From positions 1-43,189 of the forward strand of contig JBHIEG010000016.1 in NCBI GenBank assembly GCA_046760505.1: DNA of 43,189 nt, given 5' to 3'. Numbering within the stretch: the first letter of the stretch is position 1; the number at the start of each line of letters is the position of its first letter. Position numbers and translations under genes: made by a program. This DNA comes from Candidatus Hydrothermarchaeota archaeon. Lineage in GTDB: Archaea > CAYFZR01. Shown here piece after piece: positions 1-43,189 of the stretch. The notes beneath the pieces were generated by a model. The model was not told the DNA's origin. It was given only the letters and a program-made list of their open reading frames with translations, and did no database searches.

Positions 1-99
1 CCGGATTGGCAAGTAATGACTATGAGCTTGTCAGCAACAATAAGTTAGCAGAACCTCATTTGAAAACAAATATAAAGAATTTCGTTCAATAATGAACTG

Positions 100-531
100 A
101 TGATGATAACAGTTGAGACGCCAAAGCACAGTTTTTTCAAGTATAGATTTAAAAACAAAAAGTTTTTTAGGGAGTTTTTCTCCCCTATTCCTTGCATAGT
201 TAACTATGGATTCATAGAAGGCACTAGAGGAGAAGATGGATCTCCAATCGACGTCATCATCCTGGGAAGAAAACTTCTACAGGGAGAGAGGATCGATCTT
301 AAAATCGAGGGAGTCGTTAAGTTCATAGATGATGGAGTAAGAGATGATAAATACATTGCTGTATTGGATGAAAAAAGATCGAACTGGAGAATAATCCTTT
401 TTTTCAATTTTTACATGATATTTAAGAAAATTTACTTTTTAATTAAAGAAAAGAGAAGGCTAGAATGTAAATTTGAGGGTATAACATGGTTTGATGAACC
501 AGTGGAATCTTTGGAGAAACTAGCGGTATAA
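100..531 (+). CDS. ppa: Family I soluble inorganic pyrophosphatase-like protein (degenerate active site)
   Basis: VETPK..KY, NYGFIEGT, DG-S-PIDV (canonical DGDPxD) and IDDGVRDDK motifs; 143 aa. Confidence 0.75.
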   Translation: MMITVETPKHSFFKYRFKNKKFFREFFSPIPCIVNYGFIEGTRGEDGSPIDVIILGRKLLQGERIDLKIEGVVKFIDDGVRDDKYIAVLDEKRSNWRIILFFNFYMIFKKIYFLIKEKRRLECKFEGITWFDEPVESLEKLAV

Positions 532-561
532 AATAGAGTAAAATAGGATAGGGATCATAAA

Positions 562-1641
562 ATGGGAATGGATCGAATGAAAAGAATAAAAAGTATAGAT
601 AGACTGAAAAACATGATGAGTAATGTGGATCTTCAAGGATTATTGCTTTTGAATCCTTCGAATATATTTTTTGCAACCGGATTCATGTGTGAAGGAAGCG
701 CACTCATTATAGCAGATGAAATTACATTAATAGTCCCGGAGATGGAAGAAGAGCATGCAAATGAGAGCATAGATTTAGATATTGATTTAGACATCCTAGT
801 ATTTAAGAAAAAGGAAGAATACTGGGATAAAATTAAAGAACGATTGAAAGATGCAAGTAAGATAGGGATCGAGGAGGATTTTATTTCTGTGAAGAACTTT
901 GAAAAACTGAAAAATCTTCTTGAAGGAAGAATAATCGAAGTTTCTGAAGATATACAAAATCTAAGGATGATAAAGGATAGAAGAGAGATAAAAAACATAA
1001 AAAATGCGTGCAAACTTGCTGATTCTGGCATGAATTATGTAAAAGAAATGATATCTCATGGAAAAAGAGAGAGGACAGTAGCAGTTGAACTGGAGTATTG
1101 GTTAAAAAAAGAGGGAGCTGAAGGCTTTGCTTTTGATACTATTGTTGTATCGGGGAGAAATGCCTCAATTCCACACAAAGTTTCCGGTAACAGAAAAATA
1201 AGGAGAGGAGAACCTATTATCGTAGACTTTGGACCTATCTGGCGCGGTTACTGCGCAGACCTTACTCGAACTTTCTTCATTGAAGAGTCGTTGGATGTCT
1301 ATGAAATATGCCTTATGGCTCAAGAAGAGGTCATCAAAACCATAAAGGAGGGAATCAAGGCATGCGAGGTTGATAAAATAGCGAGAAGCATAATTTCAGA
1401 ACACGGTTACGAAAAAAACTTCATACATTCCACTGGGCACGGTATAGGTATAGATGTACATGAAAAACCAAGACTCTCAGGGGAAGATGATACAATGCTT
1501 AAAGAAAATATGGTAGTCACGGTAGAACCTGGAATATACGTTCCGAAAAAATTTGGGGTTAGGATAGAAGACGTTGTACTGGTAAAAAAGAATAGATGCG
1601 TAACATTAACCAAAAGCGAAAAAGTACCAATTATTTTTTAG
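562..1641 (+). CDS. Xaa-Pro aminopeptidase/dipeptidase (M24B family)
   Basis: Creatinase-like N-terminus; metal-binding motifs DFG..Y.ADLTRT, HSTGHGIGIDVHE, TVEPGIY, GVRIED. Confidence 0.93.
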   Translation: MGMDRMKRIKSIDRLKNMMSNVDLQGLLLLNPSNIFFATGFMCEGSALIIADEITLIVPEMEEEHANESIDLDIDLDILVFKKKEEYWDKIKERLKDASKIGIEEDFISVKNFEKLKNLLEGRIIEVSEDIQNLRMIKDRREIKNIKNACKLADSGMNYVKEMISHGKRERTVAVELEYWLKKEGAEGFAFDTIVVSGRNASIPHKVSGNRKIRRGEPIIVDFGPIWRGYCADLTRTFFIEESLDVYEICLMAQEEVIKTIKEGIKACEVDKIARSIISEHGYEKNFIHSTGHGIGIDVHEKPRLSGEDDTMLKENMVVTVEPGIYVPKKFGVRIEDVVLVKKNRCVTLTKSEKVPIIF

Positions 1642-2398
1642 AGAACATCTCTATTGCTTTTTTAAGTGAAATTTCTCCCTTTGCGACTTTTTCAGCATAT
1701 TCTCTGGATATCGTAATTTTTCCCTTTGATTGAATCCTGCTTTTTTCCTGTATGCTTTTTATATCTCCTTTTTTTGGTTTAACTTCCATGCTTTCCTTTA
1801 CTTTTTTACCCTTTGATAGGGCAATGTTTATAGCCGCGATGACGTCTCTCATGCCTGATGTGTATCTCGTCCCCCTTCCAAGGTATGGGGTTGAACTGCT
1901 CTCATTTACTATCTCTACATTGTATCCTTTGTTTATAAGGGAATTTAAGATTATATTTCTATGGAGTGGAGCCTCATGACCTATTTTTATCACCATATCT
2001 TTTGCAACGAATTTTTCTTGAGCATCTCTTATCACGTCAATTGTTTCCCTCACATCTCTTAATCTGTACACCGAAACGACTTTGTTGTCTCCTAAAACAG
2101 CTACTCCGGGTTTTTCTCCTGGATCTATTCCTATAGTAAGTTTAGAATATTCTATATGCTTTTCTAAAGCAGTTAAGGCTTCATCCACTATTTCAGCCCA
2201 CGATTTTTCTTTTTTCACCAGTACTATGTTTTTGTGTTTAACGAATTTCCTTTCAGAAGGTGTTGTGATTACCACCCTTAGTGAAGAGGGTATCTCATCC
2301 CTTAAGGAGAGATGCAGGACTGGAATTCCCCTTTTTCTAAATTCCTCTAAGATAGGGTATGAAATCGAAAATTTGTTTGTGATAACTCCGATCAACAA
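1631..2398 (-). CDS. Archaeal hypothetical protein with RNase H-like (YqgF/RuvC-like) domain
   Basis: IGIDPGEKPGVAV, IKIGH, IVNESSST and D..AA..IA motifs. Confidence 0.65.
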   Translation of the reverse strand: MLIGVITNKFSISYPILEEFRKRGIPVLHLSLRDEIPSSLRVVITTPSERKFVKHKNIVLVKKEKSWAEIVDEALTALEKHIEYSKLTIGIDPGEKPGVAVLGDNKVVSVYRLRDVRETIDVIRDAQEKFVAKDMVIKIGHEAPLHRNIILNSLINKGYNVEIVNESSSTPYLGRGTRYTSGMRDVIAAINIALSKGKKVKESMEVKPKKGDIKSIQEKSRIQSKGKITISREYAEKVAKGEISLKKAIEMFSKK

Positions 2399-2453
2399 AT
2401 CCCCAATAAAAAATAAAAAAGGTGGTATAAAAACTATACTAGGTTATACTAGG

Positions 2454-4217
2454 TTATAGCCCGAGTTCTTTCAGTTTCTCTGGAGTGGGTACGCCGTCAA
2501 CCCATCCTCTTAGTTTGTAGTATTCCTCCAGCATCTTATCCAGAGGTACTACATGACCTTTGCTCGGACCCTCTGGCATTGGCTCTTCCAAGAAACGTTT
2601 TGGCAAGGTATCGTCTTTTCTCCCAAAACCTTCTCTTGCGTTGAATGCTCTCTCCAAGTTATAGATTCTTTCTCCTATTTTCAGTACTTCATCTGCAGTA
2701 ATGTCCCATCCTGTTGCTCCAGCCAGCATATTTGCAATTTGCTCCGCCCCAATGGCAAATGTGACGAACTTACATACAACGCAGGAATCTACGGTAGCGA
2801 AGAGGTCTTGGAATGTTATGACCCATTGCGCCTTATTTTCAATAGAAAATCTGTCTATTTGCTCTGGAATACCTAGTATCTCTGGTGCTATTAAATAAGC
2901 CCTTAGGTGGCAACCTCCTCTGTTGCTCGTTGCATAACCCAGAGCGTGTGCCATTACTCCTCTTGGATCATATGCTGGTAGCGCCTGCTTTTTAACATCC
3001 ATTGATAGATGTGGAGCACCAAATCTCTCTGCCAGCCTGTAACCTCCTTCTGCTAGCCAGTCTCCTATTCCTTCTCTCATTGCCGTCATTCTAACGAGTT
3101 CGTTTTGTTTTTTTCCGTCTCCCCACTTTATCTCTTCTTCCAGATATCCTTTCTCGTAAAGTTCCATTGCAGTCGCTATAGTGGTTCCCATCTCTATTGC
3201 ATCGAGTCCGTATTCGTTACACAAATGGTGGGACATGAAGACGGCTTTTAAATCGTCCACTCCACAATCTGCTCCGAAAGACCATGTTGTTTCGTATTCA
3301 GGACCTTCACCTATTACATCATCTACCTTGCTCCACCTTCCGCACTGTATCTCGCAACCCCAGCATCCTTTCTTTTTTATCAATATCTTTTCCGCTATTG
3401 TTTCACCGCTAGTGGGCTCCGCGCCCTCAAATACACCTGTCTGGAAGTTTCTTGTAGGATACATTCCGTGCTCGTTAATTATATTTACAAGAACCGCGGT
3501 ACCGTAAGATGGTAGCGCCTGGCTTGTTACAGGATGCTCGCTTATAATTTTTCTTGCTTCTTCGCATGCTTCATCGAATTTCTCTGGATTTTTTATCTCT
3601 GGCTTTTGATTTCCTCTGCTAACTATTGCCTTTAATTTCTTGGAGCCCAAAACAGCGCCGTGCCCGCCTCTGCCAGCTGCTCGGTACTTTTCATTCATTA
3701 TGCATGCTATCTTAGAAAGTTTCTCTCCTGCAGGCCCTATACATGCTATGCCGCAAGGCTTGTACTCTGCTTCCAAGGCATCAGAAGTCTCGAAAACCGT
3801 TTTTCCCCACAGATGGCTAGCATCTATTATCTCTGCTTTTCCATTGTCTGTAAGCAGGTATACCGGCGTATCTGATTTGCCCTCTATTATAATTGCATCG
3901 AATCCGGAACTCTTGAGCCAGAAACCGAACGAACCTCCGGAGTGAGAATCGTGGATGGTTCCGGTAAGAGGAGATTTTGTAATCGTACAGTATCTGCCGC
4001 TCTCAGTTGCCTTAGTTCCTGTTAGAGGTCCTGTAGCAACGACTATTTTGTTTTCTTCGCTCAGAGGATGGGTTCCAGGTGGAACTTCATCATAAATTAT
4101 TTTTACTCCTAGTCCTCTGCCACCAATAAAGTTTCTTGCCAGATTTTCGTCCAGATCTTCTATTTTTGTGGTTTTATCGGAGAGATTTACTCTCAGGATT
4201 TTTCCCATGTACCCCAC
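2454..4217 (-). CDS. aor: Tungsten-containing aldehyde:ferredoxin oxidoreductase
   Basis: GYMGKILRVNL start, IGGRGLG, KSPLTG, IGPAGE, AAGRGGHGAV, C-x2-C-x3-C (CWGCEIQC), GPEYET, RGGCH, EYY.LRGW; GTG start at 4217 follows GGAGG. Confidence 0.95.
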   Translation of the reverse strand: MGYMGKILRVNLSDKTTKIEDLDENLARNFIGGRGLGVKIIYDEVPPGTHPLSEENKIVVATGPLTGTKATESGRYCTITKSPLTGTIHDSHSGGSFGFWLKSSGFDAIIIEGKSDTPVYLLTDNGKAEIIDASHLWGKTVFETSDALEAEYKPCGIACIGPAGEKLSKIACIMNEKYRAAGRGGHGAVLGSKKLKAIVSRGNQKPEIKNPEKFDEACEEARKIISEHPVTSQALPSYGTAVLVNIINEHGMYPTRNFQTGVFEGAEPTSGETIAEKILIKKKGCWGCEIQCGRWSKVDDVIGEGPEYETTWSFGADCGVDDLKAVFMSHHLCNEYGLDAIEMGTTIATAMELYEKGYLEEEIKWGDGKKQNELVRMTAMREGIGDWLAEGGYRLAERFGAPHLSMDVKKQALPAYDPRGVMAHALGYATSNRGGCHLRAYLIAPEILGIPEQIDRFSIENKAQWVITFQDLFATVDSCVVCKFVTFAIGAEQIANMLAGATGWDITADEVLKIGERIYNLERAFNAREGFGRKDDTLPKRFLEEPMPEGPSKGHVVPLDKMLEEYYKLRGWVDGVPTPEKLKELGL

Positions 4218-4396
4218 GGATACACCTCCAAAATTGTTCATTATTTAACATGCTATTACTTTCTTATATATCTTTGCGAATTAAAGGAGTAGGTGAGAGA
4301 TATTTCAATAAAATCGTTTAATTTCAATCAAATTTTTAAATAATATTGTTTATAGCCTATTAAATGATAAATATCTCAAGAAGGGGGAATGAAAAT

Positions 4397-4651
4397 ATGG
4401 AGAAGTTGGATGAAAAAAGATTCGCCATGGCAGGAGGAATTCTCTGGGCATGTACTTTATTTTTAACCACCTTGCTTTCTCTGCTTTCCAACTACGGAAT
4501 AGAGTTCCTCAAAATAATTACAAGCATTTACCCCGGATACAGCATATCTCTAGCGGGAAGTATTTTAGGTTTAATATACGGATTCATAGACGCATTTATA
4601 GCGGGTTTCATATTTGCATGGCTTTACAACCGGCTACCCAAGTTTATTTAA
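4397..4651 (+). CDS. Small two-TM membrane protein (archaeal holin-like family)
   Basis: SIYPGY..S..GS..G..YGF.D...G..FAWLYN pattern; ATG 4397 after GGGG. Confidence 0.6.
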   Translation: MEKLDEKRFAMAGGILWACTLFLTTLLSLLSNYGIEFLKIITSIYPGYSISLAGSILGLIYGFIDAFIAGFIFAWLYNRLPKFI

Positions 4652-4769
4652 TCGCTAGAGAGGTTAGAGAGAGTAATACAGAACTTAATCTACCAGAGAA
4701 ATGAATAAGAGAAATGAATAGTAAAGATAGTGAGGATAATCTTTTATATTCATTCATCGTACTTGATAC

Positions 4770-5909
4770 ATGAGATGGCTCATATTTTCCGCATCATTCG
4801 CATCTATGTTCGCTTTTTTATTCGTTCTTCAAAGTTCTCCTCCAGTTATTCCTTATATAATGAGGGAATTCGGAATTTCTCATGGAAAAGTCAGCAGTCT
4901 CATGACTCTAGTTGCTATCCCGGGCATCTTTTTCTCCATACCGGGTGCTATTTTTGTCGATAAATACGGATCGAAAAAAACAGGTTCAGCAGGATTATTT
5001 TTAATAACTTTGGGCTCTTTAATAGGCTTCTTTTCTGGAACTTTTTTTGTTTTAGATATTGGCAGATTCTTGGTCGGTATAGGAGGAGCAATCGTTGTGG
5101 TTGCTGCACCCTCGATACTCCCAAAATATTTTTCAACGGATGAACTTGGATCTGTGATGGGTTTGTTTGCGATAAATATGCCGGCTGCCACCATAATAGC
5201 ATTTAACAGTTTGGAAATCATTTCAAAAACTTATGGATGGAGATCTACCCAATTAATTTCGTTTTTATTGTCTTTTATCACTTTAATTTTCTATTTTTTG
5301 GTAATAAAAGATCCTAAACAAAATGAACCATATGAAAATGGAGAAATTTCCTTTTCAGGATTGAAGAGTACCCAGATATGGATTCTGGGTCTTATATGGG
5401 CTTTCTTTAATATGGCTGCCATTTCGTATACCACGTTTTCAGGGAGCTTTTTCTCTGAATTTAAGGGCGTTCCTAAAAGTTACGCAGATTTTCTTGCATC
5501 TATGCTCATGATTCCAACGATTTTTATATGTCCCTTTGTTGGCTATGTTTCAGATAGAATTCAGAAGAGAAAAATCATAATTACTTCAGGCTTGTTTGGA
5601 ATATCTCTTGCTTTTTTTTGTATTCCCTTTTCATTTGGAATTTTTGTTTTACTTTCGACCCTATTTCTCGGGATTATGGCTTCTTTTATTCCGCCACCAA
5701 TATTTGCACTTTCTCCTGAAGTTTTAAGGGAAAATGTCGGAATGGGCTTTGGTGTGCTCAATACATGTTTGAATTTGGGAATCGCCTCGGGACCCATGTT
5801 AACTGGAATCATCAGGGATTTGTCTCAGAGCGAATTCATCTCCTACATGACCATGGCTTCTTTTTCTATAATTGCGATGGTTTTATCCCTGAGATTGAAA
5901 ACGAGATAA
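4770..5909 (+). CDS. MFS transporter
   Basis: About 12 hydrophobic segments; motif A (GAIFVDKYGSKK; GYVSDRIQKRK); GRFLVGIG. Confidence 0.92.
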   Translation: MRWLIFSASFASMFAFLFVLQSSPPVIPYIMREFGISHGKVSSLMTLVAIPGIFFSIPGAIFVDKYGSKKTGSAGLFLITLGSLIGFFSGTFFVLDIGRFLVGIGGAIVVVAAPSILPKYFSTDELGSVMGLFAINMPAATIIAFNSLEIISKTYGWRSTQLISFLLSFITLIFYFLVIKDPKQNEPYENGEISFSGLKSTQIWILGLIWAFFNMAAISYTTFSGSFFSEFKGVPKSYADFLASMLMIPTIFICPFVGYVSDRIQKRKIIITSGLFGISLAFFCIPFSFGIFVLLSTLFLGIMASFIPPPIFALSPEVLRENVGMGFGVLNTCLNLGIASGPMLTGIIRDLSQSEFISYMTMASFSIIAMVLSLRLKTR

Positions 5910-6030
5910 CGAGAATAATTAACTTATTTCTTGATTTATGATCAGTAATTAACGGAAATTATAAATAAATGCAGGAAAACGAAATATTATAACAAGGGTA
6001 ATGATATTTTACCAAACAAGGGGAAGGCAT

Positions 6031-6294
6031 ATGCCTGTGAGAATAAAAATATTTGCTACACCAAACTGTCCAAGATGCGAGCCCACCATTGAATTTGTAA
6101 AAAATGTGGTGAAAGAGTTTGAAAAAGATATAGAGATCAGGATAATAGACATTTTTAAAGAATCTTCCAAGGCTCTGGAATATGGTATATACGCGGTCCC
6201 TACGGTAGTTATAAATGAAAATGTAAGATTTGTTGGAAAACTAGGTAAAAATGATAAAAAAAATCTTATTGACGCCATAAAAAGAGAACTTTGA
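6031..6294 (+). CDS. Thioredoxin/glutaredoxin-like redox protein (small archaeal type)
   Basis: CPRC motif; YGIYAVPTVVIN cis-Pro motif. Confidence 0.85.
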   Translation: MPVRIKIFATPNCPRCEPTIEFVKNVVKEFEKDIEIRIIDIFKESSKALEYGIYAVPTVVINENVRFVGKLGKNDKKNLIDAIKREL

Positions 6295-6469
6295 AATTTA
6301 AATATTGATACGCATTTCGAAGCAATATAATTGCCTTACATGTGGTTTAAGAATCAATATTAGTTTCATATTCCTGAAATCTAATTTGTTTTCGATCGAA
6401 AATTATATATATGGCTTTTGTGCATGGGTAGGTAAATTCTCCAAAGCAGGATGGAAGATTGGTGTGAGT

Positions 6470-7195
6470 ATGGAGGGCATTACCGAGTTTGAATCCCAGT
6501 TAATTAAAGAATATTCAAACTGCTACGATGTAGTTGAAAACATGCCGAACTTCCTGTACGCAAGATATCAGTTGGGAGATCTGAGAGAGACCACCGAAAA
6601 AATTGGATACGATCTTAAAATCTACCTATCTAATGCTAGAGACCGTAAAATGGTTGAAAAGATGATTTCAGATTCTATAAATGAGACCAGAAAAAGAAGA
6701 GAGAATTTTGGAAGACACGAAGTTGCTCCCTACTTTAAGAGAAATGTGATTAACTATTTAATGAAACTGCATAGAGAGGCTTTGGATGTTGCCATACTCA
6801 CCGTTTTATGCAGAGAAGGCATATTAAAAATACCCAAGGAAGAAGAAGAGTTAATAAAAAAAAGAATCTGGCTGGGCCTGGAGTTAAAGATGTTTGCCAT
6901 GCTAGGAGGCATTCAACTACCAAAAGAATCTGATATTCCCGATGAAATAGTAGAGAAGATATCCAAGGAATGTGTTCAAATACTCTACTCCCGTATAAAG
7001 GATGAAAAGGATCGCCTTTTGAAATATATCCTTGATGTTCTTGACCTAAGGGAAAAGGCATCACTCTATGAGTTAGATCAAGATCTATGGCATTTTTTCA
7101 CCACAATTGAAGCGGTTAGACTGCTAGATGTTAATGGCGAGTTTGTCCACGACCTGATAAAGTTATCTCACCACCTGATAAAATCTGAGTATTGA
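6470..7195 (+). CDS. Hypothetical protein, apparently alpha-helical
   Basis: Open frame with ATG 6470 after GGTG; no family recognised. Confidence 0.65.
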   Translation: MEGITEFESQLIKEYSNCYDVVENMPNFLYARYQLGDLRETTEKIGYDLKIYLSNARDRKMVEKMISDSINETRKRRENFGRHEVAPYFKRNVINYLMKLHREALDVAILTVLCREGILKIPKEEEELIKKRIWLGLELKMFAMLGGIQLPKESDIPDEIVEKISKECVQILYSRIKDEKDRLLKYILDVLDLREKASLYELDQDLWHFFTTIEAVRLLDVNGEFVHDLIKLSHHLIKSEY

Positions 7196-7298
7196 TTCCT
7201 GATCGGTCTTTTTTGATCTTTTTTAGTTTCATATTTAAACAGTTTTAGCAAAATTATACAGTTAGAATTTTATACTTGTATCAATCAACCGTGATATC

Positions 7299-7457
7299 AT
7301 GAATCCCGGGGTCGCTATAATACTGGGCTTGGTAATCGGTGCCATTCAGTCCTTTTACCTGCAAAGATTTGCGAAGTGGGAACCTTGGAATGCCTGGTAT
7401 GTAGGTTTAATTTCGGGCATAACAATATGGGCCCTTCTCATATACAAATTCCTTTAA
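7299..7457 (+). CDS. Small membrane protein, 52 aa (below ORF-track cutoff)
   Basis: Manual translation MNPGVAIILGLVIGAIQSFYLQRFAKWEPWNAWYVGLISGITIWALLIYKFL*; two hydrophobic helices; GTGAT and TTTTATA upstream. Confidence 0.65.
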   Translation: MNPGVAIILGLVIGAIQSFYLQRFAKWEPWNAWYVGLISGITIWALLIYKFL

Positions 7458-7486
7458 AATGCGTTAATTAAAGAAGGTATAATGCC

Positions 7487-8053
7487 TCAAATACTCCTGC
7501 ACATGAGATATGTATCCAGCATCCTTCCATCTCTGCTCTGAAAAGATTTTTTCATCGTTCCATCGACTGTAAATCCTGTTTTTTCGAAAAGCCTTATCGC
7601 TATTAGGTTTTCAACGACACAGTAGAGACAGAGCCTTTTAAGACCTATTCTCTCTCCTATCTCTATAAGGAAGTTTATCATCTCGGTTCCGAGTCCTTTG
7701 TTTTGATAATCTTGGTGTACAGATATTCTAATCCAAGCGACGCTTCTTTTCTGTTTTGATTTGTAGAAGTGAAGTGTTGAGTCAGCAATTATCCTTTCAG
7801 TTCCATTTTTTTCTAAAACTCCGATTATTGGAAGGACATGATCATAATTTAGATGATTGATCCAGTTTTCTATGAGTTCTCGGTTTTTAACATCGTGTTT
7901 CAGGTATTTTGTACTTTCATCTGAGAGAGTTAAAAACATCTCGAGGAGTTTTTCCTTGTCTCTTTTTCTCAGAGGTCTTAAGAGGACCTTGCTTCCATCT
8001 TTTAACGTTACAATCTTTTCAAACTCTTTAATCATTCCTGAAACTGATTTCAT
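7487..8053 (-). CDS. GNAT family N-acetyltransferase
   Basis: VTLKDGSKVLLRP N-terminus; V..DYQNKGLGT acetyl-CoA motif; N..AIRLFEK.GF. Confidence 0.9.
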   Translation of the reverse strand: MKSVSGMIKEFEKIVTLKDGSKVLLRPLRKRDKEKLLEMFLTLSDESTKYLKHDVKNRELIENWINHLNYDHVLPIIGVLEKNGTERIIADSTLHFYKSKQKRSVAWIRISVHQDYQNKGLGTEMINFLIEIGERIGLKRLCLYCVVENLIAIRLFEKTGFTVDGTMKKSFQSRDGRMLDTYLMCRSI

Positions 8054-8105
8054 TCTTAAAGATAAATATATAAAACTATTTAAAGATTGCAATATTGGGA
8101 TCTCA

Positions 8106-9467
8106 TTGATTAAGAATAAAGACAGACTGATCCAGAATGGAAGAACAGAAAAAACCAGATTGGCAAGAGAATATGCCCTAGAGATTCTTGAATCAGCAAT
8201 TCTCGCTGCATTGCCTCAAAATTGCATTGGAGAATTTTTGAAGAAAAAAGACAGCAAATTAATTGCAAAAGGAGAGGAATTCGATTTAAATGATTTTGAA
8301 AATGTATATCTGGTAGGAGCGGGAAAAGCCAGTGTTAAAATGGCAGAAGCAGTGTTAAACTTAGTCCATGTTTCATCCGGTGTACTGGTTACTCCTCCTG
8401 GAATAGAATCCAAAATCGATCTGGAAATCATAGAGGGCGGACATCCTATTCCAAACGAAGGTAGCGTGAGAGGTGCTAGGAGAGTTATGAGTATCTTGAA
8501 AAATGCTAAAGAAAAAGACCTAGTCATATGCGTGATATCCGGCGGAGGTTCCGCATTGCTATGTCTTCCCAGCAACGGAATAGACTTAGAGGACAAGCAA
8601 AGAGTTACAGAGTTTCTGATCAAATCCGGAGCAACTATAAACGAGATAAATACGGTAAGGAAGCATATTTCTGCGATAAAGGGAGGACAACTGGCAAAAG
8701 CAGCGTATCCTTCTCAAGTTCTAACGTTAATACTCTCAGATGTAGTTGGAGATCCACTGGACGTGATAGCGAGCGGTCCCACAGTTCCTGATCCCACAAC
8801 CTTTGTAGATGCGAAAAATGTATTAAAAAGGTACAATTTATGGGACACAGTTCCCGAAGCAGTTAGGAAAAGGATAGAAAAGGGAATCAAAAAAGAAGTT
8901 GATGAGACTCCAAAAGAAGCGGACCCTTACTTCGATAAGATAAAAAACATAATCGTAGGGAATAATATTCTCTCGTGCAAGGCTGCTCAGAGAAAGGCAA
9001 AAGAATTGGGATTGAACTCTCTGATCCTTTCATCTATGATTGAAGGTGAAAGCAGAGAAGTTGGAATAATGCATGCAGGCATAGCAAGAGAGATATTCAT
9101 GAGCGAAAACCCGGTAAAAAAACCTGCAGCGATAATTTCCGGTGGTGAAACCACCGTTCAAATAAAAGGGAAGGGAAAGGGGGGCAGAAATCAAGAATTT
9201 GCTCTTGCAGGAGCGTTAAAAATTTCTAACCTGGATGGTGTTGTAATAGCCTCTGTAGGTACTGATGGAATAGATGGAGTCACAGATGCGGCAGGAGCAA
9301 TGGTTGATGGCTATACAATCACTAAATCATCTGAGAAGGGTTTAGATCCCTTAGATTTTCTAGAAGAAAATAACAGTTTTGAGTTCTTCAGGCAGTTAGA
9401 AGATCTGATATATACTGGTCCAACAGGAACCAATGTGACCGATATTCATTTAATCGTGAGCGTGTAG
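8106..9467 (+). CDS. gck: Glycerate 2-kinase (MOFRL family)
   Basis: GAGKAS, GGHPIP, ISGGGSAL, N.VRKH.S.IKGG, SDVVGD, IASGPT, GGETTV, GGRNQE, TDGIDG, TGPTGTNV.D; likely TTG start at 8106 (the ORF-track extension overlaps the GNAT gene). Confidence 0.93.
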   Translation: MIKNKDRLIQNGRTEKTRLAREYALEILESAILAALPQNCIGEFLKKKDSKLIAKGEEFDLNDFENVYLVGAGKASVKMAEAVLNLVHVSSGVLVTPPGIESKIDLEIIEGGHPIPNEGSVRGARRVMSILKNAKEKDLVICVISGGGSALLCLPSNGIDLEDKQRVTEFLIKSGATINEINTVRKHISAIKGGQLAKAAYPSQVLTLILSDVVGDPLDVIASGPTVPDPTTFVDAKNVLKRYNLWDTVPEAVRKRIEKGIKKEVDETPKEADPYFDKIKNIIVGNNILSCKAAQRKAKELGLNSLILSSMIEGESREVGIMHAGIAREIFMSENPVKKPAAIISGGETTVQIKGKGKGGRNQEFALAGALKISNLDGVVIASVGTDGIDGVTDAAGAMVDGYTITKSSEKGLDPLDFLEENNSFEFFRQLEDLIYTGPTGTNVTDIHLIVSV

Positions 9468-9469
9468 AC

Positions 9470-10678
9470 ATGGGAAGGATTATAGTAGTTGTTGTGGATG
9501 GAATGGGAGATAGGCCAATAGATGGGAAAACACCTTTACAGTATGCCAATACCCCGAACATTGATCTTTTATGTAGAGAGGGAATCACCGGGCAAATGAA
9601 TACAATAACCCCGGGAATAGTTCCCGGTAGCGATACAGGGCATCTCGCGATTTTTGGCTATGATCCCTACAAGACGTATCCCGGAAGAGGCGTTTTTGAA
9701 GCGCTTGGTGCAGGCATAAAGTTGGAAGAAGGAGACGTAGCCTTTAGATGTAACCTAGCAACGGTGGATGAGAAGTTAAATGTAGTAGATAGAAGAGCGG
9801 GAAGAATAAAAGACGGAAAAAAAATTGTAGAAGAAATAGATGGGATGGAAATCAATGGAGTCGAAATAATATTAAAATCTACCACCGAACATAGATGTTC
9901 TCTTGTTTTAAGAGGAGAAAATTTGTCTAATAAGATTTCAGATGTGGATCCTCATAGTGAGACAAAAATTTGGAAATCTAAAGCCCTGGAAAATACACAT
10001 GAGGCAAGAAGAACCGCTGATATCATCAACAAACTGGTGGAAGAATCCTACAAAATACTGAAAGACCATCCAATAAACAAAGAAAGGGAAAAAGAGGGGA
10101 AACTGCCGGCTAATATTCTATTGCCAAGGGGAGCCGGAAAATATGTAGAAATAGAGTCCATAAAGGAAAAATGGGGCTTTAAAGCATCTTGTATCGCTGG
10201 AGGAGCATTATACAAGGGAGTTGCTAGGTATCTGGGAGCCAGCATAATCGATGTAAGGGGCGCGACAGGAAGGCTTGATACAAATCTGCATGCAAAAGTA
10301 GATGCCGCATTGAAGAGTGCAGAGCAGTACGAATATACTTTCCTGCACATAAAAGGTTGTGATAATGCCTCTCACGACGGGGATTTCAGGGCAAAGGCTG
10401 AGATGATCTCTAGGATAGACGAAGAAGTTGTTTCTAAATTGATAGATTTTGATGGATATGTTTTAATAACAGCCGATCATAGTACGCCAGTTTTTGTAAA
10501 AAGGCACACAAGCGATCCTGTTCCGATACTATTTCATGGAGAAGATGTTAGAAGAGACTCAGTAGAGTTATTCGATGAGATATCTGTAGTTCATGGCGGG
10601 CTAGGCACCTTGCGAGGCATTGATCTGATGCCCATTGTATCAGATTATATAGGATACTACAAGATGTACGGCTCATGA
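9470..10678 (+). CDS. apgM: 2,3-bisphosphoglycerate-independent phosphoglycerate mutase (archaeal)
   Basis: DGMGDRP, TPL..A.TPN.D, PGSDTGHL, GRG.FEA.G, AFRCN, DRRAGRI, H.KG.D.ASHDG, TADHSTP. Confidence 0.95.
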   Translation: MGRIIVVVVDGMGDRPIDGKTPLQYANTPNIDLLCREGITGQMNTITPGIVPGSDTGHLAIFGYDPYKTYPGRGVFEALGAGIKLEEGDVAFRCNLATVDEKLNVVDRRAGRIKDGKKIVEEIDGMEINGVEIILKSTTEHRCSLVLRGENLSNKISDVDPHSETKIWKSKALENTHEARRTADIINKLVEESYKILKDHPINKEREKEGKLPANILLPRGAGKYVEIESIKEKWGFKASCIAGGALYKGVARYLGASIIDVRGATGRLDTNLHAKVDAALKSAEQYEYTFLHIKGCDNASHDGDFRAKAEMISRIDEEVVSKLIDFDGYVLITADHSTPVFVKRHTSDPVPILFHGEDVRRDSVELFDEISVVHGGLGTLRGIDLMPIVSDYIGYYKMYGS

Positions 10679-11872
10679 GATTGCCTCTTGAAAGGCTTTG
10701 GCCTGCTCTCTAACGTAAATTTCTGCCTCCTCTGTGGATAAGTCCTTTACTTGGATCATGTAATCATAGAATCTACCGTACCAAAGGGAGCGAAGCGCAC
10801 TCAAAACCTCCTCTTTTTTGTTGGTTTTGTAGTGTTCGTAGAATGTCATAACGGTTTTTGCCCATTCTTTTTCCTTTATACCCTTTGGATTGCACAGCAC
10901 GCTCCGGGTTAAGTTGCGATCTTTTATTATCTCTTTCACCACATACCTGTGTTCCTTGCAGCTTTCCATATAAGCGTCCAGTACCTTTTCAGGACTTATA
11001 TTAACCGGTATCGGACTATAACCATGCAATTTCAATCTTTCAATCTTTATGGGTTCTCTTTTCAAATTTCTCCAGATGTTCTCGTAGTGGTGAGCCACAT
11101 CAAACATCGTTCCGACAACTTGGTTGAACATCGGGTTAAGGTGCTTCTTGGGGTCAACATATTTGGTGGTAGAATCATGCAACTTCAGGCCCAAAACTGC
11201 TTCTCCGATATCGAAACCCATTGCAATGCTTACCGAGGTTATGAATATATCTATCCCAAAGTGGTAGGGGAATTTCTCATGCCTGTTGAGTTCTCTGACT
11301 AGATCTCTGGAGAGACCGTATTCTCCCCCTATGGGCTGGCGTATTTTCGTGTTGTAGAGAGCAGCGGTAAAAGGATAGGCAAGAACATTGGTTATAACGC
11401 CATCGTACTTGTGTCTTATATAATAGGGAACTACTAGGTCGTTTCTCCCGAACAAGGGTTCTTTTCCAAGAGACTGTATCCATTCGGGAGACAATGAAAG
11501 CAAGTCCCCATCTATCAAAACCGTTGCATCTGCATTTACCTTTTCAGCGATTGAAAATATGGTTTTTACGGCACTTCCTTTTCCCAAGGGCTCTACCTCT
11601 GGAACAACGATTTTTTTAATATCATCAGGCATTGGAAAAATCTGGGCAAGTTCCACCGTCCTATCATTTGAATGTCCGTCTGCAACTACGACGAGAGAAT
11701 TCATCGCAGGGAAAAATTGTTTCAGTCCCTGTCCTACCTGATTCAGCACGTGGATGATGGTAGTTTCTTCATTTCTTGCAGATATGCCAACTAGGAGATC
11801 GATATTTTTGAATTTCTCGACTTTGGAGAGGATTGCATTTAATTCCATATTGATTCTCTTTAATGAGTCCAT
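10673..11872 (-). CDS. GT-A glycosyltransferase, glucosylglycerate/mannosylglycerate synthase-like
   Basis: ARNEETTI, DGHSND.T, GKGSA, IDGDL (DxD), PYYIRHKYDGVITN, IRQPIGGE, FGIDIFIT. Confidence 0.75.
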   Translation of the reverse strand: MDSLKRINMELNAILSKVEKFKNIDLLVGISARNEETTIIHVLNQVGQGLKQFFPAMNSLVVVADGHSNDRTVELAQIFPMPDDIKKIVVPEVEPLGKGSAVKTIFSIAEKVNADATVLIDGDLLSLSPEWIQSLGKEPLFGRNDLVVPYYIRHKYDGVITNVLAYPFTAALYNTKIRQPIGGEYGLSRDLVRELNRHEKFPYHFGIDIFITSVSIAMGFDIGEAVLGLKLHDSTTKYVDPKKHLNPMFNQVVGTMFDVAHHYENIWRNLKREPIKIERLKLHGYSPIPVNISPEKVLDAYMESCKEHRYVVKEIIKDRNLTRSVLCNPKGIKEKEWAKTVMTFYEHYKTNKKEEVLSALRSLWYGRFYDYMIQVKDLSTEEAEIYVREQAKAFQEAIS

Positions 11873-11990
11873 CTTTTATTTATAGATTTTTTTATATTTC
11901 AGGTCGCTTGCATTTCATGCCTAATTCAATCCTTCAATCCGTTTTTTATACTGTATTATATTTAAATAGAAAAGTCGTGAAAGATTCTTC

Positions 11991-12611
11991 ATGGATGTAA
12001 AGTTTGCCCTATATTCATTCATCGCGCTCTTTATAATCATAGACCCGATAGCAAATATACCTGCGTTTATCGCTGTTTTAGATCATCTATCGGAGGAAGA
12101 GCAAATAAAAACCATCAGAAAGTCGATTTTAATCGCTGCTTTAATATTGATACTCTTTACGGTTGTTGGAAGAACTTTGTTCGAGGCATTGAACATAGAG
12201 ATGTACTCATTTAAAATCGCATGCGGAATTCTTGTTCTAATTATATCCATAGAGATGCTCTTCGGAAAGACAAGCATGACAAAGGGAACTTCAGAGGAGT
12301 ACGAGGAAGAAGATGTTATTGCCGTTACTCCCCTGGCAATACCTTTTCTGAGCGGTCCTGGAGCCATAACAACAGCAATAGTCCTGTTCGACTTAGCAGG
12401 TTCATTACTCGATAAGATATTGGTCCTCGGAGAAATAATCCTTGTTTTCCTTCTCTCCTACCTCATACTCTCTAGGTCAAAGATATTTTACAAAGTTCTG
12501 GGAAAATCAGGAACAAAGGCGTTGGTCAGAATAATGGGTTTAGTACTTGCATCCATTGCGGTACAATTCATACTCATAGGTGTTTCCGAGGCGATGAAGT
12601 CGTTGGTGTAG
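11991..12611 (+). CDS. MarC family membrane protein
   Basis: IIDPIANIPAF, TPLAIPFLSGPGAIT, RIMGL.L..IAVQ. Confidence 0.93.
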   Translation: MDVKFALYSFIALFIIIDPIANIPAFIAVLDHLSEEEQIKTIRKSILIAALILILFTVVGRTLFEALNIEMYSFKIACGILVLIISIEMLFGKTSMTKGTSEEYEEEDVIAVTPLAIPFLSGPGAITTAIVLFDLAGSLLDKILVLGEIILVFLLSYLILSRSKIFYKVLGKSGTKALVRIMGLVLASIAVQFILIGVSEAMKSLV

Positions 12612-12641
12612 TTATTACAAATTTTTATAAACTTTCGAGGA

Positions 12642-14579
12642 TTACATCACGAACGCGAGCAATCTGAAAGCAATACCTCCCAAGAACAGCGCAAATACTA
12701 TCTCGAAGAAAGTTATGTAAAGCGCTCTTTTCACTCCGAATTCTTTTATCAGAACCGCTATCGTTGCTATGCATGGTATGTAAAGCATAGTTACAAAAGC
12801 CAACACTATCATTTGAACAGGCGTCAATACAGCAAGGAAATTAGTTGTTTTATAAAAAGCAGCAAGCATTATCAGGGTTAGTTCCTTTCTAAGTATTCCG
12901 AATATCAGGACTATCCCGACTATTGAGGGCAGGCCGAGCCAACCGACGATTACAGGATCTAACGTCTTTGCAATGGGTTCTAATAACTCTGCTAAATCCA
13001 ATATCTTAATCAATAGGCTTCCAGCGATTATTAGGGGAAATGCTATATATATAAAACCTTTAAGGCGAAACCAGGATCTTTTGAGGGCTATGGCTAGAGA
13101 GGGCAACCTGTAGGGGGGCATTTCCATTATCAAATCCACTGGCTCTCCTGGCAAAACCTTGAAAGCAAATCTACCCAGAATGAAAATGATCAGTAAGTCC
13201 ACGAGATATAAGGCAATCGCCCATTTCATGCCGACAAAGGCACCTACCAATCCCAGAATTACCACAGTTCTCGCGGCACAAGGCACCAAGGTAGCGACAA
13301 AGGCTGCGAGAAATCTTTCTCTTTGGGTCTCCATGATTCTACATCCCAAACACGCTGGAACGTTACATCCATAACCCAACATTAGAGGAATGAATGCTTT
13401 TCCATGGAGACCCATTTTGTGCATTACATTGTCCATCAAAAAAGCAATTCTCGTTAGATACCCTGAATCCTCGAGAATGGATAATGCCACATAGAAAGGA
13501 ACGATATAGGGCAATGCTATGGATATGCCTGCGATTATCCCCTCAAAAATTCCGCCCCAGATCAATTCAAAAACCTTCCCTTTTCCGACCAAAATCTCTG
13601 CATACGGTCTTAAACTAGTGAAGAAATTGCCTAATAGTCCTGATAAGAAATCTCCAAGTTTAAAAATTGAAAAAAAGAGGATCAATATTACTCCAATCAT
13701 TATGGGATAGCCCCAGTACTTATGAATCGTTAACGAATCTAACTTATCAACCAGCCCCAGTTCCTTGGGAGTTACGATTTTTTGTACTTCGTTAGCTATT
13801 TTGTGGGCTATTTTATACCTTTCGGATGCAATAACCATTGAACAAGGCTCTCCATGGGCTTTTTCGATTTCTTCGGCATATTTCTCGGCATTGGATACTA
13901 TTTCGGTGTCCATTTCGTTCATCATCTTCTTGACTTCTTCGTCGCCCTCTAGGAGTTTTACTGCCACCCACCTTGGAGGATACTTACTTTTTTTTCTTTT
14001 TATCAGATTCTCTATTTTTTCGATGATTACCTCGATTTCTTTGCTATACTTTATTTTGAGGGGATTTATTTTCTTCTTTCCCTCAATCACATCGATGGAT
14101 TTCTCCAGCAACTCATAAATTCCGGTTCCCTTGGTCGCAACCGTAGGAACTACCGGAATTCCCAGGAGATTCTGAAGTTTCAAATGATCGATATTGACGC
14201 CTTTTCTCTCTGCGAGATCAATCTGATTTAACGCTATAATCATTGGAGTTTCTAACTCAAGTAACTGAATTGTGAAGAACAAGTTTCTCTCAAGAACCGA
14301 TGCATCAATTACATTTATTACAATGTCCGGTTTTTCCATTACAATATATTCTCTTGAGATCAGTTCCTCTATTGAGAAGGTCGAGAGAGAATATATGCCG
14401 GGCAGATCAATCACATCAATTGTGTAGCCCTTGAAATGCAAGGTACCTTCGGCTTTCTCAACCGTTTTTCCCGGCCAGTTTCCGATGTGCTGGTGAAGTC
14501 CAGTTAAGTGGTTGAATATGACGCTCTTTCCAACATTAGCATTCCCTGCTAGGGCGATGCTCAGTGCTTTCTTTTGCAT
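12642..14579 (-). CDS. feoB: Ferrous iron transporter FeoB
   Basis: [51 protein letters not shown]. Confidence 0.96.
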
Positions 14580-14580
14580 C

Positions 14581-15273
14581 TCAGGTTGCCTCAACAAAAA
14601 TCTTCGTTGCTAGACCATGACCAATAGCAAGTTTTGATCCTCTCACGAGAATTTCAACAGGACCATGGAAGGGGGCCGATTCCAAAACCTTTATTTCTGT
14701 ACCTGTTGTCAATCCCATGTCGGTGAGTCTTTGAACTGCCCCCCTTCCTCCTCTTATAAAAGCAATCTTACCCTTTTCGCCGTTTCTTAAGTTAATAAGA
14801 GAAATAAGTCCTCTTTTTCTCGGTATTGAAGCGATTTCCTCATCGCACTCCAAACAACTTGGTATATCTTTGTCGCATGGAGGAATCACTTTGTTATCAT
14901 CTGGGCATTTATCAGGCTTATTCAATAGTTTGCAGAGAGCCTCTTCTGCCTCATTTGAAAGTGCATGTTCCATCTTGCATGCCTGTTCGTGAAGGTTCTC
15001 CTTAATTTTTAAAACATCGCTCAGAAATCTTTCCAGGAGTCTGTGCTTTCTCTTAACTTTTTTAGCAACTCTAAGACCTTTTTCTGTTAGAGTCGCGCCA
15101 TAATATGGTTGATAGTCTATATAACCCTCTTCTGATAGTTTCTTCAGCATCTCTGTTACGCTAGCGGGCATTACTTTTAAGGCAGAAGCGATCTCGGTTG
15201 TTTTAGCGGGTCTCCCATTTTTTGTCAGGGTATAAAGTGTCTCTAAATACTCCTCAACGTACTCGCTGGTCAT
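14581..15273 (-). CDS. DtxR/MntR metal-dependent repressor with C-terminal FeoA domain
   Basis: EEYLE, PASVTEMLKKL, RKHRLLE.FL, AC.MEH; FeoA motif RL..MGL..G; Cys-rich linker. Confidence 0.93.
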   Translation of the reverse strand: MTSEYVEEYLETLYTLTKNGRPAKTTEIASALKVMPASVTEMLKKLSEEGYIDYQPYYGATLTEKGLRVAKKVKRKHRLLERFLSDVLKIKENLHEQACKMEHALSNEAEEALCKLLNKPDKCPDDNKVIPPCDKDIPSCLECDEEIASIPRKRGLISLINLRNGEKGKIAFIRGGRGAVQRLTDMGLTTGTEIKVLESAPFHGPVEILVRGSKLAIGHGLATKIFVEAT

Positions 15274-15280
15274 CTCAATT

Positions 15281-15323
15281 TTTATGTATGCCAAAGGAAT
15301 ATAAAAGTTTCGGTAAACCTAAA
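15281..15323 (-). promoter_or_regulatory. dtxR-feoB promoter with two DtxR/MntR-like palindromic boxes flanking the TATA box
   Basis: TTTCGG-TAAA-CCTAAA (15308-15323) and weaker TTTATG-TATG-CCAAAG (15281-15296), both resembling TTTAGG-N4-CCTAAA; minus-strand TTTTATA at 15300-15306. Confidence 0.7.
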
Positions 15324-15436
15324 AATTTTTATTTTTACCAAAAAGGTTAGATTAAAAATAACACGCTTATGACGAAAAGAGTTAAATAAGACATAAACGT
15401 GACTTCAAACAGATGACAAGATCTGGGAGTTGAGAA

Positions 15437-15883
15437 ATGTTAGAAAAGCTATCTTCGCAGCTCTTCAAGGAGATTGTCTCAAAAAAAACCTCTACCTTGG
15501 TCAGTCTGGCAGCCGGCGTATTCTTCGGTTTGGTATCATACATATTTTTTAGAGGCATCATCGTTCCAGTTTGTCTCGGGATAATAGCGTTTATCGCGTT
15601 TTACATGGTTTCAATACCTTTGGAAGCAAAATGGCTCGAAAAAATCAAAAGAGATATAGACATCGAACTCGGGGAGGCAGGACGTTTGATATTAATGGCT
15701 CTCCATTTCGGTTCCAACGACCTTGAAAGCATTCAGGCAGTGACAGGTTTGTCCGATGATCTGCTAAGAGGCAGAATAAGAATTCTTACCCTTATGGGAC
15801 TTATCAATGAGGAAAGCGGTTTATATACCCTGACCGATAAAGGGAAAAAGTATGTGAAAAGAATCAAAAAGGTTGAGTGGTGA
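15437..15883 (+). CDS. Membrane-anchored winged-helix protein
   Basis: Two N-terminal TM helices; C-terminal L...GLI......Y.LTDKG wHTH wing. Confidence 0.7.
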   Translation: MLEKLSSQLFKEIVSKKTSTLVSLAAGVFFGLVSYIFFRGIIVPVCLGIIAFIAFYMVSIPLEAKWLEKIKRDIDIELGEAGRLILMALHFGSNDLESIQAVTGLSDDLLRGRIRILTLMGLINEESGLYTLTDKGKKYVKRIKKVEW

Positions 15884-16290
15884 ATATGGAAGAAGAAGAA
15901 TTTTCTCTATGCACGATCAAAAATGTGGAGGAAGGTCTGGTACAGATTCCACCTAACATGTTAAAGGACTTCAATTTAACGGATGGAGACAAGATGGCTG
16001 TGGCAATGGTTAGAGACAGAGGACAGATACGTCTAATAAAGATTACAGCAGAGGAAGTTTATAAGTTAAAGATCAAAACAAAAGAGATATATGAAACAGT
16101 TTTTAAGGTTGGAGAATTGCTAAAAAAAGCCAAGATAAAACCATTGCATTCAACAGGTTTCTGTTACATGAAAGAGCACTGTGTATGGGAAGGATTCATA
16201 GAAGAAGACAGAGCAACGCTGGAAAAACTAGCGGAAGACGTTAAAAAGATTGCCAATGTCTTGGACGTAGAGGTCAAGAGGGTGAAATAG
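15877..16290 (+). CDS. Hypothetical protein, AbrB-like N-terminus and ACT-like C-terminus
   Basis: GLVQIPPNMLKDFNLTDGD (AbrB pattern); C-terminal LAEDVKKIANVLDVEV (ACT-like); overlaps previous stop. Confidence 0.55.
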   Translation: MVNMEEEEFSLCTIKNVEEGLVQIPPNMLKDFNLTDGDKMAVAMVRDRGQIRLIKITAEEVYKLKIKTKEIYETVFKVGELLKKAKIKPLHSTGFCYMKEHCVWEGFIEEDRATLEKLAEDVKKIANVLDVEVKRVK

Positions 16291-16314
16291 CATACCTTCA
16301 TTTATTCCATAATC

Positions 16315-17088
16315 TTATTCTATAATCTTTCTTGCGAAAATAATATACCCACTGTGCCCGACCATCCTTGTTTTAGGTCTTAGTTTGCTTGCATTGGGCT
16401 CGTACTCCCTCATCAGTGATTCCACTATCAGGAGGGAACTGAAGTTTGTAGCCTCTAGCTGTTTCAGTATCTTCATCAGCTGCGTCACAGTGGGAGTATA
16501 TAAAACCAAAAATCCGCTCGGTTTTAGAGCCCTGTAAGCGTGATCAAAGACGTGCCATGGATCAGGCATGTCTAAAATAACCGTATCCAGTTCTTTTTCG
16601 TCTATTCCCTCTCTTGCATCTTTCAACTTGAAATCAACATAATCGAGAAGACCAGCATTCGTTACATTCTTTTTAGCCACTTCTAAAAACTGTTCTCTAA
16701 TTTCATAACTGTAAACTCTCCCAGATGGTCTAACGTAGTATGCCAGAGCCATTGTAAGGGATCCTGAACCGGATCCTGCCTCTAATACCCTGCTGTTTGG
16801 ACCTATACCTGTATAAAAAATTATTATGGAGGCATCCTTGGGATAAATCACCTGAGGCATCTTCTTGGATTTCTCCATAAAATCAACCAGAGAAGGTTTA
16901 TAAACAAAGAATGTATTTCCTGTTGAAGAGATGGTGGTAGAACCGTATTCTTTTCCTATTAGGCTATATAAATCGATGTTACCGAGATGAGTGGAGAAAA
17001 CCTTGTTTTCGATCTTTTTGAGAAATTTTCTACCCTTTGAATCCATAATAATTACGAAGTCACCTTCTTCTATCCTCAAATACCTCAC
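16315..17088 (-). CDS. trmI: tRNA (adenine-N1)-methyltransferase
   Basis: PQVIYPKD, VLEAGSGSGSLT, SYE.R..F, LDMPDPW, RP...MVGHSGY. Confidence 0.95.
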   Translation of the reverse strand: MRYLRIEEGDFVIIMDSKGRKFLKKIENKVFSTHLGNIDLYSLIGKEYGSTTISSTGNTFFVYKPSLVDFMEKSKKMPQVIYPKDASIIIFYTGIGPNSRVLEAGSGSGSLTMALAYYVRPSGRVYSYEIREQFLEVAKKNVTNAGLLDYVDFKLKDAREGIDEKELDTVILDMPDPWHVFDHAYRALKPSGFLVLYTPTVTQLMKILKQLEATNFSSLLIVESLMREYEPNASKLRPKTRMVGHSGYIIFARKIIE

Positions 17089-17157
17089 CTTTATATTTAG
17101 ATTCCGTATTCCAAATATATTTATAAATACCTCAGATATTAGAGTTGGTGCCCTCTG

Positions 17158-18381
17158 ATGATACTTGAGTGCATAAAGTGCAGAGCGAGATATCCAGCAG
17201 ATACGGTTATCTACACCTGTAACCGGTGCGGATCGTTGCTAGATGTGGTTTATGATTACAATACCCTTAAAAATGAGATCGACTGGGAGGATATAAGAGG
17301 CAGGGAGTTTAACCTCTGGAGATACCGGGAATTCATGCCAATAAAAGATTATAGTAAAATAATATCGTTAAAGGAGGGTGGAACACCATTATATTTCTGT
17401 GAAAAATTGAGCAGTGAATTGAATATTGAATTATACTTAAAACATGAGGGTACAAATCCGACCGGATCATTTAAAGATAGAGGAATGACTGTTGGGGTTT
17501 CAAAGGCTTTAGAATTGGGAGTAAATACGGTTGCATGTGCCAGCACTGGAAATACATCCGCTTCTCTAGCGGCTTATGCTGCCAAGGCAGGATTGAAATG
17601 TCTAGTGCTTCTTCCTGCGGGAAAAGTTGCCCTGGGAAAACTCGCCCAAGCGATTATGTACGGTGCAACCGTAATCGGGGTAAAGGGAAACTTTGACGAT
17701 GCACTTCATTTAATAAGGCAAGCATGTGAGAGCACGGGCATGTACCTTCTGAATTCAGTTAATCCCTTTCGATTGGAAGGACAAAAAAGTATTGCACTTG
17801 AAATAGCAGATGAATTTAATTTTGACCTTCCAGACTATGTTATTTTACCCGTAGGAAACGCCGGGAATATATCTGCGATATACAAAGGATTCAAGGAGCT
17901 TTACATGTTAGGTCTGACCGATGGAGTTCCTAGGATGATAGGAGTTCAGGCAGAGGGAGCGAGCCCTATAGTAGATGCCTTGAAAAGCAATTCAGGAACT
18001 GTAATACCCAGCAAAAATCCAGAAACAATAGCAACCGCAATTAGAATTGGAAATCCAGTAAACGCCCTGAAGGCAATCACCGCAATTACAGAAAGTAAAG
18101 GAGTTGCAGAGTCCGTAAGCGATGATGAAATAATTTCTGCACAAAAGGAGATAGCAAGTAAAGAAGGGATTTTATGCGAGCCTGCAAGTGCCGCTTCAAT
18201 TGCGGGATTGAAGAAACTCAGAGAGATGGGAGTTATCGAACGTGATAAAAAGGTGGTTGCAATACTGACCGGACACGGTCTGAAGGATCCTGAGACAATC
18301 ATGAAGTCTTGCGATGCTCCTGTTGAAGTTGAATTAGATATAAGGAAACTTATAGAAACAATTATGAAAATGAAAAATTAA
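17158..18381 (+). CDS. thrC: Threonine synthase
   Basis: N-terminal Zn ribbon; EGGTPL, NPTGSFKDRG (PLP lysine), CASTGNTSAS, NSVNPFRLEGQK, PVGNAGN, LTGHGLKD. Confidence 0.95.
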   Translation: MILECIKCRARYPADTVIYTCNRCGSLLDVVYDYNTLKNEIDWEDIRGREFNLWRYREFMPIKDYSKIISLKEGGTPLYFCEKLSSELNIELYLKHEGTNPTGSFKDRGMTVGVSKALELGVNTVACASTGNTSASLAAYAAKAGLKCLVLLPAGKVALGKLAQAIMYGATVIGVKGNFDDALHLIRQACESTGMYLLNSVNPFRLEGQKSIALEIADEFNFDLPDYVILPVGNAGNISAIYKGFKELYMLGLTDGVPRMIGVQAEGASPIVDALKSNSGTVIPSKNPETIATAIRIGNPVNALKAITAITESKGVAESVSDDEIISAQKEIASKEGILCEPASAASIAGLKKLREMGVIERDKKVVAILTGHGLKDPETIMKSCDAPVEVELDIRKLIETIMKMKN

Positions 18382-18391
18382 AGGTATTGAA

Positions 18392-19249
18392 GTGAAAGAA
18401 ATGTACAGCGTTAAGGCTCTGATATTTACTTCTCCTACCTGTCTATACTGCGATTTACTTGCCTCAAAATTGATAGAAATTGCAGATAACGCTAAAATAC
18501 CCCTGAAAGTTTACACAGTAGATGTTGAAGAGACTCCAGAAGCAGTCAAGAGATACGACATCAAAACGCTCCCCACTACGTATATAGGTGAAGAGAGATT
18601 TGAAGGATTAAGAGATGATGAAGAAATCCATGAGATCTTGTACACGTCTTTTACCCTACAGCAAGGATCTCCCCTAGACTATGACGAATTTTTAATCTCG
18701 GTATCAAAGCCATACAAATTTTACTGGCACGAAGTAGCGAGTATAATTCAAGAAACCATAAGAAAGGACTTAAAGATGAATATACAGGGTCTTGAAACGA
18801 GAGAAATTGGCGACAAAGTAACTTCGCATCTTTTCAATATTCTGGCACTTTCTATGATCCAATCGATTAATGAGAAGGATGCTGAAAAAGTTTTGAGGAA
18901 ATCCGCAAGTTTTTTAGGCTCTGTTGTTAAGGAGATGCTCGAGGAAGAGGCTACCGAGGCAGTCTTTCAGAAATTGATCGAGATTTCTGGAAAATTGGGT
19001 TTGGGGATATTTGAGTTGGTGAGTCATAATGAGAATATGTTGGTTTTCCGGATTCATGATTGCTTTCTCTGTACAGAATTCAAGATATACGGACATAAAT
19101 TTGAGTCTCCCTACTGCATTTGGATGGGTCAGTATCTAATGACATCAATTTCCGCCAGATTTAAGATTTCAAGATTCAGAGAAACTAAATGTATGGCCAT
19201 GGGAGATCCCTATTGTGAATTTGAATTTTATGCCAGAAAGGAGAGATAG
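18392..19249 (+). CDS. Thioredoxin-V4R domain fusion protein
   Basis: N-terminal FTSPTCLYC...IKTLPT thioredoxin fold; C-terminal V4R motifs GLG, HDCFLC, PYC, ETKCMAMGDPYCEF. Confidence 0.8.
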   Translation: MKEMYSVKALIFTSPTCLYCDLLASKLIEIADNAKIPLKVYTVDVEETPEAVKRYDIKTLPTTYIGEERFEGLRDDEEIHEILYTSFTLQQGSPLDYDEFLISVSKPYKFYWHEVASIIQETIRKDLKMNIQGLETREIGDKVTSHLFNILALSMIQSINEKDAEKVLRKSASFLGSVVKEMLEEEATEAVFQKLIEISGKLGLGIFELVSHNENMLVFRIHDCFLCTEFKIYGHKFESPYCIWMGQYLMTSISARFKISRFRETKCMAMGDPYCEFEFYARKER

Positions 19250-19251
19250 AA

Positions 19252-20727
19252 ATGGAAAGTAAAGATACGGCACATACTTCTGAGGAAAAACTGGAGAGGG
19301 TATCAACCGGCATACCGGGTTTAGACCAATCGATAGGTGGTGGCATTCCTCTCGGATTTATAACCATGGTCTCTGGAGAGCCCGGTACCGGAAAAACTAC
19401 TTTTGCCCTTCAATATGCTTTTCATCAGGCAAAAAAAGGAGAAAAGGTGCTCTACATAACTACTTCTGAATCAATCTCAAAATTGAGGAGACTTGCCAAG
19501 AGATTTGATTTTTACGATCCGAAACTTCTCAGAGAAAAAAAGATCATCTTTCACGATTACTCGATTTCGGAATACGTGGACGAACTAAGCAAGGTGGATG
19601 CCGCATCGTTCTTCAAGAATTTGGGCAAGACGATCAAAAGGGAGGGAATAAAACACCTGATCATTGATCCGGTAACCATACTGGGTCTGGTTTATGAAAG
19701 AGAAATCGATTTTAGAAGGAATATATTGCTGATAGAACCTATTATAGGTCAAATAGGATGTACCACCCTACTAACAGCAGAGATTCCAAAGGGAACTGAC
19801 CTTTATAGTAAGTACGGTATAAAAGAATATATTGTAGACGAAGTTTTAATTTTAAGAAAGGAACTGCTGGATGGGAGAATAGTAAGGCACATACAGCTTG
19901 AAAAGATGAGAGGAACAGAGATCAAGCAGCCAAGTTATCCTTACACTCTAAAGGACGGTTTCAGGTGTTTTGAACCATTTAAATACAGTCCTCCCGAGCA
20001 TCGCAGAGAGTGGGAGCCGGTACCGGATACGGAAAAACATTTCTCCACCGGAAGCGAGGACCTAGATAAAGTTCTTGGAGGCGGATACAGGCGAGGAGGA
20101 TTCGTTCTAATAGATGTGGGAGAAAACGTTCCTCCCGCAGGTTACAGGCTTTTTAACTATCTTCCACTGCTGAACTTTATCACCCAGGACAGGGGTGCAG
20201 CAATAATTACCGTAGGGGGCGCTGATGCAGAAGAAGTTAGGAAAAGGGCATCGATGTTCGTTAGCAGCGAGAGGTTTGACAAATATGTGAGAATAATTGA
20301 AAGAAAGATGCCTGATAAAGATCAAAATAAACCCTATATCGTGACCATAGACGGAGAATCCTTGGAAGAAGACAAGAAAAAGTGGTTAGAAGTTCAGTCT
20401 GAGCTCAGAGAGATGACAAAAGCACCTTTATATCTGCACTTTGGGTATGATGTGCTTGAATACCGCTACTGGGAGCAAGCCCTAGTGGAATTTACTAGCC
20501 AAATAGTCTCATTAGTTAAGGGACACGGGGACTTGGGCATTGCAGTCACTAAACCAGGTCTGGCATCAACACAAGAACTAGCAAACATGGCTACCATGCA
20601 CATCAAAATCATAGAAATAGACGGAAGCATTGCTTTTTACGGCATTCAGCCAAGAACAGGAGTATATCACATCAACATCGATGTATCGAGGGGCTTTCCT
20701 AAACTAAAACTTACGCCGATTGTCTGA
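19252..20727 (+). CDS. KaiC/RAD55-like ATPase with degenerate second domain (GvpD-like architecture)
   Basis: STGIPGLD, Walker A GEPGTGKT, Walker B LIID, KMRG; second repeat FSTGSEDLDKVLGGG lacks Walker A. Confidence 0.85.
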   Translation: MESKDTAHTSEEKLERVSTGIPGLDQSIGGGIPLGFITMVSGEPGTGKTTFALQYAFHQAKKGEKVLYITTSESISKLRRLAKRFDFYDPKLLREKKIIFHDYSISEYVDELSKVDAASFFKNLGKTIKREGIKHLIIDPVTILGLVYEREIDFRRNILLIEPIIGQIGCTTLLTAEIPKGTDLYSKYGIKEYIVDEVLILRKELLDGRIVRHIQLEKMRGTEIKQPSYPYTLKDGFRCFEPFKYSPPEHRREWEPVPDTEKHFSTGSEDLDKVLGGGYRRGGFVLIDVGENVPPAGYRLFNYLPLLNFITQDRGAAIITVGGADAEEVRKRASMFVSSERFDKYVRIIERKMPDKDQNKPYIVTIDGESLEEDKKKWLEVQSELREMTKAPLYLHFGYDVLEYRYWEQALVEFTSQIVSLVKGHGDLGIAVTKPGLASTQELANMATMHIKIIEIDGSIAFYGIQPRTGVYHINIDVSRGFPKLKLTPIV

Positions 20728-20765
20728 CCAAAGATTTTTAATTGCTTTATAAAATATTCTCAAAC

Positions 20766-21701
20766 ATGCTTGCAATTCAAACAGAAGGTCTATACAAGGA
20801 ATTTGTCACCGGATTTCTCTCCAAAGACAGAAAAATAGCGATTAGGGATATATCACTGGAAATTGATGGAGATGAAATATTTGGCATTTTGGGTCCGAAT
20901 GGAGCAGGAAAAACAACCTTCATATCCATAATCTCCACGATACTTACACCAGATCGCGGATATGCAAAGGTGTATGGAATAGACGTTGTAAAAGACGCAA
21001 AAAAGGTTAGATCCATCATAAACATGTCCAGCGGATACCCGAATTTTCCTTGGGCCCTTACCGTATACGAAAATCTCAGGTATTTCGCTATGTTATACGG
21101 GCTACACGGTAGCGAGGGAAGGAGGAGAATAGAAGAATGCATAAAACTCTTGGAATTGGAAGATTCAAGAGATGTGAGATTTGATAGACTTTCTACAGGC
21201 ATGAAACAGCGTCTTTCAATAGCCAAATCGCTGTTGAACAATCCTAAACTGCTTTTACTCGACGAACCCACCCTAGGACTTGATCCAGATATAGCAATTA
21301 AAACCAGAAAAATGATCAAAAAAATTCACGAAGATGGAGTATCGATACTGCTTGCCACGCACAACATGAAAGAAGCAGAGGAATTGTGTAGGGAGATAGT
21401 ATTCATAAAAAATGGTACCATCAGGGCAATGGGTTCACCAAAAGAACTAAAAAAAATGATCAAAACCGGAGACCAAATAACCATTAAGTTTGATGGACCT
21501 TTCGATCCGAAGATTTTTCAGGAAATAGTGGGCATATACCATATCAGTCATTCGAAGAAATCACTGAAACTTGTCGTTGATGATGTTGAGACTGTTTTAA
21601 ATCAGATAATTTCCAAGTTAATTGAAAAAAACATTAAAATCAAGGATTTAAAGATTTCTGAACCAGATCTGGAGGATGTTTTTGTTGGACTACTTGAATA
21701 G
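20766..21701 (+). CDS. ABC transporter ATP-binding protein (DrrA/ABC-2 type)
   Basis: GPNGAGKTT, LSTGMKQR, LLLDEPT.GLDP, TH, LEDVF. Confidence 0.93.
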   Translation: MLAIQTEGLYKEFVTGFLSKDRKIAIRDISLEIDGDEIFGILGPNGAGKTTFISIISTILTPDRGYAKVYGIDVVKDAKKVRSIINMSSGYPNFPWALTVYENLRYFAMLYGLHGSEGRRRIEECIKLLELEDSRDVRFDRLSTGMKQRLSIAKSLLNNPKLLLLDEPTLGLDPDIAIKTRKMIKKIHEDGVSILLATHNMKEAEELCREIVFIKNGTIRAMGSPKELKKMIKTGDQITIKFDGPFDPKIFQEIVGIYHISHSKKSLKLVVDDVETVLNQIISKLIEKNIKIKDLKISEPDLEDVFVGLLE

Positions 21702-22482
21702 ATCTTTCACCCATTTCAACGCATTTCTGTACAAGAACTGGATTATGGCGAGAAGGAACTTTTTTACGATATTTGAAATGATGTTCTGGCCTTTCTATGC
21801 CCTGATATCTATAGGTTTAATGACGCTTTTCCTGGAGTTGTCCCCGGAGAAAGTTGCATTTGTATTGATAGGAACCATTGCGCTGAGTACAATTCAAATC
21901 TGTCAGATAGATATAGCATACGTTTTATTGCTAGACGTATGGAGTAAGAGCATAAAACAAACCCTGTTAGCACCTGTAGATGCTTTACATCTTTCCCTTG
22001 GCGGCTGGTTTGTCGGCGTCATTCGCGGATTATTGGTTTTTGTTTTTTTGAGCCTTTTCAGTTACTTTGCCTTTGGATTCGACTTTTTGAGACCGGGAAT
22101 ATTAAGATTGACCATATTTCTTTTTGGTTTATTCATTATGGGTGCTATTGTTGGCAATATTGTTTGCATACTCCTTCTCTTGTTTGGACAGCGTGCAGAA
22201 GTAGCGGCATGGTCCTTGGCTGGTTTGTTCATGCTAATATGCGGGATATATTATCCGTCTTCCATCCTTCCTGCTCCATTGTTCTACCTCTCCCAACTTA
22301 TTCCTCTTACTTATTTTCTCGACTATTTTAGGGTTTTTTATGGAATTGGAAAAGTTATTCCCTTTCATATCCTAAAAGGCTATTTTTTACTCGTGGTATA
22401 TTTTGCCGGGAGCATCCTGGGGTATGAACTTTGCTTGAGAAAGGCAAAAAGGTCAGGCATGCTTCTGAGATTGTCGGAGTGA
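21676..22482 (+). CDS. ABC-2 type transporter permease
   Basis: About six TM helices; GIYYP...LP and PLTY motifs; coupled to the ATPase gene. Confidence 0.9.
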   Translation: MFLLDYLNRSFTHFNAFLYKNWIMARRNFFTIFEMMFWPFYALISIGLMTLFLELSPEKVAFVLIGTIALSTIQICQIDIAYVLLLDVWSKSIKQTLLAPVDALHLSLGGWFVGVIRGLLVFVFLSLFSYFAFGFDFLRPGILRLTIFLFGLFIMGAIVGNIVCILLLLFGQRAEVAAWSLAGLFMLICGIYYPSSILPAPLFYLSQLIPLTYFLDYFRVFYGIGKVIPFHILKGYFLLVVYFAGSILGYELCLRKAKRSGMLLRLSE

Positions 22483-22595
22483 TTGAAATACGAAATTTTT
22501 CTCAAGCGATATTTCGAAATGCGAATCCAACCAATTCTCTCTTATATAATATAAGACGAATAATTAATGAACAAGCAAAGTGTGAGAGGGATGGG

Positions 22596-22925
22596 ATGAT
22601 CGAACTCTCAGATATACTTATAGCATCCAGATTTTCAGGCCTGCTGAAGGTTGTAAACAGCAAAGAAGTGGGCTATCTCGTAATAAGGGGAGACAAGGTG
22701 AAAGCAGCCTATGCCATTCTAGGAGGCGAACTTCACCTTGGCTACGATGCAATCGATATCATCATTTCAATGCTTAAGTGCGATGATGCTAAACTATCGC
22801 TCACACCTCTATCATGCGAAGAGGTGGGCAGATTTGAAGATATGTTCAAAGAAGGATCTTACGACCTGAACATCGAGGAAATTGCGAGCTGGAGAGAGGA
22901 ATTCTTTTCGAAAATAGGCATATAG
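22596..22925 (+). CDS. Hypothetical protein, DUF2226-like
   Basis: FSGLLKV...GYLVIRG..V.AAY.....G.DAI pattern; ATG 22596 after GAGGG. Confidence 0.5.
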   Translation: MIELSDILIASRFSGLLKVVNSKEVGYLVIRGDKVKAAYAILGGELHLGYDAIDIIISMLKCDDAKLSLTPLSCEEVGRFEDMFKEGSYDLNIEEIASWREEFFSKIGI

Positions 22926-22934
22926 TCTTCATCT

Positions 22935-24836
22935 CTACATTCCTAGTTTTTTTCGATTTTTCTCTATATAGCTTAAAATTGCGTCCACCGCTTTAATAGG
23001 ATCTTTTTCAACATTTAAAATTCCACCCGTTAACTCTTTACATTCTTCTGAAAGCAATTTAACAAGATTAGGTGCTCCTGTGACGGTTGGAACAGGATTG
23101 ACATATGTATAGAGACCTAATGCCAAAGCAAATACAGCATCAATGGTGGCTTTTTGCTCCATGTACTCTGGGGCTACCGCGGCTACTGGAAGATCTGGAA
23201 TAGGGACTTCCAGTGCTTTCGATAAAGCGAACAATAAGTCTGCAAGTCTTCCAGTATCAGTACAGGTACCATAGCTGAGAACTGGTGGAATTTTTAGGTT
23301 TTCACAGATTTCTTTAAGACCTTCGCCCGCTAATTCTTTAGCCTCTGGACTACACAGGCCTGCGACTTGCATTGCTCCATTCCCACATCCAAGCGAAAGA
23401 ACAAGAACATCTCGTTTGATAAGTTCCTTTGCCATTCTAATCGTATGCACGTCCTGACCTGAGTCTCTTAGAGTAGAGCATGAAACAAGACCTACAACTC
23501 CTTTTATTTTACCGTCTCTTATTGCATTTAAGAGAGGATCTATCGAGCCGCCTAGAACTTTTAGTATACTCTCTGTGGAGAATCCAACCAGTGCCTCTCT
23601 CTTCGGCAACTTGGTAACAGCCTTAACCGATTTTCTTCGCTCTTTGAAATTATCTATTGCCATGTTCAGAAGTTTTGAAGCCTGTTCCTCTGCTTTTTCA
23701 GGCTCATAATCAACTCTTTCTTCAATACCCTCAAATGAAACCAGTTCGCTTACTGGGAGGAGTTTAAACTTGTATCTCTCTGCATACAAAGGATCGATTT
23801 GCATTGAACAGTTCATATCGCATGCGAAAAGATCAACGCATCCGCTTGCCAGAACCGCTTCCTGAGCGATCCAGTTTCCCGTGAAACCATAGAATACATC
23901 ATCCATTTCCCACCTTTGGATCATTTCCTGACCTGTCTCTATGTTTGCAACAATTCTCAGACCTTTGGCTCCAGCAGCCTTTGCTATTTCCTGCCATTCT
24001 TTTCTTCTGGCTAGTTTTACCATTGCAAAGCCCAGAAAAGGTTCATGACCGTTTGGAAGTACGTTTACATATTCTGGATCAAGAACTCCCAAGTCAACAC
24101 GCATTGAATGGGGTCTCGGTATTCCAAAAAGAATATCTTGACAGTATTCATTGACTATCTGACTCTGATAAGCCATTGCTATGCCAAGGCGCATAGCCTT
24201 CAATGCCAAACTCATGTAGTTACCATCCACATTTGTAAGGCAAGAACTTGCTGAAAGAAGTATCTCGCCATAAATCCCTCCAGGGAAAATATTCAGTTTT
24301 TTCCAAACCTCTTTGCGTTCTTTTGGTGCTAATGCCTCTACAATAAGGCTTGGCTCATAGTATTTTCGGTTAAAATCTGATTCCACAAAATCACAAAGGC
24401 GAATGGCGATTTCCTTCACTGATCCAGATGTGTCTATACCCAGGCGCGCTGCGAAATCCTTCAGTTTATCATATTCTTTAATCTCGAAAGGTGTTTTACC
24501 CTTTGCAGTAGCTCGAAGGGTTCTTATGGTCTGATCTGTGTGGTAGAGATAGGTCGATGCGCCCATTATATTTCTTAGAAGCATCATTCTCATTGCCATG
24601 CCATCCGCGTTAATACCGCACACCCCTTTCTTGTCTTTATTAGCATCTGCACGGCATGGACCGTTGGAGCATAGGTCGCATCTCACTCCAGCCATGCAGA
24701 AAGGACATCTCCTATCAGGATCTCCTCCTAGACCTTGGGCTTCATACCGATCCCAGATATTGTCCATTTTGTCTTCTTTAATACGCTCATACACTCTTAG
24801 AACAGATTCATGGTAAGAAATTCTATCCTTTTCCAT
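22935..24836 (-). CDS. cooS: Ni-CODH/HCP superfamily protein, CooS-V-like (non-canonical C-cluster)
   Basis: CPFC (C-x2-C D site), C-x2-C-x4-C...C B cluster, NGHEP, NIETGQE instead of ICCTGNE, DMNC, VSC, LGCG, GTCTD, EQKA. Confidence 0.9.
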   Translation of the reverse strand: MEKDRISYHESVLRVYERIKEDKMDNIWDRYEAQGLGGDPDRRCPFCMAGVRCDLCSNGPCRADANKDKKGVCGINADGMAMRMMLLRNIMGASTYLYHTDQTIRTLRATAKGKTPFEIKEYDKLKDFAARLGIDTSGSVKEIAIRLCDFVESDFNRKYYEPSLIVEALAPKERKEVWKKLNIFPGGIYGEILLSASSCLTNVDGNYMSLALKAMRLGIAMAYQSQIVNEYCQDILFGIPRPHSMRVDLGVLDPEYVNVLPNGHEPFLGFAMVKLARRKEWQEIAKAAGAKGLRIVANIETGQEMIQRWEMDDVFYGFTGNWIAQEAVLASGCVDLFACDMNCSMQIDPLYAERYKFKLLPVSELVSFEGIEERVDYEPEKAEEQASKLLNMAIDNFKERRKSVKAVTKLPKREALVGFSTESILKVLGGSIDPLLNAIRDGKIKGVVGLVSCSTLRDSGQDVHTIRMAKELIKRDVLVLSLGCGNGAMQVAGLCSPEAKELAGEGLKEICENLKIPPVLSYGTCTDTGRLADLLFALSKALEVPIPDLPVAAVAPEYMEQKATIDAVFALALGLYTYVNPVPTVTGAPNLVKLLSEECKELTGGILNVEKDPIKAVDAILSYIEKNRKKLGM

Positions 24837-24959
24837 ATTTTAAACCCCCAGTCAATATTTCACAGTTTTGATAACTGCAGACTTAATTATTTCACTAAGG
24901 AAAAAATTGTCACAAACACAGATTAATACTTTCATTTGTTAATTACGGCTTTGGTGTCT

Positions 24960-25111
24960 ATGATGTCAAATATAACTTCGGTCGAAGAAGTTAGAGGGCA
25001 ATTTTCCATAACAATACCAAAGGCTATAGCTCTTGCATTGGATATTAAAAAAGGTTCTAAACTTGAAGGGAGTTAATACATGGAGAATTAGTAGTTAGGC
25101 TTTCTAAATAG
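24960..25111 (+). pseudogene. Frameshifted AbrB/SpoVT-family DNA-binding protein
   Basis: MMSNITSVEEVRGQFSITIPKAIALALDIKKGSKLE then premature stop at 25074-25076; adjacent frame continues ELIHGELVVRLSK*; one inserted base near 25068 restores KLE-x-ELIHGELVVR. Confidence 0.7.
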
Positions 25112-25177
25112 CCTCTTTGGAACACAAACTTTTGAAATTGACTACCAATTCAAAAAAATAAAATGAGTTAATTAATA

Positions 25178-25560
25178 CTAACATCGGATAATTGGCTCGA
25201 TCACAAAGTCCATTCTTAAAGCGCACCTTTCTCCCGATCTTATAGGTCTCTTAAATTCTATTCTTATTAAAGCATAGTCATCATAATTTTTAACCAATTT
25301 AATATCTACTTCATCTCCACAAGGGATGTATATATTTGTATAATCATCAAAAGAAGCATATTTACCTCGAATGTCATAATCAGCTCCTTCATATCCAAGA
25401 TTACTTCTGTTCTCTCTATCAAGAAAAGAATGATTATAAAAAACAAATTTTTCATGTTTAGTTTCTATATATCCATCTTTAAGAAAATATAAATCTTCAC
25501 CACAATGATTATATCAAACATTTTATTAGCGTCTTCTGCAATAAAAGCAAGAGTCGCCAA
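25178..25560 (-). pseudogene. Frameshifted AT-rich hypothetical gene remnant
   Basis: GAGGGG RBS and TTG (MATLAFIAEDANKMFD...) terminate early; an overlapping start-less frame of about 110 codons (…GEDLYFLKDGYIETKHEKF…ALRMDFVIEPIIRC*) runs to 25178. Confidence 0.5.
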
Positions 25561-25741
25561 TTTATTACCCCTCAAATTTCTCAGATTCTTAGATATTTAC
25601 TTTTTCTATATGAAAGTGCATCCAATAAAGCCCATTATGCCATAAGAATTAATGATGCTGGGCTTAACTTAAACTAGCTAAGAATTAAAATACAAAAATG
25701 AGTTAAAAATAAAGATAATTAAAAAATTGATGAAAAAATAC

Positions 25742-26923
25742 TTAACTTAGACCCATTGATTCTAAAACTATCTCAGATACATCTCTTACCTTTATATCTG
25801 AACCAGTCTTTTTAACTCCATCTGAGAGGTTCAACCTGCAGAAAGGGCAGCAACTTGCAATCAACTTTGCATCAACAGATATGGCGTCTTCTGCCCGAAT
25901 TTTTGCTAGTTCCATTGCCATTTCGCCGAATTGAGCCCTCATTCCTCCACCAGCGCCGCAGCATCTGGCAAGTTCTCTGTTCTTTTCCATTTCTACAAGT
26001 TCTAAACTTGGTATTGCTTTCAATATCTCTCTGGGCTCATCGTAAATTCCAAGATGCCTTGCCATATGACAGGGATCATGATATGTAACTTTCATGTCAA
26101 TTGGATCTTTAAGATTAACTCTTCCCTCCTCTATTAATTCTAAAATGTATTGCGATGTATGTTTTACTTCAACATCAAAATCTAGACCAAAATTATCTGC
26201 CCATCTGGGATAATCCAAGTAAAGAGTTCTGTAGCAGCCGGCGCAAGATGCAACTATTGTTTCTATTCCTCTATTTTTAAATTCATTTATGTTTTGGGTG
26301 ATTAAATCATATGCAATGTCGAGCTGACCCGTTCTTAGGAATGGAGATCCGCAGCACCATTCGTTTGCTGCCAAGAAATTAAAATCCATTCCAGCGGCAT
26401 GGAATACTTTTGCAGTGCTCTTTGCGAGATCAAGCATTCTATAAGAAGCGGTACAGCCAGCAAAATATAAAACACTGGAATTTTCATTTATCTTTATATT
26501 ATCAGGCATCCAGGCTCCTCTTTTGGCTGGATCTTCATTGTAAGGATTGTGTTTATCCTTTGCAGCGTCTTTTATTCTCAAATGATTTGGCATTGGTCCA
26601 AGTTTCAATCTCACCAGTTCAGATCTAAGTTCTTCCCAGAGTTCTATGGTAGGGATATTAACCTGACAGACTTCGTGACAGTATCCGCATCCGGTACACT
26701 GATATATCCGTTCAACCATTTTATCATCGAATTTAGCCTTTTTATTTAATACATTTTTAAGAAAGAACAATTTTCCCTTGGGGGTAGATGATTCCCACTT
26801 GTCCAGATCATACATGCAGCAAACAGGAACGCAGTACCCGCACTGTGCACAGGCGAAAGTTTCCCAAGACATCTCATCGGATAATTTTAATTTCAAACCT
26901 GCGTACCCTTTCATAGCATTCAT
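25742..26923 (-). CDS. HdrD/GlpC-like Fe-S oxidoreductase (2x[4Fe-4S] plus two CCG domains)
   Basis: CAQCGYCVPVC, CTGCGYCHEVC, YFAGC, WCCGS, SCAGC, YHDPCH, CCGAGGG, CCPFC. Confidence 0.9.
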   Translation of the reverse strand: MNAMKGYAGLKLKLSDEMSWETFACAQCGYCVPVCCMYDLDKWESSTPKGKLFFLKNVLNKKAKFDDKMVERIYQCTGCGYCHEVCQVNIPTIELWEELRSELVRLKLGPMPNHLRIKDAAKDKHNPYNEDPAKRGAWMPDNIKINENSSVLYFAGCTASYRMLDLAKSTAKVFHAAGMDFNFLAANEWCCGSPFLRTGQLDIAYDLITQNINEFKNRGIETIVASCAGCYRTLYLDYPRWADNFGLDFDVEVKHTSQYILELIEEGRVNLKDPIDMKVTYHDPCHMARHLGIYDEPREILKAIPSLELVEMEKNRELARCCGAGGGMRAQFGEMAMELAKIRAEDAISVDAKLIASCCPFCRLNLSDGVKKTGSDIKVRDVSEIVLESMGLS

Positions 26924-26972
26924 CTCTTTCTCTACCTTTCTATTTTATTTATTTAGTTTAGTGTTTATTTTA

Positions 26973-27344
26973 CTAGAACCACATTACTCCATCTACTTCG
27001 AGAGTAAGATCGTTTAAGGTAGCAGCGCCCACGATTATTGCTTCTTCAATGAAATCAGTATCTTTCATGTTTAGCAGATGTTTACTCTGCTCGCATACGT
27101 AAAATTTAACACCCATCTTTGCGGTTTGATCCATCACTTCTTTCAGAGTTGGAAAACTTCCAAGCTTTATCTTCTCTGCTTCTCCTTTTTTCAAAACAGT
27201 TAGACCCATACCCAAGAAATAAATTATTGGTTCCATGCCCATGGCCTTAGCGGTTTGTGCCAGTATAAACGGAGAATATAGTCTTTCTGGTGTGTTTACA
27301 CCGCTTGTTTGCACATACATTATCTTCTTTTTATGTTCAGGCAT
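26973..27344 (-). CDS. DsrE/DsrF-family protein (sulfur carrier / peroxiredoxin-like)
   Basis: PF..A..A.AMG.E..IYF...G...LKKG and GVKFYVCEQS with the conserved Cys. Confidence 0.85.
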   Translation of the reverse strand: MPEHKKKIMYVQTSGVNTPERLYSPFILAQTAKAMGMEPIIYFLGMGLTVLKKGEAEKIKLGSFPTLKEVMDQTAKMGVKFYVCEQSKHLLNMKDTDFIEEAIIVGAATLNDLTLEVDGVMWF

Positions 27345-27406
27345 AAATTATCACTCTCCTTTTTATTAAAAAATTTAAAAAATTGGAAACTGAGTTAAAT
27401 CTTTCT

Positions 27407-29785
27407 TCAGATTTTTTTGTTTCTTATCAATCTCTCTAGATTTGTTGGATCGAATCTTGGATCGTATGCTCTTACCTGTCCGCCTTTAATCTTTTTATCC
27501 TTAACCTCAAATCCATGTTCTTTCTCTAAAATTTCCAAAAGCTCGGATCTCCTTGCAATTGGCAGATCTGTCTCGCTTCTTACGAAAAGATACCAATCCT
27601 CTGGATACTCTCCAAAGTACTTCTTGCTCAGATCTAGGTAATGAGTTAATTTTATCGATCTTCCCGGAGCAGTATCGTTTGGTCTCATTACCATGCGAGC
27701 TGTTTGCACTATTGCCTCTTCTTTGGTCTCTGCTGTATAAATCAAATGCTCAGGTCCGGGCTCGAAGTAATGGAAGGAGCCATCTTTTGCATCTATGATC
27801 TGCCATTCCTCTTTTTTGTCCTTTCTTCCAAGATACATTCTCCTGTACTTAGATCCGTGAGGACCAACTATGACTGGAACTCCAAGTCTATTAAATCCAG
27901 TAGCGATAGCAGCTGCTTTCTGAGAGTAGGCTCCCCATGCGACTCCTACCGCTCCGATTCTATTCAGTATGTAATCCGCGATTTCTTCAAAGTTCGCCCT
28001 AAGATTTCTTTGAGCAAATATGTTTGCTACCTTTATGGCTGCTCCAGCAATATGAGAATTAGAGAGACAGGACCCAGTATTGCATACGTTTCCAGCATCA
28101 AATGCACCCGGAAATCTTTCCCAGACCGTTTTTCCTTCATCGTCCTTGTAGAATGATAGATCCATTGCTGCGCATCCTGATGATACAACTATGTATTTAC
28201 GGGAAGCAAATTCTACCACCATATCATAGAGATCCTTTCTTGATCCAGGATAGTTCGAACATCCTACGTATGCTATTATACCAGGTATAGTGCCTAAGAC
28301 AATTGGGGCTCCAACGTTTCTTATCTCAACGTCTGATATAGGACCTCTTCCAGATCTCACGAAAGATTTCTCTGTTTTAGCATTAGCATGCCAGGCTCCC
28401 TCAATAAGGTTTAGCGGAACTATTCCCTGAGGACATTCAAAAGCACATTTATTGCATCCTATACATCTTTCATGGAGATCAACTAGTTTTGATAGATCTC
28501 CTTTCGAAGCAGCCTCATTTGCTTCATGTATAGGCAAATTGCTTGGACATACTCGCCTACATCTTTCGCATTGAGTACAGGTCGATGCTATTTCCTTGAT
28601 TCTTTCTACGTCAGGAATAACCTTGAATTTCTTTCTCTTTGGAGCAATTGCTTTAGCAACCTTTACTGCTACTTCTCCAACTTTATCTGGATCAGTTATT
28701 AATACTCCGGGTTCTTTTCCTTCAACTAAATCTCTTACTATTTCATCTACTGGGTCATTCGTTCTGTTAGGCAATCCATAGCAGATCTGGTTTGTTGTTG
28801 CAATGACAGGCGCCTTTATTTTTTCTGCCTCCTCCATTACAACGGTTCTTACGCACTGCTCGTCAACAATGATAACATCAGGAACTCCGGTTCTTATGAA
28901 CTTCTGCTGATTTGTTATTGGCCCTATTACCTTTGTCTTCTCATAATACCTTGCCATGTCGTGAGCAGTGCAGCATATTGCACAGAGTTCTATCTCATCT
29001 TCCAATCCATTGTCAATTAGATAGTCAATGATTCCAATTCCTGGCAGTACGTTGTGACCTATTCCAAGTATTACTGGCTTCTCCTTATCAACCGTGCCCA
29101 TTCCTATCTCTACCAAAGGCGCATCGGGATCTGCTTTTGGAAAGCCAAAAGTGGATATCTGCGCTATATCTCCAACTTCCATGGTTAGCAAATCCAACAT
29201 TCCAGCATGAAGTGCCTTAGATTCAAAATCTAAGTAAGATCCTTCCTGTCCTGTGTGAACCGCGGATAAACCGTATGTAATCTGCTTCTCCACATAATCT
29301 AAAACCTCTTCAAGATCTCCAAGAGTGGATGGTTTCTTTCCAACTATCAGTCTCGTTAACGGAGCCTCAACATTTATAGCATCTTTACCGATGTCTATCG
29401 GATAATCCGGACCAAATTTTTTTATGAGTCTCTCCAACATGTCTCTTGAATGCGTGTTGTGAGCAGCTGCACCAATCAAACAGGCTGCAAGAACTATTCT
29501 GGCAGTTTGACTTGTTATATCAAGACCGCATGCTCCCCTTCTTCCTTGAGAGAGATCACATTTTCCCATTGTACAAAGATCACAGAAATCAGTATAGGGT
29601 GCATAGAATGGTTTGTATCTTTTTAGCAATTTAAAGTCCCATTCTCGCAAATCCAAGATATCTGGCTTTGGTGTTGGACCCAATGGCTCTTCCCATGTTT
29701 CCTCTTCTTCTATAATTTTGCCTATGTTGATCGAAATGTTTTCAAGACCCTCTATCTTGAAAACTTTAGTTTTGTTATTTATCAT
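27407..29785 (-). CDS. cdhA: Archaeal CO dehydrogenase alpha subunit (Cdh type), stand-alone
   Basis: EPLGPTP.P...LREWD, HTGQEG, GHNV, ICCTAHD, DEQC, E/F clusters CTQCERCRRVCP and CIGCNKCAFECP, VGCSNYP, SGC, GSCLSNSH, SQKA. Confidence 0.95.
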   Translation of the reverse strand: MINNKTKVFKIEGLENISINIGKIIEEEETWEEPLGPTPKPDILDLREWDFKLLKRYKPFYAPYTDFCDLCTMGKCDLSQGRRGACGLDITSQTARIVLAACLIGAAAHNTHSRDMLERLIKKFGPDYPIDIGKDAINVEAPLTRLIVGKKPSTLGDLEEVLDYVEKQITYGLSAVHTGQEGSYLDFESKALHAGMLDLLTMEVGDIAQISTFGFPKADPDAPLVEIGMGTVDKEKPVILGIGHNVLPGIGIIDYLIDNGLEDEIELCAICCTAHDMARYYEKTKVIGPITNQQKFIRTGVPDVIIVDEQCVRTVVMEEAEKIKAPVIATTNQICYGLPNRTNDPVDEIVRDLVEGKEPGVLITDPDKVGEVAVKVAKAIAPKRKKFKVIPDVERIKEIASTCTQCERCRRVCPSNLPIHEANEAASKGDLSKLVDLHERCIGCNKCAFECPQGIVPLNLIEGAWHANAKTEKSFVRSGRGPISDVEIRNVGAPIVLGTIPGIIAYVGCSNYPGSRKDLYDMVVEFASRKYIVVSSGCAAMDLSFYKDDEGKTVWERFPGAFDAGNVCNTGSCLSNSHIAGAAIKVANIFAQRNLRANFEEIADYILNRIGAVGVAWGAYSQKAAAIATGFNRLGVPVIVGPHGSKYRRMYLGRKDKKEEWQIIDAKDGSFHYFEPGPEHLIYTAETKEEAIVQTARMVMRPNDTAPGRSIKLTHYLDLSKKYFGEYPEDWYLFVRSETDLPIARRSELLEILEKEHGFEVKDKKIKGGQVRAYDPRFDPTNLERLIRNKKI

Positions 29786-29817
29786 TTCAATCCTCCAATA
29801 TAATTCAATTATACATA

Positions 29818-29900
29818 CAATTAGTTATGTATTATCCGAAATATAAAATCTTATGGTATGAAATTCGTCAAAAATTTAATAAATTCTATTGAAAATCGTA
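29818..29900 (-). promoter_or_regulatory. cdhA-dsrE-hdrD promoter: two Ptr2-like boxes, TATA, conserved downstream element
   Basis: Minus strand: TACGATTTTC (29900-29891), TGACGAATTTCATAC (29870-29856), TTTTATAT (29848-29841), TTTCGGATAATA-CA-TAACTAATTG (29841-29818); GGAGG RBS downstream. Confidence 0.7.
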
Positions 29901-30029
29901 AGAACCAATCAATGAAATCAAAAAAATTTTGGCTGATATTTTTTGTCAAAAATTATATATATCTTTATTAGTATTAAATATAACGAAAATAAAAAAAAAT
30001 TATTCAATAATCGCACAAAAAGTGATGCT

Positions 30030-30461
30030 ATGGTTGATCAAAAAGACATGAAAATAATCGAAATCTTGAGAGAGAATTCAAGAAAATCATTTACCGAGAT
30101 AGCAGAAGAATTGGGAGTGAGTGAGTCCACGATTAGAAAAAGAGTTAAGGCCTTGGAAGATGAGGGAATCATTAAAAAGTATACAATAATCGTAGATCCT
30201 GCAAAAATAGGTTACAGAACAGTGGCATTGGTAGGTTTAGACGTTGAACCATCTCATTTTTTAGAGGCAGCGGAGAAGATGACCGAATTCGAGGAGGTAA
30301 AGTGCGTTTCCACATCCACGGGTGACCACATGATAATGACCGAAATATGGGTTAAAGATGGCAAAGAGCTCACAAAGCTGATATCTGAAAAAATTGGAAA
30401 AATAGAGGGCGTAAGTAGAATTTGTCCCGCCATAATATTGGAAAAATTAAAAGAGGTTTAA
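30030..30461 (+). CDS. lrpA: Lrp/AsnC regulator, Ptr2/LrpA orthologue
   Basis: [45 protein letters not shown]...ICPAIILE, the Ptr2/LrpA subfamily signature. Confidence 0.9.
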
Positions 30462-30480
30462 AATAAGTAATTTATCACAT

Positions 30481-31308
30481 TTACTCGGGAACCGCTAACG
30501 GCTTTTCAACTTTGAGTTCCTCTTTCGGAATGGCTTCTCCCTTGACGATATCGTCTATCCTTTCTCTGAAGTCCGGATAGGCAAGTGCCATCAGAGTGGG
30601 CAGCGATATTATCCTTTTGGAAATCTCCACCTCTTTTAAACCCTCTCCAATGTGCAGTTCACAAAACGGACAGGATGTTATTACGAGATCAGCCTGCGTC
30701 TCTTCTATGAAATTGAGTTTTCTTTCCCTGATTTTTTTTGCAAGATCTATTTGAGAGGCTCTAACACCTCCTCCTGCTCCGCAGCAGGCATTAGCCTCCT
30801 CCAATTCAATGTATTCTATACCCGGTATCTGTTCGAGAATCTCTTTGAAACCTTTAAAACAATCAACACCCATGCCTCTTATAAGATGGCACGGAAAGTG
30901 AGCGGTTACCTTAGCATTGATAGGACGAATATTATCTTCTTTAAAGAGCCTTCCCTCCTCGGCTAACTTCATGAAGATCTCCATTATGTGAATCACCTTA
31001 ATTCCACGTTTCTCTGCCTCTTCCGATTTCAGAGTAGATCCGCATCCGGGACATGCGGTAACAATAACGTTTCTGCCTGTTTTTTCCACCTCTCTGAGGT
31101 TGTACAGCAATTGTCTTTTTGCAAGATCCTCGTCCCCAGCCCTGAAGATCGGAGAGCCGCAGCACTGTTCTTTATCTAAAACAATATAGTCGATTCCAAA
31201 TTTATCTAGCAGGAAACGCAGGGCAAACCTTATGATATGCATCCTTCTCGAGGTTATGCACCCCTCAAAAAGGACGACTTTATCAGGTATAGATTCTAAT
31301 TTTTTCAT
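30481..31308 (-). CDS. Stand-alone CCG-domain (HdrB-like) Fe-S protein
   Basis: LFEGC, QCCGSP, ACPGC, HFPCHL, ACCGAGGG, SCPFC; no ferredoxin domain. Confidence 0.88.
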   Translation of the reverse strand: MKKLESIPDKVVLFEGCITSRRMHIIRFALRFLLDKFGIDYIVLDKEQCCGSPIFRAGDEDLAKRQLLYNLREVEKTGRNVIVTACPGCGSTLKSEEAEKRGIKVIHIMEIFMKLAEEGRLFKEDNIRPINAKVTAHFPCHLIRGMGVDCFKGFKEILEQIPGIEYIELEEANACCGAGGGVRASQIDLAKKIRERKLNFIEETQADLVITSCPFCELHIGEGLKEVEISKRIISLPTLMALAYPDFRERIDDIVKGEAIPKEELKVEKPLAVPE

Positions 31309-31319
31309 ATTTTTTGCCT

Positions 31320-31402
31320 CAATTAGTTAAATATTATCCGAAACTTTTATACTTTTAGTATGTATATCGTTATAAATGCAGAGAAACTGTGCGAAAATCG
31401 TA
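31320..31402 (-). promoter_or_regulatory. Promoter of the CCG gene, same architecture as the cdhA promoter
   Basis: Minus strand: TACGATTTTCGC (31402-31391), ACGATATACATAC (31370-31358), TATAAAA (31351-31345), TTTCGGATAATA-TT-TAACTAATTG (31343-31320); the conserved blocks sit at offset +1502 from the cdhA copy. Confidence 0.7.
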
Positions 31403-31448
31403 TTTTAATTATTTGATTTTCTAAAAAAATAAAAGGGAAAAACTTGAA

Positions 31449-33428
31449 TCAGATTCCTAGTGCCTTCCTTTTCTCCTCTATGTGATTTTCTATTATGTTT
31501 GCTGCTTCCCTTGGATCCACTTCCACGGCGAACTTACCTCCAAACAGGCTTTCAGCATCTACTGCGAGCAGTTTCGACACGAGTTCGCTTCCCGCTACAG
31601 GAGGGACCACACCGAGATGTACCAGCAAACCCAATGCCACTGCGCCTGTACCTATGGCTGCTGCCTTTTCCGTAGCCCACTCTGGCGCTGATGCGGCTAC
31701 AGGAAGGTTGCTCAAATCAACATCTAACGCATCTGCTAGGGCTCCGAGCAGTATGAATATCCTTGAATTATCCACGCAGGATCCCATGTGCAAAACTGGC
31801 GGAATGCCTAAAGCCCCGCATATAGCCCTTAAGCCTTCTCCTGCATGTTCTCTGGCTTCAGGTAGCAAAAGTCCCGCTTTCGCTAGGGCATGTCCTGAAC
31901 AGCCTGTGGTCACAACCAGTATATCTCTTTTTATGAGTTCCCTGGCTAAATTTACATGGTTGTAGTCGTGCGTAACCTTTGGATTGTTACAACCGACGAT
32001 ACCAACCGCTCCCTTTATTTTTCCCTCCTTAATCGCATCTAGCAAGGGAGCGAGATCTCCATTTAGCAGGTCCAGTATCGCCTCTACGGAAACGCCGGCT
32101 ATCAGTTTTGATTTCTCATCTATCAATTTTACCTCGTTAGATCTATTTTTGTAATTGTTTATTGCCTCTTTAACTATTTTTTCAGCGACCTCATCTGCCC
32201 TTTCCTCTGAGAATTCAATGTGAATTACGTTTTCATTCTGAGGCATCTTTGCCTCATTCTGAGTTGTTATAAGCCTTGTGTGATAGTGAGAAGCAATATT
32301 CGCCAGACTCGGCATAATGCATTGTACATCCACCGTGAATGCATCCACAACTCCGCTTAAAATAGCCAGTTCCTGCTGTAATGTATTGCCAATCTGGGGA
32401 ATTCCATGTCTTGATAATACCTCGTTTCCGGTGCAGCATATTCCCGCTACCGTAATACCCTCTGCTCCAATCGCCCTAGCCTCTTCCTCCAGCCTCTCGG
32501 ACCACTCCACCACCTTTTCAGATAAAAGCGGAACATGTCCATGGACGATTATGTTTACATTCTCTTCCCTTAGCACGCCGAAATTAGTCTCCGTTTCCAC
32601 TATGGATGGAGTTCCGAAAAGAACGTCCTGGAGCAATGTGGATATCAGGAGCGAGTAAAAATCTGCAAGCCCGCATCTAACCGCATGCAGAATTATATTA
32701 ACTGGATCAGCATCGACTCCCTGCGTAGTCCTATGCATCGCCTCTGCTATCTCTTTATAACCGCTCCTCGGAAATACTCCCAGTTCCTTTAATTTTTCCA
32801 CCCTCTTTTTTGGCGTAAAACTCTCTGCGAATACCATGTAGTCCCTTTCTAATGAACCTACAAAATCTTTCCATGCCTCCAATCCCACTTCTACGGCTAT
32901 TTGTTCTATCTCCTTTCCTTCTGTTTCTATTCCGATTTTTTTTGCTATTTGGAGCAGTTTTTCTTTGTCTGTAATTTCATACGGTGCTTCTTTCTTTCCA
33001 GTCTTCATCAGAGTCTCTGCGACATGAACTCCATGCTCTACATGGGCAGCGGTACCTCCTGCAATGAATCTAAGCAAAGATCTCGCCACCATTAGATCCC
33101 TATCCGCTCCGCATATTCCCTCAGTGGCATTAAACCTGATTCTGTATAATCTGGGCAGGAATGCCGGATCCTCAGGCAATACCCTGCATGGACCGTTTGC
33201 GCAGTTTCTGCAGCAGACTCCAAGAGATCCGAATGGACACCTCACCGCCTCTATTACAGGAAGTACGGCCTCAAATTTCTCAACTCTATCGAATACCGTG
33301 GGAATTTTTTTCGTTCGAGCATATTCCAGCATCTCTTTCGTTGCTGGATCTGCTGTAACACCGTATGTTTTCTTGAACTCTTCTTCTTTCTTCTTTTGCT
33401 GTCTCCATAAAATCTCAGAAATTTCCAT
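31449..33428 (-). CDS. cooS: Anaerobic Ni-CO dehydrogenase catalytic subunit (canonical ligands)
   Basis: CPFGSLGVCCRNCANGPC...GICG, AAHVEH, HGH.P, GICCTGNE, DVQC, VGCNN, TGC, MGSCVDN, EKA. Confidence 0.95.
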   Translation of the reverse strand: MEISEILWRQQKKKEEEFKKTYGVTADPATKEMLEYARTKKIPTVFDRVEKFEAVLPVIEAVRCPFGSLGVCCRNCANGPCRVLPEDPAFLPRLYRIRFNATEGICGADRDLMVARSLLRFIAGGTAAHVEHGVHVAETLMKTGKKEAPYEITDKEKLLQIAKKIGIETEGKEIEQIAVEVGLEAWKDFVGSLERDYMVFAESFTPKKRVEKLKELGVFPRSGYKEIAEAMHRTTQGVDADPVNIILHAVRCGLADFYSLLISTLLQDVLFGTPSIVETETNFGVLREENVNIIVHGHVPLLSEKVVEWSERLEEEARAIGAEGITVAGICCTGNEVLSRHGIPQIGNTLQQELAILSGVVDAFTVDVQCIMPSLANIASHYHTRLITTQNEAKMPQNENVIHIEFSEERADEVAEKIVKEAINNYKNRSNEVKLIDEKSKLIAGVSVEAILDLLNGDLAPLLDAIKEGKIKGAVGIVGCNNPKVTHDYNHVNLARELIKRDILVVTTGCSGHALAKAGLLLPEAREHAGEGLRAICGALGIPPVLHMGSCVDNSRIFILLGALADALDVDLSNLPVAASAPEWATEKAAAIGTGAVALGLLVHLGVVPPVAGSELVSKLLAVDAESLFGGKFAVEVDPREAANIIENHIEEKRKALGI

Positions 33429-33490
33429 TTTTCCACCCAAGAAATATAAGTCAATTATATATATTATTTTTTCACAAAGGTACTGAAAAA

Positions 33491-33958
33491 TTAATCTAAC
33501 TTGCCGTAAACCCTTCTAAAACATCTATTATACCATCTTTTCCCCTTTCTAAGCATTTCAGCATCTCTCTTCTTTTTTTCAACAATATGAGACATCCTCT
33601 CTGAAATACCGAATAGATCCGGTATGTACTCTACCTCCAGCACGGAGTCTATTCCAAGACCTGTTTTTGCCTTGAACATGTCTACAAAAAGAGGATTTGA
33701 ACTCCAGAACACACAGTGAGATCTCTTTATGATTATTTCCCCGTACTTTGCATGATATCTTATCTCATCTATCCTATTCTCTCTGAGGTGGCTCAATAAT
33801 GTGTTCAATTCAAACTCAAAACATTTTTCCTCGAAATTCCTGGTTATCTCTTCATTTCCTTTCTTGTATATGATCCTGTCTGTTTTAGGAGATTTCTCAG
33901 AGAGTTTTTTTACGTCTTCATCCTCTAGTTTTATCTTAAATATGGGTAAATAATCCAT
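33491..33958 (-). CDS. Hypothetical protein, third gene of the thiolase operon
   Basis: ATG 2 nt after the HMGCS-fusion stop; 155 aa; no family recognised. Confidence 0.65.
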   Translation of the reverse strand: MDYLPIFKIKLEDEDVKKLSEKSPKTDRIIYKKGNEEITRNFEEKCFEFELNTLLSHLRENRIDEIRYHAKYGEIIIKRSHCVFWSSNPLFVDMFKAKTGLGIDSVLEVEYIPDLFGISERMSHIVEKKKRDAEMLRKGKRWYNRCFRRVYGKLD

Positions 33959-33960
33959 CT

Positions 33961-35400
33961 CTATCCGTTCTTGGTTTTTCTGTATGTATGGTAGTTTACG
34001 TATATCTTTCTTTTCAGCTGTTCCTGTACTGTTATACCCTCTTTCCATAAGATAGGCTCTTCAGTTCTCCACAGGAAGGCATCGGCCCCTGCGCCAGAGC
34101 CAAATGCTACGTGCAGGATTAGTTCATTGTCCCTGGCATGATCAAAAATGTTTGCGAGTCCGATTAAGGTTGAAGCGGAGTACGCATTCCCTATCCAGTC
34201 AGCAACGAATCCCAGTTTATACTGTTCCCATGTAAAACCAAGTCTCTGAGCCGCTTTCCAGGGGAATTTTCCGTTTGGCTGATGCAAAACAACGTGATCT
34301 ATTTCATGAGGTTCTATGCCAGTTCTTTCCATCAGGTTAATTGCTGCGGCCTGCGTATGCTTAAAGTAGGCTGGATCTCCTGTGAAACCGCCTCCGTGTC
34401 TCGGAAATGGAGAGCCTTCCCTTCTCCAGAAATCCGGAATGTCCGTTGTATAAGGTTCATATGCTTCCAGACTTGCTATCACATCATATTTACCGAATAT
34501 AAATGCGGCTGCACCGCATCCCACCGTGTTGTCTAGAACGTCTCCCTCTTCTGCCTGAGAATTATCTGCTCCCACCACCATTGAGTAGTCGCATTCAAAG
34601 TATCCATTCTCTACCACGCTCAGTGCATAGATAAATCCTCCAGTCGCTGCCTTACAGGCGCATTCCATGTCGTGGGCTTCTACTCTTGGAGTGGCTCCAA
34701 TGGCCTCTGCTACGGTGATTGCACTCGGTTTTACCGCGTAAGGAGGGCTTTCTGAACCAAATCTAATGGATCCAATCTCACTTCCATCTATACAGGCATA
34801 TTTTAAGGCATTTTTTGCTGCATCTACTCCTATCGTGGTGGTATCCTGATCCGGAGCCAGTACAGCCTTTTCTTTAAAACCGGTTTGATTAATAAGAATC
34901 TTTGGATCTTTCTTCATCTCTTTGGCCATTTCCTCCATTTTAATCCTGTATTTCGGTATATGAACCCCATATCCAACTATGCCTGCCCTATCAAACTTTT
35001 TAACTGGATTTTTTTTCTTGAATGATTTACTGCCCTGCTTGGGTCTAAATGCGAGACCGTATTTGATCACACCCTCCTTGGTTTCTCCAAGCCTTCTGAA
35101 CGTTGGCTCCAGTTCCATGCCTATCTCTGGCTCGCGATCCATATCTGTCAGATAGGTAGAAACTTTGGCTCCATCGATTTCGACTATTGCGCAATAATAT
35201 AAGAATCCATTTTCCACCTTTTTGCTGTAAGAATATAAACTCGCATCCTTCCACATCAGGGATTCGTAGATTACTTCTCCTTCCCTTCCCCTGCCTGTAT
35301 CTATGTACCTCGGCGGGATGCTTAATCCTCTAGATTCATCCTTGCTCGCAATGAGCCTGTAGTACTCAGGTATATTTCTCCAAGATTTGGGCAAACTCAT
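33961..35400 (-). CDS. Fusion of N-terminal DUF35 (ChsH2-like OB fold) and hydroxymethylglutaryl-CoA synthase
   Basis: aa 1-~122: WR.IP.YYRL, PPR, YSYS, LTD, IGM..EPTFRRL, G.IKYG..FRP; then GIVGYG..IP.YRI, GSESPPYAVKP, ACKA, DFWRR, HQPNGKFP, IGN.YS, FGSGAG.D. Confidence 0.9.
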   Translation of the reverse strand: MSLPKSWRNIPEYYRLIASKDESRGLSIPPRYIDTGRGREGEVIYESLMWKDASLYSYSKKVENGFLYYCAIVEIDGAKVSTYLTDMDREPEIGMELEPTFRRLGETKEGVIKYGLAFRPKQGSKSFKKKNPVKKFDRAGIVGYGVHIPKYRIKMEEMAKEMKKDPKILINQTGFKEKAVLAPDQDTTTIGVDAAKNALKYACIDGSEIGSIRFGSESPPYAVKPSAITVAEAIGATPRVEAHDMECACKAATGGFIYALSVVENGYFECDYSMVVGADNSQAEEGDVLDNTVGCGAAAFIFGKYDVIASLEAYEPYTTDIPDFWRREGSPFPRHGGGFTGDPAYFKHTQAAAINLMERTGIEPHEIDHVVLHQPNGKFPWKAAQRLGFTWEQYKLGFVADWIGNAYSASTLIGLANIFDHARDNELILHVAFGSGAGADAFLWRTEEPILWKEGITVQEQLKRKIYVNYHTYRKTKNG

Positions 35401-35402
35401 CT

Positions 35403-36626
35403 CTAAACCTCCAGTATCTGACAGGTCACGTCTCCGCCCACTCCGCCAATGTTCTGTACCATGCCGACTGCTGGATCTTCACCGAGGGAAGAATTCACCG
35501 GATGATCGAATTTACCATAGACCGGGTGTTTCTTATCATATCTTAACTGCAGATAGATCTCCACCAACTGTCTCACTCCGGTAGCCCCGACAGCATGACC
35601 GTGAGCCTTTAAACCTCCTCCACAGTTGAATATTTTCTCTCCGTATCTTGTTTTTATCACCACATGCTTTGCATCTGGATCAAAGCTTTCCTCGATGATT
35701 TTACCGCCTTCTCCCTTCTCACAAAACCCTAGGTCTTCTATTGACAGTATACCGAGAATGGAGAATGCGTCGTGAATCTCGCATATGTTTACATCTCTCA
35801 GCGTTTTATTAGCCTCCTTCAGCGCTGTTCTGCTCGCCACTATTGAGGCCTCGATGGTGGTGATGTCTTTTCTTGCAGACAGGTTAATCGAATCAGTTGC
35901 ATGTCCACATCCGGTTATGAAAACAGGGTCTTCGAAATCTTTAGCAAGTTCAGGATTAACGAGTATTGCCGCTGCAGCCCCATCCGAAACCGGGGAGCAA
36001 TCGTATAGTGTGAGCGGCTCGGATATGTATTCTAACTCTAGGATATCTTCGACCTTTACCTGATTTCTAAACTGCGCTTTTTCGTTGTCTCTAGCATGCT
36101 TATGGTTCATTACACTCATCATGGCTAGATGCTCTCTTTTGGTGCCGTACTCGTACATGTGTCTACTAGCCACATTCGCATTTAGATCTATGAAGTTGAA
36201 GTGATAGTCTCTCTCCCTTGAACTTGCAGCACTAGATAGAGCAAGCGTGGCATCACTATCTGTGAGTTTTTCAACTCCCCCCAGAAGAACCACATCAAAC
36301 TTTCCGGATCTTATTCCCTGTATTGCAAGATCTATTGCCACGCCTCCTGAGGCGCATGCGGCTTCAGGTCTATATATAGGTATTTTGTATTCATCGAGTC
36401 CGAAGGCCTCTGATACAACACATGCGATAGATCCCTGATGTGTTGCAATTTCCGGCACAAAGGAACCCATGTATATGGCGTCAAGATCTTTTCTCTCTAT
36501 TCCCGCATCAATGAGAGCATGCAGACCAGCCTCTCTTGCCAGTTCCTCCAGATCTTTATCGTAGTGGTGTCCGAACTTCGTCCATCCCACGCCAACTATG
36601 GCGGCCTGAGCATTATTTGGTATCAT
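35403..36626 (-). CDS. Archaeal acetyl-CoA acetyltransferase (thiolase)
   Basis: EAACASGG catalytic Cys, GGVEK, DCSPVSDGAAA, EIHDAF, EDLGF, GGLKAHGHAVGATG, NIGG. Confidence 0.92.
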   Translation of the reverse strand: MIPNNAQAAIVGVGWTKFGHHYDKDLEELAREAGLHALIDAGIERKDLDAIYMGSFVPEIATHQGSIACVVSEAFGLDEYKIPIYRPEAACASGGVAIDLAIQGIRSGKFDVVLLGGVEKLTDSDATLALSSAASSRERDYHFNFIDLNANVASRHMYEYGTKREHLAMMSVMNHKHARDNEKAQFRNQVKVEDILELEYISEPLTLYDCSPVSDGAAAAILVNPELAKDFEDPVFITGCGHATDSINLSARKDITTIEASIVASRTALKEANKTLRDVNICEIHDAFSILGILSIEDLGFCEKGEGGKIIEESFDPDAKHVVIKTRYGEKIFNCGGGLKAHGHAVGATGVRQLVEIYLQLRYDKKHPVYGKFDHPVNSSLGEDPAVGMVQNIGGVGGDVTCQILEV

Positions 36627-36661
36627 GCCATCTTCAGTGATTCATGAGACTTTTATAGGTT

Positions 36662-36685
36662 TTTGTCGAAACTTTTCATGACAAA
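36662..36685. promoter_or_regulatory. Palindromic site TTTGTC-N12-GACAAA, copy 1, beside the thiolase TATA box
   Basis: TTTGTC-GAAACTTTTCAT-GACAAA; minus-strand TATAAAA at 36658-36652. Confidence 0.5.
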
Positions 36686-36966
36686 TGCCTAAGTGATTGA
36701 AATTCCCTTGTTGATCCAAAATACCATTAAAATGAAGTCATTTTTGTTTCAATTCTAATTTAATGGAATGGATTCATGAAAATATCTGTTAAAATTGATT
36801 TTTTTATAACCTTTCGAGATAATTGAAAGGTGAAAACCCTCAAAACAATGTTTTTCCGTTCATATCACTGTATATTTGTTCAAAAATTATTAATAACTCG
36901 TTTTAGTTATTTTTCTTATTAAAGACTTAACAGAAACGCTTGCAACTATTTTAACTCTTTTCAAAA

Positions 36967-36990
36967 TTTGTCGAATATTTTTTCGACAAT
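36967..36990. promoter_or_regulatory. Palindromic site TTTGTC-N12-GACAAT, copy 2 (or hdrB terminator hairpin)
   Basis: TTGTCGAA-TATTTT-TTCGACAA perfect 8-bp arms directly after the hdrB stop. Confidence 0.45.
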
Positions 36991-37859
36991 TACTGTATGG
37001 ATGTTTTTAACCTCTTCAATTCTCTTCTGAGTGCAGCCGTAGAGGTTAAGTGCGTATGCAATCCGAGTTGCTTGTCTTTTATGCCAAGAGCAAGTCCTAT
37101 CAACTGGGTCAGGTGTAACACAGGAATCTCGAATCTCTTCAATTTCACCTGAGACTGGTCCAGTTGAATGTGGCAGAAGGGGCAGATATTAACTATGCAG
37201 TCGACCCTTGCATCTTCGATGTATTCCAACTTTTTTTCAGCGATTTCGAGGGAAATTTTCTCATTTCCGCTCCAAAGTCCTCCACCTGCTCCGCAGCAAG
37301 TAAGCCTATCCCTGAATTCCACGCTTTCACAGCCGAGCATCTCTATAAATTCATCCAGTTCCTCTGGATTTTCTGAATTGTATCTGCAGAACATGCTCGG
37401 TTTTAGGTAGTGACAGCCGTAGTGTGCGGCAACCTTTAATCCAAGGTCAAATTTCTTGTTTTTTTCGATTTCCGGTCTTAATTCATCCAGGACGTCCAAA
37501 AAATGAATTACTCTGACATTTCCATCATATCTAAGTCCTATGGCTTTTAGATTTTCATTTATCATCTCTCTTTTCTCATCTTCCTTCAGCATATGGTTGG
37601 AGTGACTCAGGGATCCATAGCAGCCGTTACAGATAACGAGTATATCCAGACCTTCTCTTTCAGAGAGGCTCAGGTTTCTCGCGCCTATCGAGAGCCATGC
37701 TTCCTGATCATAACTTCTGAGAACGCCCGGGGCAGGACAGCATGAAAAACGCAGGTCTATCAGTTCAACACCAAGCCGTTTAAAGATAAGTCTTGCTGAG
37801 TTTTCTATGGAGGGATAAACGTTCTTAGCTAGGCAACCGGGAAAGAACGAGTACTTCAA
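36990..37859 (-). CDS. hdrB: Heterodisulfide reductase subunit B
   Basis: FFPGC, SCCPAPG (HdrB signature), ARNL, CNGCYGSL, HYGCHYLKP, CCGAGGG, CPFCH.Q.D..Q. Confidence 0.92.
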   Translation of the reverse strand: MKYSFFPGCLAKNVYPSIENSARLIFKRLGVELIDLRFSCCPAPGVLRSYDQEAWLSIGARNLSLSEREGLDILVICNGCYGSLSHSNHMLKEDEKREMINENLKAIGLRYDGNVRVIHFLDVLDELRPEIEKNKKFDLGLKVAAHYGCHYLKPSMFCRYNSENPEELDEFIEMLGCESVEFRDRLTCCGAGGGLWSGNEKISLEIAEKKLEYIEDARVDCIVNICPFCHIQLDQSQVKLKRFEIPVLHLTQLIGLALGIKDKQLGLHTHLTSTAALRRELKRLKTSIQ

Positions 37860-37863
37860 GTTA

Positions 37864-38340
37864 TCACCTTGCCAGCGAAAAAATTTTGTATTTTTCTATG
37901 AGTTTTCTGAACGCTTCAAGTTCTTCTTTACTCGCAGATACATCAAGGGGCTCCTTTCTCAGTCCAAGCATTATCCTGTACTTCACTGTATCGGGAGACA
38001 GTGGAAATACGGTTCCGGTATCGTACAGATTTTTTATCGCTGTTTTGTGGATTTTTGGATATTTTTCCCTTTTAAATGCTTCATTTCTGAATTCCAACAC
38101 TGCATCCACCGTATTAACACCCTTCGGGCATCTCTCAGTGCATGTGTAGCAGGTTGTGCAGAACCACAGTTCCTCTAAATGAAGGATGTCCTCACCCTCA
38201 TAGGCACGGTATATCATGTCTCTTATTCTCATGCGCGAGATGTTTCCAAGGGGGCAACTCGCGGTACATTTGCCGCACTGGATGCATTTCCATATGCTTG
38301 TATCCTCCAGTATTTCAACGATCTCGGGAGGAATTTTCAA
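37864..38340 (-). CDS. hdrC: Heterodisulfide reductase subunit C
   Basis: CIQCGKCTASCP and LWFCTTCYTCTERCP; directly upstream of hdrB. Confidence 0.92.
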   Translation of the reverse strand: MKIPPEIVEILEDTSIWKCIQCGKCTASCPLGNISRMRIRDMIYRAYEGEDILHLEELWFCTTCYTCTERCPKGVNTVDAVLEFRNEAFKREKYPKIHKTAIKNLYDTGTVFPLSPDTVKYRIMLGLRKEPLDVSASKEELEAFRKLIEKYKIFSLAR

Positions 38341-38505
38341 TCCATCACCCCTGAATGTGCAAGTTGAATCTATGAGCGGTTAAATACTTTACACTTGAGG
38401 CAAAATTTAAATTAGAAAATAATTGTAAAGAAACTGGTGTAATTCTGGCAAATTTTTATTAGAAAGCATTTTCTGTTATAAGAGTAAAAGATGGTGAATA
38501 TCAGT

Positions 38506-38607
38506 ATGGAAAAAGACCGCATAATTGAGAAATCGAAAGACCTTAGAACAGCCTACCTCAGGGAATTTGACGATCTGAAAAAATTTCTGGGCGATAAATT
38601 TGAGTAA
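38506..38607 (+). CDS. Possible 33-aa peptide coupled to the first wHTH gene
   Basis: GGTGA RBS then MEKDRIIEKSKDLRTAYLREFDDLKKFLGDKFE*; overlaps the TTG at 38600. Confidence 0.4.
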   Translation: MEKDRIIEKSKDLRTAYLREFDDLKKFLGDKFE

Positions 38608-38917
38608 CTCGAGTTTGGATGATTACCCGGCGATATACAAACATCTGTTCAGAAGCAAATATACTGCTCTAGCTCTTTTAGCCTTAATCGAAAACGATGG
38701 AAGGCTCGAAAGACCCAGACTCCGCGAACTCGTGGATTGCAGGGATTTTAACAAGTATGTAATGGTCCCCCTCATAGATATGGGATTCATAGAGGTTGAT
38801 CAGGATAGAACCAAGTATCCTTACAGAACTTATGTTAATCTGACCGAAAAAGGAAAGAGAATCGCTCAAAAATTGAGCAGGATGATTGATGAGATCAGCC
38901 CTACTTTGATCAATTGA
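38600..38917 (+). CDS. Winged-helix (MarR/ArsR-like) regulator, copy 1
   Basis: L...GFIE.......PYRTYVNLTEKG wing motif. Confidence 0.8.
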   Translation: MSNSSLDDYPAIYKHLFRSKYTALALLALIENDGRLERPRLRELVDCRDFNKYVMVPLIDMGFIEVDQDRTKYPYRTYVNLTEKGKRIAQKLSRMIDEISPTLIN

Positions 38918-39295
38918 AGAGTCCACAGGAACATAAACTCCTTAGTTTCCAAAATCTGGAATTAAATTGATCATACAACATCATTTAATGTTTCTTCTGA
39001 GAAAAATGCATAAATAATAAGAGGTAAAAAAGAGAGGTCATGCCAAGGTCATTGGAAATCTATCCCGAAATATACAAACATCTGTTCAGAAGCAAATATA
39101 CTGCTCTAGCTCTTTTAGCCTTAATCGAAAACGATGGAAGGCTCGAAAGACCCAGACTCCGCGAACTCGTGGATTGCAGGGATTTTAACAAGTATGTAAT
39201 GGTCCCCCTCATAGATATGGGATTCATAGAGGTTGATCAGGATAGAACCAAGTACCCTTACAGAACTTATGTTAATCTGACCGAAAAAGGAAAGA
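38633..39295 (+). repeat. 226-bp direct repeat (38633-38858 and 39070-39295)
   Basis: Identical by manual comparison except one synonymous TAT/TAC change. Confidence 0.93.
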
Positions 39296-39366
39296 TAGTT
39301 GCAGAGAATGTAAAGAGATTCGTGTATGAAATAAATGAGGTAAAACTTCCGGAAATCCTCGATTAA
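39040..39366 (+). CDS. Winged-helix (MarR/ArsR-like) regulator, copy 2
   Basis: Same core as copy 1; GAGG RBS. Confidence 0.85.
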   Translation: MPRSLEIYPEIYKHLFRSKYTALALLALIENDGRLERPRLRELVDCRDFNKYVMVPLIDMGFIEVDQDRTKYPYRTYVNLTEKGKIVAENVKRFVYEINEVKLPEILD

Positions 39367-39443
39367 GGCTAAAAAATAACCACTCCCCTTTTTTTATTTT
39401 ACTCAATGGAAAATTAAAATACGAGGGGAGACAATCTCTTCTC

Positions 39444-40091
39444 ATGAGGGGCTACAGTGCTGAGAAAATTGCAGGTTTCATACTGGAGTCAATGGGTTAT
39501 AAAGTTTTGGAAAAAAATGTTCCGGTAACGATAGATGGTATAGAAGTAAGTGAAGTGGATTTTATTGTGGAGAAGGATGGAGAATCTTTTGCGGTTGAGG
39601 CAAAGTCCGGAAATGCCAACGTTTCAGACATAAGACAGGCCTACTCGAACGCCAAATTAATCGGAAAAAAACCGCTGATCGTCTGCAAGGACTTTTCTGA
39701 TATCTCAGCCGAGTCTTTAGCAAAGGAATTCGAAGTAGAGGTTATAAGATATTCAAGGATCTTTCTCGTGGAGCCTGAAGAAATCTATAATTTACTGAGA
39801 AGGATAATTCTGGACGTAATTGAGGAGTACGGTGTTTTGAGAAGACCCGTATTTCTGAAGGAAGAGGAAAAAATACACCTGGAAAAGATAGTTTCAGTTG
39901 AAAGACCTGATGAAATAGATAACCTGGGGGAAATATTGAATTATCTGCGCAAAGAAGGAGTTTTACCATCGAGAAGTCTGAGATTTATTGAAATAAAGAG
40001 GATTGCAAGAGCATTACTGGATGAAAACAAATTTTATGAAAAACTCGAAAAAATAGAGAGGAAAATAGATCAGATGGATGATTTATCTTAG
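39444..40091 (+). CDS. PD-(D/E)xK restriction-endonuclease-like protein
   Basis: AE..A...LE..GY.V, EVDFIV, AVEAKSG, RQA...A. Confidence 0.8.
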   Translation: MRGYSAEKIAGFILESMGYKVLEKNVPVTIDGIEVSEVDFIVEKDGESFAVEAKSGNANVSDIRQAYSNAKLIGKKPLIVCKDFSDISAESLAKEFEVEVIRYSRIFLVEPEEIYNLLRRIILDVIEEYGVLRRPVFLKEEEKIHLEKIVSVERPDEIDNLGEILNYLRKEGVLPSRSLRFIEIKRIARALLDENKFYEKLEKIERKIDQMDDLS

Positions 40092-40092
40092 T

Positions 40093-40371
40093 TTAGATTG
40101 TTTCCATCTTTTTCCTCAATTCTTTTTTATCTATCACACCCTTCAGGGTATATCTCCCATGTATCCTGATAACCGGAATTTCCTGCCTGTATCTTTCATA
40201 GATCTCCGGGTTCTGTGTTATGTCCACTTTTTTGACATCTAGATTGTAGACATGTCTGAGTTCTTCGATAATTGATTCGGCTTTCTCGCAGAGGGGGCAG
40301 TCCTTTTTTGTATAGAATTCGATGTTTATTCGCACTTCTTTTTTCAATTTCCGTTCCTCCGGAGAGATCAT
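40093..40371 (-). CDS. Glutaredoxin-like protein (DUF836 type)
   Basis: YTKKDCPLC, VDI, RY..EIPVI. Confidence 0.85.
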   Translation of the reverse strand: MISPEERKLKKEVRINIEFYTKKDCPLCEKAESIIEELRHVYNLDVKKVDITQNPEIYERYRQEIPVIRIHGRYTLKGVIDKKELRKKMETI

Positions 40372-40485
40372 ACACTTTGTCAGAAGCGATATAAAATTAT
40401 AAATACTCTATACACCCTTGAATTTCATGAGATCGCCTCTATGTTTTCTACATATTTAAATCAACTATCCAAAAGAAAATGCAAT

Positions 40486-40764
40486 TTAGGTGATTGGTTC
40501 TTCCCCAAAGTCTGGAATTCGCACCTCAATCCTTTCATGCCTTCTGAGGTTGTATCCGAGATGAGAGAGGCTTTGCAACTCAAAGACTTTTTTCCTTTCC
40601 CTTATTGGGAATCTAGTATCGTCTAAAACACAAATATCAATATCTGAGAGAGGAGTCTCTTTTCCCCTTGCATAGGAACCAAATAAAACAACTCCAAGGG
40701 TAAAAGGTAAATTTATGAGTTTATTCACGTAGTATGAGATTAAATCATCTCTGCACATAGACAA
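40486..40764 (-). pseudogene. Minimal nucleotidyltransferase (MNT), probably truncated
   Basis: VVLFGSYARG...PLSDIDICV intact; C-terminal part lacks the third Asp strand; no HEPN partner. Confidence 0.6.
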
Positions 40765-41055
40765 GAGAAGGCATAGTTTTTTAAACTTAAGGGTAAAAAT
40801 AGAAAAGGCGATATCCTTGAATGCCCCTGATTGTAAAAACCGTAAATTTTCCGAAGCATATAGACTTTATCTGCTTGAGAAAATTATGAACGAATCATCG
40901 GTTGTTATGGATGCCTTAAAAAACGGTATTGAACTGAGTCTTTAAGGATAATTGAGTTTATAGGTCTGAGATCGATCTTGCACAGGAATAAATTTTCCGA
41001 AGGGGAACCTGTCTGAAACGAAAAAAGTATATAAAAATACATGTCCCTTAATTTC

Positions 41056-41562
41056 ATGAAAAAGATTCCTGATCTTTATTTGAATTTGATTCTGGCTTAT
41101 TGTAATGAAATAAAGATGCATTTTAACGAGAGATTGTGGTCAATATGCTTATTCGGCTCTGTTGCCAGGGGAAATCCAGATGCTACGAGTGATATAGACA
41201 TACTGATAATCGCCGAAGATCTTGATGAAGACGTGGGTAAAAGGATAAGGGAGACCAACTACATCCATGAGAAACTCAAAAACACCAAGGAATACAGGGA
41301 ACTAAAATCATCAGGAAGATGCGGACTTATATCTGACCTGTTTCTCACTCCAGAGGAAGCAAAAAGAATTCCGCCCATACTCCTTGACGTACTTACGGAT
41401 GGCATCATTTTTTACGACAAAGATGGTTTCCTAAAGAGAGTACTGGATACTTTAGATAAGAAATTGAAGGCTCTGGGCTCCAAAAAGATTTTTACGAAGA
41501 AGGGAAGTTACTACTGGATACTAAAACCAGACATCCAAGTTGGGGAGACTATAGATATATGA
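41056..41562 (+). CDS. MNT nucleotidyltransferase antitoxin
   Basis: LFGSVARG.....SDIDILII, LTPEE, P.LLD, YWILKP. Confidence 0.9.
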   Translation: MKKIPDLYLNLILAYCNEIKMHFNERLWSICLFGSVARGNPDATSDIDILIIAEDLDEDVGKRIRETNYIHEKLKNTKEYRELKSSGRCGLISDLFLTPEEAKRIPPILLDVLTDGIIFYDKDGFLKRVLDTLDKKLKALGSKKIFTKKGSYYWILKPDIQVGETIDI

Positions 41563-41975
41563 AATCAGAGGAAATGGTGAAAGACTATTTATTCAGGGCT
41601 AAAAGGTGTCTGAAAGAGGCTGAAACCGCTTTTGAGGAGGATGATTACCCGGGAGCCATAAGAAGGGCACAGGAATCACTGGAGTTATCTGTTAAGGGCA
41701 TGCTCAGATACTTGGGCGTGGAGTATCCAAGGGAGCATGATGTTGGCGATGCACTGGAGGCAATCCAGACCAAGTTACCGAACTATATAGTGGATCGTAT
41801 CCCTGATTTTAAAAAGTATCTCTTAGAACTCGCGAGAATCAGAGGTCCAGCGTTTTATGGATACGAGAGAGAAGGAATACCGGCTTCAAAGGCATTTGGT
41901 AGAGAATATGCAAACGATATCTTGAATGCTGTCAGAAATTTAACATCTCTATGCTTCAGATTCTTAGAAGGATAG
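41559..41975 (+). CDS. HEPN domain protein (MNT-HEPN pair)
   Basis: A...L.EA, A...AQE..EL..K, P..HDV, R....YG; 4-nt overlap with the MNT gene. Confidence 0.9.
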   Translation: MKSEEMVKDYLFRAKRCLKEAETAFEEDDYPGAIRRAQESLELSVKGMLRYLGVEYPREHDVGDALEAIQTKLPNYIVDRIPDFKKYLLELARIRGPAFYGYEREGIPASKAFGREYANDILNAVRNLTSLCFRFLEG

Positions 41976-42012
41976 CATCTCTTGATAATCTACTACTGGA
42001 ATTTGAGAAAAA

Positions 42013-42474
42013 CTAATTGGTTAGAAATTCCATTATCCACCTGATATCTCTGTGCTTTATCATAAATAAGGCTATATTTTGAGTCATGGAGTGAGCATCT
42101 ATATCTATCGCTCCTCCCTTCCAGAGTTTTATCATCTCCTCGATTGCGTTAAGAGATCCAAATCTATCATGCTCGGAGACCAGTTGCTTGTAGGTTTCGT
42201 AACTCATCTTGAATTCAACCGTATTTTCGGTATTTCCTTTATTCAAAACAAGATCTCTTGAGAGGACATAGTGAACGTACCAGCGCTCTTCATCGTTTCT
42301 TATTGTAATGGATAAGGGCTTTCCTGCTTTATCCATGATTTTAACCGCAAGATCCTGATTCTCCAGAAGCAATTTGTTCATTTCTTTATAGATTGTATCA
42401 TCATCTTTTAGCACGTGATAGGTTGGCGTGAACCAGCCAAACAACAATAGAATTATCACCAGATTCGTTGCCAT
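42013..42474 (-). CDS. Secreted or membrane-anchored hypothetical protein, possible SCP2-like fold
   Basis: N-terminal hydrophobic stretch; F.MS.ETY..L...W..G.I.I pattern reminiscent of SCP2. Confidence 0.5.
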   Translation of the reverse strand: MATNLVIILLLFGWFTPTYHVLKDDDTIYKEMNKLLLENQDLAVKIMDKAGKPLSITIRNDEERWYVHYVLSRDLVLNKGNTENTVEFKMSYETYKQLVSEHDRFGSLNAIEEMIKLWKGGAIDIDAHSMTQNIALFMIKHRDIRWIMEFLTN

Positions 42475-42757
42475 ACTGTTATTTCTTCCCAAATGTATTT
42501 AAATCTTGTTCGAAACGAATGCCTCGCTATGATAGTTTTTTAAATCAACTTTCCCAGGGTTGCAAAAAATTATGGATAAATCGGAAATTTATAAACGATA
42601 CAGGATTAAGGTCTCATTGCGTTAGACTAGGTCTAAATTGAGCCTGTTAAATATCTGCGTGAACGAGCAAAAAGACCAAACAGTAAACCAGAGAAGAACC
42701 GAAATGAATAAAAATGATTAAAATGCCACCTAACTCAAATAAAGAGAGGCTGATTTC

Positions 42758-43189
42758 GTGGGATCATGGAAAAAAATAATGCTAATATTCGACGTTGTTT
42801 TGACCTTAGCAATTATAGCGTTTGTTATATCTTTTGTTTATTCTGCAAAACAAATTTCCGTTGAAACTGGAGAGCCACAGATGCAGTCTAATGTTTATAC
42901 AAGGATGGATGAGGAAACAAACACATTATACACAACTGGAGTAAATATTATTAGAATGCCCATGAAAATACGAAACGGTGGTTTTTTCGACCAGAATTGG
43001 ATAATTTCTTCTAAAGTCGAAATAATATCCTGTGGTTACGGTCCAGAACTTTCTGGAAAGGAAATTGGATACGGACATACCATCATAGGGAGAGTACCCG
43101 CAGGAAAGACAAAAGAAATAAATATCACCCATATGGAAGATGCCAGTTACTGGATGTACCTTAATTTTTATGGTGGAGATGTAAAGTAT
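42758..43189 (+). CDS. Membrane-anchored hypothetical protein, truncated by window end
   Basis: Manual translation from GTG after GAGG: MGSWKKIMLIFDVVLTLAIIAFVISFVYSAKQISV...KIRNGGFFD..., open to the end of the window. Confidence 0.65.
   Translation, partial: MGSWKKIMLIFDVVLTLAIIAFVISFVYSAKQISVETGEPQMQSNVYTRMDEETNTLYTTGVNIIRMPMKIRNGGFFDQNWIISSKVEIISCGYGPELSGKEIGYGHTIIGRVPAGKTKEINITHMEDASYWMYLNFYGGDVKY

Follow-up and report, generated by a model that had tools for sequence, protein, structure and literature searches.

Why do three genes of the CO dehydrogenase (CODH) family lie among genes for CCG-domain and DsrE-family proteins in ~10.5 kb of one archaeal genome, and do their products work together? 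The host is a vent archaeon with a 2.17-Mb genome, from a GTDB phylum with two species, and the stretch of its DNA analysed here (the window) is 43,189 nt long. The original prediction saw in this island a module in which two CODHs, each paired with CCG proteins, couple CO/CO2 redox to disulfide or persulfide turnover. ORF calls and Pfam/NCBIfam scans bear out its inventory: all the genes it named are on the minus strand where it had placed them, and profile matches confirm a canonical CooS, an archaeal CdhA and a CooS-V-type protein. The two CCG proteins, DsrE and hdrCB are likewise in the window, the last at 3.55 kb from cooS (3.5 kb predicted). As had also been predicted of the ACS, CooC, CooF, hydrogenase and HdrA genes, none of the 42 window ORFs scanned with Pfam and/or NCBIfam models is cdhB, cdhC, cdhD, cdhE, cooC, cooF, a hydrogenase gene or hdrA. 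An Lrp/AsnC regulator gene on the plus strand, which the original prediction does not mention, separates the HdrB-like gene from cdhA. The features are as follows.

22935..24836, minus strand: CooS-V-type (clade D) hybrid-cluster protein with a CODH fold (PF03063, 490 bits)
25742..26923, minus strand: HdrD/GlcF/TfrB-like Fe-S protein (Pfam CCG, 130 bits, plus Fer4_8/17)
26973..27344, minus strand: DsrE-family small protein (PF02635, 64 bits)
27407..29785, minus strand: cdhA2, a second, orphan alpha subunit of archaeal CODH/ACS (TIGR00314, 1194 bits, cut-off 781)
27630..27847, no strand assigned: tract inside cdhA2 identical to cdhA1 (nucleotide comparison of the two genes)
29819..29900, minus strand: 82-nt element, copy 1 (repeat search), 34-115 nt upstream of the cdhA2 start codon
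29943..30461, plus strand: Lrp/AsnC-family regulator (Pfam HTH_24/AsnC_trans_reg)
30481..31308, minus strand: CCG275, HdrB-like (Pfam CCG, 122 bits)
31321..31402, minus strand: 82-nt element, copy 2, 13-94 nt upstream of the CCG275 start codon, in the cooS-CCG275 spacer
31449..33428, minus strand: cooS, canonical monofunctional Ni,Fe-CODH (TIGR01702, 703 bits, cut-off 478)
36990..38340, minus strand: hdrB (36990-37859, TIGR03288) and hdrC (37864-38340, TIGR03290)

Rather than a single conserved module, these 10.5 kb are a patchwork specific to the lineage. Most of its CODH/CCG pairings look like recent species-specific rearrangements, and only cdhA2 and CCG275 look deliberately co-regulated. 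At a probability of roughly 40%, we read the stretch as a lineage-specific CdhA2 regulon that would feed electrons into CCG-type Fe-S proteins, with CooS and the CooS-V-type protein as bystanders. The predicted wiring of CODHs to CCG proteins thus survives in revised form for cdhA2 and CCG275, by gene order and a common upstream element, but the link of cooS to the HdrB-like gene is absent in the sister species, and that of cdhA to dsrE and the HdrD-like gene was not found there. Most of the refuting tests named with the original prediction thus speak against its wiring.

Is the island correctly assembled? In four public DNA runs of a single study, contigs span 21500-27659 and 29105-35000, and in all four they break inside cdhA2, within 27630-29126; the stretch turned up in no RNA run. 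There, a 218-nt tract is 100% identical between cdhA2 and cdhA1, with flanks at 85-91% and the whole gene at 77% nucleotide identity; this tract would reflect either gene conversion or an assembly ambiguity. The two halves of the island are joined through this exact repeat, which the four independent contig sets leave unbridged. Phasing is supported indirectly by a sister contig (C30) that is colinear with the cdhA1 contig (C6) through cdhA1-cdhB-cdhC.

What kind of enzyme is CdhA2? It retains every catalytic and cluster motif and matches the solved structure 8RIU at 1004 bits. Neither cdhB nor cdhC lies downstream, whereas cdhB follows in 28 of the 28 closest CdhA genes. CdhA1, 82% identical to CdhA2, is encoded in a complete cdhA-B-C-(CooC-like)-D-E operon on C6, and by this comparison cdhA2 arose recently by duplication of the ACS-linked cdhA. 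With a dN/dS of 0.02 against its sister ortholog (93% protein identity), it is, by that measure, under strong purifying selection. Its E/F insert is HdrC-like (32% identity across 76 aa; E 1e-5), and the HdrC of the window also matches the cdhA model. Downstream, spacers of 62 nt (cdhA2-dsrE) and 49 nt (dsrE-HdrD-like) both carry GGAG-like motifs; because the first also contains oligo-T runs, co-transcription of cdhA2 with dsrE is not assured.

One argument for a CdhA2 regulon comes from the 82-nt element. It lies upstream of cdhA2 and CCG275 in both species (four-sequence alignment), and nhmmer and motif scans place it at two sites only in the whole genome. A model made only of the two sister copies recovers exactly these sites in the 2.17 Mb, with E-values of 1e-11 and 9e-7 (next match, 0.74). 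When built from the two cdhA2 copies, the model ranks the CCG275 copy top among other matches (E 0.003); the reverse model, from the two CCG275 copies, places the cdhA2 copy third and without significance (E 2.3). Its 22-nt core, in which 20 bases are specified, is found at both sites only, even with 3 substitutions allowed. The same element stands before both units and nowhere else, so they are probably switched together. Between them, the Lrp gene (NCBIfam LrpA 185 bits, below the cut-off of 250) is divergent from cdhA2 and convergent with CCG275. The order CCG275-Lrp-cdhA2 is kept in both species (sister identities 84%, 91% and 93%; dN/dS 0.02-0.07 across the three) and is the sole island arrangement with the same order in both species of the phylum. 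On the sister contig (C48), homology begins at 31420, taking in element copy 2, and ends at cdhA2 codon 629, before the 218-nt tract.

Where do the putative electron carriers come from? CCG275 has two complete CCG motifs, with cysteines at 17, 49/50, 86 and 89 and at 140, 175/176, 213 and 216 that are invariant in 29 family members; it has no ferredoxin domain and no ferredoxin partner gene. By contrast, a paralog on C21, 74% identical, lies behind an HdrC-like gene, and from this context CCG275 is best described as a recent paralog from an HdrC-like/CCG operon. The hdrC-hdrB pair of the window has no demonstrated link to the island: thiolase/HMG-CoA synthase genes stand between, and both proteins score just below the NCBIfam equivalog cut-offs (hdrB 326 bits against 345, hdrC 128 against 160). 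A genome-wide search for hdrA, cdhBCDE and mcr, proposed with the original prediction, finds HdrA homologs on three other contigs (C4, C7 and C8) and the complete cdh operon; mcrA was not found in the host genome.

The small DsrE protein has a single invariant cysteine in alignment, C84, in the motif VCEQS. Its paralog on C9 (83% identical) is followed by cysteine desulfurase and IscU genes, and iscS comes next in 16 of 19 relatives (51-66% identity); by this kinship the window gene arose by duplication of the dsrE in front of iscS-iscU. The HdrD-like protein, encoded by the terminal gene of the cdhA2 row, combines an N-terminal 2x[4Fe-4S] domain with two CCG domains, and its best NCBIfam match is TfrB (249 bits, below the cut-off of 385). 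It belongs to the Fe-S subunit family of GlcD/GlcF-type (D-lactate/glycolate) FAD dehydrogenase complexes. A paralog on C23, 75% identical, lies behind a GlcD-type FAD oxidase and a split cytochrome b, whereas the window gene lacks both and follows cdhA2 and dsrE. The two form a clade in a quick tree (SH-aLRT 100%), so that a kinship with lactate/glycolate dehydrogenase partners, which the original prediction had named as evidence against itself, is what we find for this protein. A GlcD-type oxidase is present in the locus of 41 of 80 metagenomic relatives. In the sister genome, dsrE has an ortholog at a different locus, no HdrD-like ortholog was found, and neither gene lies at the cdhA2 locus, where the contig ends inside cdhA2; the three-gene row is therefore known from one species only. 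More broadly, the neighborhood survey that the original prediction called for found no CODH beside CCG275-family loci (0/80) or DsrE-family loci (0/28) and neither CODH nor DsrE near HdrD-like relatives (0/80 metagenomic loci). As all 28 closest CdhA genes are also followed by cdhB, there is no independent recurrence of the core.

Could the genes simply have ended up side by side? In a rearrangement-prone region, recent paralogs and mobile single genes might be juxtaposed with no electron exchange between neighbors, each protein still serving the sort of system it came from and CdhA2 being a spare ACDS alpha subunit. This is the most serious rival, though we consider it unlikely. Four of the seven island genes (cooS, dsrE, HdrD-like and CooS-V-type) are elsewhere or were not found in the sister genome, and the paralogs of the accessory genes, at 74-83% identity, all lie in other gene contexts that are widely conserved. 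CdhA2 is homogenised with CdhA1 at its 3' end, which would be expected of two proteins that share binding partners, and the ~threefold longer HdrD-like branch in the quick tree (0.19, against 0.05 for the paralog) fits relaxed constraint. However, an element that is unique in the genome and conserved in both species is difficult to account for unless the genes are regulated together, and juxtaposition also sits poorly with the strong purifying selection on cdhA2, CCG275 and Lrp and with the tight spacers of the cdhA2 row.

A second rival, clearly less probable, would make CdhA2 a regulatory, CO-sensing or condition-specific alpha isoform and assign DsrE and the CCG proteins to assembly or repair of Fe-S and Ni-Fe-S clusters rather than to turnover. 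The ties of DsrE to sulfur-mobilising Fe-S assembly genes and the Lrp gene adjoining cdhA2 would suit such a role. Against it, CdhA2 keeps its full motif set and its close match to a solved catalytic CdhA, and we know of no role for CCG proteins in cluster maturation. An orphan CdhA, the CdhA3 of Methanosarcina acetivorans, has been suggested as a CO sensor (Matschiavelli et al. 2012, as cited in the available text of PMC4652020).

What of cooS itself? Its start is an ATG at 33428, where the original prediction ended the gene, with an alternative TTG at 33440. CooS matches 6ELQ and 6T7J at 630 bits each, with every C-cluster motif position conserved in alignment. In the phylum's only other species, the 90% identical ortholog is a lone gene at another locus, beside a BtuFCD-like transporter, so the predicted pairing with the HdrB-like gene is missing there; the sister contig's homology with the CCG locus begins 29 nt beyond the cooS stop. 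cooS is a recent arrival at its present position. At 28 related CooS loci, CooF is a neighbor in 19 and CooC in 13; neither is at the loci of this genus, and the query used found no CooF homolog in the host genome. The model as first put forward, in which CooS with CCG275 and CdhA with DsrE and the HdrD-like protein each couple CO oxidation to disulfide or persulfide reduction, is the least probable of all: the genes are adjacent on one strand, contigs of four runs confirm the cooS-CCG275 junction, CooS lacks its usual neighbors, and one unrelated archaeon independently has a cooF-cooS-hdrB-like row, but cooS is solitary in the sister, the conserved element of CCG275 is common to cdhA2 and not cooS, 27 of the 28 related CooS loci lack any CCG gene within 1.5 kb, and the HdrD-like family partners FAD dehydrogenases, with no disulfide substrate known there.

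The CooS-V-type protein is probably not a CO dehydrogenase. Its closest solved structure is 7B7Q (715 bits), the Carboxydothermus hydrogenoformans CooS-V of clade D, with which it shares all conserved N-terminal cysteines and a Glu at the position of the canonical Cys295 ligand (NIETGQE aligned with SIESGQE). According to the available text of PMC9311411, this Cys-to-Glu change is diagnostic of the CooS-V type, and the single such enzyme studied lacks CO-dehydrogenase activity. With an upstream gap of 905 bp and a convergent ABC-transporter gene downstream, the window gene appears to be a single-gene unit, as are 64% of clade D genes in the accessible portion of bioRxiv 10.1101/2025.09.14.676152. 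Unlike its C. hydrogenoformans counterpart, it has an archaeal host and a CdhA operon at a distance of 0.9 kb. A search of the sister genome yielded no ortholog.

How does a CdhA2 regulon compare with known systems, as the available portions of the sources describe them? First, heterodisulfide reduction that depends on CO and an association of HdrD1 with ACDS are published for Methanosarcina (PMC4169405), which, like the cooF-cooS-hdrB-like row of one unrelated archaeon, counts in favor of this reading. There, electrons from the ACDS CODH component reach a CCG-domain heterodisulfide reductase via ferredoxin and membranes, and HdrD1 cross-links to ACDS, forming an HdrD1-ACDS-Mer complex. The CO:heterodisulfide oxidoreductase chain thus delivers CODH electrons to a CCG protein, as proposed here; its genes are unlinked, ferredoxin mediates and the substrate is the methanogenesis heterodisulfide CoM-S-S-CoB, whereas here the genes are adjacent in a non-methanogenic host, and the HdrD-like protein is one of the GlcD-partner family. 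Second, M. acetivorans has CdhA3, a third clade-A CODH unlinked to ACS genes (PMC4652020; bioRxiv 10.1101/2025.09.14.676152), which like cdhA2 is an extra cdhA without cdhB-E beside complete cdh operon(s) elsewhere in the genome; unlike it, cdhA2 precedes DsrE and HdrD/GlcF-like genes, shares its element with a CCG gene and has a host without mcrA. Third, bacterial Wood-Ljungdahl (CODH/ACS) clusters contain HdrABC/MvhD-type genes, and HdrB-type CCG genes (COG2048) are significantly enriched in Ni-CODH gene rows (36/2457 loci; Inoue et al. 2019, PMC6344411). Those rows hold HdrA, HdrC, MvhD and ACS genes, whereas the island lacks hdrA and ACS and has no HdrC adjoining its CCG genes. The same data set has COG0247 (HdrD/GlpC type) in 10 loci, without enrichment, and DsrE (COG1553) in 1.

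What would the CdhA2 regulon mean for the organism? Its conserved core would be two adjacent transcription units around the Lrp-type regulator gene, one of cdhA2 (followed by dsrE and the HdrD/GlcF-like gene in the present species) and one of CCG275. The accessory genes are recent duplicates from three systems: DsrE from Fe-S cluster biogenesis, the HdrD-like protein from FAD-linked 2-hydroxyacid dehydrogenases and CCG275 from an HdrC/HdrB-like pair. CooS and the CooS-V-type protein would be independent single genes that lie beside this core only in the present species. CdhA2 may be a CO/CO2 redox enzyme that acts apart from acetyl-CoA synthase, its built-in HdrC-like two-cluster (E/F) domain passing electrons out or in via CCG-type Fe-S proteins, with which any physical contact would be part of the same proposal. 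Candidate final acceptors are a thiol or persulfide on DsrE and a quinone-linked route as in the paralogous dehydrogenase. What is new here is the 82-nt element common to cdhA2 and CCG275, with the Lrp gene between them.

Pfam and NCBIfam scans bear out the original prediction that three types of CODH gene lie together with CCG, DsrE and hdrCB genes in and near one minus-strand stretch (22935-33428; hereafter the island). A plus-strand gene for an Lrp/AsnC regulator, absent from that description, also lies within the stretch.

Genes of the island and the nearby hdrCB pair
22935-24836, minus strand: CODH-fold protein of the CooS-V type (match to 7B7Q)
25742-26923, minus strand: HdrD-like protein with two [4Fe-4S] motifs and two CCG domains
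26973-27344, minus strand: DsrE-family protein of 123 aa (Pfam DsrE)
27407-29785, minus strand: CdhA, here CdhA2 (TIGR00314, 1194 bits against a cut-off of 781)
29943-30461, plus strand: Lrp/AsnC regulator, between cdhA2 and CCG275
30481-31308, minus strand: CCG275, an HdrB-like protein of 275 aa with two CCG domains and nothing else
31449-33428, minus strand: CooS (TIGR01702, 702.6 bits against a cut-off of 478)
36990-38340: hdrC and hdrB, 3.55 kb from the island, beyond thiolase and HMG-CoA-synthase genes

As was also predicted, none of the 42 ORFs scanned in the window encodes CdhB-E, CooC, CooF, a hydrogenase or HdrA. The 905-bp gap at 24837-25741 contains no ORF longer than 50 aa and no Rfam family at gathering score, and no tRNA was found in the window. 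Inside this gap, divergent from the CooS-V-type gene, is a 46-aa ORF (24936-25076, plus strand) whose MazE/AbrB-type match falls below threshold (23.3 bits against a cut-off of 24.7); it may be a small regulator. Three features elsewhere in the window are worth recording. Two NTP_transf_2 nucleotidyltransferase ORFs and a HEPN-domain ORF (40486-41975) have a layout like that of an MNT/HEPN toxin-antitoxin module. A thioredoxin-fold/V4R-domain protein and, next to it, a KaiC-like double ATPase are encoded at 18392-20727, in that order; the pair lies upstream of an ABC-2 transporter gene convergent with the CooS-V-type gene. The longest ORF for HMG-CoA synthase (33491-35400) is 479 aa, of which 137 aa are an N-terminal extension overlapping orf185 (185 aa, without a family match), so the true start is probably internal.

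CdhA2 is a CdhA both by its TIGR00314 score and by its two-[4Fe-4S] (E/F) insert, which has Fer4 family matches at residues 391-455. Alignment to the solved CdhA 8RIU scores 1004 bits, with every motif present. A second copy, CdhA1, has 82% protein identity to CdhA2 and heads a complete operon on another contig, C6, in the order cdhA1, cdhB, cdhC, a CooC-like gene, cdhD, cdhE and a second CooC-like gene. Because the only CdhC match in the genome, and the only cdhB-C-D-E set, follow CdhA1 on C6, CdhA2 is an orphan duplicate, and a recent one. It has no cdhB or other ACDS-subunit gene as a neighbor; dsrE lies downstream instead. Among the 28 closest CdhA loci outside the genus, cdhB is directly downstream in every case. 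The dN/dS values of cdhA2, CCG275, the Lrp gene and cooS against their sister-species orthologs are 0.02-0.07, indicating strong purifying selection. The window makes up the entire contig C16 (43,189 bp). The genome (2.17 Mb in 142 contigs) is rated 100% complete with 5.7% contamination, and neither mcrA nor dsrA was found in it. It has three HdrA homologs, on contigs C4, C7 and C8, with the C8 copy in an hdrACB row. CCG proteins are unusually many for an organism without mcrA or dsrA; for example, a 30-kb part of contig C7 (~26-56 kb) encodes at least four HdrD-like paralogs together with one HdrA homolog.

How much of this arrangement is conserved? The two genomes of the phylum in the GTDB-based collection belong to one genus. 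In the sister genome, a 4.2-kb contig encodes CCG275 (84% identity), Lrp (91%) and CdhA2 (93%, residues 1-629), ordered as in the window. Homology begins at window position 31420, 29 nt past the cooS stop codon, and the 550 nt upstream are unrelated. The sister's cooS ortholog (90% identity) is on a different contig, alone on its strand, with a BtuFCD-like ABC transporter and an epimerase gene on one flank and, on the other, genes with orthologs that lie side by side on contig C4 of the genome studied here. The DsrE ortholog (87%) has another HdrD-like paralog as its divergently oriented neighbor, and neither a CooS-V-type gene nor an ortholog of the window's HdrD-like gene was found in the sister genome. 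Its 4.2-kb contig ends within cdhA2, and only one CdhA C-terminus is assembled in that genome. The CODH loci surveyed outside the genus do not show the island's arrangement again. Among CooS loci there, the 28 closest include 19 with a neighboring CooF-like gene, 13 with a CooC-like one and a single locus with a CCG gene within 1.5 kb. In that one locus (L172, contig C32 of genome G025, 5465-9031), cooF (172 aa), cooS (640 aa) and an HdrB-like two-CCG gene (289 aa) share one strand. The host is an unrelated archaeon and the CCG subfamily differs (25% identity to CCG275), making this an independent CODH-CCG adjacency. The island is an orphan CdhA with CCG-type neighbors, present in its full form in one species and as a three-gene core in two.

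Duplicate cdhA genes complicate assembly of the island. The nucleotide sequences of cdhA1 and cdhA2 are 77% identical overall and 65-79% identical outside a homogenized part, where they share a 218-nt exact stretch (27630-27847) flanked by 3' ends of 85-91% identity. The 218-nt tract looks like gene conversion, or alternatively may be a source of mis-joining. Contigs from four DNA runs of a single hydrothermal vent metagenome study bridge 21500-27659 (the CooS-V-type gene, the HdrD-like gene, dsrE and the 3' end of cdhA) and 29105-35000 (the 5' part of cdhA2, the Lrp gene, CCG275, cooS and orf185); because they are bridged, both junctions of interest are real. All four runs fragment between 27659 and 29105, and the 218-nt tract interrupts each of the short-read assemblies covered. 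The link between the two halves is indirect: it comes from the original assembly and from contig C30 of the sister, which is colinear with C6 through cdhA1-cdhB-cdhC. The four DNA runs are the only runs listed as holding 25700-33500, and none of the listed runs is an RNA run.

The longest direct repeat within 22000-34000 is formed by the regions just upstream of cdhA2 and CCG275. Alignment of four such regions, including those of the sister, reveals an 82-nt block (29819-29900 before cdhA2 and 31321-31402 before CCG275) with ACGATTTTC, ATTT..ACGA, CATAC and TTCGGATAATA..TAACTAATT. A profile built from the two sister copies finds exactly these two sites in the genome, with E-values of 1e-11 and 9e-7, and the next match is at 0.74. 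With a profile derived from the cdhA2 copy, the CCG275 copy is the best other match (E 0.003); with one derived from the CCG275 copy, the cdhA2 copy is third and not significant (E 2.3). A 22-nt core, 20 of its bases specified, is confined to these two sites in the genome even with three substitutions allowed, a count that speaks to uniqueness and not to significance, since the motif was drawn from the sites themselves. By eye, the element appears to contain an A/T-rich TATA-like box, with GGAG-type motifs after it. These results suggest that CCG275 has its own promoter, as opposed to simple read-through from cooS. Together, the conserved gene order and the shared element argue for co-regulation; they suggest that CCG275 and cdhA2 are regulated together, with Lrp, whose gene lies between the two, as a plausible regulator. 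The possibility that the island is a single operon is ruled out by the opposite-strand Lrp gene, the 905-bp gap before the CooS-V-type gene, and CCG275's own upstream element.

Where did the accessory genes come from? Each of them is a recent paralog from another system. First, the DsrE-family protein (64.2 bits against a Pfam cut-off of 22.7) has a paralog of 83% identity on contig C9, followed by genes for cysteine desulfurase and IscU. Its single cysteine, Cys84, is invariant in all seven aligned sequences and is presumably a persulfide carrier, as in the family. It does not reach DsrE2 equivalog status (NF047629, 41.7 bits against a cut-off of 210), and no second DsrE-family ORF that could be a DsrF/H or TusB/C partner is among the 42 scanned in the window. 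A survey of 401 sampled archaeal genomes yielded 28 DsrE-like loci, none with a CODH or CCG gene within 1.5 kb; a dsrE-iscS(-iscU) row occurs in 16 of the 19 loci at 51-66% identity. The conservation of this row (L122, contig C9, 8043-9980; loci L174-L192) suggests a DsrE-type sulfur carrier that acts with cysteine desulfurase in Fe-S cluster assembly. On C9, the row is preceded by a glutaredoxin/ferredoxin-thioredoxin-reductase/DUF3422 fusion gene.

Second, the HdrD-like protein has the domains of an HdrD, a ferredoxin domain (Fer4_8/17) and two CCG motifs. There is no cytochrome b gene in the island to serve as an HdrE partner, and the lack of a detectable mcrA in the genome does not fit a methanogen host. 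The best NCBIfam match is TfrB, at 249 bits, below the cut-off of 385. A paralog on contig C23 (75% identity) is encoded downstream of a GlcD-type FAD oxidase and split cytochrome b genes, and 41 of 80 metagenomic relatives (27-73% identity) have a GlcD-like match in the locus; a CODH or DsrE gene is found in none of the 80. In a quick maximum-likelihood tree, the window protein shares a clade (SH-aLRT 100) with two GlcD-adjacent sequences, the C23 paralog and a further locus, L242; its branch length is 0.19, as against 0.05-0.07 for those two. The original proposal depended on the CCG proteins not grouping with partners of lactate/glycolate dehydrogenases, and for the HdrD-like protein the tree and the 41 loci contradict it. 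The window gene has no adjacent FAD oxidase of its own; upstream are dsrE and cdhA2.

Third, CCG275 carries two copies of the CCG motif. The pattern of this motif is C..CC..CxxC, and the cysteines concerned (17, 49-50, 86 and 89; 140, 175-176, 213 and 216) are invariant in 29 relatives. The protein is below the HdrB equivalog cut-off (TIGR03288, 101.6 bits against 345), and none of the neighboring ORFs in the window encodes a ferredoxin or HdrC. Its paralog on contig C21 (74% identity) and that paralog's sister ortholog are both downstream of a 180-aa HdrC-like ferredoxin gene and upstream of three family-less ORFs, and the four closest relatives outside the genus (45-49% identity) have a 174-183-aa ORF directly upstream, seen by size only. 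No CODH or DsrE gene lies within 6 kb in any of 80 CCG275-family loci on genome contigs. The paralog's row (contig C21, 40-3504; L029, sister contig C82, 9569-13577) runs HdrC-like, CCG, three ORFs of 123, 225 and 242 aa without a Pfam or NCBIfam match, and a NapH-like membrane ferredoxin. In relatives L032-L035 (45-49% identity), too, the CCG gene precedes ORFs of comparable length, and the set as a whole is conserved and so far undescribed. In the sHdr system, hdrA, hdrC1B1/C2B2 and lipoate-binding protein genes are clustered; the window lacks hdrA, with the HdrA homologs on C4, C7 and C8, and in this respect the island departs from that system. The presence of both paralog sets in the sister genome rules out that the paralogs stem from contamination or mis-binning.

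The two remaining CODH proteins have close structural matches. CooS aligns over its full length to CODH-IV (6ELQ) and to Thermococcus CODH (6T7J), at 630 bits each, and keeps the motifs VHGHVP, GICCTGNE, VQCIMP, VGCNN, TTGCS and HMGSCVDNSR. These supply the six residues, a His and five Cys, that we take to be ligands of the C-cluster, and the B/D-cluster cysteines are also present. One of the ligands, Cys295, is documented (PMC9311411). The cooS start at ATG 33428 agrees with the 659-aa sister ortholog; TTG 33440 is an alternative. The stretches just before the cooS and cdhA2 starts (33441-33468 and 29797-29822) share a direct repeat of 26 nt, rich in A/T and 85% identical, which may be due to chance in A/T-rich spacers. 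The CooS-V-type protein matches CooS-V (7B7Q) at 715 bits. Glu replaces the Cys295 ligand ("ANIETGQE" opposite "GSIESGQE" of 7B7Q), and the N-terminal "RCPFCMAGVRCDLCSNGPCR" has all Cys of 7B7Q. These are hallmarks of clade D, namely Glu for Cys295 and an extra Cys for a bridging [2Fe-2S] cluster, as given in the available part of PMC9311411. There, the Carboxydothermus hydrogenoformans enzyme, the only one so characterized, is reported to lack CO oxidation and CO2 reduction and to reduce hydroxylamine slowly. Our clade assignments come from the best solved-structure matches and the clade labels in the available part of bioRxiv 10.1101/2025.09.14.676152, which also describes clade D genes as mostly solitary and one-genome combinations of clade A, clade D and E/F genes as already known.

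There are precedents for parts of this arrangement. CO-driven heterodisulfide reduction has long been known in Methanosarcina, where contact between HdrD1 and ACDS is reported (PMC4169405, in part), and an orphan CdhA3 has been suggested to be a CO sensor (PMC4652020, in part). In the portion available of the survey by Inoue et al. of 2457 CODH loci (PMC6344411), HdrB-type genes are enriched (36 loci, mostly in Wood-Ljungdahl clusters), but neither HdrD/GlpC-type genes (10 loci) nor DsrE-type genes (1 locus) are. A CdhA-DsrE-HdrD-like row is not described in the available parts of that survey or of bioRxiv 10.1101/2025.09.14.676152, whose "FeS" category may hide CCG proteins, and our literature search returned no publication treating CdhA, HdrD and DsrE together.

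What might the locus do? The original prediction, of a module coupling CO/CO2 redox to (hetero)disulfide or persulfide turnover, is only partly supported. The CCG275-Lrp-cdhA2 order and the shared element speak for it; the placement of cooS and dsrE elsewhere in the sister, and the failure to find the CooS-V-type and HdrD-like genes there, speak against it. In the mechanism that we judge likeliest, CdhA2 would act apart from acetyl-CoA synthase. Because its E/F insert resembles HdrC (32% identity over 76 aa, E 1e-5), the insert could stand in for the ferredoxin partner missing from CCG275. Electrons would then pass from CdhA2 to CCG275 and/or the HdrD-like protein, and from there to one of two candidate acceptors: a persulfide on the Isc-type DsrE, or a route to quinones like that of the paralogous dehydrogenase, whose operon includes cytochrome b. 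Co-folding of CdhA2 (residues 36-759) with CCG275 scored 0.00 and gave no answer either way on binding. The most specific version, in which CdhA2 with CCG275 and/or the HdrD-like protein would be a ferredoxin-independent CO:persulfide (or disulfide) oxidoreductase with its sulfur on the Isc-derived DsrE, is improbable, at roughly one chance in eight. The HdrC-like E/F domain would in that case join the Ni-Fe-S C-cluster directly to HdrB-like non-cubane clusters, and CO would power the release of sulfide or keep thiols in redox balance in a vent archaeon that is not a methanogen.

The link between CdhA2 and CCG proteins, drawn from the sequence of one genome and part of a second, is a lead and not a discovery. 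The locus is also a case of module origin, in which parts from Fe-S biogenesis, lactate-type dehydrogenases and Hdr-like pairs were duplicated and moved under a shared, putative promoter element. If the link is real, the alpha subunit of archaeal CODH can be moved from acetyl-CoA synthase to Fe-S modules of the heterodisulfide-reductase type, and CO/CO2 redox would then have a new outlet for electrons, in a hydrothermal vent phylum of which few genomes are known.

Follow-up and report, generated by a model that had tools for sequence, protein, structure and literature searches.

A second CO-dehydrogenase alpha-subunit gene followed by dsrE and an hdrD-like gene in a Candidatus Hydrothermarchaeota archaeon may belong to a young, species-specific patchwork around a conserved core

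We analysed a 43,189-nucleotide stretch of DNA from a Candidatus Hydrothermarchaeota archaeon (contig JBHIEG010000016.1; the whole stretch is referred to as the window), in which a second gene for the alpha subunit of CO dehydrogenase, cdhA2, is followed on the same strand by a DsrE-family gene and a gene for an HdrD-like Fe-S protein. Open reading frames (ORFs) and family scans agreed with the sequence-only reading of this locus on gene identities, gene order, cysteines and the absence of an epsilon-subunit gene, and the ORF coordinates bore out its spacers of 62 bp (cdhA-dsrE) and 49 bp (dsrE-hdrD-like). The divergent neighbour of cdhA that it had named lrpA indeed encodes an Lrp/AsnC-type regulator, for which LrpA was the best NCBIfam match at 185.5 bits, under the cut-off of 250. 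The features of the locus are as follows.

22935-24836, minus strand: CooS1, CooS-type CO dehydrogenase (CODH), 633 aa (TIGR01702, 764 bits)
25690-25741, minus strand: terminator-like T-rich stretch 3' of the HdrD-like stop codon, read directly
25742-26923, minus strand: HdrD-like Fe-S protein, 393 aa, an HdrC-like 2x[4Fe-4S] domain fused to an HdrB-like 2xCCG domain
26924-26972, minus strand: 49-bp dsrE-hdrD-like spacer with a purine-rich ribosome-binding site and no T-run, read directly
26973-27344, minus strand: DsrE-family protein, 123 aa, candidate persulfide carrier, Cys84 codon at 27095-27093
27345-27406, minus strand: 62-bp cdhA-dsrE spacer with two T6 runs and a GGAG-type ribosome-binding site, read directly
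27407-29785, minus strand: cdhA2, ACDS alpha subunit, second copy, 792 aa, without an adjoining cdhB
27407-27865, minus strand: C-terminal domain region of cdhA2 (codons 641-792), homogenised with canonical cdhA
27630-27847, minus strand: 218-nt exact repeat common to cdhA2 and canonical cdhA (gene nt 1939-2156)
29786-29942, no strand assigned: divergent intergenic region with promoter block copy 1 (23-nt core at 29818-29840, minus strand)
29943-30461, plus strand: Lrp/AsnC-type regulator with HTH_24 and AsnC_trans_reg domains, between the two block-carrying genes
30481-31308, minus strand: CCG275, HdrB-like, two CCG domains only, without a ferredoxin domain
31320-31342, minus strand: 23-nt core motif copy 2, 12 nt upstream of the CCG275 start
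31449-33440, minus strand: CooS2, CooS-type CODH, 663 aa (TIGR01702, 702.6 bits against a cut-off of 478)

Family scans placed three CODH-family genes within 11 kb (22935-33440). CooS2 lies directly upstream of the CCG275 promoter. CooS1 follows the HdrD-like gene at a distance of ~900 bp, beyond the T-rich stretch, and the ~900 bp after that stretch contain no ORF of at least 80 aa. The scans found no cooC, cooT or cooJ beside these genes, and cdhB is absent from the window, the sole cdhB match of the genome being on contig C6. The HdrD-like protein is soluble and has no adjoining cytochrome b partner. Since oligo-T runs signal termination in archaea and boxes rich in A/T can serve as TATA boxes, the spacer between cdhA and dsrE, with its two T6 runs, allows either read-through or a separate dsrE start. 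The 49-bp spacer, which has no T-run, is consistent with predicted co-transcription of dsrE and the HdrD-like gene.

The sequence-only reading had proposed a dedicated operon working apart from ACDS, in which electrons from CO would pass through the E/F clusters of CdhA to the HdrD-like protein and on to a persulfide or disulfide at Cys84 of DsrE, as in DsrK and DsrC. A common strand, short spacers with ribosome-binding sites, a T-rich stop only past the third gene and a full set of catalytic cysteines all favour such an operon, whereas the T6 runs behind cdhA2 may end transcription before dsrE. There is also a structural precedent: in the alpha2-epsilon2-zeta2 CODH (PDB 8RIU), as presented in PMC11493965, zeta is an extra redox subunit with an N-terminal 2x[4Fe-4S] domain that docks on archaeal CdhA. 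However, zeta sits at the alpha/epsilon junction in that account, so the precedent needs epsilon.

cdhA2 scored 1194.4 bits against TIGR00314 (cut-off 781.3), and the genome has two cdhA matches and one cdhB match. The term orphan fits cdhA2 only locally: its canonical paralogue, 82% identical at the amino-acid level, lies on contig C6, followed by cdhB and then by ORFs of 481, 254, 432 and 466 aa. The family scan of this C6 cluster covered cdhA and cdhB, and the 481-aa ORF matches the genes in the cdhC position of other archaea. The closest CdhA outside the genus is 59% identical to CdhA2, and the orthologue in the sister species (genome G001) is 93% identical. By sequence comparison, cdhA2 is a duplication product from inside the lineage. 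All Cys and His residues that are invariant in 12 aligned archaeal CdhA sequences are kept in CdhA2, and the pair of orphan orthologues (pN 0.038, pS 0.67) indicates purifying selection in both known species.

Identity between CdhA2 and the canonical copy was 59, 75, 78, 76 and 88% by segment and 99% over residues 641-788, where 147 of 148 residues equal those of the C6 copy. Codons 641-710 differ by two synonymous and no non-synonymous changes, and codons 711-792 by ~26 synonymous differences and five amino-acid changes, of which four fall within the final four residues. Over residues 641-672, the G001-type orphan is identical to its own canonical copy (32/32) and matches the G000 orphan at 28 of 32 positions. 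These patterns indicate repeated gene conversion in the two species of the genus, by which the C-terminal domain of CdhA2 is kept identical to that of canonical CdhA. As a preprint presents the C-terminal domain of CdhA as the main docking surface for CdhC (ACS; PMC13370988), its homogenisation argues for a CdhA2 that is still ACDS-compatible and not independent; the ACDS partners in common to which it points speak against a dedicated operon. Unselected gene conversion can also produce an identical domain, and CdhC docking by CdhA2 is thus unproven. The N-terminus and the HdrC-like E/F-cluster domain are among the parts of CdhA2 most diverged from the canonical copy, which is in keeping with a dedicated operon and suggests that the electron exit may serve adjacent CCG-type reductases. 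The genome's own HdrC-like protein (window 37864-38340) cross-matches the cdhA model at positions 393-472, the E/F-cluster region.

Independent Logan contigs from three of four runs, all of one study that is possibly on the source sample, reach from 25600 to 27659 and take in the HdrD-like gene, dsrE and the 62-bp spacer together with the final ~250 nt of cdhA. Contigs of all four runs break at 27630-28043, with depth up ~1.5-2-fold at the 218-nt repeat, and assemblies of the orthologous gene halt at the same place, at residue 629 in the G001 contig and at residue 672 in the metagenome contig L117. The join of the cdhA2 5' part to its tail and dsrE therefore comes from the genome assembly and from elimination, there being only two cdhA genes, and not from reads. 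Such breaks, along with an estimated bin contamination of 5.67%, would fit an assembly artefact in which the 218-nt repeat was wrongly crossed and dsrE really lies behind canonical cdhA or a cdhA 3' fragment. We regard this as very improbable. The dsrE-proximal tail, distinct by the synonymous and amino-acid changes given above, looks like a functional gene end of its own, and the genome has just two cdhA 5' parts, the canonical one being found with cdhB in three independent sister-lineage contigs. Moreover, the C6 tail equals the G001 canonical end at three of the four final residues, and read pairs can generally bridge a repeat of 218 nt.

The order CCG275-lrp-cdhA2 is syntenic in G001 and in L117. 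CCG275 (CCG, 121.7 bits, two stretches) is 84% identical in G001 and L117, and the Lrp-type regulator, syntenic in G001, is 91% identical. Alignment revealed a promoter block of ~80 nt common to the outer core genes, cdhA2 and CCG275. Its 23-nt core has only two sites in the 2.17-Mb genome at up to four mismatches; both are kept in G001, with one and two mismatches, and none was found at up to five mismatches in the canonical cdh loci or in four other loci scanned. This shared block could be a duplication relic rather than an operator. Whereas CCG275 has no HdrC-like gene of its own, its paralogue in G001 (72-74%) is directly preceded by a 180-aa 2x[4Fe-4S] gene. The collections searched contained two genomes of the lineage, so that the conserved core and the species-specific add-on are each defined by one comparison.

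The DsrE-like protein matched PF02635 with 64.2 bits (cut-off 22.7), and its Cys84 (FYVCEQS) is invariant in all 40 aligned homologues. The best 120 of 3814 homologues, query excluded, are 67-89% identical, and their source names span several archaeal and bacterial groups. An 83% paralogue in the same genome lies directly upstream of iscS-iscU, the genes for a cysteine desulfurase and its scaffold, and so do distant orthologues. The arrangement dsrE-iscS-iscU recurs in G001 and at 18 of 30 loci of another phylum, and feoB adjoins dsrE at four of six inspected loci among those left over. A DsrE of the Dsr/sHdr type was rejected on the basis of this conserved family with iscS-iscU or feoB neighbours and of a score of 41.7 bits against the DsrE2 model (cut-off 210). 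The gene would instead have arisen by duplication of one for a persulfide carrier with a link to Fe-S biogenesis, and the family's ties to iscSU and feoB, not to Dsr/sHdr genes, again count against a dedicated operon. The same neighbours, with three CODH-family genes close by, would suit a role in cofactor maturation or repair: DsrE and the HdrD-like protein would free sulfide from a persulfide for the numerous Fe-S and Ni-Fe-S clusters that the three CODHs carry, and an HdrC/B-type protein could give the two electrons that persulfide cleavage presumably takes. Yet we consider such a role improbable, as the literature searched offered no precedent (its papers on CODH context were without DsrE), the accessory genes cooC, cooT and cooJ are not beside these genes, and the sister species has cdhA2 without the dsrE-hdrD arrangement.

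Pfam assigned two CCG stretches (129.9 bits) and a Fer4 dicluster domain to the HdrD-like protein, and its 8 ferredoxin-type and 10 CCG cysteines are all invariant in 40 of 40 homologues. It falls under the cut-off of all named NCBIfam families (TfrB, 248.9 against 385; DsrK, 81.9 against 400). The best fold match to its structure model (pLDDT 91.5) was EtfD of M. smegmatis (TM 0.80), an electron-transfer protein, followed by LutA and HdrB. The closest paralogue, on C23, is the last gene of a cytochrome b/FAD-oxidase operon that is also present in L010, and an FAD-linked oxidase stands beside 24 of 57 homologue loci. This partnership, together with the EtfD match, means that the CCG protein need not be a disulfide reductase; a family whose most frequent partners are FAD oxidases is a further argument against a dedicated operon. 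The HdrD-like gene is probably a duplicate of the Fe-S/CCG subunit of the cytochrome b/FAD-oxidase complex. A homologue with 82% identity is encoded in another record, on a contig of 4,652 bp where the same cluster is possible.

A synteny search for cdhA-dsrE-CCG, as the sequence-only reading had suggested, returned the three-gene order in no other locus examined. Neither cdhA nor dsrE was beside HdrD-like homologues (0 of 57 loci), no cdhA, cooS or CCG gene was beside DsrE (0 of 30), and neither dsrE nor an HdrD-like gene was at other archaeal cdhA loci (0 of 10), seven of which have cdhB. The G001 dsrE orthologue (87% at the amino-acid and 85% at the nucleotide level) is on another contig than cdhA2 and shares upstream only the last 26 nt before the ATG with this species; its location elsewhere refers to one close copy with different upstream sequence, and the G001 contig stops inside cdhA2 before any downstream gene. 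G001 has no HdrD-like orthologue, the best match (73%) being the FAD-oxidase-linked paralogue. With cluster and arrangement confined in this way, a dedicated operon seems unlikely to us. Two points remain in its favour. The G001 dsrE orthologue is again near an HdrD-like gene, a different and divergent one ~650 bp away (37% identity), which weakly suggests that proteins of the two kinds belong together and counts against pure accident. In addition, the genome, estimated 100% complete, has no match to McrA or DsrC, so that its many CCG proteins require thiol substrates that are neither CoM-S-S-CoB nor DsrC.

The variability of the region between species also fits adjacency without a functional link, in which rearrangements put two duplicates behind cdhA2 and CdhA2 could act in CO sensing or in regulation. 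Besides the moved dsrE and the missing HdrD-like orthologue in G001, the two CooS genes differ: CooS2 has its G001 counterpart at another locus, on contig C14 with plus-strand genes on either side, the orthologous place in L117 lacks CooS2, and CooS1 has no DNA match in G001. CCG-type genes are abundant, at 14 places in the 2.17-Mb genome by tblastn, and DsrE-family genes occupy five (three by tblastn and two further ORFs on C9 by Pfam); by rough arithmetic, random placement would seldom bring one of each within 2 kb of cdhA (~1% and 0.4%, respectively), although this is a single instance and gene order is non-random. The lone CdhA3 of Methanosarcina acetivorans, a suggested CO sensor as presented in PMC13056359 and PMC4652020, provides a precedent. 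Nevertheless, mere adjacency is doubtful: the three redox-related genes are closely spaced and co-oriented, each duplicate is intact and has kept every conserved residue, and the presence within 11 kb of three genes for CODHs, two for CCG proteins and one for a sulfur carrier suggests accretion rather than a random draw.

Overall, we favour, with a probability of roughly 0.5, a young patchwork, specific to this species, in which duplicated genes surround a conserved core, and not a conserved orphan CODH-DsrE-HdrD system. In such a patchwork, CdhA2 would be a separately regulated, alternative CO-dehydrogenase alpha subunit that is still able to dock CdhC and probably makes use of CdhB, the genes for both being located elsewhere, and its electron-exit side may serve the CCG-type Fe-S reductases encoded beside cdhA2. 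dsrE and the HdrD-like gene would most likely form a two-gene unit that stands behind cdhA2 in this species only; read-through out of cdhA2, a weak start inside the 62-bp spacer or the two together would account for its transcription. This unit would pair a cysteine-persulfide or disulfide carrier with a soluble HdrC/B-type reductase for unloading or regenerating that carrier, and electrons from CO could possibly reach DsrE by way of the HdrD-like protein.

The sequence-only reading had described a cdhA gene heading a three-gene unit with a DsrE gene and an HdrD-like gene, beside a divergent lrpA. The observation is correct, as the ORFs, spacers, family matches, invariant cysteines and divergent Lrp-type gene are all as described, with the three genes on the same strand and spacers of 62 and 49 bp. 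Extra relevant genes in the same 11 kb are CooS1, CooS2 and CCG275. The features are as follows (cdhA2 denotes the window cdhA).

29785..27407, minus strand: cdhA2, 792 aa, first of three minus-strand ORFs
27344..26973, minus strand: DsrE-like gene, 123 aa, 62 bp after cdhA2
26923..25742, minus strand: HdrD-like gene, 393 aa, 49 bp after dsrE
29943..30461, plus strand: Lrp/AsnC-type gene, divergent from cdhA2
31308..30481, minus strand: CCG275, 275 aa, two CCG domains only
24836..22935, minus strand: CooS1, CooS-type CODH
33440..31449, minus strand: CooS2, CooS-type CODH, directly upstream of the CCG275 promoter

CdhA2 is a full-length CdhA. In a family profile scan it scored 1194.4 bits against TIGR00314 (cut-off 781.3; model positions 5-784 of 784), and its alignments to 8riu_A (E 3e-301) and 3cf4_A covered the whole length, with the cluster ligands all kept; PDB 3CF4 is the alpha2-epsilon2 CODH component of ACDS. 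Every Cys/His column invariant over 12 aligned archaeal CdhA sequences is retained, including C68, 71, 76, 86, 271, 272, 311, 403-413, 441-451, 509, 538, 573 and H244, which we take to belong to individual clusters among B, C, D, E and F. In a profile search of the whole genome (G000; 2.17 Mb, 142 contigs, estimated completeness 100%, contamination 5.67%), two genes passed the cdhA cut-off and cdhB matched once. The second, canonical cdhA lies on contig C6 and is followed by cdhB and then by ORFs of 481, 254, 432 and 466 aa, whose sizes and order agree with a cdhC-accessory-cdhD-cdhE operon, the family scan having covered cdhA and cdhB only. No cdhB was found in the window, the single copy being the one behind canonical cdhA, so the claim that a full-length CdhA stands here without a local epsilon gene was borne out; cdhB is directly downstream of cdhA in 7 of 10 other archaeal cdhA loci examined.

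The two CdhA proteins of this genome are 82% identical, and in the 41 genomes searched no CdhA from outside the genus exceeds 59% identity. The sister species genome, G001, carries both copies: its canonical CdhA is 91.5% identical to the C6 copy and has cdhB and cdhC downstream, and its orphan CdhA is 93% identical to CdhA2. Between the orphan copies of the two species, pN is 0.038 and pS 0.67. Because both copies occur in G001, the Cys/His columns are kept and pN is low against pS, sequence comparison indicates that cdhA2 is a functional gene and that the duplication is older than the split of the two species.

Identity between the two copies is uneven along the protein.

Amino-acid identity of CdhA2 to canonical CdhA, by residue range
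Residues 1-40: 59%
Residues 41-100: 75%
Residues 101-390: 78%
Residues 391-480 (E/F-cluster domain): 76%
Residues 481-640: 88%
Residues 641-788: 99% (147/148)

The nearly identical domain (window 27407-27865; C6 30288-30746) overlaps an exact 218-nt repeat common to both cdhA copies (gene nt 1939-2156, window 27630-27847). Codons 641-710 differ by two synonymous changes and nothing else, and codons 711-792 by ~26 synonymous differences and five residue changes, four of which are the final four residues. Both sister-lineage assemblies end inside the orphan cdhA, at residues 629 and 672, and residues 641-672 of the sister-lineage orphan match its own canonical copy at 32/32 positions and the G000 orphan at 28/32. 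The exact repeat, the 147/148 domain and the closer match of the sister orphan to its own canonical copy together indicate that gene conversion between the cdhA copies has occurred repeatedly and in both species. As passages of PMC13370988 describe the C-terminal domain as the main docking surface for CdhC (ACS), the homogenized part of CdhA2 would be the CdhC-docking part. Among the parts of CdhA2 that have diverged most are its N-terminus and the E/F domain, through which electrons leave, residues 101-390 (78%) being about as diverged as the latter (76%). This pattern suggests that both CdhA copies work with the same ACS, whereas their redox partners or their regulation may not be the same, and that CdhA2 probably still fits ACDS. 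The word orphan thus holds in that no cdhB adjoins the gene, but the gene is a paralogue with a gene-converted C-terminus and is probably still ACDS-compatible. Concerted evolution confined to the CdhC-docking domain would indicate a partner that both copies must still fit.

A repeat of this kind also raises the question of assembly, as the contig might have been joined wrongly over the 218 nt. We used Logan contigs of four runs, all belonging to a single hydrothermal vent metagenome study, possibly of the source sample. A single Logan contig spans window 25600-27659 in 3 of the 4 runs, so the cdhA 3' end truly precedes dsrE; every Logan contig breaks at the repeat, where depth goes up, and a scan of metagenomes for CdhA gave three loci, all of the sister lineage, none extending beyond the repeat of the orphan copy. 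Attachment of the cdhA2 5' part to the dsrE-proximal tail was therefore reached by elimination: G000 has just two cdhA 5' parts, the canonical one is joined to cdhB in three sister-lineage contigs, the dsrE-proximal tail is a distinct sequence under purifying selection, and at its very end the C6 tail agrees with the G001 canonical copy in 3 of 4 residues. On these grounds we regard a misjoin as very improbable.

The part of the locus common to both species lies on the other side of cdhA2. The arrangement of CCG275, Lrp-type gene and cdhA2 is kept in G001 and in L117, a metagenome contig of the sister lineage. The gene named lrpA in the sequence-only reading is indeed divergent and of Lrp/AsnC type, but its score against the LrpA equivalog (185.5 bits) is under the cut-off of 250. 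A repeat search revealed that cdhA2 and CCG275 are each preceded by a copy of a 58-nt direct repeat, with a 23-nt core, TTCGGATAATA-NN-TAACTAATTG, at 29818-29840 and 31320-31342 on the minus strand. Allowing up to 4 mismatches, the core occurs in G000 at those two sites only, and it is present at both G001 sites with 1 and 2 mismatches; with up to 5 mismatches it is absent from the six other loci scanned (canonical cdh, G001 CooS2, G001 dsrE and CCG275-paralogue loci). Alignment of the four upstream regions showed a common block of ~80 nt with an invariant ACGATTTTC. The motif and block are likely an operator or promoter shared by the two genes that flank the Lrp-type gene, and we infer that cdhA2 and CCG275 are co-regulated, with the regulator encoded between them probably responsible.

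Regarding CCG275 itself, no 2x[4Fe-4S] partner gene was found for it. A paralogue of CCG275 (72-74% identical) is directly preceded in G001 by a 180-aa 2x[4Fe-4S] gene, and an HdrC-like protein of G000 cross-matches the cdhA model in the E/F-cluster region. By analogy, the CdhA2 E/F domain might pair with CCG275 much as HdrC does with HdrB. In another phylum, CCG275 homologues are at most 44% identical, correspond mostly to the C-terminal half of ~520-aa frames, and have CODH or dsrE genes at 0/30 loci, a result without bearing on the pairing considered here. That cdhA2 and the HdrB-like CCG275, on either side of the Lrp-type gene, alone share the promoter block suggests that a CODH is paired with a CCG protein in both known species.

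Downstream of cdhA2, the DsrE-like protein matches PF02635 with 64.2 bits (cut-off 22.7), and its sole cysteine, C84 (FYVCEQS), is invariant in 40/40 aligned homologues, in agreement with the claim of a DsrE gene with a conserved cysteine. Its assignment to an sHdr or Dsr pathway did not hold. The DsrE2 model gives 41.7 bits against a cut-off of 210, window family scans found no dsrF/dsrH, tusA, lbpA, sHdr or dsrC genes beside it, and genome searches found no DsrC match in G000. Searches returned 3814 homologues; the best 120 of the 3814, query excluded, are 67-89% identical and include Thermoplasmata, Methanoperedens, Actinobacteria and Dehalococcoidia names. A G000 paralogue (83%) on contig C9 (56042-57979; positions 10043-11980 of locus L092) overlaps the start of a class-V aminotransferase gene of cysteine desulfurase type, with a NifU_N/IscU gene next, and G001 shows the same dsrE-iscS-iscU arrangement. 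The family is present in 133 of 301 sampled genomes of another phylum, where iscS is directly 3' of dsrE in 18 of the 30 best loci, mostly with iscU next; among the remaining 12 loci, of which 6 were inspected, feoB adjoins 4 and a ThiI-like gene 1. The family was also noted in G013 and G036 and at loci L127-L154. The closest solved relative, 3mc3_A, is an uncharacterized 'DsrE/DsrF-like family protein'.

Given the iscS-iscU and feoB neighbours and a DsrE2 score under cut-off, these comparisons indicate that the DsrE-fold protein of the window is linked to the supply of sulfur and Fe-S clusters and is not a Dsr or sHdr component. It shares with the DsrEFH, TusBCD and sHdr DsrE3 carriers the DsrE fold family and a single conserved cysteine at the usual place, but unlike carriers of the DsrE/TusD type it belongs to a separate, highly conserved family of ~120 aa without dsrF/dsrH/tusA/lbpA/sHdr neighbours. 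The DsrE fold family carries cysteine persulfide, and by analogy C84 may plausibly bear a persulfide; the linkage of DsrE with a cysteine desulfurase resembles the IscS-TusA/TusD sulfur relay. A literature search found no published function for the ~120-aa family. A role of the dsrE-HdrD-like pair in cofactor maturation, which may be set beside the iscS-iscU neighbourhoods, we consider improbable. The DsrE-like protein, widespread, strongly conserved and usually next to iscS-iscU or feoB, is one testable handle of the locus.

The HdrD-like protein combines, by Pfam, an HdrC-like dicluster domain with two CCG domains, and its 18 cluster cysteines (8 + 10) are all invariant in 40/40 homologues. 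In an NCBIfam scan it was under the cut-off for every named family (score/cut-off in bits: TfrB 248.9/385, LdhH 178.6/800, GlpC 115.2/278, DsrK 81.9/400, HdrB 60/345), and profile matches were to an EtfD entry, HdrB (1e-26) and HdrC (3e-8). An AlphaFold model (mean pLDDT 91.5) had Mycobacterium smegmatis EtfD as best fold match (TM 0.80), followed by LutA and HdrB. We take the EtfD entry to be an electron-transfer protein to menaquinone and not a disulfide reductase. The predicted fold is thus common to true heterodisulfide reductases and plain electron-transfer modules, so that CCG domains alone do not establish disulfide chemistry. With HdrD/HdrBC, TfrB, DsrK-DsrC and the EtfD module the protein shares the HdrC-like dicluster, the HdrB-like double CCG and the 18 cysteines; it differs from HdrD/HdrBC, TfrB and DsrK-DsrC in scoring under their cut-offs, with no cytochrome b partner and no Mcr or DsrC in G000. 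The HdrD-like label therefore stands for the 2x[4Fe-4S] and two CCG motifs, but no cytochrome b or HdrE gene lies beside the gene in the window, and no McrA is found in the genome.

The closest paralogue of the HdrD-like protein (75%) is the last gene of a cluster on contig C23. This cluster (C23 5717-9497, L093), like one of another archaeon (L010 3393-7149), consists of four genes, two for the N and C parts of cytochrome b, one for an FAD-linked oxidase and one for an HdrD-like protein, and resembles a dehydrogenase of the 2-hydroxyacid type that is bound to the membrane and passes electrons in the manner of EtfD. An FAD-linked oxidase adjoins 24 of 57 loci of HdrD-like homologues in public genomes. 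An 82%-identical homologue (P0122) is encoded on a 4,652-bp contig. Behind the HdrD-like stop codon lies a T-rich stretch, and the following ~900 bp hold small ORFs only. In this gap before CooS1, a 46-aa ORF (24936-25076, plus strand) has a MazE/AbrB-type match of 23.3 bits (cut-off 24.7), and window 24922-25102 is 73% similar to a place on the G001 contig C60.

We then compared the three-gene order across genomes. The proposed cdhA-dsrE-CCG synteny did not recur: cdhA or dsrE was near HdrD-like homologues at 0/57 public-genome loci (within up to 6 kb), a cdhA, cooS or CCG gene lay within 1.5 kb of dsrE at 0/30 best loci of the other phylum, and dsrE or an HdrD-like gene occurred at 0/10 cdhA loci of other archaea. 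The sister species differs as well. Its dsrE orthologue (87% aa, 85% nt) is on a different contig, flanked by an Hsp20-like gene and, beyond a 115-aa gene, by another HdrD-like gene that is divergent and 37% identical, and similarity to the window ends 26 nt upstream of the ATG. At the G000 counterpart of that locus, on C10, there is no dsrE remnant and other genes are found. G001 has no orthologue of the window HdrD-like gene, the best match (73%) being the oxidase-linked paralogue, and no counterpart of CooS1; CooS2 is there a stand-alone gene at another locus (C14), and ~580 bp occupy its place in the sister lineage (L117). G001 is collinear with window 12000-22923, where its contig C83 ends, the last ~110 nt of C83 matching nothing in the window. 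Within the window, two T6 runs lie inside the 62-bp cdhA2-dsrE spacer. Over 25500-30100, a scan with a bacterial model, which is uninformative for an archaeon, gave 10 promoter-like sites (13.9 expected) and 4 terminator-like sites (2.4 expected), and no Rfam family matched in 22000-34000.

These results bear on the chain proposed in the sequence-only reading, in which electrons from CO pass from CdhA through the HdrD-like protein to a persulfide on DsrE. The genes are as named there, but cdhA2 is a gene-converted paralogue that is probably still ACDS-compatible, dsrE and the HdrD-like gene arose as duplicates of genes with other neighbours, and the order cdhA-dsrE-hdrD is known in one genome only among the loci examined. 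The general idea is kept alive by the wider genome. Genome searches found no McrA match in G000, so that a methanogen-type CoM-S-S-CoB reductase role was rejected, as was a Dsr-type role, given that DsrC is missing too. With CCG-type genes at 14 places, the CCG proteins of G000 must have substrates, thiol or persulfide, beyond the two textbook examples. Taken together, we find this chain doubtful.

The phylum-level lineage is represented by two genomes, G000 and G001, in the collection searched, other relatives sharing the domain only; ACDS is present, as are two CooS genes, genes of HdrB/C-like type and numerous CCG proteins. On C9 (49757-55326; L092 3758-9327) a sulfur-trafficking cluster encodes one DsrE_2-type and one DsrE/DsrH-like protein, fusions of TusA with DsrE and of thioredoxin with DsrH, and a regulator of the TrmB type; a further product of 614 aa joins glutaredoxin, the catalytic domain of ferredoxin-thioredoxin reductase and DUF3422. 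Elsewhere in the window, an HdrC-like and HdrB-like pair (36990-38340, minus strand; 128/160 and 326/345 bits), with no hdrA adjoining, lies next to an archaeal-type thiolase/HMG-CoA synthase cluster. At 18392-20727 (plus strand), a gene for a 285-aa thioredoxin-domain protein fused to ATC-hydrolase/V4R-like domains precedes one for a 491-aa KaiC-type ATPase with a GvpD basic-region-2 domain. A minimal NTase (40486-40764, minus strand) and an NTase + HEPN pair (41041-41975, plus strand) are toxin-antitoxin-like and usual in archaea, and an Mrr-like nuclease lies at 39444-40091.

Lone CdhA isoforms are already known, and the cdhA2 locus is a variant among them. They are poorly understood, CdhA3 of Methanosarcina acetivorans (Matschiavelli et al. 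2012) being the only one known to have been studied. Like cdhA2, CdhA3 is an extra clade-A alpha gene without adjoining cdhB or ACS, with a complete cdh operon elsewhere; it is described as a lone gene outside carbon metabolism and a suggested CO sensor (PMC13056359, PMC4652020). Features noted for cdhA2 are its 82% identity to the canonical copy, the gene conversion of its C-terminal domain and its flanking Lrp-type gene and CCG-only gene, the latter with the common promoter block, and in this species dsrE and the HdrD-like gene downstream. That the neighbours are functionally unlinked and CdhA2 is possibly a sensor, as suggested for CdhA3, seems unlikely to us. A second comparison is 8RIU, an F420-reducing alpha2-epsilon2-zeta2 complex of Ca. 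Ethanoperedens thermophilum, whose extra zeta subunit contains Fe-S clusters and flavin and sits where alpha and epsilon meet. The N-terminal part of zeta is a 2x[4Fe-4S] domain, and the complex shows that CdhA can pass electrons to such an additional subunit (PMC11493965). However, as described there, zeta has an F420-reductase domain and no CCG domains, and the alpha and epsilon genes lie in the genomic region of the other ACDS subunits (PMC11493965), whereas cdhA2 is without a local epsilon gene. Clade A CODH neighbours are mostly Wood-Ljungdahl genes, CooC and Fe-S proteins in two CODH context surveys, whose main texts do not contain the term DsrE (PMC13056359, PMC6344411), and no cdhA-dsrE-HdrD-type cluster appeared in the literature at the level of titles and abstract openings.

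Overall, we favour, at roughly even odds (about 0.5), a model where CdhA2 is an alternative alpha subunit, separately regulated and with a conserved CCG-only companion, the dsrE-hdrD pair being a species-specific add-on. Beyond this alternative alpha subunit, one may ask whether CdhA2 was co-opted to bring electrons into a CO-driven thiol/persulfide reductase assembled from ACDS and Hdr parts, which we regard as improbable at present. The E/F-cluster domain of CdhA2 would then act as HdrC for the co-regulated, HdrB-like CCG275; in this species CdhA2 would also serve the HdrD-like protein, which would unload a DsrE-type persulfide carrier, and gene conversion would preserve ACS docking by the C-terminal domain. 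If true, CO oxidation coupled to a CCG-type reductase would be a new electron outlet of archaeal CODH besides ferredoxin and F420.
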